Source: Fistulifera solaris (lineage: Eukaryota). From it: 64,000 bases of DNA. The DNA lies in the NCBI GenBank assembly GCA_030295235.1, contig AP026130.1, forward strand, positions 1,364,001 through 1,428,000, written 5' to 3'. The notes under the pieces are model-generated. The model ran no database searches. It had not been told where the DNA came from and saw nothing but the letters and a program-made list of their open reading frames with translations. The number at the start of each line of letters is the position of its first letter. The first letter of the stretch is position 1. Shown piece by piece: positions 1-64,000 of this stretch. Made by a program: the position numbers and the translations under genes.

Positions 1-231
1 ATTGGGTGCTTCTTTCGTATGTAATGAAAAGTCTCGTACACACAAGAGTTCCCATGTCTTCTCTTTATCAATGCAACGAAACACTTGCTCACAACGAGCG
101 ACGTCTTGAAATGTCAAGAAGGAAAGGAAATGATGCGTCCATAGTTCGGGAACACCCAAAACGTCCGTTGCATCCAGTGGTTTCGAAGGACGGTTATCGA
201 GGTTCGTATCGTTCGCGAATGAATGTGGCAT
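1..231 (-). CDS. 5' part of an F-box-like protein, paralog of the gene at 27111 (runs off window start)
   Basis: Hand translation from ATG at 231: MPHSF...LWTHHFLSFLTFQDVARCEQVFRCIDKEKTWELLCVRDFSLHTKEAPN, nearly identical to LWSHHFLPFLTFQDVAHCEQVFRCIDKERTWERLCARDFSLHTQEAPDN of the 27111 gene. Absent from the ORF track because it has no stop in the window. Confidence 0.85.
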   Translation of the reverse strand, partial: MPHSFANDTNLDNRPSKPLDATDVLGVPELWTHHFLSFLTFQDVARCEQVFRCIDKEKTWELLCVRDFSLHTKEAPN

Positions 232-443
232 CTTTAGAGATGTTCAAATGAAGAGAAAAGGATGTTTCGAAAGGAGGAAGGAATGAAAGAAGAAGGGAAG
301 AACGACAAAAGAGAGAGGTTCGTCAACGAATGATGCATGCATGCAATGAAGTGTGAAGAAAATACATAAACGTGGATAGGACTTAAAATATAACATTGAA
401 TTATTATCTTATTATTATTACATAAAATAATACGCGGGTATAA

Positions 444-689
444 TAGGATCGATGCAGTCTGATGACTGCAATCCAGTCGTGGATTCATACAACCAACTGT
501 TTGGATCATAGTAAAAACATGAAGGTCAGGATTCGAGAGCATTGCCGGCTGAAATCGCAATTGCGCGATATTTCCAAGTTGAGAGCATAATAAGCTTAGA
601 TTTATTAATGTAATGAGTTTATAATCAAACGCGAAAAAGACAAGAAAAACTCGCGCTGCAGGCTGCATTTACAAAAGGATCGATGCATC
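444..689 (-). repeat. ~240-bp intergenic repeat unit, inverted relative to the copies at 12588-12953
   Basis: Reverse complement matches 12.6-12.95 kb (ttcagccggcaatgctctcgaatcctgac...atccaaacagttgg...cagactgcatcgatcct); spurious ORFs at both sites share QPAMLSNPD..IQTVG. Confidence 0.85.
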
Positions 690-982
690 TCGTTTTTTCG
701 CCGTGAGACGTACCGGTACTTGGAATCATGGTAAGGCTATTTCGTCATCGGTCACGCCTGGGTCACGCAATGCATGACAGGATTAAAGAAAACCGTCCGT
801 CTATCCGGTCGCAGGAGGAAAAACTCCAGCCGACGCGACGAAAAGACGACGATGAAACGATGATCGACGAGGACGAGAGGAGGAGAAAGAAAATGATTTC
901 ATCACACACCCACACAAATATACGAAAGTAAAGCCCATCTTTCTCTTTATTAGAAAACTAAAGAATCAACTCACGCTTAAAG

Positions 983-3900
983 ATGATACGGCAATGCTTA
1001 CCGTCGTCACGTCATGCAAAAGCGATAGCAAATCACCGACGCATTCTTTCGAAACGACCGCTCGCGGCTTCCAGTAATCACAATCACAATCGTCACAAAG
1101 ATAATCACTCGGATAACAACCGAAGAATTCCTTCAAATACAGTCTCGAAGGATGGAGACGACAACAAGCAGAAAGAATTGAATCATGTTATGAAAGCATT
1201 CTTTCAAAATCGTAACACCGCACCAAATACTTCCGACAAATCAAGTCTTCGCCCTTTCCACCACAACAATAACAGACATCACAATAACAGGAATAGAACA
1301 AATGAACAGCAGAATTGGCGGCCTTTATTTCCCAAGCAACAGCAAAACAATCAGACGTCATCCTTGCAGAAGGATACGACGCCTCCTTTGACTCAAACGA
1401 CAAACTCCAACAATACGAATGATTCGATACGAGCCTTCTTTCAAAGCACTTCGGCACGTAAGAATGCTGCGTCGCAGCCACAGCAGCAGCAGCAGCCGCC
1501 GCAGCAACCTTCGTCTTTATCCAGCAGCCGAGGGAAATTTCCTTGGGATCTCAAACCTTTACAAAGGACGTCGACCGATACGACTACTCCTCGAACCGAC
1601 TTTGCATCCGTTTTGGATAAATACAAGACGTCTTCTTCGAACATGGAAAGGAAAACCGAGCCATCATCTTCAGTAACACCGCCGGCTACGAATACGACAA
1701 CATCGCTACCGAGACCCCCGCCGCGTTCTGGGGTCGGATTGGCGGCACCAGCAAACCCACAGCCGTTCACGTCACCGCTCTCCGAAATGATTCGTAAGAT
1801 GCAGTTGGCACAGCAACAGAAGCAGCAACAGCAGGAAAGTGGGAATGCAATGAATCCTTTGGCGAATGAACCGCGTTGGCGTACCAGTCCGCTGCGTGCG
1901 TTGCGTCAGTCGTCGCGCATAAACAACCAACAGCATTCAAACAACGGCCATAATATCAGTGTCAACAAAGCGAATGATTTCTTGAAAGCTGCCGACACGG
2001 ACCGAACACGGCGACGTCGACCACGTAAACGACAACCTCTTCAAGTCGTACTGCCTTCCTACAGTTTGTCTATTACGGAAACATCGCTACTGTTTCGACA
2101 GCCCAAACGTCACATTGAACGAATCTTGCGTCAATTGGGTGCGGCGCAAGTCACTTCACTGGATCGTGAGCTGCTGGAGTTGGTGGCGAGTGAATGTTCG
2201 CATTTGCAAATTGTTGATCAACTGCAAGACAAGGAACATGATTCCGATGAGGATGAGGCCATTCGCATGAGTTGGCCGGCACGACCTCCGGTAGTCACCG
2301 TCATGGGGCATGTTGATCATGGTAAGACGACGCTGATGGATGCTCTACGGCGGAGGGCACCCGGTAATAAGATGACGACGGGATCTTCGAAAAATAACAT
2401 CAAGTCCGGAAAGAAAAAAGGAGCACCAGCCAATGTTGGAGATATTGCCGGTACGGAAGCAGGAGGTATTACCCAAGTCATTACTGCGTTTCAAGTAGCA
2501 CTGGAAGGTTCAGATGCGGCGGTTACTTTTTTGGATACACCGGGACATGCTGCTTTTCGGAATATGCGAGAATCGGGTTTGGAAGCCGCCGATGTTATTG
2601 TTCTAGTTGTCGCTGCCGAAGACGGACTGGCTGCACAATCTCTGGAAATACTCCAATTCTATAAGAGTCTTTTGGAACAAAATGTAGACATCTCCTTGGT
2701 GGTTGCCATGAACAAAATCGATCAACCAGGAATCAATCTTGAAGAATGCCAATATCGTTTAGAAAACCAACTTCTTCAAGAAGGCATTTTGGTCGAAGGA
2801 ATGCCACAGACCGATGGAGATTTTTTCGGGTCGCCAGTACCTCTGTATCCCATTTCTGCAAAAGAAGGGACTGGTTTAGATGATATGATTGAAGGTCTTA
2901 TTCTTCAAAGTGAAATAATGGATCTTCGTGCTCCAAAGGAAGAACCAGCGAGCGGAATCTTGCTTGATGCACGAATTGAGAAGGGGCTGGGGGTTGTAGT
3001 TGATGCTATTGTACGCAGTGGCGATCTGAAGAAGGGCGATGTGGTAGTGAGCGGTGAGCACAAGGGTCGAGTGCGAATTTTGAAATCGACACAAGGCAAC
3101 ACACAGGTCAGTGAGGCGTCAGCATCTCAACCTGTGCGTATCATGGGGTTTGACAGTTTACCGACCGCCGGCGATCTTTTCCGCGTTGTGGAATCCGAAG
3201 AAATCGCACAAGAATTAGTAGAAAAAGCTGCCGCGATAAAGGATACTGCGGAAAATAAACCAGCGATGATGGCCGCCGTTGAAATACAAGGTTCCGGTAA
3301 AGACACACTGGACAAAAATTGGCAAAGCAATCTTAAAGAAAAGTATGAAATTGGGGAGGCAGATTCTAGCATCATTCGTGTACCAATGGTGCTCAAAGCA
3401 AGTGCAGATGGCACTCTTATGGCACTTCATGAAGCATTGCAGACCTTAATGGCAACTTCAAAGTATAAGCTGCATCTCGATATAGTTCAAATGGCAGTGG
3501 GACCTGTATCGGAGAACGACATGCAACTCGCTGGTGAGAGCGGAGCTATGGTACTGGGTTTCGACGTGAAAGTTCCTTCTTCGAACGAAACAGAAATTCC
3601 TGTCTTTCAGAGTAAAGTTATATATTCCTTGCTCGACAGTGCTCGTGATGCTATGGCTGAACGCTACCTACCACCTAAGATGGTCGAACAAATTCACGGC
3701 AAGGCGGACGTACAAGCTGTGTTTTCTATTGGCGGTGTCAAAACTAAGGTCGCTGGTCTGCGCGTGCTTCAGGGGCGGCTGCATCGCCAGAAAGTAAACG
3801 GGGTAGCAATCCAATATCGTGTATTGGGGAAAGACAAAACGGTGAAAGTTGCCAATGGAAAAGTACTTAGTCTGAAGCAATTCAAACAGGACGTAGACGA

Positions 3901-4009
3901 GGTTGGAAGTGGTCAAGAATGTGGCTTGGCATTGGAAGGATATGATCAATACGAAGACGGCGACATCGTAGAATGTTTCTCTGTTTCCTCAAAGTATGAG
4001 TTCTGCTAA
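983..4009 (+). CDS. Translation initiation factor IF-2, organellar (probably mitochondrial)
   Basis: RPPVVTVMGHVDHGKTTL (G1), EAGGITQ (G2), FLDTPGHAAF (G3), NKID (G4), ISAKEG (G5), C-terminal SLKQFKQDVDEV..GQECG; Arg-rich N-terminus followed by a long N/Q-rich extension. Confidence 0.93.
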   Translation: MIRQCLPSSRHAKAIANHRRILSKRPLAASSNHNHNRHKDNHSDNNRRIPSNTVSKDGDDNKQKELNHVMKAFFQNRNTAPNTSDKSSLRPFHHNNNRHHNNRNRTNEQQNWRPLFPKQQQNNQTSSLQKDTTPPLTQTTNSNNTNDSIRAFFQSTSARKNAASQPQQQQQPPQQPSSLSSSRGKFPWDLKPLQRTSTDTTTPRTDFASVLDKYKTSSSNMERKTEPSSSVTPPATNTTTSLPRPPPRSGVGLAAPANPQPFTSPLSEMIRKMQLAQQQKQQQQESGNAMNPLANEPRWRTSPLRALRQSSRINNQQHSNNGHNISVNKANDFLKAADTDRTRRRRPRKRQPLQVVLPSYSLSITETSLLFRQPKRHIERILRQLGAAQVTSLDRELLELVASECSHLQIVDQLQDKEHDSDEDEAIRMSWPARPPVVTVMGHVDHGKTTLMDALRRRAPGNKMTTGSSKNNIKSGKKKGAPANVGDIAGTEAGGITQVITAFQVALEGSDAAVTFLDTPGHAAFRNMRESGLEAADVIVLVVAAEDGLAAQSLEILQFYKSLLEQNVDISLVVAMNKIDQPGINLEECQYRLENQLLQEGILVEGMPQTDGDFFGSPVPLYPISAKEGTGLDDMIEGLILQSEIMDLRAPKEEPASGILLDARIEKGLGVVVDAIVRSGDLKKGDVVVSGEHKGRVRILKSTQGNTQVSEASASQPVRIMGFDSLPTAGDLFRVVESEEIAQELVEKAAAIKDTAENKPAMMAAVEIQGSGKDTLDKNWQSNLKEKYEIGEADSSIIRVPMVLKASADGTLMALHEALQTLMATSKYKLHLDIVQMAVGPVSENDMQLAGESGAMVLGFDVKVPSSNETEIPVFQSKVIYSLLDSARDAMAERYLPPKMVEQIHGKADVQAVFSIGGVKTKVAGLRVLQGRLHRQKVNGVAIQYRVLGKDKTVKVANGKVLSLKQFKQDVDEVGSGQECGLALEGYDQYEDGDIVECFSVSSKYEFC

Positions 4010-4108
4010 GTTTTAAACCGTTAAAGGTTAAACAGCGGATGAATTCGTACTATTGTGATTTAGAACGTTGTGCAAAACGGTTGACATATATTTGATGTTA
4101 TTCTTTAA

Positions 4109-5645
4109 CTAAGATTCTTCGTCAGAGGACGTATCGGCGACGGTGTTGCTCGATTTGAAGACAGTGATGAGAGAACGAACCTCTGCTACACTTGCCGATC
4201 CATTTCCAAGATCCAAAGCAGCAAACAATGCGTTGAAGTCTCCATCTGACATGGTTCCCATTTTGCCAGAGTCGACAATATTTTTCAGCTGAGCCCGACT
4301 AATGTGTTCACCGTACTGAGAGAGTTCATCCTTCATTCCGGCGGCCGAAAGTTGGTTGGCCGACTTTCCAACTGTAATACCTTGAGCAACGCGACGTGCG
4401 AAATCCTTTCGCGATCCTTCTTTGGCGGATTTCATTGCGTACATGTGATACGCGGCAAATGCGATGAACAGAGCTCCAACACCGATGGCAAACATGCCTA
4501 CAGCGAAACCGGCACTCTTCTCGTCACTGCTTTCCGACTTCTGTTCTTCAACAGGCTCACTCTCTCCAGCGGGGGCACTCGCTGGCTCATCAGCGGGCGA
4601 TTCAGCCGGCTCGTCGTCAGAGGTTTCGACAGTTTCACCTTCAGCTAAGACCTTGTAGATAGGAGAAGAGTCGACGATAGTTTCGCAGTTATCGCATGTG
4701 CGGCATCGGTGAATGATTTCACGGCCAAGCAACATTTGGGAGGACGAGATGTAGAGCCTTCGTAGGACGCAACCGTGGCGTGATTGCACGTTTCAGTGTC
4801 AACGTAGCAAAGGATCAATTTCAGCAATCGGTCCATCTGACTTGTAGAGATCATCATCGGAGCATCGAGCAAGTTCCAGTTCACGGCTTCCGTGCAGGGA
4901 GGGGTAGTCAGACCTCCCTTGTATGTAGACACCGAAGTCCTGGTTTGTGGGAAGATCGTACACGTTCACGGCTGAGGTAGCGTCCACCATGGCGAGCTCT
5001 TCAACGGCACCTGTTCCTACCGCCGGGCAAGTGACCTTTTGTTGAACGGCAACAAAGTCGTCTTGCAAACGACGTCCTTCGGGCACTGCGCAAGTAGTTT
5101 CAGCGGCGTTAGCAACCCTCTCCAACCGCGAAGGAAGTTCTCGAAAAGGGCATGATCCGCGACGTCAGCTCCAGAGGAGATCATCGTTCCGAACACGGCG
5201 AAAGACTCGCCGGTCGACTCTTAGTGAACAACGTGAAGCTCTGCTTCGTAATAGTCTCCTTCGATAGTGTGTTCCGAAGAGGCATGAACGTGAAACTGAA
5301 GAGCGTTGAACTCGTTATAGTACCGAAAGAGCAGTTATCGCCCTTGACGACTTCGACACCGTTCTTGGTGATGCCGTACTTGAGGTCTTCCCAGGTGCAG
5401 TCTCCTCCGGTGAATGTGTAAGCACTCATGTCGGTATCGCACTGCGCCTTGTTGTAGATAGGCACGGGAGATTGCCCAAAGCCGCTCGTCATGTAGGTGC
5501 TTCCGCACTGATTATCTTCGGTGTCGACGAAGGCCCAGTGATTGGGGCCGAAGCCGCTCTCTTCGAAATACGTGTAGAATCCTTGCGCAGCGTTAGTGTG
5601 TTTAGCGGCGACAGCCGCAAGAAGAACAGAGAACTGGAGCTTCAT
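4109..5645 (-). CDS. Alpha-carbonic anhydrase with signal peptide, acidic linker, TM helix and EF-hand-like cytosolic tail (disrupted in this assembly)
   Basis: MKLQFSVLLAAVAA signal, GPNHW, QSPV, QFHVH/SEH/ELHVVH, GGLTTPPCTEAVNW; tail ETSDDEPAESPADEP - AGFAVGMFAIGVGALFIAFAAY - DFNALFAALDLGNGSASVAEV. Several indels, a 19-nt deletion at 5316/5317 versus the other copy, in-frame TAA at 5221-5223. Confidence 0.85.
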
Positions 5646-7258
5646 GGTGAAAAATGAAGGAAACGATGAGAAAATAACGATAGTGCGAGTAGCGACGACT
5701 TGTGAGAAAAAATGTGCGCCGAATTGCGGATGCACAAGGTAGGGAAGTTGCGTGAATGCATAAGTATGTCGTATCTTCCGGAGTGTGATGTAAAGTGTAG
5801 GCCAGCAAGAGACCTCGCGGACTTGATGACGTCTGAGGTTGAATTTCGTGGCCGTACGTCAGCCGAGTTGTCAAGCCAGATGTATCACCATAGGTATTCA
5901 TCTGGCTCACAATTCTAGCCTATACTCATTCGAGAAATTGATACTGACGTCTTTACCTGAGTTTCGGATCGAAGTTTCGTAGCCACTCAACTTTGGGTGA
6001 CGTGTCGAGATAGCAATCAACTCGCCATCCATCTTTGTCTACGTAAGTTCCACGAAGTTCAACCTCAGACGTCATCAAGTCCGCGAGGTCTCTTGCTGGC
6101 CTACACTTTACATCACACTCCGGAAGATACGACATACTTATGCATTCACGCAACTTCCCTACCTTGTGCATCCGCAATTCGGCGCACATTTTTTCTCACA
6201 AGTCGTCGCTACTCGCACTATCGTTATTTTCTCATCGTTTCCTTCATTTTCACCATGAAGCTCCAGTTCTCGTTCTTCTTGCGGCTGTCGCCGCTAAACA
6301 CACTAACGCTGCGCAAGGATTCTACACGTATTTCGAAGAGAGCGGCTTCGGCCCCAATCACTGGGCCTTCGTCGACACCGAAGATAATCAGTGCGGAAGC
6401 ACCTACATGACGAGCGGCTTTGGGCAATCTCCCGTGCCTATCTACAACAAGGCGCAGTGCGATACCGACATGAGTGCTTACACATTCACCGGAGGAGACT
6501 GCACCTGGGAAGACCTCAAGTACGGCATCACCAAGAACGGTGTCGAAGTCGTCAAGGGCGATAACTGCTCTTTCGGTACTATGAAGATCCCCCACACTCC
6601 CAACGAGTTCAACGCTCTTCAGTTTCACGTTCATGCCTCTTCGGAACACACTATCGAAGGAGACTATTACGAAGCAGAGCTTCACGTTGTTCACTAAGAG
6701 TCGACCGGCGAGTCTTTCGCCGTGTTCGGAACGATGATCTCCTCTGGAGCTGACGTCGCGGATCATGCCCTTTCGAGAACTTCCTTCGCGGCTGGAGAGG
6801 GTTGCTAACGCCGCTGAAACTACTTGCGCAGTGCCCGAAGGACGTCGTTTGCAAGACGACTTTGTTGCCGTTCAACAAAAGGTCACTTGCCCGGCGGTAG
6901 GAACAGGTGCCGTTGAAGAGCTCGCCATGGTGGACGCTACCTCAGCCGTGAACGTGTACGATCTTCCCACAAACCAGGACTTCGGTGTCTACACACAAGG
7001 GAGGTCTGACTACCTCCCTGCACGGAAGCCGTGAACTGGAACTTGCTCGATGCTCCGATGATGATCTCTACAAGTCAGATGGACCGATTGCTGAAATTGA
7101 TCCTTTGCTACGTTGACACTGAAACGTGCAATCACGCCACGGTTGCGTCCTACGAAGGCTCTACATCTCGTCCTCCCAAATGTTGCTCGGCCGTGAAATC
7201 ATTCACCGATGCCGCACATGCGATAACTGCGAAACTATCGTCGACTCTGCCCCTATCT
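4657..7258. repeat. Large inverted duplication: arms ~4657-5850 and 6051-~7258, 200-bp spacer
   Basis: acttgatgacgtctgaggttgaatttcgtg (5821-5850) is the near-exact reverse complement of 6051-6080; identity continues through 5' flank and CA domain; near-identical ORF translations on opposite strands. Confidence 0.95.
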
Positions 7259-7272
7259 GGGTTCTAGCCTAA
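6255..7272 (+). CDS. Alpha-carbonic anhydrase, secreted version without anchor (disrupted in this assembly)
   Basis: Same CA motifs (QFHVHASSEHTIEG..EAELHVVH); C-terminus ETIVDSAPIWVLA then TAA at 7270-7272; several indels and in-frame TAA at 6695-6697. Confidence 0.82.
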
Positions 7273-7574
7273 TTTTTAAACTTGATTTCTATACACAAAT
7301 ATCTTCAATATTTTCATACAGCTTTCTCCTCGTAATTACTCCCTCTAGTTTGTCGTGCTTGGCATCTTGCCTTGAAGGAAAACTGTTTGTTTTTTATTTT
7401 ATTAAAAAGTGCACCAGCTAGTTTCGGTGGCCGGGTCAAAGCCCCATGAAAGAAGCTTCATCGTCAGACCTGAATTTTTTATCTTGAGGTCTCGTTTTGT
7501 ATGAACGGATCGAATGAGTTCCTTTAGACTTCGCTTATTGAGTTATTCTCTTTGTTACATACTTCATACTATCT

Positions 7575-9143
7575 TTACACATAATCGCGTTCTTTCTCTG
7601 AATGCATTTTTCCTGGCGGCTCATTACGGATATGCCTGCTTGCTAGCTCACACACAACAGCTCCTGTCAGTGGCTTCTTTATTGCCTCGCTGCTTATCGA
7701 CGATAGCTCTTCCAAGGTTACGTATCGATCGATCTTGGGCCTTATGTATCGCGAGGAAAGCATTTCCAGCAAGTACTTCATATCGGCCCTTACTTGTTCA
7801 CCATTTACGCGAACATGCTCCGCAAAATCGAGCATGGTAGCTCTTTTCATCTTGGATATTTTTAGTTGTTCGACCATTGAACTGATTCCTTGAGCTTCGT
7901 CCTGCTGCTTGGATACACAAACAAGGCGACCGTGCTTAGCTAACGCTTTTCGAAGTGCTTTGAATTTATTAGGAAAGCAATAATCCACCACAATATCAAT
8001 CGATCCCTCTACGACCCATCCCCAATCATCTAGCATATGCACTTGTTGATCCTTCATTTCGCCTTTACCGTGTACAAAGATTTCCTCCACACCCGCCAGT
8101 TTAGCCATGCGTATTAATGCTCGTGATTCTACAGTCAGTCCTCCTGTTATCAAAAGTCTTCTTCCCGTCAGGCAGGTGATGCTGTAGCAATAAGGACGTG
8201 CTCTACCGTGATGCAATGCCGTGAAGGCAGGCAGGTAAGCTGACATCAGACTTGCTACGTCTGACAAATCCACTTGATCTGGCACGGGCCACAATCGATC
8301 CGAAGGTATGGATACAAGTTGCGAATTCACTGTCCACCTGGCAATTGCCGCAACCCGTTTGCCTACCTCCAAGCCGTACTGCTCTGCTAATGCTGCATCA
8401 CATTGCCGAATGACACCGACAAAGTTGGTGCCATACTTTTCACTCGACGATGATGCCGAAAATGAGTCATCAAACGAAGTGAACGCCGTAGCTTCGACGG
8501 CCACAATAACATCTTGATTCGCTGCTATGGTGTCTTCCCGCTCTCCGTGTAAATTGCCGAAAAAGGAGCTCCAATCGCAAAATACACTCGTGCAATCGTG
8601 AGGTTGCGATAGCTCTTGTGTCGGCGCTACATTTTCAAAGACTTCTGGTTCTGGTACAATTTCCTCTGGAAGAACTTCTCGTACGTCTTGTCGTTGCTCA
8701 TCTATTTGTGCCTCTTCTTTTCGTTCTATAATACCGTCATCCTGCTGTTGTTGGTTTTGTTCACGTAGATCTTGTTCTAAATCACAGAGAAACGAGCCCC
8801 AATCACACATCATATTTGTGCAGTCATGTGAGTTTGCGAGATCTTCGTCGACGACCTCCTCTTCCTCAAACTCTTCCGATGAAAGGGAGTCTACATCGTC
8901 GTCGTCGTCCTCTTCCGACGATGACGAGGCAGAGGAGCATGAAGACGAGGAGTATGTCGTTTCACTGTCTGCTCGTGCACGATATCGATAACGCGATGAA
9001 GATGGCTGTGCCGTGACTCGTCGATGCTTGACAATATCTCGCTCATCGTAAGAATTGGATCGATCAAAGGATGAATAGTTTTCTTCTCCGTAATTTCTCC
9101 CTGACCTGTTGCTGAGCGTGTAATGATTCTGTCGTGACGGCAT
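7575..9143 (-). CDS. MDR/quinone-oxidoreductase-like protein with long acidic N-terminal extension
   Basis: GTNFVGVI..C...GLEVGKRVAA, VP.QVDLSDVASL...YLPAFTALH, LLITGG, IRPKIDRYVTLEE resemble the GroES + Rossmann MDR fold. Confidence 0.6.
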   Translation of the reverse strand: MPSRQNHYTLSNRSGRNYGEENYSSFDRSNSYDERDIVKHRRVTAQPSSSRYRYRARADSETTYSSSSCSSASSSSEEDDDDDVDSLSSEEFEEEEVVDEDLANSHDCTNMMCDWGSFLCDLEQDLREQNQQQQDDGIIERKEEAQIDEQRQDVREVLPEEIVPEPEVFENVAPTQELSQPHDCTSVFCDWSSFFGNLHGEREDTIAANQDVIVAVEATAFTSFDDSFSASSSSEKYGTNFVGVIRQCDAALAEQYGLEVGKRVAAIARWTVNSQLVSIPSDRLWPVPDQVDLSDVASLMSAYLPAFTALHHGRARPYCYSITCLTGRRLLITGGLTVESRALIRMAKLAGVEEIFVHGKGEMKDQQVHMLDDWGWVVEGSIDIVVDYCFPNKFKALRKALAKHGRLVCVSKQQDEAQGISSMVEQLKISKMKRATMLDFAEHVRVNGEQVRADMKYLLEMLSSRYIRPKIDRYVTLEELSSISSEAIKKPLTGAVVCELASRHIRNEPPGKMHSEKERDYV

Positions 9144-9591
9144 TTTGGCAGGTTATTGCGTAATAATCGTTCTTGTTATCCCACCAAGTTGTTGCTACCG
9201 GATTACTTCACTGCTTTGAAATCAAATGGATGACTTCTTTGTTCGACGTTTGTTGGTAATGATGATTCTTATGTCTCTTGATGGAACGTTGAGAAATCTT
9301 CCATTATTATGGTGGAGTTTCAAAATTTGAACGTTCCAACGGACGAATTTCGCGGTGGCGTTCGGACACGGAACTCTGCATTTAAGCTATATGCGAAACG
9401 TAAAGATCTCTTAGCGTTAACCTTACAGTGATTCAAGCACGCAACAACATGCAACTCGATCGAAAAATTAAAGACGCGACGACGATGGCGTTCATTACAA
9501 ATCAATGTTCTTCTTTCTTATTACCTGTTGCCGTGTTATAACTCGCAATCAGCTCCCATTCAATACAATAAAGCGCACAGAGTAATACATC

Positions 9592-10514
9592 ATGTCACTC
9601 TACTACAAACAAAAGTTTCTAGACGTGTTGAAACTGATACACAAATTGGAACCGTCACCCGGCTTTTCGCAAGCTCTCGGAACTACCTTTCATGATTTAA
9701 CTTCTTCTTCTTCAGCGTCGTCATCTTCCATACAAGTCGAAGACAAAGGGTCGACAGTACGCGTAGAATTACCCGTCAACAGTTCCTTATATATAGAAAG
9801 TAAATCAATTACGCTTTCGACGTACATGGCGATTATGGATGATTTGACAACTTACTCTCTCATGACAGTCGATGGAGGCCGTCCGGGAGTCTCTGTATTT
9901 ATGAACATGGAAACAACGGGTTCCTTGCTGTCATCCGTCGAACGACTGGCGATTACGGCACGGACACGTAAAGTAGGACGGAATTTAGGTTTCACGTCCG
10001 CCGAAATTCGAGATGCGGCAACGAATCGCATGATCTGTCACGGATCACACATCAAATTTTGCCCATGGGTTTTCTAGCAGATTATTTATTACAGTACGGA
10101 TGGCCAGTCATTCAATGGTGGTATGGATTGTCGCACTTTCAGCCGCCTGTGTCAGCGAAGGAACGACTTTCCCTACACGAAGTCATGTCGTCCTTTGATA
10201 CCAACACTGGATCTTTTCGTGTGAAGCCACATCATGCAAGTTTAGGAGGACCTATTCATGGAGGCTGTCAAGCCGTCTTGATGGAAATGGCAGCGTCTAC
10301 AGCGGCCGAATCCACATTGCCGGGATGTTATCTGCAAAGTATTTCCATTGAATATCTGGCCAAACCATCCTGTCCGCTGGTCGATACACAAGTACGAGTT
10401 GTGCATCAAGATTCGTATTCTTTGACGTTAGAGGTTCTGCTGCTATGTAACGGCAAAACAAAAGCGGAAGGAATACTCAAATACATGAAGATGGATGCGT
10501 CTTCGAAATTATAA
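9592..10514 (+). CDS. Double HotDog-fold acyl-CoA thioesterase (one frameshift near 10057)
   Basis: PGVSV, RKVGRNLGFT.AEI, CHGSHIKF, then GPIHGGCQAVLME; ORFs 9592-10077 and 10059-10514 join at a T run. Confidence 0.8.
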
Positions 10515-10616
10515 TGGCTTTATTTGTAGAAGTATTGTATAAAAATATCATTATTAAATGCGAATCAATGCCTTGTAAAAGCCATTACAAGTCAAAAAAA
10601 GAAACGTGTGTTTCGA

Positions 10617-12162
10617 TTAGGATTGGTAGCGATCGGCACAATACTGTCGACAATACGACGGCAGCTTGCGACTCAGTGAGTTTTTATCTTCCAGCGAAAA
10701 CTGCCCTTCCGGCAACTGGATGATTTCCACTTCATTGTTGGGACATTCCAAACTAATTCGACTATAGAATTCGTCTTCTCGATACAAATCGGCCGTGACT
10801 CTGTCGCAGTCATCACAATACCACCACTTGTCTTCGCCGAAAGGAAAAGGGATGCAACTTATGTAGCGACATCCAGGACACGGCCCCGCTTGTTCCATGT
10901 CCATATTTGCCAATAATCCCGTCGTCACAATAATCATGACGAGCGACACAATTAATCCTAGAAAGCGAACAATCAGACGCTGTGTTTGTTTCATCTTGGA
11001 AGCGTCGACACCGAAGAAATTGACTTTGAGGGGTTCAATGATCGACCACCCACACGCCAAACCATATACCAAGCCACCCAGATGTGAAAAGTTATCCACA
11101 TAAGGCTGTATTGAGAGTATTAGCGTTGTGAGTTCAGCTTGTTTCGACAGCATCACAATTGTCGGGACGGCCCTGAATGACGTACCGTAAAGCCAATCAG
11201 TGCATTGACGACAATGTCCACCACCAACCAAATCAACGCCCGTACATGTTGCCGCTTCGAAATTTCATCATTCTGTTCCGTAGTTATGAATAGCAAAGGC
11301 CAGTTCATGGTTATATCGGCAACACACCCTCCGATTAAACCAAAGATCCCACCAGAAGCTCCGACACTGACATATTGCGGTAAGAAAATGGCACTCAATA
11401 TATTTCCACCCACACCCGGAATCAAGAAGAGTAAAACAGTATAAAGAGCACCGTGACTTTCTTCAAAGGCGCCCCCGATGAACCATAGCGCCGCCATATT
11501 GACGACATAATGTATCAAACCGGCATGCAGCACGAGAGGCGTAAAAGACGAAACCATTGCCCTTCTACCACAATTTTGGACGTTTCTCGTGCTCCCGCAC
11601 GAACGAGAGCTTCCGCCGAAGGCCCTATCAAAGGATTGACACTCAGCGGTTCTACGTTCCAGTCATTGAGTCCAAATTCGACGACCATCATAATTGCACA
11701 CACCGCAATCAAAGCCCACGTAAAGTACGGTCGTACCACTTGCGGACGCGCCTCGACGTAATCACTCCACGCCAAATAAGGCGCTTGATGTTGTCGTCGC
11801 CATGCGGCATCTTGCGCCCATTCTAAATCCATGCGGGTTTGTGCTAAATGATGATAGAGACCGAAAATCCCTCCCGTGACTTGAGAATCGCCGTATTTCT
11901 GACGACGCTTTTGTTGTGCTAAACGAAAATCGAGGACGCGGCGTTCTAATTCGGGATCGACAAAGTGAGCGGATGTCGTGCTTTCTTGTGATAAGACGTG
12001 AATGAGATCTTGTAGTGAATAGGTGCGAGGAGGTTCGGAAGAATCAGCACGACTTGACGCAGTTGTCATTCTTTTGGGTTCTCGTTTGATAGAATTGTTA
12101 TGCGTATTATAGTGTTCTTCTTGCCATTCATGTATGCTACGAGAATACGGATGACTCGGCAT
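10617..12162 (-). CDS. Rhomboid intramembrane serine protease
   Basis: NPLIGPS, GQWFR, LHAGLIH..VN, VGASGG (catalytic Ser), DNFSHLGG (catalytic His); intron 11106-11185 (GT..AG); frameshift near 11550. Confidence 0.9.
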
Positions 12163-12587
12163 GATTCTTTGAGTTTGAAACGGAGCAAAGGAAGAAGCGA
12201 CTTTCAAGTGATCATTCGCCGGCAAACCTTTTCTGTAAAAATGACACACATGTGTTTGGCAGCACCGCGCAAAACGCAACCGTTGGATCGAGATTTTGCT
12301 GCGAACGCTACGATTAACCCCTTTTAAGTACTAAACGTGTTCCATTACATTATGTCGTATAGTAAGTATTCGGGAAATTCCAAGGACTAAGGACGTATAC
12401 AATTACCAATTACAATAAACAAATCCCTAATAATCCTAAATATTTATTCCTAATTTTCCTGAAATGCGGATGCATTTTCGACATTTGACTGAATTTTCCA
12501 CTGGTTTTTCTCTTTTGTCACAAATATCGTTTTTTCTTTCTTTCAGAAACTCCGATTTCTGAATCACTGTAGACAGTTAGACAATTA

Positions 12588-12953
12588 ATTCATGCTCTCA
12601 CCTTGGAAAAATTACGCGCAATGGCGATAACCTTATTTCAGCCGGCAATGCTCTCGAATCCTGACATTCATGTTTTGACTATGATCCAAACAGTTGGTTC
12701 TACGAATCCACGACTGGATTTCAGTCATCAGACTGCATCGATCCTTTTGTATATGCAGCCTGCAGAGCCAATTGTTTGTCCTTTTCGCGTTTGATTATAG
12801 TCTCAATACAATAATAGATCTAAAGTTAATTATGCTCTCACCTTGGAAAAATTTCGCGCAATGGCGATTTCAGCCGGCAATGCTCTCGAATCATCCTGAC
12901 ATTCATGTTTTTACTATCATCCAAACAGTTGGTTCTACGAATCCACGACTGGA
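12588..12953 (+). repeat. ~1.5 tandem units of a 240-bp repeat
   Basis: atgctctcaccttggaaaaatt at ~12592 and ~12832; same family as 444-689. Confidence 0.85.
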
Positions 12954-13271
12954 TACAAAGTACCCCGCAACGATGACTTGAGCGGGAGCTTTGTCAGCAT
13001 TTGTAGTAAGGTTTAATTATTCGTGTATCTATCCATAGCAGTCTTCAAAGAAGACTAAAGCGGCGTACTAACAGAGATGCCACAAATAATAAAAAAGGTT
13101 AACTTGTGATAACATGTTGTAGTGAAGCATTATAGCGTTACCTTATAAAATTGTAAGCCTCTGAATAAAGTAGTTTGTTACCTTGATCATTGATTCGAAT
13201 TGCGTGAATGATGCCGTCCGTTCATGGAAAACGAAATGTGTGCCTTCTATGGTAGTATATCGACAACCTCT

Positions 13272-14839
13272 TTAGAGTTGCATGGGATCCAGTCTCGGTT
13301 CGGTCACAATGCCGATTCCACGAGCCCCATTCTTGCATTTATGAAGTGCTTCAGGATCACAATTCAGAGCGAGCCACGGGTGGGTCAGAGCTTGATCGGC
13401 TGTGTAACGGTACTCGATATTGTAAGAAAGCAAGGTTGAAACAAACGCCATGGCTTCATCCGACACGTCACGGAATAGTTCGTGGGGAAAGGTATATTCA
13501 CCCTGAACAATGGACGCTTTGATGGCTTCGTCGTTCTTTCCGTAGAATGGAGGAGCGCCACTCAGCAACATATAGACAATGACGCCCAGACTCCACAAAT
13601 CACACGCTTCGGTGTACGATTTCTTTAAGACTTCGGGTGCCACATAGTAAGAGGATCCTACCACTCGACTTAATCGTTGCCCGGCCGTAAAGTGCGTCGA
13701 CAAACCAAAGTCGATCAGCTTGAGTGGACTCCAAACGTCTTTTCCAGACTCCAGTACCCAATTCTCCAACTTCAAGTCACGATGACAAATGTTCCGTGAA
13801 TGGAGAAAGGCCACCGCGGAAAGCATCTCGCTGACGGTTTTGGCTGTAACAAACGAAAATCTAAGTGAGCAAAGAATCAAGAGAGAAAAGCCAAATGGTC
13901 CGTGTCAAGAGATTTCTTACCTGCATAGGACTCTGTAACACCGTGTTTGGGATGCGTTGTCAATAGATGAAACAAGTCACCTCCGCGACCCAACTCCGTG
14001 ATAATGAATAGCTCATTGTCTACGCAAAAGACGTCGTAAAGTCGAATCACATTGTCATGCCCTCGAAGTTCTCTTAGGACATTGACTTCTTCTTGTAGCT
14101 TGGCAATGTATTTGGGATCATTCCGCAGCATGACACATTTGCAGGCGAATTTCTTTCGTTTGCCCGATCTTCCGGAGCTGTGCCCTTCTGGTTCCCCTCT
14201 TGAAGCAATACATACTTGCCCATACGAGCCCTTTCCAATGACCAAATCGCGATGTAGTAAGTATGCCGGCCGACGTGGCACTACTTCGGAAGAAGGCTGG
14301 GGAGAATCCGCAGTTACTGCCGGAGGCGGCGATGAAGGCTGTATCGAGTCCGGCGGCGTCGATGATCCGAGCATCGGACCCTTGAAGGGCGACACACCAA
14401 ACGGATCGGGAGCATGCATTGCTCCGTGTCTTCCGTATTCCGTGTGTTGCTGTTGCGGACGAGAACGCCGATCTCGCGAAGATCCGGATAGACGGTTGCG
14501 GTTGTGGTGATCATCCATTACAACCCGCCCCATCGGATCGTAATGACTTTGCGGCCCCGACTGCTGTGAATGGTACGGCGAAGTCTGCCCATACTTGCTA
14601 GAACGTGGAGGTTGTCCGTCTACGTCCATAGGCATTGTAGAAGGTGGCGGAGCTCCGTATCCGCCGATAGGACTTTGTTGTGGTGGCGGCGGCTGATGAT
14701 GATAAACAGCGGAGGAAGCGCTAGGAGGCATTTCGTTGCGAGGAGGCTGCGGAAAATCGCTCGGATGCGACTGTTGGCCTGCAGAAGGAACAAAATTATT
14801 CGACGTCGATGCTTGCCCCCGTCTTAGCCACTTGCTCAT
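13272..14839 (-). CDS. CAMK/CDPK-like Ser/Thr protein kinase (no EF-hands seen)
   Basis: IGKGSYG, FACK, HRDLKLEN, DFG, YYVAPE, DLWSLG; intron 13844-13920 (gtaaga..acag) joins the two ORFs in frame. Confidence 0.92.
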
Positions 14840-16377
14840 GTCTGTTGAAGAGAACGTGGTGTTGCTTCGCGAAAGAAGGAGACTTTCGCGCGGATGATTA
14901 TGTCCTCAAAGTCGAAAAGAACTCGAGAACTGCCGAAACAGAAGAAGAATCCGAGGAATCGAGAAATATCAATACAGTTGACTGATCCAAATCGGTCGGT
15001 ATCGATCGCTTTTCTCCGTTTGGCTAACAAATTAACGTCTGCTCCGATTCGTAGATCTTAGAGGTGCAGAAACGTGTCAATTTCTCTCACAAACGGAAGC
15101 CGACGAGTAATCCAGAAACGCCGAAAGCACGCGTAGCGCCTGTGCAGCAATTTATATTGTTGTTATTCAAGAAATAACTCTGCTTTTTCGTCATTCACTT
15201 GCTCGTAAAAGTCTATCGGTGTAAACAGACTTCGAACAATGATGGACGGATGCGAGAGGAAGACCAAAGCTGTGTGTGCGGAGTGCGTGTAAAAGGGTGA
15301 GTGTTTCTGTTGGGCGAATAATAACTGTTGTTTCCTCGACTTTGCGACAAACTGTACAATTAGGGGACAAGATTGCGCAACAGGATCGCGGGTATCGCTG
15401 ATTGTCGCATGTGCGAGCCGTCATACTTGGGTATTTACGGAGTGGCGGACGATAATAATCGATGAGCGAGCGCAAATGACATTATACTATGCCAATTGTA
15501 GTAGTGTCGTCCGGATCGCTCGTAGGCGAGGCATCTGTCCGTTTTCGCACGCAACGGTACTCACAAATAGAAAATCAAAACCGGTTTGCGATGCAGTGGG
15601 AAAACGCGAATGAAATCGCCCTCAACAAGACTCGATTCTCGATTTTCGCCGACCATGGACGACCGGTGAACGGACGCCACAAGCAAACAATGTCAACACG
15701 ATGTTGTTTTTTTATGATAGAAACGAAACAAAAGTAAACGATGCACATTTTTGTTTCCAACGAGCAGGTGGAGACGTACCTCTTTGCTTGCAAGAAAAGA
15801 TCAAGAAAAATATTGTTGCTGTCGGTCCATGGTCGATGAACCCCCGGCCTTGAACAAGAGCTTGGAAGATGTTTCATCCGACGGTTAAAAGATCTTTAAG
15901 TAATCATACCTGATCTTGGTTTGATAGGTGAGAATCAGTCCCCGCGAACTTTCTTAAGAAATAAATAAGACAATGGCGAGCAAACTTGCCAGTTGGAACC
16001 TAAATACTCGTCCAATGACACTCTAACCGAAAGAGACCACGTTTAACAATTATGTCCAACGCAGACTAGTCTATAGAGTACTTTACAAAAATACCGGTGT
16101 TCGACTCCGACCACCGACGTGGTTTGCAGCCTGAACAATGGCAGACGTCACTTTTACCCGTAACCCTGACGTAAAAGATTCAGTGATCAAAACTATGGCT
16201 TGCATTGGGGAAAAAACAACGGTAGGTTACAGTTTACAACTCCTTCGAATCATTATACATGCAATTCCTTCAAGCTCTATTTTCAGCACAAAAGAAAAGT
16301 CAGTTTATTCATTGTAACCGTTAAACTACGCAGTTTTCTCGAATCTGTAATGGTGTCGTGCTTAGTTGACTTAACAC

Positions 16378-18383
16378 TCATGCCGAATCCATTAGATAAT
16401 GAAGCTGTTCCAGGAAACGCTGCACATCATCGGATCCAACTCGAATCACGTGACTGTCATGCCCAAAGGAAAAGGTTCCTGTCATAGATTGTGCGGCAAG
16501 CGCAAAATGCTGTCCCCATCTATTTCGTACCCAATCACCTGCTTTTTCCGTGTACTCGTACCCTGCCACAGTGTAGAAATCATCGTCTTTCGCCAGCAAG
16601 ATCAAAGGACGACCGACCCATTTGCCGTTAACACGATGCAGTTGGAAAAGATACTGGGCCAAGCGCGTCAAGACCGCCGGTTTGGCCAAGACAGGTTCGT
16701 CACCGACGTAGGCGTACCGGAAGTGAGCCAGAGACGTGATCGCATTCCGTTCCATCAAGCTAGCCGCAGCAGCAAAAATCTTTTTCTGTAGTTTCATTGC
16801 TAAATGTAATCCATACCCTAATGGATTCCCTGTCAGGCTTCCACCGTTCACTAGATTGTCTTCGTTTTGTAGATCCATCACACGAGGGCGGTGCATTGGA
16901 TTGCAAGGCATCGAGTGCGCGATTGAACATGTCGTCCTTGTCACTTCCGAAATCGAGTAAGGCAGCTGCCGCATGAGCGGCATCGGCCGCCGAAAGCACC
17001 GACTGATACCCCGTGATACGAAGAAAGCTGGTGTATTCCAAGTTCTCCAATCCATATTCCTCGGCATACTCTTGAAGTTTGGACGCTAACATGCGCCGCA
17101 ATGCCGGCTTCATAAAGGCGTACGGTTGCTGGCATTCCGTCAAGGGGAATCCCATCTTGGCGAGTAACTCCTTGAGTTTGTTCATGCCCGCCGGTCGATA
17201 CAATTGAAGTTGTGTACTGACCGTGTCGGAATACATCATGGCATCCAACAACGATGAGAATCGCAGCAAGAAGAATTTATAGTCCGGCTGAGAAAAGACG
17301 CGTCCGGTTCCCCGCAAAGATAGTTTCGTTCGCTCACCGGTGGCTCCGCTGGAAGAAAGTTGCTCGGCATAGACAGTGTTTCGAGCCCGCATCGCGATAT
17401 CATCACTGTCATCCGCATCGAGTTTTTGACAGGCTTGTCGCAACTGTAACGCCAATGTCGAATATCCCGTCAAATCCAATCGTCCGTGCCAGTAAGCATC
17501 CGTGACTCCGACACAAGCCAACCAAAGCAGCGTCGTGTGGTCTCCAAACCGCAATTGCGTGGCCAACTGGTACGCCACAAAGGCCGCCGGCGCCCCGTAA
17601 TAACTTCCGGCCGAATAATATCGTTCGATGCGCTGTCGACGGTCTTGTTGCCACTGTCGCGGTGTCAAGAGCGACGATGTTGACTCGGCCGTCGGTTCGG
17701 TCGTTGGCTCCGTTTCTTCCATTGTGTCGGTGTCGCGTTCTTGTTCGTGCGATTCTTCCTCGTCTTCCCTGCGAGGCTTTTTTCGTTCGAGCCACCGACG
17801 AATCGTCGTCGTCGTCACTGTCGTCTTGATTCTCTTCTCGGTGTTGCTGTGGATCTCCGGCGTTTTCATCATTTTCATCTTGATATTCGAATTCTCCTTC
17901 ATCGTGATCGGACGATGCCACGGATGGTTCATCTTCCTCCGATGATTCATCATCATCTTCCGACTCGGACGATTCATTTCCACTGAGATTTTCTCCATCA
18001 CTGGGTATTTCCGTTTCATCAATATCCCAAAAGACGACAATATCCCGATTGGCGTGAATATTGGCCAAATGCACGGGCCGTGCCGGATCCAGTACATAAA
18101 TTTGTCGTCCTTGATACCATTTGGTTAAATTCTGCGGCGCACCCATATGCAACAACACCACACACGTCGCGACGGCCGAAGCTTGTTTCAAATCTTCTTC
18201 TAAATTGGTACAACACTGCAAATGATGCGCGACATGATCGGCGCGCAACAAGAACGACAGAATGCGGGCCGCACACAAGGCATCGACCGTCGGACGACAC
18301 AGAATCCAAACGGAACCGTCTTGTCCGCAATCTCGCAAGATTTGTTGATAGCCGCGGTGCCAGTATTCTATTTCTAATTTCAT
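16378..18383 (-). CDS. CDC45: Cell division control protein 45
   Basis: VDALCAARIL, RPVHLAN, acidic insert, YYSAGSYYG, LLWLACVGVTD, SLLDAMMYS, LLAKMGFPL, SAADAAHA, KPAVLTRLA; frameshifts near 17780 and 16870. Confidence 0.92.
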
Positions 18384-18833
18384 TCTTGTTTGATATTGTG
18401 TTGTGAGTTGTGATGACAATGCGATCGATTGATGCACTCTCTTTTCGTGCTGTGCGCCGAAAGGACGAGAAAAAAATGAGCGCGAAGATCGTCATTTTGA
18501 AAAAAATAACTCGTTGTGGCGCGCCGTCGGGGAAGCAACTGACATGTAACAATAACTCGTGATCGGCGTCTTTCCACCACTGGAACGTTCGGGAAAAAGT
18601 GTACACTCACGTAGCCCCCGTAGAAAACGTACAAAGCCGAGGTGCGTTCCCGGGTCTCCTTATTATTTTTTGACACCACCCAAGTTCTTTTGAATGCGAA
18701 GAATGTATTTTGTGCAATTTTGTGTTGTTCTGTTTTTCGCACGAGTCAGTCGTCAAGTTTTTTGAAGTTGCTCATCAGTTGCTCATTTTTTCAACTCTGT
18801 CTTCGTCTTCACTCCAGTCATAAGGCCCACGCA

Positions 18834-20943
18834 ATGGACCGAGTCCCCGTTCGGACAACGTCTCACCCCCTGGAACAAAGATCATCTATTTCCGTGGAAG
18901 AAACACTAGCTGATTTGATTGGCAAAACATATGAATTAAATCACGAGGATTTCCTTCTCATTGGGGACGGATTTCGTGGTAATATTCATAGGGAAGATAT
19001 CTGCACTCGAGAGCCGCTCGCGTTTGCGATTCTTTACTTAGGCTTCCTTATTGCTCTACCTGTCGGAATAGCCGTGATCTTGTTCAATACTATTGACAAG
19101 TCGATGGATGAAGATACCGAAGGACCGTCCGCCAGCTACATATTTCTATTCATCGCCCGCCAATTTGTCGGGCTAGCGGTAGCCATCATCTTACAAAGTC
19201 TGACAAAAATTGCAGTGCGTGGAATTGATACATGGCTTTCCAAACGCAAATTCTCATCTTTTGACTTGTTGCCATCGCTCCTTCCTGTTGTGGGCTCAAC
19301 ACTGAGTCTCTTCATTACTCAAGCTTTCGGGCGACCTCTCATCCTATTCTTTTGGAGCCTTTTTAGCAAACGATGGGTAAGCGGACCACAGCCCTCGGCG
19401 CATCACTGGCTTCATGGGCAGGACCGCCTGGAGATATTCAACGCTTCTAATCCCTCCGGTAACCTCGTGGAGAATGAGTTGTATTTGAACATACTGAACG
19501 TCGCCCTGTTCCTGAGCATACTGATATTTGTCAAGCGATCGGTAGTGCGAGTGTACCTTTACAGACAAGCATTCCTGTCTTATGGACTCAAGCTCATACA
19601 AGTCATGAAGAAAACAATTATGGTCAGAGACCTATTAAAGCTCAGCGATTTCTACAATAAATCCAGGCGCAACCATTGGTATATCCAAACCATGCCTACC
19701 AGGCACCTTAAGGGTGAACAAATCATCAATGTTCCTTATCGGATACCAGTAACCCCTGAAGGTATCAAACAAGCAATTCAATTTGTTTACAAAGATTTCA
19801 CTGTTACCGACCAGCGGCATGAGGACAGTTCAATGTGCACACTGTGGCTATTTCGGAGGGCCATGGAACTTATGAAGGTAGCCCCCTGGCTGGAACCTGC
19901 CGAAGAAGTTTACAGTGATGCACATGGGATGCAGCGAGAACCGGGAGGAAAAGACTTTGTCAACTTTTTTGAGACTGTTGCGTACCTCGCCGTTGATCAT
20001 GAAGGTTACCTTGTTGAATCGCAAGTCAGAGAACTAGTATCTGTGTTTCAACCCGATCGTAATGGATGCATTCCCGAACGTGATTTCGTCCGCATAATCC
20101 GCGTTATCTACCGAGAGCGCCAATCGCTAAGAGAAATGATTCATTGGATTGCGCACACTCATAGGCAGTTTGAACAATTGATCAACGTTGTATTCTACGT
20201 TGCGGTAGTCATCACAATCCCCTTTTTCTAAAATTTGACCACAAGGATCTCCTCTTACCAATGGGGGCTATCATTGCTACTTGTACTTTTGTGATTGGAA
20301 GTGCCTGTTCGGACTATACCAAAGGTTGTTTGTTTATTCTGATGCGACTGCCTTACAGCATCGGCGATTTTATACAAATCAATCCATCTGAGAACGTACC
20401 CTTTTCAAAAGAAAACATCTGTCGCGTGACAGAAATCACTTTGTTCAATACAAAGGCAGTCGGACTTTCAGACAACGTGGAGAAAAGTTTGTCAAACGGA
20501 AGTCACTACGGGGATCAGATACTAAACTGGAGTCAGCATCCACCAAAATTTCAAATCGTGCTTGAATTTCCGGGGAATACAAAGGACGCCTTGTTGATAT
20601 GTAAAAACTTTCAGATGAAGGTACAGGAATACATCGAGGCACACCCTCGAGCATGGCACCCGAAGAACGTTACTTCTCTTTATTCAAGACGTGTGGAAGA
20701 TAAAGACGAGTATCGATTTGAGATCGAGTGAGTGGAAACGCGTTGGCATTGTGATGGATTGCGCCGATTTCTCTGACGTTTTCTCCTTGTTGCTGTTGCT
20801 ATCACAGACACCGCTGCTTGTGGCTGGAGCTGGACCACATTTTGGAATGCAAAGAACAGCTTTTCAATTACTGCCAAAATGTCGATGTCGCTGACGTTCG
20901 AGCGCCGGACTCTAGCAGTACGTTCCAAATTTATGTACGATAA
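18834..20943 (+). CDS. MscS-like mechanosensitive ion channel
   Basis: Multiple TM segments, EF-hand-like PDRNGCI, FVIGSACS..TKGCLFIL.R.PYSIGD; frameshift at T run ~20224; intron 20728-20807 gives FEIEHRCLW...YVR stop. Confidence 0.82.
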
Positions 20944-21539
20944 CCCAGAGGAAAACTGAGGTGCGATTGACAATGGCGGTTTGACAAGAAATTGCGTGGC
21001 TGCATACGTGTCCCGTGACACGAGACTCATGATGTAGAGTCAAGTAAGATGCGCGATAACCCACCCATTCTCTTCGGAGAGCCCTTTTGAATGATGCTCA
21101 TAGTATGCCTCTTGATTTAAAGTTCCCTATTCGGCGCCTTGAAGGGGAAAACGGTTCCAAAAAGTCTCTTTCCTCGATAATAAGAATATGCGATGGTTTG
21201 CTGGACTTCATCGTAGTGATCCTTCATTCATTCTCATTGCATTTAAATGAAGTCTGCGTCATGTTGCTCGTGGCGGTGAAAACTAATAGTTGATTACAAG
21301 TAGATCATTGATTGGATGGCAACGAGCCTCAAATCATTGGAAATCAACGAAACCATGATGCGCGTGACCTCAGTAAGAACGTTTGCGTGTAATTCATTCG
21401 ATTATTGCTTTGAAGAAGAATACAGAATTGAAGTAGCCGCCATGACGTGTAGCCCGTTCTATCTTTCCACTGTTTCATGTTTACTGTTCTAAAGAATGTC
21501 GATGATTGTTTCATGGCCCGCATAAACGATGTTGGGCGA

Positions 21540-21785
21540 AGTTATGATGTTGACAAGGGCGTCCAAAAACACGCGGAAAATGGTGTCATCAAAATTACAC
21601 AATATCCGGGTTGCCCTCTGTCGATAAATTTCCTTACGAGAGCTACGTGAAAATACGTAGAAATTCGAAGCGATGCAGCATTCGTTCCATCGACGTTTTG
21701 TTTTCAAATCGAAAGCGTTCATTGTTTCCTGATACAAATATGATCAGGTGGACAAGGAACCAATGACACCTGGGCACTGTAAATG
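21540..21785 (-). repeat. Diverged dispersed copy of the 425-bp satellite unit
   Basis: atatccgggttgccctctgtcgataaatttcc, ttttgttttcaaatcgaaagcg and ggacaaggaa match the reverse complement of satellite sequence at 47.8-52.5 kb. Confidence 0.85.
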
Positions 21786-21899
21786 CGACAATTGGACGAT
21801 GGTGAAACACATCGTCAATACCTAGTACAAGTAACCTTACAGAGCACATCATTGCTATTTTGTTTCTATTCCCTTCTTAGACTACGGCAAATTACAATG

Positions 21900-23819
21900 T
21901 TACATTCCATTCACAATGGCATTTTGAATATCTTCAAACGTGACAAGGACTTCCATAGGTGCCAAAACAGGCATACGCGTCGATCCGGGGCCACCACCAT
22001 TGGGACTCATCAGTTTGAAAGGACTGAGACTGCCCTTAGAAGCAGCATCGTCCCAAGTCACCCGTTTGCGCAGTTCTGATTGCACGCCCGTCAAGAGCAA
22101 GTTCGCGATGCGTCCATTGCGTTCCGTCATCCAATCCGGATCCAAATTCTTGCGCAACAATTCGGCAATAGCTTCGACGCGGACACCTTCCGCGGGGACC
22201 AAACCCTTCTCTTGCAACATGGCCAAGAACATAAAGGCAATGTCTTCGGCGGTGGGTTCGAAGAATTCAAGTCGCGTCAAGAAACGGCCTTTGAAACCAA
22301 TATCCGATACGAGGATACGCTGCAAGTCGACAGGAGCCCCGATCAATATAACCACCGGTGCATTGTCTTGTGCCAGTGCCTTGGCCATTTCACGGAGAGC
22401 TGCCGCACCATGATCACGCCCCCGCGGTCGAGCCGTCGATGGCAACAGCGTGTAGGGTTCATTCCACACCAAGACACCTCCCGCCGCGCGCTCCAGCAAA
22501 CGACGGACACAAAAGACAGTTTTGGCTTCACTACGAGGATCCACGAGATCCGCTCGACTGCATTCTACAACGTTGCGCGTTTGCACGGCTCCCATGTCGT
22601 ACAGGAGCGAGGCGGCGAGTTTCGCGGCCGTGCTACGACCTGTTCCTGGACTTCCCGTCAAACAGAAATGACGCGGAATGTGACGCGGCTGCAATTCCAG
22701 AGTCCGACGGTAACCGCGCATTTGGTTCTTGAAGGTTTCGAGTCCGACGATTTGTGCGAGGGCCTTTTCGAGAGGATCATCGGCAGGACATAGCGCATCT
22801 TGAACCATTTGTGCTTCAATTTCTTCTTCACTGAGAGAAGCTTGCGGTGCGGATTCTTCTTGATGCGCCTTGCGGACTTGTTCAAGTAGTGTATCCAAGT
22901 CATGCACTTGCTGAGGATTGATACCAGCACTGTACAAGGCATGCGGTTGTCGTTCGGCAATGTCCAAAAGTAGTCCTAGCACAATATCTCTATCTTCATG
23001 CATACCGTCATGTTGCTCCATACTCCTTTGCAGTTCCTTTTCCAATCGTTCACACGCGGCTTGTGCACTCGCCAGAACTTCATCATCGGTCGGTGGAAGT
23101 TTCTGTCCTTGTAGCAAAGCAATCACATTGGGACTGGCTCCATCGGCAATCGCGAGATCCAACGGCGTGTTATTGTCATTGTTCTTTTGCAAAGCACCTT
23201 CCGGATAAGCATTGTACAAGGCTTCGACGACCTCGAGCGGTGCATTGTAGTGCGCCGCATAATGCAAGGGCAAATTTCCGTGATTGTTCTTTTGGCAGCT
23301 CCTTCCGGATATACTTTCAACAACAATTTCTCTACATCGAGCGGTCCTTTCTTCCATGCCGTAAAGTGCAATGCCAGGTTTCCGTAGTTATTCGTCATAC
23401 TGGCTGCTTCAGGATACGCTTCGAGAAGTGCTTCGGTAACTTCGAGAGGAGCCCGAAAGGAAGCCGCCGAATGAAGAGGCAAGTTGCCGCGATCATTTTT
23501 GATTTGTGCTTCGTGTCTGTAATAGTGAGATAAACAAGATGTGTGTGAGATTAAAGTATTTGTTGTATCGAAGAATTGCAAAGGTTAAAGTGTTCTCTTG
23601 ACGACGAATGCTAACAATGAATAGCAATCGAGGGTAATCTCTCGCTCAAATTAAGCGCAATCCTCCTCAAGCAAGGGTGAATACAGACACGAATATCGGA
23701 AAGGCAACGCACCTTGTAGCTGGATCTTTCGCTCTCGCAATCGCCGCTTTCCATCCTTTTGCTAGATCATGCAAATCAACATATTCGCCGCCACTTCCTG
23801 CGACAGCTCGACTGGTCAT
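21900..23819 (-). CDS. Ankyrin-repeat + CbbX/SpoVK-like AAA+ protein, paralog A (degenerate Walker A/B)
   Basis: Exon 1 MTSRAVAG..LHDLAKGWK, intron 23517-23712, GNLPLH/TPLDLA ankyrin repeats, IVGLETFK, GSPGTGRS, GGVLVWNEPY, GFKGRF, ERNGR; frameshift near 23295. Confidence 0.85.
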
Positions 23820-24460
23820 GTTGTTGTGATGATTTGTGTGTTGTTGCTTTTATCAGAAGATTTTCAAGAAGGTCAGTTGTATTGAATAAATAGCACACAA
23901 GTCTTGCTACTGCTGCGTTGAGGTTCTGTTACAACAACAATAAAAACGCACTTGCTGTAGGGTCGTTGCTGATTGTTATTGTTGTTATTATTGCTGTTGT
24001 TGTTGAAAGAGGCGTGATGCCGCGCTTTTTCTCTCGACACGCAAGAGACGCGCGATCGAGGAAGATTTCCCTCCCTAAATTTTTCAGTCTCAACGGATCC
24101 ATTTTCTCGTCCATAGGCCGTTGAGTACCGTTTCAGTCACATGATTAGAAATTTCGTCTACTACAAAAATGAGAGTCGTGTAAACACAAAGAGAGGGTTC
24201 AACGGGCGCGCTTGTGCGGCGCGGTCCTCTCTTTTGCGGCAAATGCGGGTCGGCGGATTTCGCAACAACAACAATACCAAGAGCAACAAACTACAACAGT
24301 CTTTCTCTTGCTGCGCTGCTGCTCGTATCGATATCGTCCTTCTCTTGAGTTTTGTCACTAGAAAAGGCTGCATCTTATCTGTTTCGAAAGGCATCAAGTC
24401 GAAGCGCGCTCCAAGTTTAGTTTCAATTAGATTCATTCATTTTGAATTCAAATTGAAAAT

Positions 24461-26264
24461 ATGTCAACGGATACAATAATGCACGATTTGTGCAAAGGCT
24501 TTGGTGCCTTGTTGATGCGCAGTAAGGTGAGTTTAAAGAAAAGGAAAAAAGTGAAGAGCCGATACTCTGATTTACTATCCGCTTCACTCAATCTGCATTC
24601 AAAATCGCTCGTCACTCAAACTACCAATCTTTCATTTATCGCAGGAACCGTCTTTTCCTGAAGAAGCTTCGCGTGTCAATGATCGCGGAAATTTGCCTTT
24701 GCATGCAGCTTGTAGTTATCAAGCTTCGCCGGATATTCTAGAAGCTTTAATTCGAGCGTATCCGGCCGGTTGCAGTCATCCGAATAGTACAGGAAATTTA
24801 CCCATTCATCAAGCTTGCATGTGGCAAATTCCTTCGGAATCGCTGGAACTATTATTGCACAAATATCCTGCCGGAGCGGCCGTGCGCAATCAGTACGGAA
24901 GTCTTCCTCTTCATATGGCTGCTTCCAATCAAGCATCGCCCGAAAACATTCGTCTTCTCATTGATGCGTATCCCGATGCATTGCATTTGCAGAATGATGA
25001 CGGCATGACACCCTTGGATTTGGCACTGGCGGATCAAGAGGCCGTGAGTGATGCGGTCATTGCACTCTTGGAGGGACGTCCGGCACCTCCGGAACTCACC
25101 AGACGTCAAAAAGCGGAAAAGTATCAAGAACGGGCGGCCGCCATAGAACGCAAATTGGCTTCCTTACAGAACACCGGATCGCGTCGTGACAATGATGTCA
25201 AGGTTGTACTGGCTGCCGTGCGACGCTTGGCCGATCGGATTCCGCATGCTCTCTATGTCGCTGGTGTCGATCCCAATCAATTGGAAGTGGCTCTTTCGGA
25301 AGCATCGCCACAGAGTGATCCGGATATCATTCTGCTCGAAACGATCCGTAAACGTGGCAGTGGTGTTCGTGATCGCGTTGAAGATCTTTTGGGTACCATT
25401 GTCGGACTCGAGCACATTAAATCACAAGTTCGTGGTTTGCGTCGTTCCGCGGAATTGAGTGACTTGCGTACGTCTCTCATGCCCTCGAAGAATTTGGTGC
25501 ACTTGTTGCCACCCGCGTTAGCACAAGAGACTGCGCGACCGGCTGCGAGTGCCATGGTCTTTTGTGGAAATCCGGGTACTGGTAAAACAGCTGTTGCGCG
25601 TTTACTGGCCAAAGTATACCACGAGCTGGGTGTCCTGCGCAAACCGAAATTTCTAGAAGTGGAACGAATGGATCTTGTGGGAAAAGATGTCGAGCAAACC
25701 AAGCTGAAGACGAAAGAAGTGCTAGAAGAAGCGGCGGGAGGTGTGCTGTTGATTGATGAAGCATACACGTTGGGGATGGCTAGTCGTCGGAACAAGGTGG
25801 ATGCGGGTGCATCGGCCATGGCAGAACTCGTGTACGCGATGCAAGACAATTCCAACAATCCCAGCTTCCCTTTGATTATATTGGCGGGCTTTACTTTGGA
25901 AATGCAAGCCTTCTTGGCATTCCAACCCGAATTACGAAAATGTTTTCCAGCTGTGTACGAATTCCCAGACTACTCATGCGCGGAGTTGGGCCAAATCTTT
26001 GGTGATTTGGCTGCTTCGAAAGGCTTTGATGTAGAAGAATCGTTGACATCATCGTTCATTGCAGGCCTTTTGGAACGCGAAACGACTCCAGCATGGCGGT
26101 CCGAACGAAATGGCCGTGTATGTGAAATGTTACTGACAGGTGTGCGTACACAAGTGCGCAAACGTATGCGTGTCGCACAAATGGAAGGAACGGATGACCA
26201 GTTTGATCCGCACTTGATATTGAAAGAAGATGTGGAGAATGTGATGAAGAGTGATTTCAAGTAG
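24461..26264 (+). CDS. Ankyrin-repeat + CbbX/SpoVK-like AAA+ ATPase, paralog B (intact Walker A/B)
   Basis: Exon 1 MSTDTIMHDLCKGFG, intron 24527-24644, ankyrin repeats, IVGLEHIK, MVFCGNPGTGKTAVARL, R.DLVG, GGVLLIDEAY, IILAG, EFPDYS, ERNGR. Confidence 0.9.
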
Positions 26265-26492
26265 TAGTAACTGATTTTTAAAAAAACTTGACAACGATAT
26301 ATGTTTGTTTACCCCTTTCAAATACTCGTCAGCTTTGAAAGTCCGGCAATATGACCGAGAGCTGATGGATCAGAAACGAATAAAGCAGCGAAAAATAATC
26401 GCATCAGCAGAAATGGGTTATTGTCATTAAACCGCGAACTTTTAAAAAAAATCTAGGGGAATATAATCTTTTCCGCGTAGAGTCAACCTGGC

Positions 26493-26849
26493 CATGATGT
26501 GTAATTCAAACGCTGCTAAAGACTGTTTCATTGCAACAGCGACAAAGAGGTTCATGATGTTTTGCTGAACGAACGAATTGTCGGCAGCACTGTAGCCCAA
26601 AAGAATATGCATTCATGACTGAAGTGCAGTCGTGGCGAATACGAACAACACTTTTATCCATAGTAAATACGGAAAGACGACGTTTCGCAAGATTCTTCGA
26701 CGTAAAATATCATGGCGTGTAATGAAAAGGCTGCTAAAGACTGTTTCATTGCAACAGCGACAAAGGGGTTCATGATGTTTTGCTGAACGAACGAATCGTA
26801 GGCAGCGCTGTAGCTCAAAAGCATATGCATCCATGACTGAAGAGCAGTC
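26493..26849. repeat. Direct repeat of a ~140-bp block, 218-bp period
   Basis: ctgctaaagactgtttcattgcaacagcgacaaag at 26513 and 26731. Confidence 0.85.
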
Positions 26850-27110
26850 AGGGATAATTTGCGCTCATACACTTTCGACCATAATACTGTTTTGGTAGTT
26901 TGAGGCAGACGGAAATTCCGCCTTATGCCTAAGATGTCAAACCTTTTATAGTTCAATAAACAATGTCAATTCATTCATTCATGTTCATGTTCATGTATAC
27001 CAAAGTCGATAATTATTCGATTTTATTTCCTTTATAGCGCATCTTTGTATTTCGTTTATTAAGACTAAAGTTTGCTTATTCCGAAAGACGACGCCGTTTA
27101 CAACATAAAC

Positions 27111-28537
27111 ATGACAACGAACGACTCTCCGCAGCAGGTGATGCAAATCATTGCAAATTCCGACTTGTGGTCGCATCATTTCCTTCCCTTTTTAACATTT
27201 CAAGACGTCGCTCATTGCGAGCAAGTGTTTCGTTGCATTGATAAAGAAAGAACATGGGAACGTTTGTGTGCTCGAGACTTTTCATTGCATACACAAGAAG
27301 CACCAGATAATTCCTTTCGAGCAATTCGTCGAGACATTAAGGAGTGGAAACAAATCTATCGACGCTGGCGGGCTTGGCACATTCATACGCATCACGTGAC
27401 AACAACTCAACAAGGATATGATGCGATACAACTGTATCAGGACATACAAGCTTTCTACATCAGGCAACAGCAACAACAAAGACAACCAAGGTCTTATCAA
27501 GAGTCCCTGGCTCCTGCCTTAAACAAGAAAACGCTGCAATCGTGGGCGGAGCACCCGCTTGTACCATCGGATCTCGTTGCTTGGTATGCCGTATGTGGAG
27601 GACAGCACACGCTTTCGAGGAATAACAGTGATGAGGACTTCTGGGCAGCATTTCTGGGCTGTTACACATGCTATGATGCTTATTATGCTATGCGTCTTGT
27701 TGATGCAAAAATGGTTGGACCCATGGGTGTGCACAGCCAATCCAATTATCCCAACATTCATGTCTTGGTAGCTGTTTGCGTCGGGAATCCCAGGCTGTGT
27801 TTGTCGGTGAAAAAGATCCTGTGAACGATCCGCATGGTCGCCAAGTGCGGATGCATCCCTTTGGTGAAACCGACCAGAACTTTATCGTTGTTGGGGATCA
27901 AGGCATTTTGCATTATTTACAAGAGTACGTGAAACGATTGACAACGGGAATGTTTCCGATTGCGCCCCCACCACAAGGACCAGGTTTCGTGCTCTTTCCA
28001 GATACTGGAGATGCTGTGTCCGTTTCTATCACTCACGGAATTGAAATCCGAGCAAGCGCACGGTGGTTTCCTACATTCAGCGACAACAATAATCAGCCAT
28101 GGCAAGAAGACGAGGAAGGATTGAACTTTGGCTACAGTTTTCGTATGCGAAAGGTGGATTCTTCCTTCGGAGGAACTTGTCAACTTGTATCGCGGCATTT
28201 TGAGTTCGTCAATGGCCACGGTGTAGTGCGGCGCATTGACGGAGACGCAGTGGTGGGGAAACAACCTCTCCTCTTTTATACCGGATCTGACGGCAGGGAT
28301 TCGTTTGGGTATCATGATATAGGACCTGCCGGAGACAATCTAGTTTATTTGGATACGGTGTTTACCTATCAGAGTCAAACAGGCCCCACCGCTGGAACCA
28401 CGCGTCAAGATACGCACGGAGCACACGTAAGGGGATACTTTCGTTTTATTCCAGGAACTATCGAAAAACCCAATGGTCCAACGTATGACGTTCCTTTCAA
28501 TCCTTTTCCTTTGACAGTTCCATTTCCCTTTTACTGA
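27111..28537 (+). CDS. F-box-like + SMI1/KNR4-like + ApaG domain protein (SKIP16/FBXO3-like)
   Basis: WERLCARDF, VPSDLVAWY...GGQ, FLGCYTCYD, SVSITHGIEIRAS, FGYSFRM, CQLVSRHF, GDAVVGKQPLL, FTYQSQT; frameshift at A run ~27810. Confidence 0.8.
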
Positions 28538-28683
28538 GGTTACCGTGCTGATGCTTTACCTGCTCTTGCTTGTCTGGAGTCTGGAGCACCCCCAACGAAC
28601 TAAGAGTGTCTTCGATCGAAAGGACAAATTTTTGAATATGCAAGTAAATATCTTTGATTATGTATTAGAAATCGTTTCAGCCT

Positions 28684-29904
28684 TCACTGTAGATCTTGAA
28701 CAGCTGGGTGTCGCTCATGGTCATTCAGTTCGTTCCAGAGTTTCACAAGCGAATCAGCTCCCCATACCACGGAATTCCACGCCATCTCCACCGTTTCTAC
28801 TGGATGAGTGACCCGATCGAGTGCGAAACCCCCAACGTTTTGCAAGATTGTCCCGACTCCTCCATGACGCTCCAATTGCCTCAAAAGAAGTCGTTGAGCC
28901 TGTCGACGAAGTAGTTTATTGCTGATATGCATCAATCGAGTTGTATGATACAACTGAGCTACAACGCGCTCCAGTCCTACCATGAGCGGAGCATCCTCAA
29001 AGTTGCTGTACACGTGTTGAACTAAGCCGTCTACAAGTATGATCGGACAGCCGATGAGTGCTGTCATAGCAGCAACGGGCCAAAGAGTCATCCCTAATGC
29101 AACAGCTAAGAGAGGTCGATCTTTGGCAGCATCTGTACCCCATTGTAGTGTAGAAGCAACAGCAGGGCCCAATGGAGGCCATAGAACTTTCATACGATCC
29201 TTTCTCCTTTTCGTCTGTTTTGCTTGTGGCTTCCCATCATGTGTCTTCTGACCAGAGCTCGTGGATGATGGTGAAGCATCTGTTTCATCAAGAAATTCGA
29301 TATTCGACGATCCCTCAATCGGTTGCCGCATCATGAGATCAGCTGGAGTGACTGTCGACACAAAGGATTGCAACGAAGCGATAAAGATTTGTGCAACAGT
29401 CAAAGCCACGTCCGCAAGCTCTTCAGCTTCATCTCTTTCGATCGCCCGCAATGTTCCCTCAACATCTTTGAGTAGTGACGCTGCTGCGTGTATTGCCTTG
29501 GTAATGTCGCTTTCTGTAACTTCGCTCATCTTATTCCATTGTGGTGTCATTTCCGTGTCCATTTCACGACCATCTACTCCATCAACTTCTAACAGTAAAG
29601 AATGATGTTGTCGCATATCTTGTAAGCAAGCTTGTGCGAGTAATTTTCGTTCATCGTCCGTCTGATTATTTAACTGTGTCGCAACGTGCCCGACGGCATC
29701 TGCTAAACTCTCGGTCGTTCGCATAATTGCCTCTCCCAGCTTGCCGTTACTTTCAATCTCATTTAACGTACGATCCGCATGATGTAAGAAGTTCGCTGCT
29801 TCTTCGATGATTCTTTCTGCAACGTTTTCGCGCTCCTTTTCCATGTGAGCGGCTTGCTCCAAATCGGACCTCATGAGGGAGCTTGTGTATAAAGGTCTAT
29901 TCAT
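28684..29904 (-). CDS. Hypothetical helical protein with a hydrophobic segment
   Basis: 406-aa ATG ORF; LWPPLGP and LLAVALGMTLWPVAAMTALIG. Confidence 0.7.
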   Translation of the reverse strand: MNRPLYTSSLMRSDLEQAAHMEKERENVAERIIEEAANFLHHADRTLNEIESNGKLGEAIMRTTESLADAVGHVATQLNNQTDDERKLLAQACLQDMRQHHSLLLEVDGVDGREMDTEMTPQWNKMSEVTESDITKAIHAAASLLKDVEGTLRAIERDEAEELADVALTVAQIFIASLQSFVSTVTPADLMMRQPIEGSSNIEFLDETDASPSSTSSGQKTHDGKPQAKQTKRRKDRMKVLWPPLGPAVASTLQWGTDAAKDRPLLAVALGMTLWPVAAMTALIGCPIILVDGLVQHVYSNFEDAPLMVGLERVVAQLYHTTRLMHISNKLLRRQAQRLLLRQLERHGGVGTILQNVGGFALDRVTHPVETVEMAWNSVVWGADSLVKLWNELNDHERHPAVQDLQ

Positions 29905-30530
29905 AGCGTATTGTTAACGTCTATCTTTCTGCTTCAAAAATGGTTGTGTTTTTCTTGGAGAGATCGACGATCGACGCGAGAAATAAAGCGCGAGAGAAAA
30001 TTTGAGAGAACTGCGTCTTTCGTCGTCATCATCGTGACTAATTCGAATCTCTGTGACCCAAAGTGTATGTTACTTTTTGCACGACTACAGTTCAGTCACA
30101 AGTTTATTTTTTCTTCCGAGCTAGGCAGCTTCGTGACCTTTCTTTATTTATGCATAAATCATAATTTAGATGTTTCCTTACAGAAAGGAAACACTCTTTT
30201 GTAGCATTTGGATTGCACCAAAGGTTTGAATGATGGCAAATTCTTACCAATACTAAGTAATTACCTGGTAGGATCGTCGTCATGTTATTTCAGTCATGAC
30301 CTGATGATGTGATCATTCCGGCACTCGAGTGTTACCCTTAATGTAGGTAGTCAGTACCGCTTCTCCCGAATTATCGACTGACTTGTTTTCTCGTTTTCTC
30401 TTTCTCTTCGACCCGCCAGCATCGTCATTATTTCGATCGATCGTATTGCCCATCGGATGCTTTTATAATATCATCTCTTCTTCCTTTCACTTGTTTATAA
30501 CACAAATACTGTGTGATTCTCCTGTAAAAA

Positions 30531-33500
30531 ATGTGCCCGAATCCTCCCGAGTCGCTCGACGCAGTGCCTGCAAACGAAAGCAAAAGGAATGTAATGTTTC
30601 GTCTCCATCTATTTCAAACAAAAATGAAGGACGCGAAACTGCTGCTTTCCATAACAACAACAACGACGACGACGACAACCGAGCCGTGCGATCACCCAAT
30701 CCTCTGCAATCAGCTTCCTTTGTATCGAAATTGTTCTTTTCCTGGCCATATCCCTTATTGCAACTGGGAATGAAGCGTCCTCTAGAAGACGCCGATCTAA
30801 GTGAGATTATGGAAGTCGATTCAAGCGCATTCAATGGAGCTTACTTCCAGCGTATGTGGCAGCGCGAAAAGAAGTCAGCAATACAAGCAGCACGATAGCG
30901 CGATTGCATCACGCCTTCTTTTGGGACTTTCTACGAACCTTGTGGTATGTGCAGCCATTCATGGCGTTGGGTTGTGCGGCACGAGTCGTACAAGCCGTAG
31001 CGCTCGGATTCTTTATCGATTCGCTGGAAGACAACACTCGCGATAATGACACTCAAGTTATTGGATACGCAGCGCTCATCTTGGCTTGCGGGTGTATAGT
31101 GTTGATGGAGCATCATCATGTATTCTTCTGGAACTGGAGGAGAGGCATGCAATATCGACTGTCAGCAGTGGCTGCTATTTACGAGAAAAGTCTTCGTTTG
31201 CCTTCGCTTTCCTCGTCGGAAAGCAAAGTCTCAATATTGAATTTGGCTTCAAATGATGTCGACCGGTTCCTTTTAGCATCTCTTTTGCCGGGCATTTGTT
31301 TTGGGCACCGTTGCAGTCCCTCGCTATCTTAGCAACAGGTGTGGCTTTGATGGGTGTCGCTTTTCTAGCGGGATTTGTACTACTCCTTGTGGTATTTGTG
31401 CCTCTGCAATTCTATTTGAGTCGAAGATTCGCGTCGTTGCGACAACACATTGCAGGTTTCACTGATCAGCGCGTTCATCAAGTCAAAAATGCACTGAAAG
31501 GGATTCGCGTCATTAAATGGCAAGCGATGGAGTATGCATGGCAAAAAAGAATTCAAGCGACGCGAGCGCAAGAAATGGAAAAGATTATTTACGCTAATCA
31601 TCTCAAAGCATGGAACGAAGCGCTGTTTTTGTTACCAACATTGTCGTGGCGATGACTATCTTCTTTGTGCATGTCATCGTGTTGGGGAAAACGCTTGAAC
31701 CTGGGCATGTTTTTACAGTTTATTCGTTGATGAATATCCTTCAGTTAGAAATGACCAAGCACGTCTCGCTAGGCGTCATGGGCGTGAGTGAACTGTCGGT
31801 GAGTCTGACGCGACTGCAAGCCTTTTTCGAACTGCCGGAGTGGTCTAGTAGCGCGCAAGCTGTTACAAATAGGGAGAAAGACGACGGCAGTCACGTCGGC
31901 AATGCTGACAACAACAAAGAAGTAAACGATGCGACAAGTCAAAGTAGTTTGGTCTTGTCGTTGCGCAATGTTACGTGCCATTGGAATCATAACTTTTCTA
32001 ATGATCTCGCATTGGGCGACCCCGTGGTTGCATTGCACAATATTACCTTGGATTTTCCAGCTGACTCTCTAACCGTCATTTTGGGAGCAGTCGGTGCTGG
32101 CAAGAGTGCGTTGCTACAATGTTTAATTCAGGAGTTACCAGTGGCCAGTGGAACTTTTCGACGGCAACAACGACACGATTTGACCATGGCGTACGCAGCG
32201 CAGGATCCGTGGATGATGGATGGAACTGTTCGGGACAACGTTTGTATGGGATTGCCGTACGATCATGAATTTTATGACGAAGTCATGACAGCTTGTGCAT
32301 TGCAAGAAGATCTTCGACAATGGCCGAAGGGAGATTTCACGTGGGTGGGTGATCGAGGTGTACAGTGTAGTGGAGGACAACGTGCACGTATTTCGTTAGC
32401 TCGGGCACTTTATCGTCGAGCGCAGCTACTCATTTTGGACGACCCTTTAGCTGCTGTCGATGCTGCAACAGGATTTCATTTGTTTCAATATGCGATCTTG
32501 AAAGTCGCTCGACAACATTCTTTATGTGTTGTCTTGGCAACTCATCAACATCAGCATTTGATGACCACATCATCCTCATCAGATTCAATGGACTATTGCC
32601 GCTGCGTGTGGATGAAGCAAGGAACAATTGAATGCGTCGGAACATACGATGAATGCATGGCTAAAGCGTATGGTACCGAAATAGAGACAAAAGCCGTCGT
32701 ATTCGAAGCCGAAGCCAAACAGATCACTCGATCGAAAGCTATTGATGATGAGAGCGATCACCTTTCACGAAATAAAGACGATGGCGACGAGGACGAAATA
32801 GCAGACCATCCTTCGAGCGCAGAAGAAGATGGCGCAACGAAAGAGAGAGAAGGGGACGAGGATGATATGAAGGAAGCCAATGTTCAAGGATTGGTTCGTC
32901 TAGATACTTACACTCGGTACATCAAAGCAATGGGCGGTTTGTGGGTTGGTGCCTTTCTTTTATTTTGTTTAGCATCACGCAGGGCAGTGTCTTGGTCACT
33001 GTTGCGACTTTCGGACGATGGGCGGAGAGCAATGACCAAGATTCGTGGGATATTGTAGGTTTAGCGTTAGGTTTGACTGGAGCTGTGGTTGTATTGGGCA
33101 TTTTCCGGGCATTTTTGTCGCTTAACTTGACAGTTAAAGCATCGCAACGTTTGCATGATCAGATGACCGAGTCTGTATTACGCGCCCAGATTTCATTTTT
33201 TGATACCAACCCACTCGGTCGGATTTTGAATCGCTTCAGCGCCGATGTCGGTTCAAATGATGACATGCTACCACCTACTCTCTTCGACTTTAGTGTTGTT
33301 CTGTTCATTGTTCTTGGTGCTTTGGCCACCACCGTAACCACGCTGCCCTTCACGCTAATTGCTATCCCACCGCTGCTGTGGTATTTCTGGTGGGTTCGAC
33401 GCATTTTCGTGACAAGCACCCGTGAATTGAAACGTCTCGAAGGCTTGGCACGTTCCCCACTTTTGCCATGCTAAATGAAAGTGCCAGTGGCATCGCCACA

Positions 33501-34664
33501 TTACGTTCTAATCACGGTGCGGTGGACTTTTTTCGTCGCAAATTTCAAGATGCACACGATGGACATACACGGGCGTTCTTCGCGTTCATTGCGGCTTCTC
33601 GATGGCTTGGTTTTCGTATGGACGCGATCCTGTTTCTCTTCCTGTGCATAGTCACAATTTTGTCGGTTGTTTGTTTTCTGACTGGTTTTCTATCGATTGA
33701 CCCTTTGATTTTGGGACTGACCTTGAGTTTGCTGTTACAACTGGCTGGCTTGTTTCAGTGGTGCATTCGACAAAGTGCGGAAGTAGAGAATCAGATGGTG
33801 AGCGTCGAGCGCGTTTTGGCTTTTGGGCAATTGCAATCTGAGGCACCGCTAGAGCAAGGGAAAGATGCTGAGCTTTTGCGCCAGGGCTGGCCTTCAGCAG
33901 GCTCCTTGGAATACAAAAATGTGACGGTGCGCTATCGACCCAGTCTGCCTCCAGCGTTGCACGGTGTGTCTTTTAAGGTTCCAGCAGGTGCGAGAGTAGG
34001 AATTGTGGGGAGAACAGGAGCAGGAAAGAGTAGCTTAGTACAGTCTCTCTTCCGATTGCTGGAAGCTGAAGATGGTCAAATTTTGATTGATGGTGTAGAT
34101 ATTCGGCCGCTTGGTTTGCATGCTTTACGAAAACGCGTCTCGGTCATCCCTCAGGCACCGACTTTGTTTAGCGGGTGTTCCGTGCGTGAGAATGTGGACA
34201 CAGAAGGCACTTGCAGCGAGACAGAATTGATTCAAGTGATGGAGACGTGCCATTTATCACATGCGATCTCAAAATTGCCGAATGGTTTGGACTCTCTGGT
34301 AGAAGAGAATGGTGCGAATTTTTCCGTTGGTCAGAGACAGTTGCTCTGCTTGGCTCGGGCTCTCTTGAAACGCAATCCGATATTAGTGCTAGACGAAGCA
34401 ACAGCGTCGGTCGATCGAAAGACTGATCAGTACATACAGGAGGCTTTGAAAAAGTTCTACAAAGGGACGGTTTTGGCAGTAGCCCATCGTCTTGATACAG
34501 TCATCGAATGTGACTTAATTCTGGTACTGGGACAGGGGCGTGTACTCGAATTCGGAGCGCCGGTAGAGCTGCTTGACAAGATTAATGGCGTGTTCACTCA
34601 GATGGTGCAAGACACAGGAGATCGGATGGCTCAAGAATTACGATCGCGAGCGTTACATAGGTAG
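30531..34664 (+). CDS. ABCC/MRP-type full ABC transporter (start uncertain, about 5 frameshifts)
   Basis: SKLFFSW..PL, GAVGAGKS, CSGGQRARISLARA, LDDPLAAVD, FFDTNPLGRILNRFS.D, SVERV, GRTGAGKSS, FSVGQRQL, LDEATASVD, AHRLDT. Confidence 0.92.
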
Positions 34665-35329
34665 AGTTAAGGCTGAATAAAGGAACACTAGATTGTTTAT
34701 TTTTAAATTTGGGTAGTACTTTTTCACTTCGCCACTTCTGTTTTCGACTGACAATTTTCAAACACCGAGTCGGACCAGCTAAGTTTCGATAGCAGTAAAC
34801 AATAGAGCGAATCGTGCTTAAGTCTGCCTCAATCAGCATTCAGTGCTCTCCTGTACGTCTACACTGGCGGGTTGTTGATTGATGAGATCTACGCCTTCAA
34901 TTGCTTTTATCGGGAAGCCCCGGGCTTGGTACACGTGCCGCCGTCCGAAATACCATTGCTCATGGCCACCGTCTTGCTACAAAGCGCCACGAACTACTTT
35001 CAGCTTTCGGCCCTTTTGTTAGCAAATCTCCCGGATGCCTTGCTCGAGCTCATTGATGTTGAGCCTAAGGACGACGCAGGCGGCGGGGACGAGTCGTCTT
35101 TGCAAGCGGAAGATAGTCGGTAATGGCGAGGGAGATTGTAGCTCCAATAGTGATTACTTTTGCAAGTCAACCGCCGAGATCGGTGACATTGCCATTCGAA
35201 AGAAGAGTGATTTGCCAAGCTACAACTTTTCGAGTTCTTGTAAGAAATGCCATTCCCAATGTCTTTAGAAACGATACTTTGTATTATATGATGTAGACTA
35301 TTCTATACAAGATTTATGTGCATCTATTT

Positions 35330-36963
35330 CTATACTGCCACAGGAACGAACTTGACATTTTTGGTAGCGCAGACAGGACAGGTTTCCCCGAGTCCTTCCG
35401 TGACGCAAGCTTCGCAAAACGCGTAATGCATGCAGGGTGCCGCGATGTGAGAGCGCGTACCGAGTCCGCATACTACACAAGGTGGCAGCGCACCGGATTT
35501 CGTGGAGGACATGGTAGACATGTCGTGTGCGATATCGTTATGAGCAGCTTCTTTTGACTTCTTTTCAATGAGACCCGGTGGTCGCTGTTCGAGCGCTCTT
35601 TGCCGCGCCAGATATTCTTGACGCTTCTTCTCGATCCGTTGAAACTCTTCTAGTTCCTTTTGTTGCATTTTCTTTTGCAGTGCACTATCCGATAGTTCCT
35701 CTTGCAAAACTTTCTCCGCCGCATCCGATTTGCTCTGCTTGAAAATCCCCAGGAACGAACTGCGATGTTTCGAGTTAGTTGCACTGTCACTCGTCGTCTT
35801 TTGCTCCGTCGGAACCGTTTTTGACTGGGCCGCTGGAAACATTCGTGACGTAAATCCTGGTTTCGTCCCCGATTCCATTCTTTGCCGTCTTTGATGACGA
35901 TACCATTGTCGTTCCGCTTGCTCTTGTTTGATGACTAAAAGCTTATCTGTCGTCTTTTGGGTTCTCGAAAGGTTTTTCGTTCGTGTGCTTTCAAGCCATC
36001 TTCCGTGAGACGCATGACACCCCGAACCGGGCCATTGACAAGCTCTGCATCTTGAACACCCTTGGGTTGCAACGACTCGGACATTGTCGTAACCGTATCA
36101 TCTTCTTCAGGACCCAGCAGCTTCAGTCCCACTAGCGGACTGAATTCAGATCCCTCACTGCAATAGGATGAATTATCTCGTGCTTTGGGAGTCGTCACAT
36201 GTTCGGGTAATACAAATGGCGCTTTGGGTGATTTGACGTCGGCTCCGAATCGTAATTTTGATGCATTACTTCCGCGCTTGTTGTTGTTTGAGTCTTCCGA
36301 TGCCGTTCGTGGTCTCAGAATACTAGGAAGTGATTTCGAAGATGCCGTGAATGGCTTGACAGGCTCATCCCGTGACGGCTCCGAAAATTGAGCCGAGCGA
36401 GACATTGAAGACGCTTTCGCAGGCGCAGTTGAGTCGTCTTTAATTGAAGCGTAAACATCCCGAAGAGGTTGCTGCTGGTTCTTTTTGGGTGAATCACAAA
36501 CAGGTTCGAAGCGACTGTAGGAACAATTCTTGTGTTCTGTAGGCAGATCATTCGGTTCCGCATTACTATTCTTTGCGTCATCTGCGTCCAGAGAACGCAA
36601 AGGAATGACTTTGTTTCGTTTTTGAGAAGCAGAGGAGGAAGCAGGAGACGGAGAAGGCTTTTCGTTGGGACTATTACCGATTCCCAAGCGCACATTTTGT
36701 TTGTAAGCGTTTAATTGATCTTCGATATCTGTGACATCCAAAAGATTGCGTCCGCTGGCTCTCGTGTTTGCCTCCGAACGTCCCGTACATGTCACTGCAT
36801 CAGGACTTGTGAATATAGATCCAGCTCCGACGGTATCGTCATCTAAAAGTTCAAAAAGACCCTTTCGAGTTGTCGTATTGTTGTGACGATTGTGTTTCTT
36901 CGAACTTTTTCCTTGTGAAGATTCTTTCCCTTTTCGAGATCGACTGCCGTTTTGAAACCACAT
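35330..36963 (-). CDS. Low-complexity protein with C-terminal C3HC4 RING finger
   Basis: CVVC..RSHIAAPCMHYAFCEAC..CPVC; ORFs 35935-36963 and 35330-35878 join if one A is restored near 35957. Confidence 0.78.
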
Positions 36964-37412
36964 AACTATTGTAAATGCTGAGTAGAATGTTAAATATGAT
37001 TATAACAAGGCATTAAGAGAGGTGATGATAAAGAAGAAGAAGTTGAATGATGGAGTTGCACATTCGACCGACGCGAAAGACAAAACGGTGGCCGAAAAAT
37101 CATTCGGTGGTTTTTCACTTTCGCAATGAGGGCAGAAGGAGCATTTTGCGGACAAATTTGTGTCACACAAACAGGCCTAGCACGCCGTCACGGCCGAACG
37201 ACTCAGTTACTATGAAACATTCACAAGTAGACGTTTCCTGTTTAATAGATGTTTGAGTCTTGTTTGCTAAGTAGAAAGGGGTAGAAAACTTGAATCACGA
37301 TAATCTGTGATATCATTGGTCGCCCGCCCCTTCCCAAATAAGAGCACGACTGAGATGACGTGACACAGAAAGTTCCAAATTACTCGGAGTCTCATGTCGC
37401 TCCGGGTCCTCT

Positions 37413-37495
37413 GATATCCGGGTTACCCTCTGTCGATAAATTTCCCTACGGAGCCTACGTGAAATGCACGTAGGCATTCGCAACAGTGCATTATT
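37413..37495 (-). repeat. Short dispersed fragment of the satellite unit
   Basis: gatatccgggttaccctctgtcgataaatttccctacg matches the reverse complement of the satellite core. Confidence 0.8.
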
Positions 37496-37725
37496 CCTTT
37501 TCTCTCTGTTTCTGCACCAAATCAATTTACTAAACCTAGCTTATAGTTGTTGGGAATGGCTAGCAGAAATAATAATATGACTTCATAGTTTGTAAACGCA
37601 TTGATTGGATTATGTAGAATTACACATTATCCGGGTCTCCTTTGATCTGCGCTAACCTTAGTCTACCTGGTCGGCGCGCGGCGGGACGACACGACACCAC
37701 CATCGCACGCTTTTATTTATTTTTT

Positions 37726-40700
37726 GGCAGTTGAACCATGCTGGTGGACCTTTTTGGACCGTACGTCGTCCGATTTACATAGGAAAACGACATGCCAGAG
37801 CGACATTGCCATCCAAATACTTTTTGGATCCAGCCAATCAGATGGCTTACATCCAAAAAGTCGAGCCAATCCAGCCAATCACAAGCGTCCCATCCAAAAG
37901 AGACTTTTAGCCGTCTGCTAGTTTTCCGCGTTGAGCAATCGATAGCCTACCGGTACTCACTGTACAGTAAATCGAGGTTTAACCTTAAGCACTCTCAATG
38001 TAGCTGGCCAAAAGAATGCATCCGTTCCAATTTTTGGCCGATAATTATTTCTGCAAAAGAATGACATCGGCACAAACGAGAATAACTCGTCTCATCTTTT
38101 CGATTGCAAAGTTATCACACGAAAAGAATGCCAGGAACATCAAAAAGAGGTCGGGGCCCCGACAAAGTCCAGCGAAGTCGCTCGTCAAACAAAAAGATTA
38201 GTTTGAAAAGATGGAGCTCGAAAAAGCAAAGAGAAAAGAGCAAGCTAGTGTGGATGCCACGTCCGCTGTAATGCACTCTTTTTTAGGCATAAAGGTTCCC
38301 GAAAAGGCCACCCCTGTAGAAGAAGAAGTCTGTGAAGATGTTGACATGACTGGCGAAGAACTAGAAAAGCAATTTACTGAGCGTCTTGTGATCGATGATA
38401 CAACAGGTCAACCTGGCGACGTCGGCGTCGGCGATGATGACGACGACGCTCTTGGCTTCCGAGGGAAGACGGGGACTATAATGAGGATAGCAATGAGTTG
38501 AACGACGGCCGGCATCATGTCAAATTATCTTTCTAAGATTCAGACGAGGCTGAGAGATGAAACGCGTTGTCACTTCAAAAGGGGAGACGAGAAAATTCCT
38601 GACGATCAGAAATGGCTTCTGAAAATGCTTGAGGAGCACCAGTTCTCTCTTCCGTGGCAGCTTGCTTCAACACTGTGCAACAAGCTTGGGATAAATTCGG
38701 CTCCTTCTGCGTACTATTGCACTGTACATGTGTGGTTACCAGATGTCCAATTCAACAAAATGCCACCTTGCGGAGAATGCAAGTCAAATGCCCATGTTGG
38801 TCGTCATGCATTTGATTCCAGTTATCCTGGGCTGCCGATATCTGGCTTAAAAAAGGACGAGAATGCGTTATGACAATGCGGTATTGTTGTTCGAGGTGCA
38901 AGAGCGGAGAAAAGTCCTACACGTTTCGCGGATACAATCTGAAAAGTTTGGAATTGATGCCGCTTAGTCGAAAGATTTGCTTCCCGGCTCTCTTAACGCA
39001 CAAAAGCGGGGTCACTATGGAGCTAGCTCGACTCGTTCGCTCACTTGTATCGAAAAATGTGCGTTCGAATTCTCTTGCTGCAATAATTGCGGAAATGCAC
39101 CAGCTCGAGCACAAGCAGCAAATGTTGCTCTATGAGTTGGAGGTAGCAGCTTCGCTTCTACCCGAACAGATGACAATAAAGCACCATTGTTTAGCGACTT
39201 CAATGATCGGAAAGGATACAATGGCCGATTGATTACCGGGAAGTACATTCAGAGCATCTATCAACGCCTCATTCACTCCTTCCGGGAACTGGCTGACGAC
39301 ACGAAGAAGAGGGATTCTGAGATGATTAAGATTGACGCATCTTATAAATTCTGAGGCGTTTGAAACGGGTTGGCGGCGAAAGTGTTTGATGGTCTAGTCA
39401 CAGTGATGAATGAATTTAAAGAGATTCGTTCGCATTTTGTAATCTTTGGAGAGAGCCACGACCAGATGCGGCCGCCGCTACAAGCCATGAAGGCGACAAT
39501 GGATTCAAATGGCCAAGCCGGCCCCAAACTTGCTTTCACTGACAGCCCCAAGCGAGACGGCCGACATGCTTATTTCCGTTTTCGATTCCTTGGCAGTAAC
39601 TCAAGAGGCTTATAATACAATTGCAGAGGAGGAAAATAAGCAGCTAGGAGACAAGTCGGAACCCACTGAGTTGCTCAAGTCAGCATGGCAACGTCTTCTC
39701 ACGACCGTCGCTTCCAATCTGTTCGATTAAGCATCATAATTATTCAGTTATTGAGGCTGATAAGGACATTACAATGTTTGCAGGAACCGCCATGGATCTG
39801 ATGAAAGACAGGCAGGCAGAAAAGCGTATCATGGCGCTTGATCTTGAATGGCCGGTCCACTTCAATAACAACGGTCGCATCAAAGGACAGGGAAAAGTTG
39901 CGACCATACAATTGTCATATCACACCTGTCAGGGCAACCTGGATAACGACATTTGTACTACAGTCATTCGCGTTCAACAGACAACAACTAAATTGAATGC
40001 AACACTTGTGCGTCTACTGAGCGAAGACTCTATCCGATTTGTGGGTGTGAATGTTGCTGGTGATGTGACCAAGCTAAAAAAAGATTTCGCCAACATGAAC
40101 AATGTGTCTGTAAACAAGATTGACTTGAGGGTCATGGCAAGGCGTCGTGGTGTTGTGCCACGGAATGGATCGTATAGTCTTGTTGCACTAGTCGAAGCCC
40201 AGCTGAAGGAATCGATGGAAAAGGATCAGAGAATGTCCGATTGGTCGGGTCCACTACAACCAAAACAGCAGGACTATGCCGCCTTAGATGCAATCAAAAG
40301 TCTGCAAGTATACGATTCTCTCGATAAACTGCCAGATTTAACAAGGGAACTTCAGCAAGGAGATTTTAGCTGGAACTAAGGTCACTATTGTTGCAAGTAA
40401 GGGCAGTAAGGCATCCATTCCGACGCCCGGTGCAGAGGGGGAGATACTTTCTCAAAAACAGATCTGGACAGCACCAAAAACATTTACATTCGTTGAAGGC
40501 CGGAAGCAAACCAGGCGGTCAATTTGTACTTGTTCGAATTAAAAGGTTCTGGCGCCGGGCTTGATAATGGATGGTTATAGGAAAGGCAGGAAAGGTGTCT
40601 CGCTGGGAGATTTTGTAAAAACCTTTGCAGATGGCGATTTCGTGATGATGGTTAATCTTTCACAGTTGCGCTCTCAGCACCAGCAGGAATCATCGTCCAG

Positions 40701-42819
40701 CTCATCAGACGCTATCAACCCGAATCCGGTGATCCATACTACAGAGCTCAACGAGGTGAATGCGAGTATAGTGAACGCTGACAACGAAACAGCTACAACG
40801 ACCGGTTTCGCGAGAAGATGATTTGTTTACCCACGATTACATATTTGAACACGAGAATGAAGAAGATATCAGCCCTGATCCTGATTCTACGGATGCTTTT
40901 GACGACTTCTCAGAACTTACCCCTGCTAAAATCCGAGAAATCGATGATATCATAAGGCGCGGTCGATAAGATGGGCCCTCTTACTGCACAGGACGGAGAA
41001 AAATACCTGGATCCGCCGCCGAAATCGATACCGATTTGCTACTCCGCTGTGCTCGGAGACATTATACACGCAATTATGCGAATAAAGGTTCCAGCAAAGC
41101 ACGAATGCCGCAAAGCTTACTCTGCTGCGCTTGTACGAGCGTTTTTAGAATGGGATCCTGAACGGTTAAAAGAGGTCAAAGAAGCATTGGTCAAATTAGG
41201 TGTTTCCGAAAGGAGATAGAGGCACGATTGTACTACAACATACAGTGGTTCGCAGCATGTGTCGGCGAGCCCTTCCTCCGCATCTCCTTTATTGGCGTGT
41301 TCGTGCCGTTCTATCATACTTTGGCGACAAAATCGACAGCGTGTCCAAGAAGCCTCTCTTCGGAAAAAATGAATGGAACAAGGCCAAAAGTCTGCTCTCC
41401 GACATACGGAAAGGATATTATTCCGACCCACCCGGTGTATCATTCTACCGATATAGAGTGGATGGTCGGGGACAAATAATTCGCGACCGGAAAGGATTTG
41501 CGCTTCTTACGTGTACCAGAGGAACAAACGATGTCGAGAACGAACATAGGAATCTCCTTGGGCCGATCGGAAACTCGCCAGTGGGACTTGAAATGATGGA
41601 CTGTCTTTTGACCGATATACGTCTCCGAAGAAACATGATTTCAGCCCGAAAGTACCGACTGAACTTTCCAGACATTCGACATTTTGATCCCTGGTTAGTA
41701 GACGAATTACAGATTCACGGGTAGAAGAGGGTCGCAAAGTACTATTGTACCCGAACTGGATAAACTCATGTGATCTTGCAGAGACCCCGGAACGTTTTGG
41801 TTTCGTCGGTCTTCCCAGATCAGAGCTGACCGACGCAATAAATGAACGCGCTGCAACAATTGAGAACCTTGAGAATTGTGTTATCGAGAAACGTCTTTCG
41901 AAAGACATGCAGTATATAGCCAAATGCATTGGAACAAAATTGCCGTATCAACCTTTTTCGACTGCCGAGGAAATATCGATGTACGCACAACTGCGAATCA
42001 ATGTAACCGAAAATCAACGAATCAAGCCAGATGACCCGAACTTTGAGCTAGCTATTTGTCATGCCATTGTACCCCGTGTCGATGGAATTCGGATTTTTCC
42101 AAAGACGCCCCATTTATGTTCGGCAAATGGAAAAGAGATATCTTGAGAGGAAACGGATAGGCTCAGCCGTGAAGTATGTACAGTGCATTGGACGCACTCA
42201 GTAGTCTGAATGAAGCCACATCTACCATAGCAATCAACGCTTTGTCCGCCTCAAATGCATTGCAGAGCGGTGAACATATCGAAAAGGACGACAGCACCCA
42301 GATGCGAAAACTCTGCCCTCCTATCTTGCTGCCGAGACCAATCTTCGGCGTGAGTGGAAACATGATACAACGGGCGTGAATCTGTACCAATCGCACAGAA
42401 AAGGCAAAGCCGACCCCCAAAACGTGGCCGGTGTGGATAAGAAACCACGTCAAGGAAGACATTGCAAAACTTGTAAGCGTCCACTTGCCCAATGCCCTGC
42501 TGCCGCAGTAAGTAAGTCGGCTAAAAGGGTGTGCACTTACATCGAAAACACAGAAGCACAACAAATATAATCATTAATGGCTGCATGTTAAATAAAAATA
42601 TCGTTTCAATTTTCATTGACGTATTCCTAACACTGGCGGCATTCCTATGATGCAAATCGTGGACTTTACTGAAGGTCCCGTGAGGGTCGCTACCGCACTC
42701 ATCGTGTACATAGAGACTACTATCTCGGAAAGGGATAAAGCATTTTTGCGTCTGAAGTCGCTCGCTCCGCTCGCGACTTTTAAAATTTCCAAATGGTCCA
42801 CCAGCATGGTTCAACTGCC
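37726..42819 (+). mobile_element. DDE DNA transposon, Dada-like (MuDR/IS256-related), 5094 bp
   Basis: Perfect 25-bp TIRs GGCAGTTGAACCATGCTGGTGGACC (37726-37750; reverse complement 42795-42819); flanking direct repeat TATTTTTT (37718-37725, 42820-42827); internal transposase remnants. Confidence 0.88.
38061..42570 (+). pseudogene. Fragmented transposase with inserted DEDDy 3'-5' exonuclease (start approximate)
   Basis: In order: CGEC/CSRC Zn motifs, IKIDASYK (D, 39334), AFTDSP (D, 39541), exonuclease ALDLEW..NVAGD..DYAALD (39774-40379), LGDIIH (DxxH), RGTNDVENEH (E), C-terminal CKTC..C..C; many frameshifts. Confidence 0.8.
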
Positions 42820-42997
42820 TATTTTTTTGTTCCGTGTTCTTTTTGCACAGTTCGCTCTCACGACGATAAGGAAGTGTGAAAGTGATGGTCATTATTGTTA
42901 CAAAGTCTTCATCATTAAACGCATAACTTCTCCCTCGTTTCATTCACTGATCTTCACAGCTCATCTTTCAACTAAAACGAACGAAAGAAATAGGCAA

Positions 42998-44437
42998 ATG
43001 GACGAAAAACTCTTGAATAACCATCTCGAAGGAGACGAGTACTTTTTACAAGAACAACACGGCAATTTGCTTTCCCCGTCGCCTCTTTTGACAGTACGAA
43101 CTGATGTATCTTATCCAAATACACAAGAAAAACCCGCTCGTGCGTATCGCAATCAAGGAGCGGCTTTGTTATTTCTGATGCACATGGCGGTCGTTTTTTA
43201 TTGCGCTTTACAAGGAGGATGGCCCGTCGCCGTCGAACAACGATTGTTGGGTCTTTTGTTCCTCACAGGATGCACGGCTGTCGCTCTTTCGACAATAGCG
43301 TGGTATGCTATGACGCAGTATTCACAACACTTTGTTGTCGTGGCGTTAAGTTCGACTTTTGCGGGGCATTTCTTTGCTGCCGGTGTCTTGATTTATTTTC
43401 GTTGGTGGTCGGGTGTGCTTCTAGCTATCGCATTTGCCGCGGTTACGTTAATTTACTTACGGACTGTATGGGATCGGACGCATGTAGCGGCAGCACAGTT
43501 GCAAGTTGCGCTGCAAGCCATTGAACGTAATAAAGCAGTGCTGTCCCTGACCTATTTCATATTACTTTCACTGCAATTGTGGGTGTTGATATGGCTCATG
43601 GCTTGGCTAGGATTTTATAATTTGACTTATGGAGAAAACTGTTCGGATAATAATGACAACGACGATCAAGGCTATTACTGCATAGTTCGATTGGGAGGAC
43701 ATGGTGGTGTTCTATTTTTCTTTTGGCTGTCTTTTTTCTGGACGACTCAAGTCCTCCGCAACGTGTTGCGTGTGACCGTAGCAGGTGTGGTGGGCTCTTT
43801 TGTCTGTCGTCCCGAATATCCAGCGGTAGGGGAAGCGTTTCGGCATGCAACGACGTCTTCCTTTGGTTCAATATGCTTCGGAAGTCTTCTGACGGCATTA
43901 ATTCAAGCGTTGTATCAAATTTGCCGCATGCTTCAGAGGACGTCATCTTCCTCATCAGGAAACTTTCTCGTTTGCATCGTCGACTGTATTGTGGGGTTTT
44001 TAGAGCGACTAACGGTTTACTTCCACAAATGGAGTTACATCTACATTGGCCTTTATGGGGACGACTACTTAACCGCAGGACAGAATGTGCTGCAACTTTT
44101 TCGGGAACGTGGTTGGGATACGATCATTACCGATCAACTCGTTGTAAGAACGCTGCAGTTGTTTGCGACAATGGTAGGCGTTAGTACAGGTGCAGTTGCA
44201 CTGTTGATGGGGCCGTCTTTGCATTGGTCGAAACTTGTTACATTTGCTATACCGGCGCTACTGGGAGGAACTCTGTCTTACATTTTATTTCTCAGTGTCG
44301 TCGGAGCGGCTGTAGACTCCATCATAGTTCTCTTTGCGGAAGCGCCGCTCGAACTCGAGCGAAATCATCCAGGGCTCTATCGGCAGATGGTAACAGCTTG
44401 GTCCCAGCTGTATCCCGACGAATTCCGTGCCCCCTGA
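42998..44437 (+). CDS. Choline transporter-like (CTL/SLC44/PNS1) membrane protein
   Basis: SFFWTTQV, ATTSSFGSICFGSL, YFHKWSYIYIGLYG, LFRERGW, IIVLFAEAP; likely ATG at 42998 (the ORF track's 5' extension runs into the transposon). Confidence 0.88.
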   Translation: MDEKLLNNHLEGDEYFLQEQHGNLLSPSPLLTVRTDVSYPNTQEKPARAYRNQGAALLFLMHMAVVFYCALQGGWPVAVEQRLLGLLFLTGCTAVALSTIAWYAMTQYSQHFVVVALSSTFAGHFFAAGVLIYFRWWSGVLLAIAFAAVTLIYLRTVWDRTHVAAAQLQVALQAIERNKAVLSLTYFILLSLQLWVLIWLMAWLGFYNLTYGENCSDNNDNDDQGYYCIVRLGGHGGVLFFFWLSFFWTTQVLRNVLRVTVAGVVGSFVCRPEYPAVGEAFRHATTSSFGSICFGSLLTALIQALYQICRMLQRTSSSSSGNFLVCIVDCIVGFLERLTVYFHKWSYIYIGLYGDDYLTAGQNVLQLFRERGWDTIITDQLVVRTLQLFATMVGVSTGAVALLMGPSLHWSKLVTFAIPALLGGTLSYILFLSVVGAAVDSIIVLFAEAPLELERNHPGLYRQMVTAWSQLYPDEFRAP

Positions 44438-44703
44438 ATGCATCAAACAAGGTTGGATATAATGTAAAATTATATTGTCTACAACAATCGTTGCAATTGA
44501 AGACTCCGTTCATCATATCTTGCTTCTCCCGTCGAAAAGTACTAGCGAAGGAAAATGTACTTGCTAACAGTTCATCCACGACACAACTCTAGTAGGCACA
44601 AAATGTTGAAGTTTCGATTCGGCAGGAAATTGCGGTTATACTTTGTTATATTTCCCAACCTTGAATTGTTTTAGCAACGAATCTCTAATCATTGATGCAA
44701 TCT

Positions 44704-47355
44704 TTATTGTCGTTTCTTCAGCTCGACATCTATATTGTGACGAATGAGACCCAAGTCGGCACTGACCATTGCCCACCACGCCGCTATGGTGGTGCATAAG
44801 ACTAAGATCGGTGGGAAACCGAAAAGGTTTCTTTGACCGTCTAATTCTTCGACATGTAGCAAGTCCAATGTCTTGTTCAAGAAAGATACGAGGAAAGCGG
44901 CACTTCCACCGCCCCAACGATTTGCTAGTGTGTCCACGATAGGCTTTGCCTCATACCGTGCTTCGTTCGACAGCCCTCGCCATAACGATTCTCGAACAGG
45001 TTTTGCAACGGCCATGTTCATCACTTTACAGAACTCGTCAACAATCAGGAACATGTACAGATTGGGCGGTTTTCCATTGTACGCATTGTGCCACCAAGCT
45101 AGATAAAGCGCCCCCGCAAGACGTGCCATGGGCATCAGCGATAGCGTTCCCCTCGGGCCAAACGTGGCAGCAACAAAAGAGCCTGCACCTGTAGCTTGTA
45201 ATACAAAAATAGCCACGGAAGACGCCATGTTTATATTTGCTAAGAAAGCTGTGTCTTCTTGAACACTGCTTTCTTTTGTACGACCTGCAACAAGCTCAGC
45301 GCGCTGAAAACTGAGGAGCACGTTGGTGCTCGCATAAAGCGCATTATAGGTGAAGATTGCCATCAATAGCCGCGAGCGAAGAATCGTTTTAGCTCCTCGT
45401 AAAAGGCGTTGTGAGAACGTATTGTCCTCAAGGTCATTAGAGTTGTTTTGTGAGTGATTGGATGAAAGGTCAGAAGCGGACTTTACCCGTGCAATGGAAT
45501 TCCCGGACGCAACGCGTTTCATGGTGCCTAGCGACGACGATCTCTTCATACTGGAATCTAGGGATGTCAGGTCGTTGTTCGATTGGAACAACTGTTGTTC
45601 TTCCCAGTGTTTCTGCATTACTCGACCTAATTCTATTGATAATTCAGCTGATACCTCGAGCAAGGCTGCCGATATCAACAATAGACCGGACAGTCTGAGA
45701 AGCTTGGCGAAAATAGACGTCACGAAGCTGTAATAAGCAACGGAATTGTAAGATTGAGACAGTACTGGATACTCCAAATCGTCAACAAATACGTTTTCTC
45801 ACCTTCCTAGAATGCCACCCACCGTTCCACCAAAACTGACAAGCGCCATTCTTTGAAGCCGCGTTTTAGTCTGTTCCACCACTGTCTTCTTTTGTGCAAC
45901 TTCCTCATATTCCATGGCTTCCGTAGTAACGCCCCACATTAACGAAATAGAGTGCAGCTTCATCAAGTGCACAATGAGGAAGAAGGCTACATACATTGCA
46001 AGTGCCAGAGTCTGCAACACCGGAACCGGAAGATTATTTAATACAGGTCTCATCCATGCATTTATTTTACCACGGTTCTCTCCGTTCGAATCTAGCAGAT
46101 GCATTAATTCAAATACAGCGGCATACGAAACCAGAACGAAAGCAAAGCAACGGTAAAATAGCGCGAGCGAGGTTCCTTGCGTTTCTCCACGAGTCAGTCC
46201 CATTTTCTTCCATAATCTCCGACGAGACGGATCTGGTGCTTCAAACAACCATCCAATTGGCACGGAACTGCAAAATGCCATAAGCATACTTAATAATGTC
46301 AGTTTCGGAACGTGGGCGACACCTATTTGCAGAGCAATAGCATCTCGCATTGGAGTCAGCACATGATTGGCACAGGTGACATGTAAAAGAGCCCAAAAGC
46401 CGATCCAAGTAGCGGTGGTGAATGGTGTATAGTGTAGCCGTAACAAGTATTTCGAGAGTGTTGCATAAAGATATGTTGACTTGTACTGCGGGATGAAAGC
46501 AGCAGAGTCATCCTCTTTCTTTCTTCGAAGAGGACTGTTTGGTTTGAGTTTCGTTGCTTCTTCTATCCTCTCCGCTTCTTGAAGCAGGGCCTGCATATTG
46601 TCCCAGCTTTTGATGGTTGGCGGTAGCGGTAGTTGCGTTTTCTCTGCTGCTTTTGCCAGGCGCTTATGATGGTCGCTGTCTCCTTCTTCAGTGAGATCCT
46701 TTTCTTCGGCAATGATGCTGGGTTGTCGGGCATGTTGACGATGTAATTGTAGCTGTTGCTTAAGCCAAGTATCTGTTTCGCTTTCGACCGCAGAAGAAGA
46801 TAATAACTGGGGTTGAGAAGGCGGCATTGAAGTTGATGATGCATTTTGAGTTCGTAAAATCGATCTTTCCATCTCTAATGGAAAAGGGAGGAAAGAAGAT
46901 GAGGAAGATAACTCCATTTCTTCCATTTTGCGTCGAAGCTCATCGTCCTGATTGTCGAATGATGACGTCTGATTCGATTCGAAAAGCGACGCATGCTCTC
47001 CGGTCGACTCTGAGCAATTCCTGGCAACATCATCGGAAGTGTATGTAATTGTTGTATCTGCAACAGGCGAATTTATAGTTTCATTCACTAGCGAACTCTC
47101 TTGCGCGCGCTCATTAGAGACAGTATTGTCAGGAGTAATTTTAATGAGCACCGTGTCGCGAATTAATTCCAGAGCAGTTAGTTCCTCATTCTCTGTGACT
47201 TTAGAGCACGTTTGATGTTCCACATTATCTTTTATGCGAGTCTCATCGTTTGCAATTGTGCTGTGGTGAAACGCCGGATTTTCCGGGGAAATGCTGCCCG
47301 ATGTCGCGGTCGTCCATTCCTCTTCGTCGCTTGTTTTTTGCGTCGTGTCTACCAT
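44704..47355 (-). CDS. TLC/NTT-like (ATP/ADP translocase family) MFS transporter with long acidic N-terminus
   Basis: LTPMRDA, GGTVGGILGS, KPVRESLW..LSNEARYEAKPIVDT..NRWG; intron 45728-45802. Confidence 0.72.
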
Positions 47356-47790
47356 AGTGCATAAAAACCAAAAATCAAAGCGTGAATCTAGGAGCTTGAA
47401 ACGCTCACAAATCATATTGCAACAGCAAAGACACTGAGTAAGGTTTCTCTCGACTAATTATGTTGTTTCGATCAATTTTTTCATTGCACCGCAAGAAGCA
47501 ACTGATGTGCGGAGTATCATGTTAAAGGCTTACCGGTACTGAAACGTACGTACGTTCTATAACGAAATACGTCCAACACGTCGACCTCTTGCATTGACAA
47601 TCGACAGAAAAGCTTTGAGAACGCGAGGTCAAGAGTCATCAGTTTTGAAAATAAAACCTAGTAGGTAATCCTTCATTTTAAAAGGACATGGATATTATGT
47701 GCCAGGAACGATAATCAAAATCAAAACATTACAAGAACGAATGATGCAACGGTTCCACGTTCCACTGCACCGTCAACGCGTACTGTGGTT

Positions 47791-50700
47791 TACGTAGCCG
47801 CCGTGGGAAATTTATCTCTGTAGGGGTACCCGGAGATTGTGTTTTCCGACATCACACAATTACTGGATTTCCAGTGCACAGATGTCAACGTTTCCTTGTC
47901 CAACATATTTGCTTCGTATCGAGAAGCAATAATCGCTTTCGATTTGAAAACAAAATGTTGATGGAACGATTGATGCAACGCTTCGAATGTCTACGTGATA
48001 TCACGTAGCTCTCGTAGGGAAATTTATCGACAGAGGGAAAACCCGGATATTGCGCAATTTTGATGACACGATTTTCCGCGTCTTTTGGACACCCATGTCA
48101 CCAATACTTTGCCCATTATCGCTTATGCGTGCCATGAAACATTCATCGACCTTGATCTGACAGCGATACATGAAACAATAAAAGGATACAACGCTTCCAA
48201 TGTCTACGCGTAATGTACGTAGCAGCCGTGGGAAATTTATCTCTGTAGGGGTACCCGGATATTGTGTTTTCCGACATCACACAATTACTGGATTTCCAGT
48301 GCACAGATGTCAACGTTTCCTTGTCCAACATATATGCTTCGTATCGAGAAGCAATAATCGCTTTCGATTTGAAAACAAAATGTTGATGGAACGATTGATG
48401 CAACGCTTCGAATGTCTACGTGATATCACGTAGCTCTCGTAGGGAAATTTATCGACAGAGGGAAAACCCGGATATTGCGCAATTTTGATGACACGATTTT
48501 CCGCGTCTTTTGGACACCCATGTCACCAATACTTTGCCGATTCTCGCTTATGCGTGCCATTTAACATTCATCGTTTTTGATCTGACAGCGATACATGAAA
48601 CAATAAAAGGATACAACGCTTCCAATGTCTACGCGTAATGTACGTAGGAGCCGTGGGAAATTTATCTCTGTAGGGGTACCCGGATATTGTGTTTTCCGAC
48701 ATCACACAATTACTGGATTTCCAGTGCACAGATGTCAACGTTTCCTTGTCCAACATATATGCTTCGTATCGAGAAGCAATAATCGCTTTCGATTTGAAAA
48801 CAAAATGTTGATGGAACGATTGATGCAACGCTTCGAATGTCTACGTGATATCACGTAGCTCTCGTAGGGAAATTTATCGACAGAGGGAAAACCCGGATAT
48901 CGCGCAATTTTGATGACACGATTTTCCGCGTTTTTGGACACCCATGTCACCAATACTTTGCCCATTCTCGCTTATGCGTGCCATTAAACATCCATCGTTT
49001 TTGATCTGACAGCGATACATGAAACAATATAAGGATACAACGCTTCCAATGTCTACGCGTAATGTACGTAGGAGCCGTGGGAAATTTATCTCTGTGGGTC
49101 GATCTTATCGAAATTTTTTCTGGCCATCTGGCCAGCCATTTCTCCACATGGCCGTCGAAATGGCTCGATGCGTTTTACCGGAAAATTTTTGCCGGCCACA
49201 AGCCATCTGAACAGTTTCTATACGACATCGTAATGACTAAGTAAAGATTTTCGTTTTTACCTTACAATTGCTTTGGAAATCAAGACACATTCTCATCGAA
49301 AGACGTCGACCTACATATGTTGATATGAAACTCATTTTGATGTCTTATAAATCATAAATACTCTCTTGTAATCAAGAATCAATCAAGCTGCATGATGAAG
49401 GGGTATGTCGCAGGAGCGAAGAGCGACCCGTTAGCGGGAACGACGAAAAGAAGCATGTAAATTATCGACGAGATCAATATGTTTATTGCGAATCAGTTGC
49501 GGTGGCATTGAACGAGGAACTTTACTCTTGCGTATCGTAGGAAGGAACACTTAGAGTCAATATTCATGTCTTATTTTTGGCTTTTCATTTATCGGACAGA
49601 GCTGTGAGCGACACCTAATCCTCCGTGAGGAGAGCGCGGTACTTTTATATGTCGGCTTATATCGCCGACGCTGACTTTATGCCCTCAATCTTCATTAATC
49701 TATTCGATAAAAATACTACCTCGAATACTTGTTATAATATGTAGTCACACAAAGTGCTTCGTGAGCGCAATATCAAAGCAGAATACTAGAACTTCCATCT
49801 TGATCGCTTTGCGATTTAATCACTAGAAATCTTGCAAGCAATCTTACAGTAAAGTAACTAGCTAGATCTTGCAGCTAGATCTTGCAATCGCGCCCCTTTC
49901 CCACATGAGGCATACGAACGACGCAAGCTCTATCCAGTTAAGTCAACAGTAGAGGCTGAGAAATAGTTTAGCTTTGCAAAAGAATATCTTGTCAAAATCT
50001 CAGGACCATTACTCTTCAGAACCAATAGCACATGTATAACGAAGCATCTGGCACAATATCGAAGAGCCCGAGATGATAGGAAGCTCCATTTCATCGTTTT
50101 TTCGCCTAAAATAGGCGAAAATAATCGAAGTTTTGAAAAACGCGGCGGCGTCACAATCCATCATTTCTTTGACGGCCAGATCAGATTGAGCGTCATAGCC
50201 GGAACCAGTAGTGAGATCCTTGTTGCAATGTTTACATCACAGAGAGAAAGGCTAACACTTGGCTCTGTTGGCGGCTGTCTAATTTATGGTCGGCCGGCGA
50301 AAAAGATTCCATCGTCGTCGTTGATTGCGCTTTTTATTCTCCCGCCCCCGCTTCCTCTTGTACGACGGACATGCCTTCTACATGTAGCTGCATATTTATC
50401 TGTATCTTTTTTCGATCACTGGTATGAGAAAGATTTCATAATTCTCAGAAGAAACAAGTTGACGGTAGACCAAGAGCTCTTTTGATCCTCCGCTTGAGCG
50501 CCTTAAAGCGCGTATCGCAAAGCCACTGACTCCATGGGATCCAACACACTTTAAAAGTATGCTTCTGAGCCTTATTGATGGATATACATGCAGAAGCGAT
50601 GAAAAAAGTTGAATAATGATAACGGTCTGCAGGAGATACGAGACCAAAAGACGGTTGTTTGTCGGGAATAATATGGGCAGGAAGACGCAGTCTTTTCCCG

Positions 50701-52518
50701 ATTGCTCCCTATAACGGATAGAACATTTGTAAAGCAAAATTCTGGCGGAAGATTCATTGATCGAAACATTTGATGACAATGGTAACAAATGGTCGTGTTG
50801 AAAAAGATGAAAAATCTTGAAATGGCCGCATGGATGCGAGATGGCCGAGAAAATGGACATGTCCAAAATCTCGTCCATGTGGCTCGGCAGAAATGACCGG
50901 AACGGTTGAGAACAGACGATTTTTGGTGGCTAGTGGCCAGATGGCCGGGGTTTTTTGTCCGACAAGATCGACCCTGTAGGGGTACCCGGAGATTGTGTTT
51001 TCCGACATCACACAATTACTGGATTTCCAGTGCACAGATGTCAACGTTTCCTTGTCCAACGTATTTGCTTCGTATCGGAAAGCATTAATCGCCTTCGACT
51101 TGAAAACAAAATGTTGATGGAACGATTGATGCAACGCTTCGAATGTCTACGTGATATCACGTAGCTCTCGTAGGGAAATTTATCGACAGAGGGAAAACCC
51201 GGATATCGCGCAATTTTGATGACACGATTTTCCGCGTTTTTGGACACCCATGTCACCAATACTTTGCCCATTCTCGCTTATGCGTGCCATGAAACATCCA
51301 TCGTTTTTGATCTGACAGCGATACATGAAACAATAAAAGGATAAAAACGCTTCCAATGTCTACGCGTAATGTACGTAGCAGCCGTGGGAAATTTATCTCT
51401 GTAGGGGTACCCGGATATTGTGTTTTCCGACATCACACAATTACTGGATTTCCAGTGCACAGATGTCAACGTTTCCTTGTCCAACATATATGCTTCGTAT
51501 CGAGAAGCAATAATCGCTTTCGATTTGAAAACAAAATGTTGATGGAACGATTGATGCAACGCTTCGAATGTCTACGTACTTTCACGTAGCTCTCATAGGG
51601 AAATTTATCGACAGAGGGTAAATCCGGATATTGCGCAATTTTGATGACACGATTTTCCGCGTTTTTGGACACCCATGTCACCAATACTTTGCCCATTATC
51701 GCTTATGCGTGCCATGAAACATTCATCGACCTTGATCTGACAGCGATACATGAAACAATATAAGGATACAACGCTTCCAATGTCTACGCGTAATGTACGT
51801 AGCAGCCGTGGGAAATTTATCTCTGTAGGGGTACCCGGAGATTGTGTTTTCCGACATCACACAATTACTGGATTTCCAGTGCACAGATGTCAACGTTTCC
51901 TTGTCCAACATATATGCTTCGTATCGAGAAGCAATAATCGCCTTCGACTTGAAAACAAAATGTTGATGGAACGATTGATGCAACGCTTCGAATGTCTACG
52001 TGATATCACGTAGCTCTCGTAGGGAAATTTATCGACAGAGGGAAAACCCGGATATCGCGCAATTTTGATGACACGATTTTCCGCGTTTTTGGACACCCAT
52101 GTCACCAATACTTTGCCCATTCTCGCTTATGCGTGCCATGAAACATCCATCGTTTTTGATCTGACAGCGATACATGAAACAATAAAAGGATAAAAACGCT
52201 TCCAATGTCTACGCGTAATGTACGTAGCAGCCGTGGGAAATTTATCTCTGTAGGGGTACCCGGATATTGTGTTTTCCGACATCACACAATTACTGGATTT
52301 CCAGTGCACAGATGTCAACGTTTCCTTGTCCAACATATATGCTTCGTATCGAGAAGCAATAATCGCTTTCGATTTGAAAACAAAATGTTGATGGAACGAT
52401 TGATGCAACGCTTCGAATGTCTACGTACTTTCACGTAGCTCTCATAGGGAAATTTATCGACAGAGGGAAAACCCGGATATCGCGCAATTTTGATGACACG
52501 ATTTTCCGCGTTTTTTGG
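47791..52518. repeat. 425-bp tandem satellite, ~6.7 units, interrupted by a TIR element
   Basis: tacgtag..gccgtgggaaatttatctctgt recurs at ~47791, 48216, 48641, 49066, 51371, 51796, 52221. Confidence 0.97.
49096..50974. mobile_element. Non-autonomous TIR DNA transposon, 1879 bp, 3-bp TSD (PIF/Harbinger-like)
   Basis: Ends GGGTCGATCTTATCG / CGACAAGATCGACCC, shared subterminal GGCCATCTGGCCA; TSD TGT (49093-49095, 50975-50977) verified against uninterrupted units (atctctgtaggggtacc). Confidence 0.88.
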
Positions 52519-52740
52519 ATGTTTTGAAGTAGTTATCAACTTTGACTTGCGGAAGGTTTGAATAGCAGCACCAGTTAAATGCACTTTTATTTGTCGATTG
52601 AAAGGACCAGCAATGTAACAGAACTACTTATCATAGCCACGTTGCAAAATAATTCGTAGCTAATAGTAAAATTATTGACCTAAGTGTTGGCAGTGTACAG
52701 GGGCAAGACGAGCCGGAGAAGGCGTCTTCTCGGTGTATGT

Positions 52741-53722
52741 TCATTGTTTGGTAAAAGGAGAGCTCAGCTTTCCAAGTCCAATTTTCATTTTAGACAGCTG
52801 TCGTAAATGACGATACCGTGCAAGAGCGCTTCGGGCTTCATTAGGATTGTTTTGCACGAAGCTCATCACGTTTTCATCGTGATGAACGGGGTTGAAAAGC
52901 AAGTTTTGCATGTCGTTCTCAAGTTGTTGCGTGATGCGTTGGAGATCTTCGGATGAGAGGTTGCCGCGCTTGTTGGGACTTTTGTTGATGCACAAGTGAT
53001 CAACCATAGCATTCGTAGCGCAAGCTCTTTCTAAAATTTTTGACCGATTTTCGCAGCAATCACTTCTTCTTCGCAGTCTCGCGACGCCTCTACATCCAAT
53101 GCAGCAGCATACTTCTCCCAGACTTGCTCGTAAGACATGCCTTGCGTTTGAAATTTGCCGTACTTGCGGTACTGACGAAAGCCATCGTACAACGAAGCTG
53201 CTAAACGATACGGCCAGTAGCTGCGCTCACGTGCATATAGTTTCGCAGCCACCCGTGCTTGATACGCCAGGGGAGCAAGATCTGTCGCAGCCGAGCTCCC
53301 TTGTTGATGTGAATAATAGCGATGCAATTCTAACAACGCCTTGGGTAACAAAGACTTATAAAGAAGCCGCGCACTCGATGCATCCAAGTCTCCCCAAACA
53401 CTGTTACGATTGCCTCCGAATGTTTCTCGTAAAGCATCAACACTCGCATATTTCCGAGCCCATGCTTCAGCGGGTTGCCCAGGCCCTAAAAACTTCCATT
53501 CCGTTTCTTGCTTTTGTCTTAAATCTTTCTCAGTTTGCAGTTCTTTATAAAGGTCCGGATAATCGTGAAAAAGGGCCGAGAAACACTTAAACTCGGTATC
53601 ATGAAAGCCTGACTCCGGTGTAATAAGCATAAGGTAACAAGCATCAACAGAGAAGGAAATCTCCCGCGAAATGATGTGCTCGCGGGAGACGAAGTTGTTC
53701 GAGGACGTTTGCAGTTTGTCAT
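52741..53722 (-). CDS. Hypothetical protein, possibly plastid-targeted (two frameshifts)
   Basis: LLMLVTLCLLHRSQA-FMIP resembles signal peptide + ASAF-type cleavage; body WARKY..FGGNRN..WGDLD..KLYARER; start uncertain. Confidence 0.6.
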
Positions 53723-54834
53723 GTTGTTTCGTAATGCGCCCCTTTCTATGCTTTCGTTGCGTGGTTGCACTAACTCTGGCTTTGCTTGTCAAAAGCAGTC
53801 GAATGTAGAGATTATGAAAGGAAGAAACGAAACGAAAAGCCCGATGAACGAAGTGATGTTTGCCCGATCCGATCAGCTCTCTTTTGTCAGAATTTGAGAC
53901 GGAGTTTTTAGTGAGAAATAGTTGCGGAGCGAAAGCAAGAAAATCTGCGTAGAAAATCTACTTGAAGTCAGTACCGCGTCACCACCGACCAACCAGTCAG
54001 CTCGGAATTTGATGCAGCTGTCCTCCCAGCGGACAACTGACTGAATCTGGGTGTCAACAACACGTGGTAAACAAGTGTCTTAGTGGTTCATTTACTTAAT
54101 CCAAATAATGACGACCTCGGTTTATAGATAGGGAGAATGTTGAAGCGAAAATGACTGCAGTCGAAGAACTGCTTCGTCATGCTTCGGCCGGTTTTCTCCG
54201 TGCAATTGCATGGATTTTTTGGAAGTCCCCACAAGATTCAAGACTCAAGTTAGTTGCTCGGACGCGCACATTGATCGCGATAAAAAAGATCTTCAACGAA
54301 GGACCCGGAGACTGATGCAGTCACGCAACCACATCCACACTCGGGACTGGGGATTTAAAAAAAGATTTACATGAAAGCCTGAAAATGTTCGATGAGCGCC
54401 GAACGTGAAATGAGCAGTCGTCTTTATTACACGTCAATCGTTACTTGTAGTCATCAACACATCGGTACTTCGCATCCGTAGTTTCAAAGCTGTTTGAAGC
54501 ATTGGGATTCGTTCAATGAAGACAGAGTGCTCCTTCATACCATCGACTTTTTTTCTTTCTGACAAATGGATACGGAGTATCGATCAAGACTACCCCGTTG
54601 AACTTTCTACCGGTCTATGCTAAATTGGTAGAATACAAAGTAGATATCAAAATCTTTTCATGTTTTTTAAATGATGTTACTACAGAACAGTGGATGCCGT
54701 CAAACAGCCGCAAATCATGTTACGTCACATAATACGGAATGGCTTAATAAAAGTCTCAAGCGATATTAAGGGTTGGTACTTTGACCACTTTGACCGTAAG
54801 GTTCGCAAACTAGATGGTTGTTATGGCTAGCTAC

Positions 54835-57800
54835 CTAGCGTCGGCGCGATGTTTTAGATGGCTTGGAAGATTTGCGTTGCATACGGTCGGCCTGGCGTCT
54901 TTCACGAGCATTTTGTATCTCGGTATCAATCCAAGCTTCTTCCAAACAAAAGTCTTCGTCCAGCTCGGAGCGTTTAAGTCTGTGCACGCGAGGCGGTGGC
55001 ATCTTGTAGTAATAGGTGGAACTCACTTCACTTGAAACCGTTTCACCATCCTCGTGTCTCGACTCTTTGCTCTTTGTACCACGGTGTTTAATGAGTCGGC
55101 CCTGACGAATAAATGCAACCCCGCGATATTCTTCTGGGACAGCAATCATGTGAGGGTCATTCGATGCTTTGACAAAGTTGTGAGGAGTGGATTGGTCCGG
55201 GGGTCGAGTCTTATTTGCCGGACTAGCCGCCACATTCTTGAATACATTTTCAAGAAGTGCATCTTCTTCATCGTCTCTCTTGCTCCTCTTCTGCCGCCTC
55301 TTGAGCTTTCGCTGAAGACGTTTCTCTTGGTGACGAATCTCGCGATCAACTTCGGCTTTCACCCACAAAAAGAATCTTTGTATTTTACGCGCAGCATTCT
55401 CTCGCTCCTGCTGACGCACTAAAACTTCAAAATCTGGGTTGTCGCCGGCGATAATATTTCGCGCCTGCTCAAAGATACGTTTGAGAACACGTCGATTTTC
55501 ATATTCTTTCAAAGCCAAATACTTGCGAGCGACGGTTTGAACGACAATGACGGAGCCAATAAACTCAAGATATTTCATCTCCGCAAAAAATCGTCTGGAC
55601 TGTCTTTGGATTTTGATACAGGCGAGATTAGTACGCGCAGAGTCCACAACTTGCTCTCTATAGGTCGAGCGCACCGAATACCCTCGCCAGGATCGTTGTA
55701 TAGTACGAGCCGCTGCGTACTTGTGGAACGGCTTGGTGCATAGATATGCCCGAGCGTAACGTTGAATGATCCGTGCTGCAGCACGCTTCCAGAAGCAAAA
55801 GCGAATCAAATAGCCACGGACCATAGCCTGAATTTTGCTGGCTGCAAGGTACTCTTTGTACGCTATTCGAACAACGTATGCTCTCCACGAAGCTTGAATC
55901 AATTGGGCCGCCATGAATTGACCATAGGCTTTTCGGACTACGTATGCCCTCCAAGTCTTTTGTATAGCCGTACTGGTTGCGACCTGACCCTCGCCGAGAG
56001 CAGAGACTGCCAGCAAAACATTGTCGCTGGTGTGACTTGCACGCTCGCCATTGCCACGAAGAACAGCTTGGATCTTAGACGCTGCTAAACTCTCGAGATC
56101 CAACCGTTGCTTAGCAAGATGACTTCTCCAAAATGTTTGGATTTTTCGAGCCGCCAAGTAAGTCAAGAATGCTTCCCGGCCTTTTTTGTACGCTGTTCGA
56201 ATCACATGGCCGCGGAAATGGGCCTGAATTAAGCGACAAGCCAGATAGTCGACGCATAATCGGCGCACAGTGGCGCCTCTCCATCTCGTTTGAATCACAC
56301 AAGCTGCCCTGTTGTCATCGACCTTAGAATACAAAATTTCTTTTGCGGATTGACTGACACGTTGAGTTTGTCGTAGTTGAAACGCTTTGATGGCATGTTG
56401 AATAGCAATCACTCCCGATAAAATTGAAGCGTAGCGTTGTTTGGCCTTAAAGCCACGAAAGGTAGACTGAATTGTCATTGCACTGTCGAGAGAGATAATG
56501 AAATTGGAGAAATGCCAAAATCGCCTCCACTGTGCCTGAATTAGAGTCGCGGCTCGATGTTCGTATTTCATGATCAAGTACTCCGTCTCCGCAACGAACC
56601 GGCGCCAATACCGCTGGATTGTGACTGCTGCATCATGGCGCTGCTGCTCTTGCATGTCACGACGGCGCCTGATTGCTAACCATCTGCGTGCAACACTTTG
56701 AACAATCACAACATCAGCGATTGCAAACATGTAGTCTGCATACGCGACAAACCCTCTCCAAACCTTTTGAATCCGCACAGCAGCCTGCAGGCGCTGCAGC
56801 TTCGTCTTGCAAAGCCACATCCTTACACCTGCTTGTAGCGTAATAGCGTGCCGATGACGCAGCGTGTTGGTTACTCTTCGTGCTTTCCATCTACGAACAG
56901 CAGACTGAGCGATCAATACATCAGCCAGGAAGTGCAAGTAGTTCATTGTGCAATCGTAAGATCTCCACTGAGTTTGGATAGCAACGGCTGCCTGGTATTC
57001 ACGCTCATAGCGCTTCGCATTGGCCAGTTTCTGTGCTTTTCTTCTTAGCCAAACACTCTGGATTATTATGATATCCAATAAATCAAGTTGATAGTGGAAT
57101 CTTCCAATGAAAGAGCGGTATGACGTTTGGATTTTGGTGGCTGCAGCCCGCTTGACCGCTAGCTCTTTACGAACTAAAAACGTTCGTGCCACCGATTGAA
57201 TTTGAATAATGGAAACCATCCGATCCATGGCTTTGTTCATTGCCAAGAACTTCCGAACTGCAGTTTGTATTATAGTGATGTTGTAAATTTTCTCGTAGAC
57301 ATCGAGCGTCGCCAACAGACCTCGAACATGGCGTTGGATTTCGATCGCACAACACTGTTGCAACAGTAACTGGTCTCGCTGAACACCGGCGCGATATAGC
57401 GCTTGGATCTTGGTCGCAGCATCATGTTTTACTTTCATATCTGATTGAACAAACCAACGTCGTGCACATGCTTGTATCATGACAATGGCCCACATCCGCG
57501 TCAGAGCTTCGCGGAGCGCCAAATGTTTGCGCACAATGCATTGAATAGGAATAACGGCCGCCGATAGCAAGCGCAGTCCTGCTCTTTGCATGGGGTCGTT
57601 CTCGTCGAATGACATGGCTGTAGAATGCACCTGCACAGCGCTTTCTACCGATGGCCTGCCATTTCTTCGTAAAATGCTTCTCAGTCTACGGATGTCCGAG
57701 CCCACTGACGATAGCCTTTCGGGTGCATTACGTTGTTTGGTGACCGAATCGGTCTCCAACAATGAAGTCGCCAAAATTCCGCTCGGTTCTGATCGACGAT

Positions 57801-59320
57801 TAATTGACTTCTTGACTAAGGGAGGTTCCATGGCCTCAGACGCTCGAGAGGGTACATTCCGTTGATTGAACAAACCACGACGAGCGGCCATAACTTTTCC
57901 GTGATCCTGTCCACGAAAACGATCAAGTCTAGGCTCCGGTGGCTTGGGAACTATCGGAGAGGCGGGAGTTGCTCGTGATTTTATCGCGGGTGAAGTGGGC
58001 ACAGGAGATGATCGCGGTGAAAAGCGGTGCGCAATACTATTCCGTGAAGTTCCTACCATAGTCAAGGAACTATTTCTCGATGGAGAATCACTCATCCTAC
58101 GTCTTGCTGGAGAAGCATCAGCCACTTTCATCGAATGGAATGTGCTAGGTGACGGGGACCTTGTACGATGGCTTTCGGGTTTGGGTTCGGCTCGAGATTG
58201 ACGTCTCTTCCGGACCATATCTTGCTTTGATATTTCCTGTTTTCTTACGTCGTCGCCTTCGTCTTCATCAGAAGTAACATCGACACAATCGAGGGCAGGA
58301 TCATCGGCTGCGTTCCTTTCGCTCACGATAATATGGTTGTGAAAGTGTTCAGCGAAAGGGTCTGCAAATATTTCCAGAGTCTCCGGATCAGATGATGTGT
58401 CGAATCGGTCAGCAGTGAACGGCGATATGCTAAAAGGGTCAACCGTTCTAGGGGCGAGCGTTATTCTCTTTTTGTTTTGAAAGAAGGAAGGATTTGTTAA
58501 ACCACTGACTTCTGTTTGATTTGCAGGAGAAGTGGGTCTTTTCAAGAAGAAGCCGGATGCTTCCGGAAAAACGTCATCTTCCTCTGATACGGCCGTGTCT
58601 GAAGAATAAAGACGTTGCTGCGCTGAATTTGAAATGAAAATAGAGTGATGTGCGACCTCTCGCTAAGAATGGTTGAAAAAACACCCGTGAGAAATTGATG
58701 ACAAAGTCGTGTCGTTTCTCTGTCGTGAAAATACGTACCCCAAACGTGCTTCTGCTTGCTACTTGCTGTGCGAATCCACGAGATCGCTGGTCATGTTGCT
58801 TCTGCTGCCTCGCTAATATATCTTTTTCTCGCGTACGCAAAGGATCCTCTTCGACTGCAATAGGATTTTCACGTGAGCCGACTCCATCCCAGCTATCGGT
58901 AAAACGACCCTGCCAGGGATCCGTCAGATCAGCTGGAACAGCCCATTCCGTGGTGTTGATTGCTTGATTTCTTGGTTTCAAGAAGAAACCGTCATCTTCC
59001 TCTGGCCAGGTAGCTTGCGACCACGGATCCGAGGTTGTTGAGAGAGGAAACCTTTGATTGCGAGACTGAGCTGCAGCTGTTTCGTGGACTTGCTGGTTCA
59101 CGCAGCTTCCCGCGGATACACTGTTCGAAACTAATTTACTCTTGTTGACTGGGAGCCCGTGATTATTATCTTTTCCGTGGCTTATTGCTCGTTCAGTACG
59201 CTTATTGCTGATAATATTTCGAACTTCGGGCTGCACGACACTACGTCCGTTGCTTTTGCTTCTTACTGTTGAACGTGTGCTCCTTTCTTTTTTGCCCCCT
59301 AGAGCAGAGAAGAACTTCAT
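54835..59320 (-). CDS. IQ-motif-rich calmodulin-binding protein (ASPM-like repeat region)
   Basis: More than 20 IQxxxR motifs (IQTRWRG, IQKVWRG, IQAHFRG); probable intron 58618-58738 joins ORF 58574-59320 to the 1236-aa ORF. Confidence 0.85.
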
Positions 59321-59879
59321 TGCTTAATTCGAGGATAATAGCAATGGCGTTTCAAGTTGTCTATTTCACTGTCATTGACTTTCCTCTTGCTTCAATTGAG
59401 GACGAGAGATGCACGGCTCCGTGAATGCGGATTTGTATTCGTTCCACACCAGCGAGAGCGATTCACGGCGACTTTCCGTTAATCAATACATAGAAAATCA
59501 AACTACTTCCTTTCTTATTGTCATGAGTGAGTCTGTGTATACTTAAACTGTTCGTTCTTAATTATTCGTAAATTTAGCGAACTAGATAGTGGTACCGGCG
59601 ACCAACGGATATCCGTTGAAACTAATTTTCGATTACTTCGTCTAAATAGCACCTTTGTGAAATCGTTCAAACTCAGTATTCAGAAACATTGAATTTTCGA
59701 AATTAATAAACCTTTCGACTGTAGCGTTGAATGTAGAATTGTTTAGTGACCGAATTACACCTCAGTCCCGGATTACTATTAATCACAACCACGACCACAA
59801 CTTTTACCAATTTAACTTGCCAATAGGATACTTGTAATGGACCATGTTTCACTGCTCATTGTGTCCCGTGAAAGTTATG

Positions 59880-60180
59880 TTTGTTGCTGGTAACACCTGT
59901 CTATGAACAAGTGGTGTTAATTTCAATTTTGCTGGACTGTCTGTGAACAAGTGGTCTTTTACAGCAAGCTTGTATGTTCACTACAAATAAAAGCACGGAA
60001 AATTCATTTGTTGCTAATAAATAAAGGACAGAAAATTCAATGGTTGCTAGTATAGAATGTCTATGAACAAATAATGGTGTTCATTACTTCAAAATAAAAA
60101 ATTCTTGGCGTCTGTTCTGCCAATAGTAGTTGTTCACTACAAAATAATGGACGGAAAATTCGATGGTTACTGGTATTGGT
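59880..60180. repeat. Degenerate AT-rich tandem repeats
   Basis: gtct(a/g)tgaacaa at ~59899, 59939, 60059; gttcactacaaa..cggaaa at ~59976 and 60132. Confidence 0.6.
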
Positions 60181-60267
60181 ATAGGGTATAGGCAAATAGT
60201 AATGATTAAAACACAGATCCCAAATATCTGAAATGCCCACAATATCTCCGTTAAATACAAAAAAAAC

Positions 60268-60812
60268 GATTCCAGAATTTTTGGAACGACTGCAGTATCT
60301 TGTTATGACCCAAACTTACGATTCCAGAATTTCTGGAACAACCACAGAAATTCGGTGAGACCCAAAACAATGATATTGATTTTGATATTCCAGAATTTTT
60401 CTGGAATGACCCAAGAATCTCCGTTAGGTACCATATACCATATAACGATTCCTTCCAGAATATCTGGAACGACTAAAGAATCTTGGATGTCCCAAACTTA
60501 CATTTCCAGAATATCTGGAACGACTGCAGTATCTTGTTATGACCCAAACTTACGATTCCAGAATTTCTGGAACAACAACAGAATCTCGGTTTGACCCAAA
60601 ACGATGATTTCAGAATTTCTGGACTGACCCAAGAATCTTTGTTAGGTACCAAAAACCGATTCCAGAATATCTGGAACGACTACAGAATCTTGGTATATCC
60701 ATACTTACGATTCCAGAATTTCTGGAACAACCACAGAATCTCGGTTTGACCCAAAACAATGATTTCAGAATTTCTGGAAATGATCACAAACTTTCCGTTT
60801 GACCCAAACTAA
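60268..60812. repeat. 52-bp minisatellite, 10 units, palindromic core TTCCAGAATTTCTGGAA
   Basis: Core variants at 60270, 60322, 60388, 60453, 60504, 60556, 60608, 60660, 60711, 60763. Confidence 0.92.
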
Positions 60813-61249
60813 CGGCTAGTGATGCATAATGGTGTGCTCGATGCTTGTTGTTTTCGTTGGAACAGATAGTCCGGCCGGCGGCCGGCAGGCGCAGGGCGTT
60901 TGACGAAAGACGAAAATGAACAGTGCCCGGTCGACGGGACTGATGACGTCAAAGCGACGCGACAAAGGGGTGTAGTGTGTAGTTGTAGTGTGTAGCAATG
61001 AGTTATAACAGTAGGTGTGTAACTCTGTCCTCCGTCCTCCTTTATCATGTCCTTAACCTTAACTTTTCCGCGTCTCATCCATCATTTATGGCTCTGTACG
61101 TCTCACGTCTCTATCGCATCATTGCTGCGCTACGGATTTTTGCCGCTCCGCGACCATCGCAAACTTTGACTGCAAGTATTACGTAGACCTACTCCGTATC
61201 ATACTACTTGGTATTATCTTTTTGTGATTTCTTCTTTTTTATAACAACA

Positions 61250-64000
61250 ATGTCGGTGTTACCGTCACAGACACTTGCAGTCTTTCACGACGATGAAGAA
61301 TGGCTATCGCGCATCATCGCTGACGCACAAGCTCTCGAAGAGTTTCCTTCATCTGTTTTCATCGACCGTTTCTTGAAGGATCGATATTCTGAAACAACTT
61401 GCTGGACCGAATGGGTTACACAAGCGGAAGCGTACGGATTCGTCATACCCCGTGATATCTCGTTTATTCAATCATATGATGTTCCTTCGTCTGCATCGAC
61501 AGAAACGCCGCTTCCTGCGCGTTTATCTGAGTCTTTGTCCGAGCGATAACGATCTTGCTGAATGTGTCTCGCGACACCGCGATAGAACTCACTACGACAA
61601 CTTTGGCGACGTCTTCCGTCGATATTTCAAATGATGAGTTTGAAGCTGGCTTAGATCTTGTTTTAAAGGTAGTCGAGTGCTACCACCGTCAACGCATAGC
61701 TCGCTTGGGTGTGCTTACAGAACTGTTGCGAATCGAGCAAGCGGCTAACTCAGATAGTACCAAACAGCAACATGCTCATTCTACCCCGAGCCGCTCAAAA
61801 GCCGAAGGAATTGTTCAACAGCTTGAACCCTTCAACCTATTTGCGATTCTCCTCATGGCAGCCGTTTCACAGAAAGATAATGAAGTGCCCTCAACTTCTC
61901 TTTCTCGATCCCAACGTGACGCACTACGAGATTTGCCTAAAACAACCACATTTGCTTCTTTTATTACCAATCTGATGCAAGTTCAAAACATGTTTGCGAA
62001 AGAGCAGCAAAGCAAGGCCATGGAAGCACTCGTCGCTCTATGTTACGAGCGTGTCACCATACAACGCGCTCATTTGATCGTTTTGTCCGTAGCGTGTTCC
62101 GAAACAACTGACCATTTGGTAGGAATGTTGGGAGTTGAAGGGCTGGCACTCTGGAAGGAAACACCAGATCATCCACTCCTGCAAGGCGCTCAGGCACACG
62201 AGGAGCTAAGGGCACTCGCAAAAGTGTGGCAGCGACAATGTCTCGTATCGAAACCCTTCACGCTCATGGTGCTGGGTCTCGGTCTACTCGTGCAGGCAGC
62301 AAAATTGCCGGAGAGTTCAACTTTATTGGAAACAGCGAATGAGCAAGACGCCTTTGGTTATTTGTATGAAGTTTTGAGGCAACTTGTTCGGCCTGCTTGC
62401 TCGTCTCCTGATGAAAACGCAGAATTGGATGCGTCGAGCCTTATGTATGCTGGCATTGGGCGGGAAGTTGTCTCGGCGGCAATAACGGCATTTTCCCAAA
62501 ATTTGGAAAATGCCAACAATGTCGACATCTTTTGTATGTTAGCGGCCATTATTACGCAAAATAGTCCTACCATGACACAGCAATTCTGGGTCGATTGGTC
62601 TGTCTACACAAAAATGTCCGAAGAGAGACCTTTTTGTGTGCTTTTGGATCACGCCCATCAACTTGCTCAACGAATGTACCCTTTGCCCTTGTTAAGAATG
62701 GTCACTTCCCTTGTCTCGACTGCAGAATCGGTCCGCGTCGTCTTAGAGGACTTTGTTCCGCCAAATCTATTTTCTCAGGCTCTGTTAGGCAAAGAGAAGA
62801 ATGAAGACTCTCTGGTAGTAGTTATTGAGTGCGTCCGCGTATTTGCTCATCATGCTAATACTGCCTCAGCGCGGCGTTTGTTGTGTCGAGCGATTGACCC
62901 AAAGCTGCTTTGCCAAGCTGTGCTGGAGACTTCCAGCGAAAATGCCGGTGCAGCCGGAATGGAATCGCTTTCAATGCTGTTGCATGACAATGCTGAATGG
63001 ACCCGAGTTATTGCAGACTCTTTTCACTGGATCGTGGGCGAACGTTGGCAAAACTTGGTGTTCCGCGGGAACCTGACCGCTGGAGCGGCCGCTCAGTTTT
63101 TGAGTCGTTTCTTTCGGAATATGACAGCGGTGTTTTTGCTCACGATACGGATGAAACGTTTGTTCTTAGTTTTTTAAGTTGCTTCTACCAGGCACTCATG
63201 ACACTCGTATCATTACTGGCTTCGTCTGTTCCAGTGCTTTCGAAGCCGGCCTTGGTCGGACAGAAGCAACTGACGTACAAAAGCGCCATTTCTATAATGG
63301 AATGCGTACACACCACCTTGCAATATGCCGGGCCCATGGAAGCGCTGCACCCGTCTTTTGCCGTAACACAAGCTGTTTCTGATTTTCGTTGGAACATCAT
63401 TTCATCGATACCTGGGAAATCTATCATTTTCTACGCAACAGTACCTGTCTCATTGAGCATTGCCCGCTTTTTAGATGAAGAGATCCGTGACGCGCAATTT
63501 ATTCGGTTAAAAAGACATTCTAATTTGTTCCAGACTTGGCTCTCCACCGCAAGCACGGACGCTCTACCGAATGGCGAATTTCAGTCCTTAGTGATGGAGT
63601 TGCTGGAGAATTCCGACCTATTGTCCTTCGACTTTTCGGATATGACATTTCAAGACGGTGATACATTGAATATGCCCATACAAGCGGCTTCGACTGCCAT
63701 CAATATACTTATTATATGGTGTAGTGTGGTGGACTCAAGGCGTCAACGTAATGCAGAGGCTGTAGACTCGGAGTACCCTCATGTTCTCTTGTCGGCACGA
63801 GGGGATCTCCCACACCTGAGCCCTACTACGTCCCGAGCAGTTACCGCGGTTTGGAATGCAGCGTCCATATCATATGCAGACGTATTTACTGGATATATTC
63901 AGGTGCAATCAATGTCTGACGGTGATACGTCAATTTCCGAGAAAGGAATGAATCTTCTCGCTGTTTTGTCTAAGCGCGCAGCATTGGTAAAGGACGATTC
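61250..64000 (+). CDS. Large alpha-helical protein, possibly Nup188/Nup205-like; frameshifted, runs off window end
   Basis: Consecutive ORFs 61208-61549 and 61555-63177 with coding-like continuation; QQFWVDW..PF..LL..A...YPLPLLR loosely recalls Nup188. Product call is weak. Confidence 0.5.

What the first reader, a model, noticed from the sequence alone, without database searches (positions are those of the whole stretch)
21900..26264. Head-to-head ankyrin-AAA+ paralogs with complementary catalytic defects: candidate obligate heteromeric ATPase
Seen: two divergently transcribed paralogs 641 bp apart with the same architecture (HDLxKG start, ankyrin repeats, coiled coil, PHALY.AG..P, CbbX/SpoVK-like AAA). 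Paralog B has canonical Walker A (GNPGTGKT) and Walker B (IDEAY), but Cys where the arginine finger is expected (PELRKCF, codon TGT 25941-25943). Paralog A has Walker A K>R (GSPGTGRS) and Walker B D>N (WNEPY) but keeps the arginine (GFKGRF, 22284-22286). Established: AAA+ sites are composite, with Walker motifs in cis and the Arg finger in trans; CbbX/SpoVK typically read PGLxSRF. Inference: only B-site/A-finger interfaces are active, predicting an alternating hetero-ring co-expressed from a shared promoter. Neither has a signal peptide, so a cytosolic client chosen by the ankyrin repeats is more likely than Rubisco.
Basis: partly seen in the sequence, partly recalled or inferred. Interest (0 to 1): 0.82.

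Follow-up and report, generated by a model that had tools for sequence, protein, structure and literature searches.

The report
Diatom head-to-head ankyrin AAA+ gene pair
Two neighbouring, oppositely oriented diatom genes encode related ankyrin-plus-ATPase proteins, one with a standard catalytic site and one with a decayed site, that probably work together, but the neat "each repairs the other's defect" pattern is peculiar to this species.

Summary
They are Fistulifera solaris FisN_3Hh018 (A) and FisN_3Hh017 (B).

Both genes are spliced in RNA-like contigs. The homeolog copies are 99% identical in protein, so neither gene is a pseudogene.

The pair is diatom-wide: 17 of 17 metagenome loci with enough flank keep the divergent arrangement.

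The reciprocal-defect reading does not generalise.
- B's Cys does occupy the clade's canonical arginine finger (Arg in 421 of 425 intact modules). In B orthologs that site is relaxed (R 91, K 16, C 6, S 3, other 4 of 120), while the Arg two residues upstream is invariant (120 of 120).
- A's Arg is not "kept": A orthologs carry mostly His or Asn (R in 9 of 120), and the nearest relatives have Tyr or His.
- Other loci where B has Cys pair it with His in A.

Best reading: B is the catalytic subunit and A a conserved, catalytically decayed partner of a cytosolic SpoVK/CbbX/EccA-clade AAA+ machine. It is probably hetero-oligomeric, and its client is unknown.

The parts
21900..23516 (-). Paralog A, exon 2 (FisN_3Hh018; stop codon at 21900-21902)
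   Evidence: ORF and translation. Identical to the deposited protein P0124 apart from the frameshift junction. The splice joint 23516->23713 is present in contigs of runs X2 and X3.
23290..23293 (-). 1-nt frameshift in the window (an A-run of 4 where 5 are needed); probable assembly error
   Evidence: Reading-frame break seen. An extra base 'put in behind 23289' carries all the depth in all 4 runs. P0124 reads AAKKNNH across the site.
23517..23712 (-). Intron of A (GT..AG on the minus strand, 196 nt)
   Evidence: Sequence. A joint skipping 196 nt is seen in X2 (depth 18.5) and X3 (depth 22).
23713..23819 (-). Paralog A, exon 1 (ATG at 23819; carries the HDLAKG motif)
   Evidence: tblastn of P0124 residues 1-36, 100% identity.
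23820..24460 (.). 641-bp divergent intergenic region (candidate bidirectional promoter)
   Evidence: A gap of 525-1284 nt between the first tblastn matches is kept in related loci. The only shared feature found is (CAA)n-type low-complexity words.
24461..24526 (+). Paralog B, exon 1 (FisN_3Hh017; carries the HDLCKG motif)
   Evidence: The spliced model equals P0244.
24527..24644 (+). Intron of B (GTGAGT..CAG, 118 nt)
   Evidence: A joint skipping 118 nt with GT..AG ends is seen in X3, depth 13.9.
24645..26264 (+). Paralog B, exon 2 (stop codon at 26262-26264)
   Evidence: No differences from P0244.
23100..23506 (-). A ankyrin repeats (about aa 40-175), the most conserved part of A
   Evidence: Pfam Ank families. 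AF2 pLDDT about 90 or higher. Mean column conservation is 0.92 here against 0.72 for A's AAA module.
24681..25073 (+). B ankyrin repeats (about aa 35-165)
   Evidence: Pfam; AF2 pLDDT 86-95.
22050..22679 (-). A AAA+ module: Walker A GSPGTGRS (22632-22655), Walker B N-E (22458-22463), SRH K-G-R (22284-22292)
   Evidence: The A-family profile matches EccA1 at 2.6e-33 and CbbX at 2.3e-32.
25539..26183 (+). B AAA+ module: Walker A GNPGTGKT (25566-25589), Walker B D-E (25755-25760), SRH R-K-C (25935-25943)

Best explanation
The locus holds an ancient, diatom-wide, divergently transcribed pair of paralogous cytosolic proteins. Each is built from ankyrin repeats, a long helix and an AAA+ module of the SpoVK/CbbX/EccA clade.

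B is the catalytically standard subunit. A is a paralog whose ATPase residues have decayed: across diatoms it lacks the canonical finger Arg, it often lacks the Walker B Asp, and here it also lacks the Walker A Lys. Even so, the whole protein, and above all its ankyrin domain, is under strong purifying selection.

Inferred: A and B co-assemble into a hetero-oligomeric ATPase. B hydrolyses ATP and A is a structural, regulatory or client-binding subunit, as in the red-algal CbbX-N/CbbX-P hetero-hexamer. The ankyrin repeats hold a conserved, still unknown cytosolic client. Neither subunit has an aromatic pore-loop residue, so remodelling is probably not by classical threading.

The Cys in B and the Arg in A are lineage-specific states at a column that is relaxed in both families. 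They are not a conserved complementation device. The invariant Arg/Lys two residues upstream is the likelier trans-acting residue.
For: Shown:
- Paralogy and architecture.
- Both genes are intact and expressed as modelled. Spliced joints at both predicted introns are seen in X2 and X3, and the frameshift is absent from the contigs.
- Purifying selection. The homeolog proteins agree in 558 of 561 residues (B) and 568 of 574 (A), while the variant DNA differs by about 5-6%, e.g. 26 of 406 letters. Of the 40 differences listed in A's CDS, 31 fall on third codon positions.
- B family, n=120: Walker A Lys 120, Walker B Asp 120 and Glu 120, first SRH Arg 120.
- A family, n=120: Walker B Asp only 80, canonical finger column R only 9, first SRH column K 115 / R 5.
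- A's ankyrin region is more conserved than its AAA module, 0.92 against 0.72.
- Head-to-head synteny: 17 of 17 loci with at least 2500 nt upstream and 7 of 8 with 1000-2499 nt (some loci are near-duplicates). Gene numbers are also adjacent in Mayamaea and in both F. solaris homeologs.
- Precedent in the same family. C. merolae CbbX is a 1:1 hetero-oligomer in which a Walker B mutation is tolerated in one subunit only (passages of PMC5437159, and PMC5385338).

Weak:
- Complex prediction on the helix+AAA parts gave 'weak support': score 0.35, best of 3 controls 0.00. The mark was reached by 51 of 78 solved complexes and 2 of 108 mismatched pairs. At 0.60 or under it was reached by only 5 of those 78 and by all 4 mismatches that passed. 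The runs agree in at least 62% of contacts and the partner's pLDDT is at least 65. My alignments were not used.
- Because a CbbX hexamer is solved, that pass may come from memory, and it cannot separate hetero- from homo-oligomers.
Against: - No direct evidence that A and B bind each other. The complex score is at the very bottom of the pass range.
- Conserved divergent synteny could be kept by a shared promoter alone.
- In a strictly alternating ring, B's sites would face A, which lacks the canonical finger Arg in 111 of 120 orthologs. A working ring then needs A's invariant Lys, or some other residue, to act in trans; this is untested.
- In raphid pennates A's own site is also decayed, so an alternating ring would have no fully canonical site.
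- The co-occurrence of B-Cys with A Walker-B decay (3 of 3 pairs, against 3 of 20 pairs with Arg or Lys in B) is probably a single clade. It is contradicted by Bacillariaceae: Cylindrotheca's A reads NE while its B keeps Arg, and Nitzschia inconspicua's A also reads NE.
- The client and the cellular role are unknown.
Confidence: 0.5

Rival explanations
1. In F. solaris, B has lost its arginine finger and A has lost Walker A/B function but keeps the finger. Only B-site/A-finger interfaces are then active, which forces an obligate alternating A3B3 ring.
For: - The Cys sits at the clade's canonical finger column, which is Arg in 421 of 425 Walker-intact modules.
- F. solaris A does carry Arg at that column, with K>R in Walker A and D>N in Walker B.
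- Both states are fixed in both homeologs and in close relatives.
- Complex prediction gave weak support: 0.35 against 0.00 for the best control.
Against: - B's column is relaxed family-wide: R 91, K 16, C 6, S 3, N 2, Q 1, H 1 of 120, with at least 8 R/non-R changes on the tree.
- B keeps an invariant Arg and a Lys just upstream.
- A's Arg is not ancestral. The A family reads H 54, N 36, R 9, the sisters have Y and H, and the column changes state 23 times on the tree.
- Relatives with Cys or Ser in B have His or Tyr in A (L051, L056/L058; clades), yet both genes stay conserved there. The canonical Arg is therefore not needed in either subunit.
- With R at 9 of 120, the coincidence has roughly an 8% chance.
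Confidence: 0.12
2. A and B do not assemble with each other. Each acts alone: B as a homo-oligomeric ATPase, and A as a nucleotide-binding or non-enzymatic ankyrin scaffold or regulator. The head-to-head arrangement is only the preserved product of an inverted duplication with a shared promoter.
For: - B has every motif needed for a homomeric ATPase apart from the relaxed second Arg.
- 33% identity means long independent evolution.
- The ankyrin domains of A and B differ, so they could bind different clients.
- The complex prediction is only weak.
Against: - The adjacency is kept in 17 of 17 informative loci across pennate and centric diatoms.
- A's AAA fold, Walker B Glu (116 of 120) and SRH Lys/Arg (120 of 120) stay conserved despite catalytic decay. 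This is what is expected of a subunit that still sits in a ring.
- There is a precedent of hetero-oligomers in this family.
Confidence: 0.3
3. A is a decaying pseudogene: frameshifted, with Walker motifs lost.
For: The window carries a 1-nt frameshift at 23290-23293. Walker A Lys and Walker B Asp are replaced.
Against: - The frameshift is absent from the contigs of all 4 runs and from the deposited protein.
- The intron is spliced in X2 and X3.
- The homeologs agree in 568 of 574 residues, and differences concentrate on third codon positions, 31 of 40.
- Orthologs are conserved across diatoms.
Confidence: 0.03

Closest known systems
CbbX, the red-type Rubisco activase (Rhodobacter 3SYL/3ZUH; C. 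merolae nuclear + plastid hetero-hexamer)
   Same: Best-matching solved AAA+ module (E 1.2e-29 for B, 2.3e-32 for the A profile). The Walker A/B context, the SRH and the sensor-2 NGR all align. The red-algal form is a 1:1 hetero-oligomer of two paralogs in which one paralog's ATPase is dispensable.
   Different: CbbX has no ankyrin or long-helix N-terminal part. Its pore-loop Tyr, needed for Rubisco activation, is Asp in B, and no aromatic residue is found there in either family. The diatom proteins show no plastid-type N-terminal signal. In them the canonical finger Arg is relaxed.
EccA1, type VII secretion ATPase (9LUR)
   Same: A repeat-domain N-terminus (TPR there, according to the PMC11513918 passage) followed by a CbbX-like AAA module. 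It is the best hit of the A-family profile, 2.6e-33. One diatom ortholog is even auto-named EccA3.
   Different: EccA1 is bacterial, carries TPR rather than ankyrin repeats, and keeps the R-S-R SRH. No paired degenerate paralog came up in the sources I saw.
SpoVK and the SpoVK-EccA-like clade (PMC11513918)
   Same: Members are described as dedicated chaperones with narrow clients and variable N-terminal recruiting domains (passages). This fits an ankyrin-directed specialist.
   Different: Ankyrin is not among the N-terminal domains named in the passages I read. The clade signatures are only partly kept: B has GF and A has GA in place of GY, and B has Gln and A has Asp in place of the conserved Asn.
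Ankyrin-AAA+ proteins elsewhere: a plant ankyrin+AAA cluster and the mitochondrial disaggregase-like (Skd3/CLPB type) cluster
   Same: The same domain logic, ankyrin repeats in front of an AAA+ module. Atlas rows 3 and 10 score 0.97 and 0.90.
   Different: These are language-model look-alikes only, with no alignment made. The disaggregase row carries the AAA_2 (ClpB-type) family, so it belongs to another AAA+ clade. I did not test whether plants have a paired paralog.
Pex1/Pex6 and other hetero-hexameric AAA+ rings of paralogs
   Same: Two paralogs alternate in one ring (abstract of PMC4490564, seen in the listing). From recall, such rings often have unequal catalytic sites.
   Different: Pex1/Pex6 is a type II (double-ring) ATPase of another clade. 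Assembly is shown there and only inferred here.

Membership tests
SpoVK-EccA-like clade of classical AAA+ (includes CbbX) | AAA module most similar to CbbX/EccA/SpoVK | tested here: met
   B against PDB: CbbX 1.2e-29, EccA1 9.5e-25. A-family profile: EccA1 2.6e-33, CbbX 2.3e-32.
SpoVK-EccA-like clade of classical AAA+ (includes CbbX) | GY signature in the sensor-1 region (PMC11513918 passage) | tested here: inconclusive
   B reads GF, with Phe in 40 of 40. F. solaris A reads GA, and the A family has Tyr in 18 of 40. CbbX reads GY at the aligned place.
SpoVK-EccA-like clade of classical AAA+ (includes CbbX) | Conserved Asn upstream of the arginine finger | tested here: not met
   The column is Asn in 410 of 425 intact clade modules. 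B has Gln (family Q 84, N 32 of 120) and A has Asp (family D 76, E 37).
SpoVK-EccA-like clade of classical AAA+ (includes CbbX) | Canonical SRH arginine finger (second Arg of R-S-R) | tested here: not met
   Arg in 421 of 425 intact modules. B has Cys. The A family has Arg in only 9 of 120, although F. solaris A does have Arg.
SpoVK-EccA-like clade of classical AAA+ (includes CbbX) | Sensor-2 arginine | tested here: met
   ERNGR is present in both A and B and is the commonest form in both families.
Red-type Rubisco activase (CbbX proper) | Pore-loop 1 tyrosine needed for Rubisco activation (PMC5437159 table) | tested here: not met
   B has Asp at the aligned place. None of the listed commonest pore-loop variants of either family holds an aromatic residue. 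The clade has Y 287, F 42 and H 33 of 425.
Red-type Rubisco activase (CbbX proper) | Plastid location (plastid-encoded or plastid-targeted) | tested here: not met
   Nuclear genes with introns. Maximum 12-residue hydropathy in the first 50 residues is 0.87 (B) and 0.46 (A), so there is no signal-peptide-like stretch. This is a crude test; no dedicated predictor was available.
Hetero-oligomeric AAA+ ring with a catalytically decayed paralog | The two paralogs physically co-assemble | not testable with these tools
   Only a weak in-silico pass: 0.35 against 0.00 for the best control, which may come from memory of solved hexamers.
Hetero-oligomeric AAA+ ring with a catalytically decayed paralog | Both paralogs co-retained, with one keeping and one relaxing its catalytic residues | tested here: met
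   Synteny in 17 of 17 and 7 of 8 loci. Motif tallies for B against A.

The most novel reading that the evidence does not exclude
A and B form an obligate mixed ring that has abandoned the clade's canonical arginine finger. The basic residue two positions upstream has taken over trans-activation. That residue is Arg in 120 of 120 B orthologs and Lys or Arg in 120 of 120 A orthologs, while the same column is variable in the wider clade. B's old finger points into A's dispensable site, which would explain why it drifts to Cys, Ser, Asn or Gln. The ring has no pore-loop aromatic residue, so it would be a non-threading, ankyrin-guided remodeller specific to diatoms.
Probability: 0.2. Interest if true: 0.6.

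Novelty: new member of a known kind. Interest (0 to 1): 0.4.

Why it matters
Diatoms keep this gene pair side by side across pennate and centric lineages, so it probably serves a conserved cytosolic function that has no name yet. It offers a natural series of AAA+ modules in which the Walker B Asp, the Walker A Lys and the canonical arginine finger are lost repeatedly while the proteins stay under selection. That makes it useful for asking how dead subunits and finger residues evolve in hetero-oligomeric ATPases.

Tried and rejected
- **Whole-genome search.** Not possible; no genome is held for this window.
- **RNA runs.** No RNA holder is listed for the stretch. The runs are contigs, so depth and co-expression could not be judged.
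- **Earlier findings of this scan.** None.
- **Representative search.** It was dominated by long multi-AAA proteins. It gave no outgroup and no taxon range for dating the duplication. I used it only for the clade-wide motif tally.
[quoted passage not shown] The tally shows that the second Arg is the conserved one, so I dropped that argument. SI Fig. S3 of that paper, which may settle the residue, was not seen.
- **CbbX R194 as the finger.** This is my recollection. A search for CbbX + R194 found 0 papers. The numbering R192/R194 comes from my own count on the alignment.
- **Shared promoter motif.** Among 17 intergenic regions only (CAA)n-type words exceeded shuffles: the 8-mer occurs in 11 of 17, against a shuffle maximum of 7. 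I rejected this as low complexity.
- **Literature on this family.**
  - ankyrin + AAA + diatom + CbbX: 0 papers.
  - ankyrin + SpoVK: 1 paper, unrelated by its title and abstract.
  - Fistulifera solaris + bidirectional promoter: 3 papers, none of which I opened.
  - AT3G24530 (recalled as a plant ankyrin-AAA gene): in the two of five listed papers that I checked it appears only as a table entry named "AAA-type ATPase family".
- **Covariation of B-Cys with A Walker-B decay.** Too few independent events; it is probably one clade.
- **Pseudogene reading of A.** Rejected; see the rival explanations.
- **Neighbouring genes.** A weak MscS-like match and an ApaG domain give no functional hint.
Full report
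**1. What is there**

The window is eukaryotic. Protein look-ups name the organism as the diatom Fistulifera solaris.

Gene B (FisN_3Hh017, 561 aa, plus strand):
- It starts at 24461.
- It has one GTGAGT..CAG intron (24527-24644).
- It ends at 26264.

Gene A (FisN_3Hh018, 574 aa, minus strand):
- It starts at 23819.
- It has one intron (23517-23712).
- It ends at 21900.

The start codons are 641 bp apart. The introns sit at the same place in the two proteins, just before the first ankyrin repeat.

A and B are 33% identical (E 8e-61). Pfam finds ankyrin families and PF00004 AAA in both, although A's AAA score is only 22.4 bits against a cut-off of 21.2. AlphaFold models show ankyrin repeats, a long helix (A 180-225; B 175-197 plus 204-220) and an AAA+ α/β and lid module.

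**2.

In the window, A's frame breaks by one base in an A-run at 23290-23293. Contigs of four public runs were laid on 21900-26264.
- All four runs carry one extra base at that run. Depth with the insert equals total depth: 37.4, 41.6, 49.9 and 9.06, with one contig in each run.
- The deposited protein reads straight through the site. It is otherwise identical to the window's translation.
- I therefore treat the frameshift as an assembly error.
- Caveat: in X3 and X4 the covering contig is the 95-97% variant, not the exact copy.

The same call shows contigs that skip exactly my predicted introns. A's intron is skipped in X2 and X3, and B's in X3, with GT..AG ends. Spliced forms of both genes therefore exist in those runs.

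An exact contig of X1 (25830-26119, no differences) covers the TGT codon, so the Cys is real.

**3. Selection**

F. solaris carries a second copy of the pair, FisN_3Lh017 and FisN_3Lh018. The two copies agree in 558 of 561 residues for B and 568 of 574 for A. The variant contigs differ by about 5-6% in DNA, e.g. 26 of 406 letters. Of the 40 differences listed inside A's coding region, 31 fall on third codon positions. Both genes, A included, are under strong purifying selection. A is not a pseudogene.

**4. Family**

The AAA modules belong to the SpoVK/CbbX/EccA clade.
- B matches CbbX at 1.2e-29 and EccA1 at 9.5e-25.
- The A-family profile matches EccA1 at 2.6e-33 and CbbX at 2.3e-32.

In those alignments B's R-K-C and A's K-G-R lie on CbbX's R-S-R. 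By my count on chain 3SYK these are residues 192-194.

CbbX's pore-loop Tyr, needed for Rubisco activation (PMC5437159 passage), is Asp in B. None of the listed commonest pore-loop variants of either family has an aromatic residue there. Neither protein has a hydrophobic N-terminal stretch.

**5. Which arginine is the finger**

I aligned 470 AAA modules from the 149 representative relatives to a B-family profile. Among the 425 modules with Walker A Lys and Walker B Asp-Glu:

| Column | Residues |
|---|---|
| B's Cys455 (second Arg) | Arg in 421 |
| Two residues upstream (first Arg) | K 93, R 78, E 58, A 57, and others |
| Pore position | Y 287, F 42, H 33 |

[quoted passage not shown] Counted literally, that fits the upstream column. 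I could not see that paper's supplementary figure and I rely on the tally.

**6. Orthologs do not show reciprocal defects**

Both proteins have many diatom orthologs. The names visible include Mayamaea, Seminavis, Nitzschia, Pseudo-nitzschia, Cylindrotheca, Epithemia, Phaeodactylum, Attheya, Ditylum, Chaetoceros and Conticribra.

Motif tallies over the 120 best hits of each family:

| Position | B family | A family |
|---|---|---|
| Walker A Lys | K 120 | K 114, R 3, M 3 |
| Walker B Asp | D 120 | D 80, N 28, S 5, others 7 |
| Walker B Glu | E 120 | E 116 |
| Upstream SRH column | R 120 | K 115, R 5 |
| Middle SRH column | K 115 | G 80, S 15, N 13, T 9, R 2, V 1 |
| Canonical finger column | R 91, K 16, C 6, S 3, N 2, Q 1, H 1 | H 54, N 36, R 9, S 7, Y 5, F 3, K 3, Q 2, G 1 |

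On a FastTree of the B family, R/non-R changed at least 8 times. F. solaris sits in a supported 7-row clade that has only Ser or Cys.

On the A tree, F. solaris (Walker A R-S, Walker B N-E, SRH K-G-R) is sister to sequences with K-G-Y and K-G-H. The finger column changes state 23 times, and the Walker B Asp is lost at least 7 times.

A's Arg is therefore a recent flip at a free column, not a retained finger.

**7. Synteny and paired states**

A scan of metagenome contigs with a B alignment gave 71 loci.
- An A ortholog lies upstream on the opposite strand in 17 of 17 loci with at least 2500 nt upstream, and in 7 of 8 with 1000-2499 nt. The one miss has only 1043 nt of upstream flank.
- Some loci are near-duplicates.
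- Gaps between the first tblastn matches are 525-1284 nt.

I combined 15 distinct locus pairs, 7 pairs matched by organism name or contig length and F. solaris itself, giving 23 pairs.
- The pattern "B non-Arg with A Arg" occurs once, in F. solaris.
- The other loci with Cys in B (L051, L056/L058) have His in A.
- The other locus with Arg in A (L063) has Arg in B.
- All three pairs with Cys in B have a decayed Walker B in A, against 3 of the 20 pairs with Arg or Lys in B. These three are probably one clade.
- Bacillariaceae argue against that link: Cylindrotheca's A reads N-E while its B keeps Arg, and Nitzschia inconspicua's A also reads N-E.

**8. Mechanism**

Shown:
- a conserved divergent pair;
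- B catalytically standard apart from a relaxed second Arg;
- A with relaxed catalytic residues but a highly conserved ankyrin domain (0.92 against 0.72 for its AAA module), a retained fold, a retained Walker B Glu and a retained basic SRH residue.

Inferred (about 0.5): A is a non-hydrolysing or poorly hydrolysing subunit of a mixed ring with B. This resembles the red-algal CbbX-N/CbbX-P 1:1 hetero-hexamer, in which a Walker B mutation is tolerated in one subunit only. The ankyrin repeats would select a conserved cytosolic client, and the lack of a pore aromatic argues against classical threading.

The heterodimer prediction gave weak support only:
- score 0.35, best of 3 controls 0.00;
- the mark was reached by 51 of 78 solved complexes and 2 of 108 mismatched pairs;
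- at 0.60 or under it was reached by only 5 of those 78 solved complexes and by all 4 mismatches that passed;
- the runs agree in at least 62% of contacts, and the partner's pLDDT is at least 65;
- the tool did not use my alignments.

A CbbX hexamer is solved, so this pass may reflect likeness to that structure. It also cannot tell hetero- from homo-oligomers.

Rivals:
- the two proteins act independently (0.3);
- A is a pseudogene (0.03).

**9. What is known**

I found no paper on this family. The genes are deposited as hypothetical proteins. The closest known kinds are:
- the SpoVK-EccA-like clade of dedicated chaperones with variable N-terminal recruiting domains;
- EccA, with TPR repeats in front of the AAA module;
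- the CbbX hetero-oligomer;
- ankyrin-AAA+ look-alike clusters from plants and of the mitochondrial disaggregase type (these are leads only).

Several clade signatures are not met here: GY, the conserved Asn and the canonical Arg. I therefore file the pair as divergent relatives of the clade and not as CbbX, EccA or SpoVK orthologs.

**10. Verdict**

This is an uncharacterised, diatom-wide pair that fits a known theme, a catalytic AAA+ subunit with a decayed partner. Interest is moderate.

Noticed in passing
window 23290-23293: The window's assembly has a homopolymer undercall (4 A's instead of 5) that breaks gene A's frame. Other homopolymer errors may exist elsewhere in this assembly.
   Followed up: yes
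window 21900-26264 (run X4): A wetland metagenome run holds this locus. Contigs lie across the whole stretch at 90-100% likeness, 15 of the 47 laid at 99% or more. It also shows its own indels in the intergenic region. This points to the same or a closely related Fistulifera-like diatom in that sample.
   Followed up: no
window 23820-24460 and the intergenic parts of 16 loci: (CAA)n/(TTG)n-type words are shared by most A-B intergenic regions: the 8-mer occurs in 11 of 17, against a shuffle maximum of 7. This is probably a general low-complexity feature of diatom upstream regions, not a specific element.
   Followed up: partly
A family alignment A2, positions 436 and 451 of P0124 (window about 22317-22319 and 22272-22274): The A family has two nearly invariant arginines flanking the SRH (R436 and R451, each 37 of 40) that B lacks at the aligned places. 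They are candidates for a relocated trans-acting residue.
   Followed up: no
Representative hits P0258-P0406: Most strong relatives of the AAA module are very long proteins with 3-8 tandem CbbX-like AAA modules. Some also match the ankyrin part of the query, in up to 30 matched stretches. Fused multi-module forms are common among these hits.
   Followed up: partly
window 18642-20731 and 27072-28537: The neighbouring ORFs give only a weak MscS-channel beta-domain match (E 0.0013, below the cut-off) and an ApaG/DUF525 domain (E 1.6e-07). There is no obvious functional link to the pair.
   Followed up: partly
A ortholog list, (P0240, P0151): Two A-family hits carry non-diatom labels: one names Alexandrium tamarense, and the other is truncated to 'Kryp...'. 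These may be contamination or diatom-derived sequences in dinoflagellate data sets.
   Followed up: no

Follow-up and report, generated by a model that had tools for sequence, protein, structure and literature searches.

An intergenic insertion with a matching empty site

The 64,000-nt stretch of Fistulifera solaris DNA analysed here (the window) contains an element, probably of the Dada type, of 5,094 bp at positions 37726-42819 (Table 1). Its neighbours are a RING-finger gene and a choline-transporter-like gene, and the insertion is intergenic, 178 bp upstream of the ATG of the second. The arms of its terminal inverted repeats (TIRs) are 29 nt long and 97% complementary, and their outer 25 nt match exactly, as an earlier note on this DNA had claimed, with two sites in the window versus none in 100 shuffles. 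Judging by their letters, two copies of CCAGCCAATCA in the 5' subterminal region are possible promoter elements of the CCAAT type or transposase sites.

An empty site was found in one metagenome contig (run X2), which joins position 37717 to 42820, skipping 5,102 bases and keeping a single TATTTTTT. Its flanks differ from the window at 2 of 718 bases on one side and 3 of 437 on the other. The insertion site is empty in this near-identical environmental genome, and an 8-bp target-site duplication (TSD) was made at an AT-rich site. Since eight letters at the joint fit either side, the TSD is 8 bp rather than 9 bp, a length that had been considered in case a T was lost on the left. The length of the left T-run is supported by a contig from run X1 that spans 37416-37751 and is identical to the window. 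With only 5 of 1,155 flanking letters differing, the empty-site contig bears out the proposal of a recent insertion.

Small-RNA genes were sought around the element. Rfam gave no matches at E<=1 over positions 35000-45500 and no tRNA genes were present in the whole window, in agreement with the earlier reading of the flanks as free of RNA genes. Among relatives, one tRNA was found in 41 loci, with ~520 nt between it and the closest end of an element. As the window copy occupies a non-RNA target, the hallmark target specificity of Dada elements is not universal.

Table 1 Features of the element and its flanks, with positions in the window.
Feature	Position	Strand	Evidence
Left TSD copy, 8 bp, TATTTTTT	37718..37725	.	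Direct reading; single copy in X2 empty-site contig
Left TIR	37726..37754	+	Terminal GGC 37726-37728; conserved core TGCTGGTGGA 37739-37748
Two copies of CCAGCCAATCA, 5' subterminal region	37830..37881 (37830-37840 and 37871-37881)	+	Direct reading
Transposase coding region, broken by ~19 frame changes	38129..42570	+	ORF pieces; tblastn pieces in alternating frames; 15 frameshift events vs P0001
N-terminal CxxC...CxxC zinc-finger motif	38763..38905	+	PPCGECKS 38763-38786 (CGEC); YCCSRCKS 38882-38905 (CSRC); inside weak DUF6729 match
First and second catalytic Asp of DDE core	39328..39558	+	KIDASYKF 39328-39351 (D 39334-39336); AFTDSPKRD 39532-39558 (D 39541-39543)
WRN-like DEDDy 3'-5' exonuclease domain	39825..40328	+	DxE, D and YxxxD all present (ALDLEWP 39834-39854, VAGDVTKL 40053-40076, YAALDAIK 40275-40298); frame uninterrupted; Pfam PF01612
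DxxH motif LGDIIHAI	41052..41075	+	D 41058-41060, H 41067-41069; D971, H974 invariant in A1
Catalytic Glu, TNDVENEH	41524..41547	+	E 41536-41538; E1132, H1135 invariant in A1
C-terminal Cys cluster (HCKTCKRPLAQC ... VCTY)	42460..42546	+	C1445, C1455, C1468 nearly invariant in A1; C1448 invariant in A2
Right TIR	42791..42819	-	Core 42797-42806; terminal GCC 42817-42819 on + strand
Right TSD copy, 8 bp, TATTTTTT	42820..42827	.	Direct reading; X2 empty-site contig

A transposase with an exonuclease between its catalytic residues

The element carries a transposase coding region with a likely ATG at 38129 (MPGTSKRG..., resembling the N-terminus of P0002, a full-length relative) and a stop at 42568-42570. 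From N- to C-terminus, it encodes a CxxC..CxxC finger, two Asp residues, a WRN-like DEDDy exonuclease, a DxxH motif, a Glu and a C-terminal Cys knuckle. The motif coordinates confirm the previously noted order D..D..DxxH..E, the same columns being invariant in the 17 relatives of alignment A1, where the Asp pair of the DDE core corresponds to D393 and D463. The N-terminal finger has two invariant residues, C247 and C250, and a nearly invariant one, C208. The DUF6729 match that encloses this finger in the window (E 3.9e-4) scores 20.5 bits, under the Pfam cut-off of 27. The C-terminal cluster follows the pattern C-x2-C-x6-C-x12-C with no conserved His between (C-C-C-C).

The exonuclease lies in an open reading frame at 39648-40379 that matches the Pfam family DNA_pol_A_exo1 (PF01612) at E 2.7e-11. 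Together with the motif coordinates, this match verifies that the domain stands between the second D and DxxH with all of its catalytic residues. The WRN exonuclease was the best PDB match both of the family profile (E 1.1e-24) and of a structure model (Z 24.3, 183 of 186 residues aligned).

Probable assignment to the Dada superfamily

We conclude, with a probability of about 0.85, that the region is one copy of a Dada-superfamily DNA transposon, belonging to the subgroup that carries a WRN-like DEDDy exonuclease between the second Asp and DxxH. The sections of Kojima and Jurka 2013 (PMC3706591) that we draw on describe the DEDDy domain in the same placement in Dada-1_ES from Ectocarpus siliculosus and in Dada-1_LB and Dada-2_LB from Laccaria bicolor, and list N- and C-terminal zinc fingers and DxxH for these exonuclease-bearing elements. 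Every protein feature listed there is present here and conserved in the relatives, including the DDE triad, the DxxH after the second D, the DnaQ-like exonuclease with all catalytic residues, the N-terminal four-Cys finger and the C-terminal Cys-rich knuckle, which supports the suggestion of a Dada-like transposon. The link rests on this architecture, on a by-eye reading of Fig. S1 of the same paper, in which the last exonuclease block is nearer to Dada-1_LB than to WRN, and on the Pfam family DUF6729, common to the relatives and to fungal and chordate clusters, rather than on direct comparison with a named Dada transposase sequence. The placement of an exonuclease inside the core is not new, having been published in 2013 for a brown alga and a mushroom (PMC3706591), and the element is a further example of that design.

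The DNA features agree with Dada in part. At 5.1 kb, the element falls within the published size range of 4,666-10,979 bp, and Dada-U1A_DR (Fig. S3, PMC3706591) also starts with GGC. In contrast to Dada-U6, for which the same source gives no TIRs, the window element has clear TIRs of 25-29 nt. Its 8-bp AT-rich TSD differs from the 6-7 bp of the literature, where apparent 8-bp duplications of Dada-U1 and Dada-tIA_PMar were re-read as 6 bp (PMC3706591). The insertion lies in an intergenic promoter tract, unlike those of the Dada elements described there, which target tRNA, snRNA and multicopy small-RNA genes. The single ORFs of the relatives have no evident introns, whereas all Dada except the Perkinsus ones are said in that paper to have them, and the C-terminal cluster, with four Cys, differs from the C-C-H-C finger of Dada-U6_DR. 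The parts of PMC3706591 at hand do not give the termini, duplication or target of the exonuclease-bearing families. For this group, the window copy defines the precise ends and TIRs, demonstrates an 8-bp duplication by way of an empty site and shows a target other than an RNA gene, details not found in the portions of the literature covered here.

The element is no ordinary MULE. Thirteen relatives gave no match at E<=0.01 to any MULE, hAT (including the hAT dimerisation domain) or Transposase_mut Pfam family, the sole related match being ZSWIM1-3_RNaseH-like (E 0.0088) in one of them. The family shares with MuDR/MULE elements an IS256-related DDE core that includes C/DxxH, but it has short TIRs, an exonuclease insertion and different zinc fingers (no SWIM). 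Among MULEs, an 8-bp TSD would count as one of the shorter ones.

Counted as representative proteins, the relatives number 905 at E<=1e-3 and 52 at <=1e-30. Further searches name relatives from Skeletonema, Arthromyces, Mycena and Zychaea, with mushrooms (E 1.6e-23 to 2e-17) and Mucoromycota among them, and one MMETSP transcript. The idea of a distinct diatom lineage is not supported by this distribution.

End-to-end junctions and the mechanism of transposition

The relatives share a terminal signature, GGC followed by 10 nt and TGCTGGTGGA (GGC-N10-TG[CG]TGGTGGA), a relaxed form of which gave 31 matches in 79 loci versus 2.55 per shuffle. This conserved signature allows the ends of distant relatives to be found, and it exposed a fixed arrangement in six independent environmental families. 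In six unrelated metagenome contigs, a right end is followed by exactly 6 nt and then a left end; these were all six of the end-to-end junctions found when spacers of 0-20 nt were scanned, and they belong to relatives rather than to the window element's own family. Two contigs look circular or tandem, one (L026) with two units 100% identical over 4,661 nt and the other (L004) with a 98-nt terminal overlap. The six spacers and the solo flanks have no target sequence in common.

An AlphaFold2 model of P0001, a 98%-identical F. solaris protein (mean pLDDT 74.4), was compared with 48,161 PDB representatives. Its best non-exonuclease match was the ISCth4 transposase (6xg8_A; rmsd 3.8, 274 of 401 residues aligned), at a Z of 12.1 that is below the tool's safe level for partly helical matches. 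The aligned region (model 209..1155) extends across the exonuclease insertion, and the next match was RSV integrase (Z 10.3). The predicted RNase H core with its C/DxxH insertion domain resembles the IS256 fold, which is a resemblance and not membership: Transposase_mut was absent from the 13 relatives and a PDB sequence search with profile A2 gave no transposase match. The duplications generated by ISCth4, of the IS256 family, are 8 bp long with a bias to A/T-rich sequence, and the circle junction in which its ends abut is integrated most efficiently when the spacer measures 6 bp, as described in the portion of Kosek et al. used here (PMC7780238; PDB 6xg8). The C/DxxH motif in an insertion domain is paralleled there, and the 8-bp AT-rich duplication of the window element and the 6-nt junctions of six relatives may be as well. 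Unlike the proteins studied here, ISCth4 is bacterial, measures 47 kDa and lacks an exonuclease and zinc fingers, and copy-out/paste-in has been demonstrated for it but is a hypothesis for the window family.

We assign the chemistry to the IS256/MULE type. Recognition by the transposase would fall on the conserved TGCTGGTGGA stretch that occupies positions 14-23 at either end, with cleavage at the terminal GGC/GCC; the D, D, E triad and the DxxH motif would then serve for integration, by strand transfer with an 8-bp stagger. The exonuclease it contains may trim a 3' end formed in the reaction, be it the donor flank, the junction spacer or a flap. A role in processing ends or the donor site, as the earlier note also proposed, was likewise inferred by the authors of PMC3706591 in the part considered here.

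Two routes were weighed. Simple cut-and-paste with hairpins formed on the flanks, the mode of MULE and hAT, has about an even chance of being correct; the 6-nt junctions would then be second insertions beside an older copy, sharing one 6-bp duplication as has been proposed for Dada-U1, or products of assembly. MULEs, the eukaryotic relatives of IS256, reportedly resemble hAT and Transib in mechanism, to go by the title of Liu and Wessler 2017, and an empty site is compatible with any mechanism. A tandem of Dada-U1B and Dada-U1A separated by the 6-bp GCGAAT was, moreover, read as having a shared TSD (PMC3706591). Against this, the spacers and solo flanks lack a common target, so that repeated hits on one 6-bp site are improbable without target specificity. 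In addition, the family's one clean duplication, that of the window, is 8 bp and not 6, and the identical units of L026 and the terminal overlap of L004 both indicate that the assembly graph closed into a cycle.

We lean tentatively, at somewhat less than even odds, towards an IS256-like route through abutted ends separated by 6 bp. Its extension to exonuclease-bearing Dada in general, and perhaps to all Dada, is less likely than not: one end would attack exactly 6 nt outside the other, giving a circle or tandem dimer with a 6-bp bridge that then integrates with an 8-bp duplication, and the 3'-5' exonuclease would act on the nicked donor or the bridge. If true, Dada would be a lineage of eukaryotic DDE transposons with intermediates of the copy-out/paste-in type. 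The "6-bp TSD" between tandem Dada-U1 copies would be re-read as the trace of a junction bridge, as would the 6-bp flank carried by the fish elements Dada-tA and Dada-tY, in the passages drawn from PMC8869645, instead of a duplication. The junctions and the ISCth4-like fold make it testable whether any eukaryotic DDE transposon uses bacterial copy-out/paste-in, and what purpose a transposase-borne exonuclease serves.

Status of the window copy

The earlier note emphasised an intact exonuclease. This domain is indeed uninterrupted, but it is the only such part of a transposase that is otherwise broken by ~19 frame changes. A frameshift-aware alignment to residues 1-1172 of P0001 revealed 15 frameshift events in the window, and tblastn pieces against P0002 added at least four more in the C-terminal part. 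P0001 comes from a paralog elsewhere and was read through most of the window's frame changes. At 41302 and 41419 the window has the R and Y conserved across the family, whereas P0001 has the derived C and F, so that the window copy appears to be a real paralog rather than a product of pure sequencing error. Some of the breaks may nonetheless be sequencing artefacts, several of them sitting in short homopolymers. We infer that this copy cannot make its own enzyme and was either mobilised in trans or decayed after insertion.

It is rather unlikely that the copy is instead intact and autonomous, with the ~19 frame changes being consensus errors of the assembly in a repeat and the true sequence that of the X1/P0001 master variant. 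The interior is covered in X1 by two contigs only, both of the P0001 variant at a word depth of ~50, and no X1 contig carries the window's interior variant, while two X1 junction contigs are identical to the window at depths of 12-22. Several indels lengthen or shorten short homopolymers (at 38205, 38460, 38463 and 38509), and the ratio of indels to substitutions is high, with 62 gap letters versus 64 other differences from the two interior contigs. Yet X1 contigs agree with the window throughout ~1,400 flanking bases and the adjacent gene, of 479 codons, is open, so such errors would have to be confined to the repeat. Nor would errors restore family-conserved residues at two sites that are derived in the master copy, and the differences include 3-nt indels that keep the frame (at 38036 and 39296). 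Furthermore, contigs drop rare variants and their depth is not copy number, and the P0001 gene model itself ends early near 41712, at one of the window's frameshifts.

The exonuclease as part of the transposase

In 12 of 13 relatives, a Pfam scan (E<=0.01) placed the exonuclease at the same position within single long ORFs, and in 10 of the 13 it occurred together with DUF6729. The domain thus belongs to the transposase and is not a nested insertion. An 8-bp duplication is typical of hAT elements too and falls inside the MULE range. An ordinary MULE or hAT element with an unrelated, foreign exonuclease gene nested inside is compatible with such a duplication and with DxxH, which is common to hAT and MULE in the account of PMC3706591 used here, but it is highly improbable: the fixed in-frame placement in relatives of 25-57% identity contradicts it, the exonuclease catalytic residues are invariant alongside the DDE residues, no second repeat pair or duplication surrounds the domain, and the 13 relatives match none of the corresponding Pfam families at E<=0.01. 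In its fold and DEDDy catalytic residues the domain is like the WRN exonuclease (PDB 2e6l, 2fbt) and EXD2, Mut-7 and Nibbler, but here it is embedded in the catalytic core of a transposase instead of being attached to a helicase or free-standing.

Insertion site and empty allele

The element (37726-42819; 5,094 bp) belongs to the exonuclease-bearing Dada transposons; it is a genuine but defective copy that inserted recently. Its terminal inverted repeats (TIRs), described in the earlier note as perfect over 25 bp, are indeed identical in the outer 25 nt of both arms, which occur at exactly two sites in the window and at none in 100 shuffles. Within the window the TIR belongs to a single element copy, and no look-alike of the left end was present in the index of scanned DNA stretches. 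No RNA entry was listed as carrying the stretch.

Empty-site alleles had been suggested as a check on the insertion, and aligning sequencing-run contigs to the window revealed one. A 1,503-nt contig from the metagenome run X2 follows the window over 37000-37717 and then continues straight at 42820. The joint omits 5,102 bases, that is, the 5,094 of the element plus 8, with the 8 letters being compatible with either side, and the contig's flanks differ from the window by just 2 and 3 letters. This contig is an empty site with one TATTTTTT. X2 yielded no contig over the element interior, which is not evidence that the X2 organism lacks the family. In a second run, X1, contigs span both junctions (37416-37751 and 42790-43214) with zero differences from the window. 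Both the insertion and the T-run length on its left are thus supported by data other than the window itself. The duplication measures 8 bp; the alternative of 9 bp, entertained in case a T had been lost on the left, does not hold.

Coordinates of the ends, the target-site duplication and the coding motifs of the element; the motifs lie in differing frames
Feature	Position in window	Strand	Length	Remark
Target-site duplication, TATTTTTT	37718-37725 and 42820-42827		8 bp	directly outside both ends; read from sequence
Left terminal inverted repeat	37726-37754		29 nt	97% complementary to right arm
Right terminal inverted repeat	42791-42819		29 nt	97% complementary to left arm
CxxC, first	38763-38786	+		
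CxxC, second	38882-38905	+		
KIDASYKF	39328-39351	+		
AFTDSPKRD	39532-39558	+		
Exonuclease DxE	39834-39854	+		
Exonuclease D	40053-40076	+		
Exonuclease YxxxD	40275-40298	+		
DIIH	41052-41075	+		
VENEH	41524-41547	+		
C-terminal Cys cluster	42460-42546	+		

As claimed earlier, this copy did not insert into a small-RNA gene: Rfam gave no match at E ≤ 1 within 35000-45500, and ARAGORN found no tRNA gene in the entire window. Its neighbors are a minus-strand RING-finger gene and a choline-transporter-like gene (Pfam E 6.4e-56), the ATG of the latter being 178 bp to the right of the element. In this neighboring gene region (43249-43600) X1 has two contig versions: one matches the window exactly and the other shows 31 differences over 352 bases, a pattern to be expected of an organism with two diverged genome copies.

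A broken transposase gene

The motifs follow the proposed order of D, D, exonuclease (39834-40298), DxxH and E. No stop interrupts the exonuclease ORF, which matches the Pfam family DNA_pol_A_exo1 (E 2.7e-11), so that the word "intact" is apt for this ORF but not for the transposase gene, which as a whole is broken. With two relatives as queries, tblastn breaks the gene up into pieces whose frames alternate, 9 with one query and 13 with the other. A frameshift-aware alignment to residues 1-1172 of P0001 (NCBI name 'hypothetical protein FisN_19Lh006 [Fistulifera solaris]') contains 15 frameshift events, with zero stops left after following the frames, and tblastn places at least 4 further frame changes in the C-terminal part of the gene.

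P0001 shares 98% identity with the exonuclease ORF and stays in frame across most of the window frameshifts, and its gene model stops early, where the window has a frameshift near 41712. X1 contigs from the element interior match the P0001 version at all listed non-synonymous sites. The listed differences between the window and these contigs, 9 synonymous and 22 non-synonymous, therefore show no sign of selection between the window copy and the P0001 version. Some of the window indels sit in homopolymers, others being 3-nt in-frame or complex. The window keeps the family-conserved Arg at 41302 and Tyr at 41419, where P0001 has Cys and Phe. The window copy is thus genuinely a paralog, rather than just the master copy with calling errors. 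Assembly error is an unlikely source of most breaks.

The exonuclease is part of the transposase

Searching 1.84 billion proteins with a 174-residue query around the catalytic Glu yielded 905 representatives at E ≤ 1e-3, of which 361 reached ≤ 1e-10 and 52 reached ≤ 1e-30. Many relatives are 1,400-1,740 residues long and encoded on contigs of ~5-7 kb; those with names include a Skeletonema protein, proteins from the mushrooms Arthromyces and Mycena and from Zychaea, and one MMETSP transcript. One full-length relative, P0095 (1,548 aa), carries the source name 'ribosomal protein S27AE', presumably a mislabel stemming from its C-terminal zinc ribbon. At a Pfam threshold of E ≤ 0.01, the exonuclease family was found in 12 of 13 relatives and together with DUF6729 in 10, and the MULE, hAT and Transposase_mut families in none. 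As a lead, the ESM Atlas holds fungal clusters with both DUF6729 and exonuclease and a chordate cluster with DUF6729 only; our literature search found no paper on DUF6729.

An alignment of 17 relatives shows little or no variation at both Asp, the exonuclease DxE, D and YxxxD, the DxxH, the catalytic Glu and the zinc-finger Cys. Because exonuclease, DDE and Cys residues are conserved together, the exonuclease, with all the catalytic residues noted earlier, is integral to the enzyme rather than a gene nested within it.

Dada elements, in the parts consulted of the defining paper (Kojima and Jurka 2013, PMC3706591), have a DDE transposase that carries DxxH as well as N-terminal CCCC and C-terminal CCHC fingers, produce 6-7-bp duplications and target snRNA or tRNA genes. 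Our assignment to Dada rests on these published descriptions and on Figs S1 and S3 of that paper. According to the same text, Dada-1_ES and the Laccaria families have a DEDDy exonuclease inserted after the second D and ahead of DxxH, which 'likely process[es] the cleaved 3' ends'. The architecture described in the earlier note was thus already known, in a stramenopile among others. The value of the element lies mainly in its defined ends, its 8-bp duplication, its non-RNA target and the lead provided by 6-nt junctions (below). It has TIRs, unlike Dada-U6, and both its duplication length and its target differ from those published for Dada. Apparent 8-bp duplications of Dada-U1 and Dada-tIA_PMar are mentioned in the paper and reinterpreted as 6 bp. 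By title, none of the literature matches listed concerned Dada elements in diatoms.

Predicted fold

We modeled P0001 with AlphaFold2 using 29 aligned relatives (mean pLDDT 74.4). Foldseek with the whole model returned exonucleases only (WRN, 3.8e-10), as did a PDB sequence search with the profile of a smaller alignment of relatives, which found no transposase. In a structure search of PDB representatives, the model matched the WRN exonuclease at Z 24.3. The top non-exonuclease chain was the transposase of ISCth4, a bacterial IS256-family element (6xg8_A; rmsd 3.8, 274/401 residues), at a Z of 12.1, a value that may reflect an arrangement common in partly helical proteins; RSV integrase came next for the predicted structure (Z 10.3). 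The ISCth4 alignment covers model residues 209-1155, and would thus bridge the inserted exonuclease. The model places three segments after the strand with the second Asp and ahead of the short strand that precedes DxxH: the exonuclease, a beta-rich domain (~724-822) and a disordered linker. The beta-rich domain, directly after the exonuclease (window ~40380-40680), is conserved and well predicted, with no Pfam family and no listed structural match. The linker that follows it is predicted to be disordered and acidic.

Ends and head-to-tail junctions of relatives

A search based on the smaller alignment gave 79 metagenome loci encoding relatives, among them L013 and L019 with open full-length transposase ORFs. 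A generic inverted-repeat search of 31 of the relatives' loci found no convincing TIRs; the ends were recognized through the core motif shared with the TIR of the window element. Their terminal signature is GGC, ten variable bases and TG[CG]TGGTGGA, and a relaxed form of the pattern has 31 matches in the 79 loci vs 2.55 per shuffle. Copies of the same family diverge in their flanks exactly outward of the GGC (e.g., L006/L007/L009 and L035/L038/L039), and a more distant family (L027, L028, L030) starts with GGC too. No left end was recognized for L011 or L016, nor a right end for L006-L009. An internally shortened 3.76-kb relative, with both ends present, occupies two sites (L038:12-3771 and L039:112-3866; 99.5% identity over 3,760 nt). 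Its flanks show just offset imperfect repeats with 1-3 additional bases, for example CAAGGCAGG-C on one side of the element and TA-CAAGGTAGG on the other, and no relative displayed a clean duplication. A search of 41 loci turned up a single tRNA, ~520 nt from the nearest element end. This tRNA-Trp (5829-5901) lies in L030 between two 99.6%-alike copies of a distant relative (2524-9481; period 3,899 nt; the first truncated), the ~520 nt being measured to the second copy's GGC terminus, and was rejected as a target as it is not at the element end.

Scanning the relatives' loci for junctions in which a left end comes 0-20 nt after a right end revealed six in six different records (L004:2946, L009:30, L012:3283, L020:2819, L026:5212 and L036:1594), vs 2 matches in 20 rounds of shuffling. 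The spacer was exactly 6 nt in all six, and the bridges are mutually unrelated (AGGCAT, GCTTTT, AATGAA, CGCCAC, CAAAGG, CCTCGA). L022 is a possible seventh case, its contig stopping too soon past the right end (4464) to tell. The two units of L026 are 100% identical over 4,661 nt in a contig of 10,490 (2 x 5,218 + 54), L004 has a terminal overlap of 98 nt, and L012 amounts to roughly one unit, circularly permuted; such patterns typically point to a template that is circular or tandemly repeated. The same families also have solo insertions (L006 and L007 vs L009; L018 and L024 vs L020).

The junctions could instead be tandem copies sharing one common 6-bp duplication, as proposed for Dada-U1. 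Such a duplication requires target specificity, yet the unrelated bridges and flanks show none. In our reading of the mechanism, the transposase would bind the TGCTGGTGGA block of the ends, cut at GGC/GCC and integrate with an 8-bp stagger, and the element described here would rely on enzyme from intact-looking copies. An IS256-like route for the exonuclease-bearing Dada family is a possibility that we hold tentatively, at roughly three chances in ten. In the text consulted of Kosek et al. (PMC7780238), ISCth4/IS256 duplications are 8 bp with an A/T-rich preference, circle junctions are 5-8 bp, and integration is best with a 6-bp spacer. The parallel with the 8-bp AT-rich duplication of the window element and the fixed 6-nt bridges of its relatives is striking. 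Such a bridge would also explain why the fish elements Dada-tA and Dada-tY, in the sections consulted of Kojima 2022 (PMC8869645), often bring along a foreign 6-bp flank and 'may not always generate TSDs'; the imperfect flank repeats of L038/L039 might be related to this carry-over. For KolobokP, a circle of the IS3/IS256 kind has been put forward (PMC9587614); no such suggestion for Dada was found in the portions of the literature consulted.

Other repeats in the window

A 425-bp tandem repeat forms two arrays (47818-49098 and 50974-52547; 7 copies in total, 87-100% alike), with related dispersed fragments at 21566-21811 and 37414-37473. For the fragment situated 250 bp to the left of the transposon, word depth is ~480 in X1 and ~440 in X2, and such very high depth indicates that it belongs to an abundant repeat family. 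A tandem array with a ~52-nt unit (62-100% alike) lies at 60219-60779. Finally, a near-perfect palindrome of ~2.6 kb occupies 4657-7258, with nested inverted-repeat arms of 172-316 nt that are 99-100% complementary.
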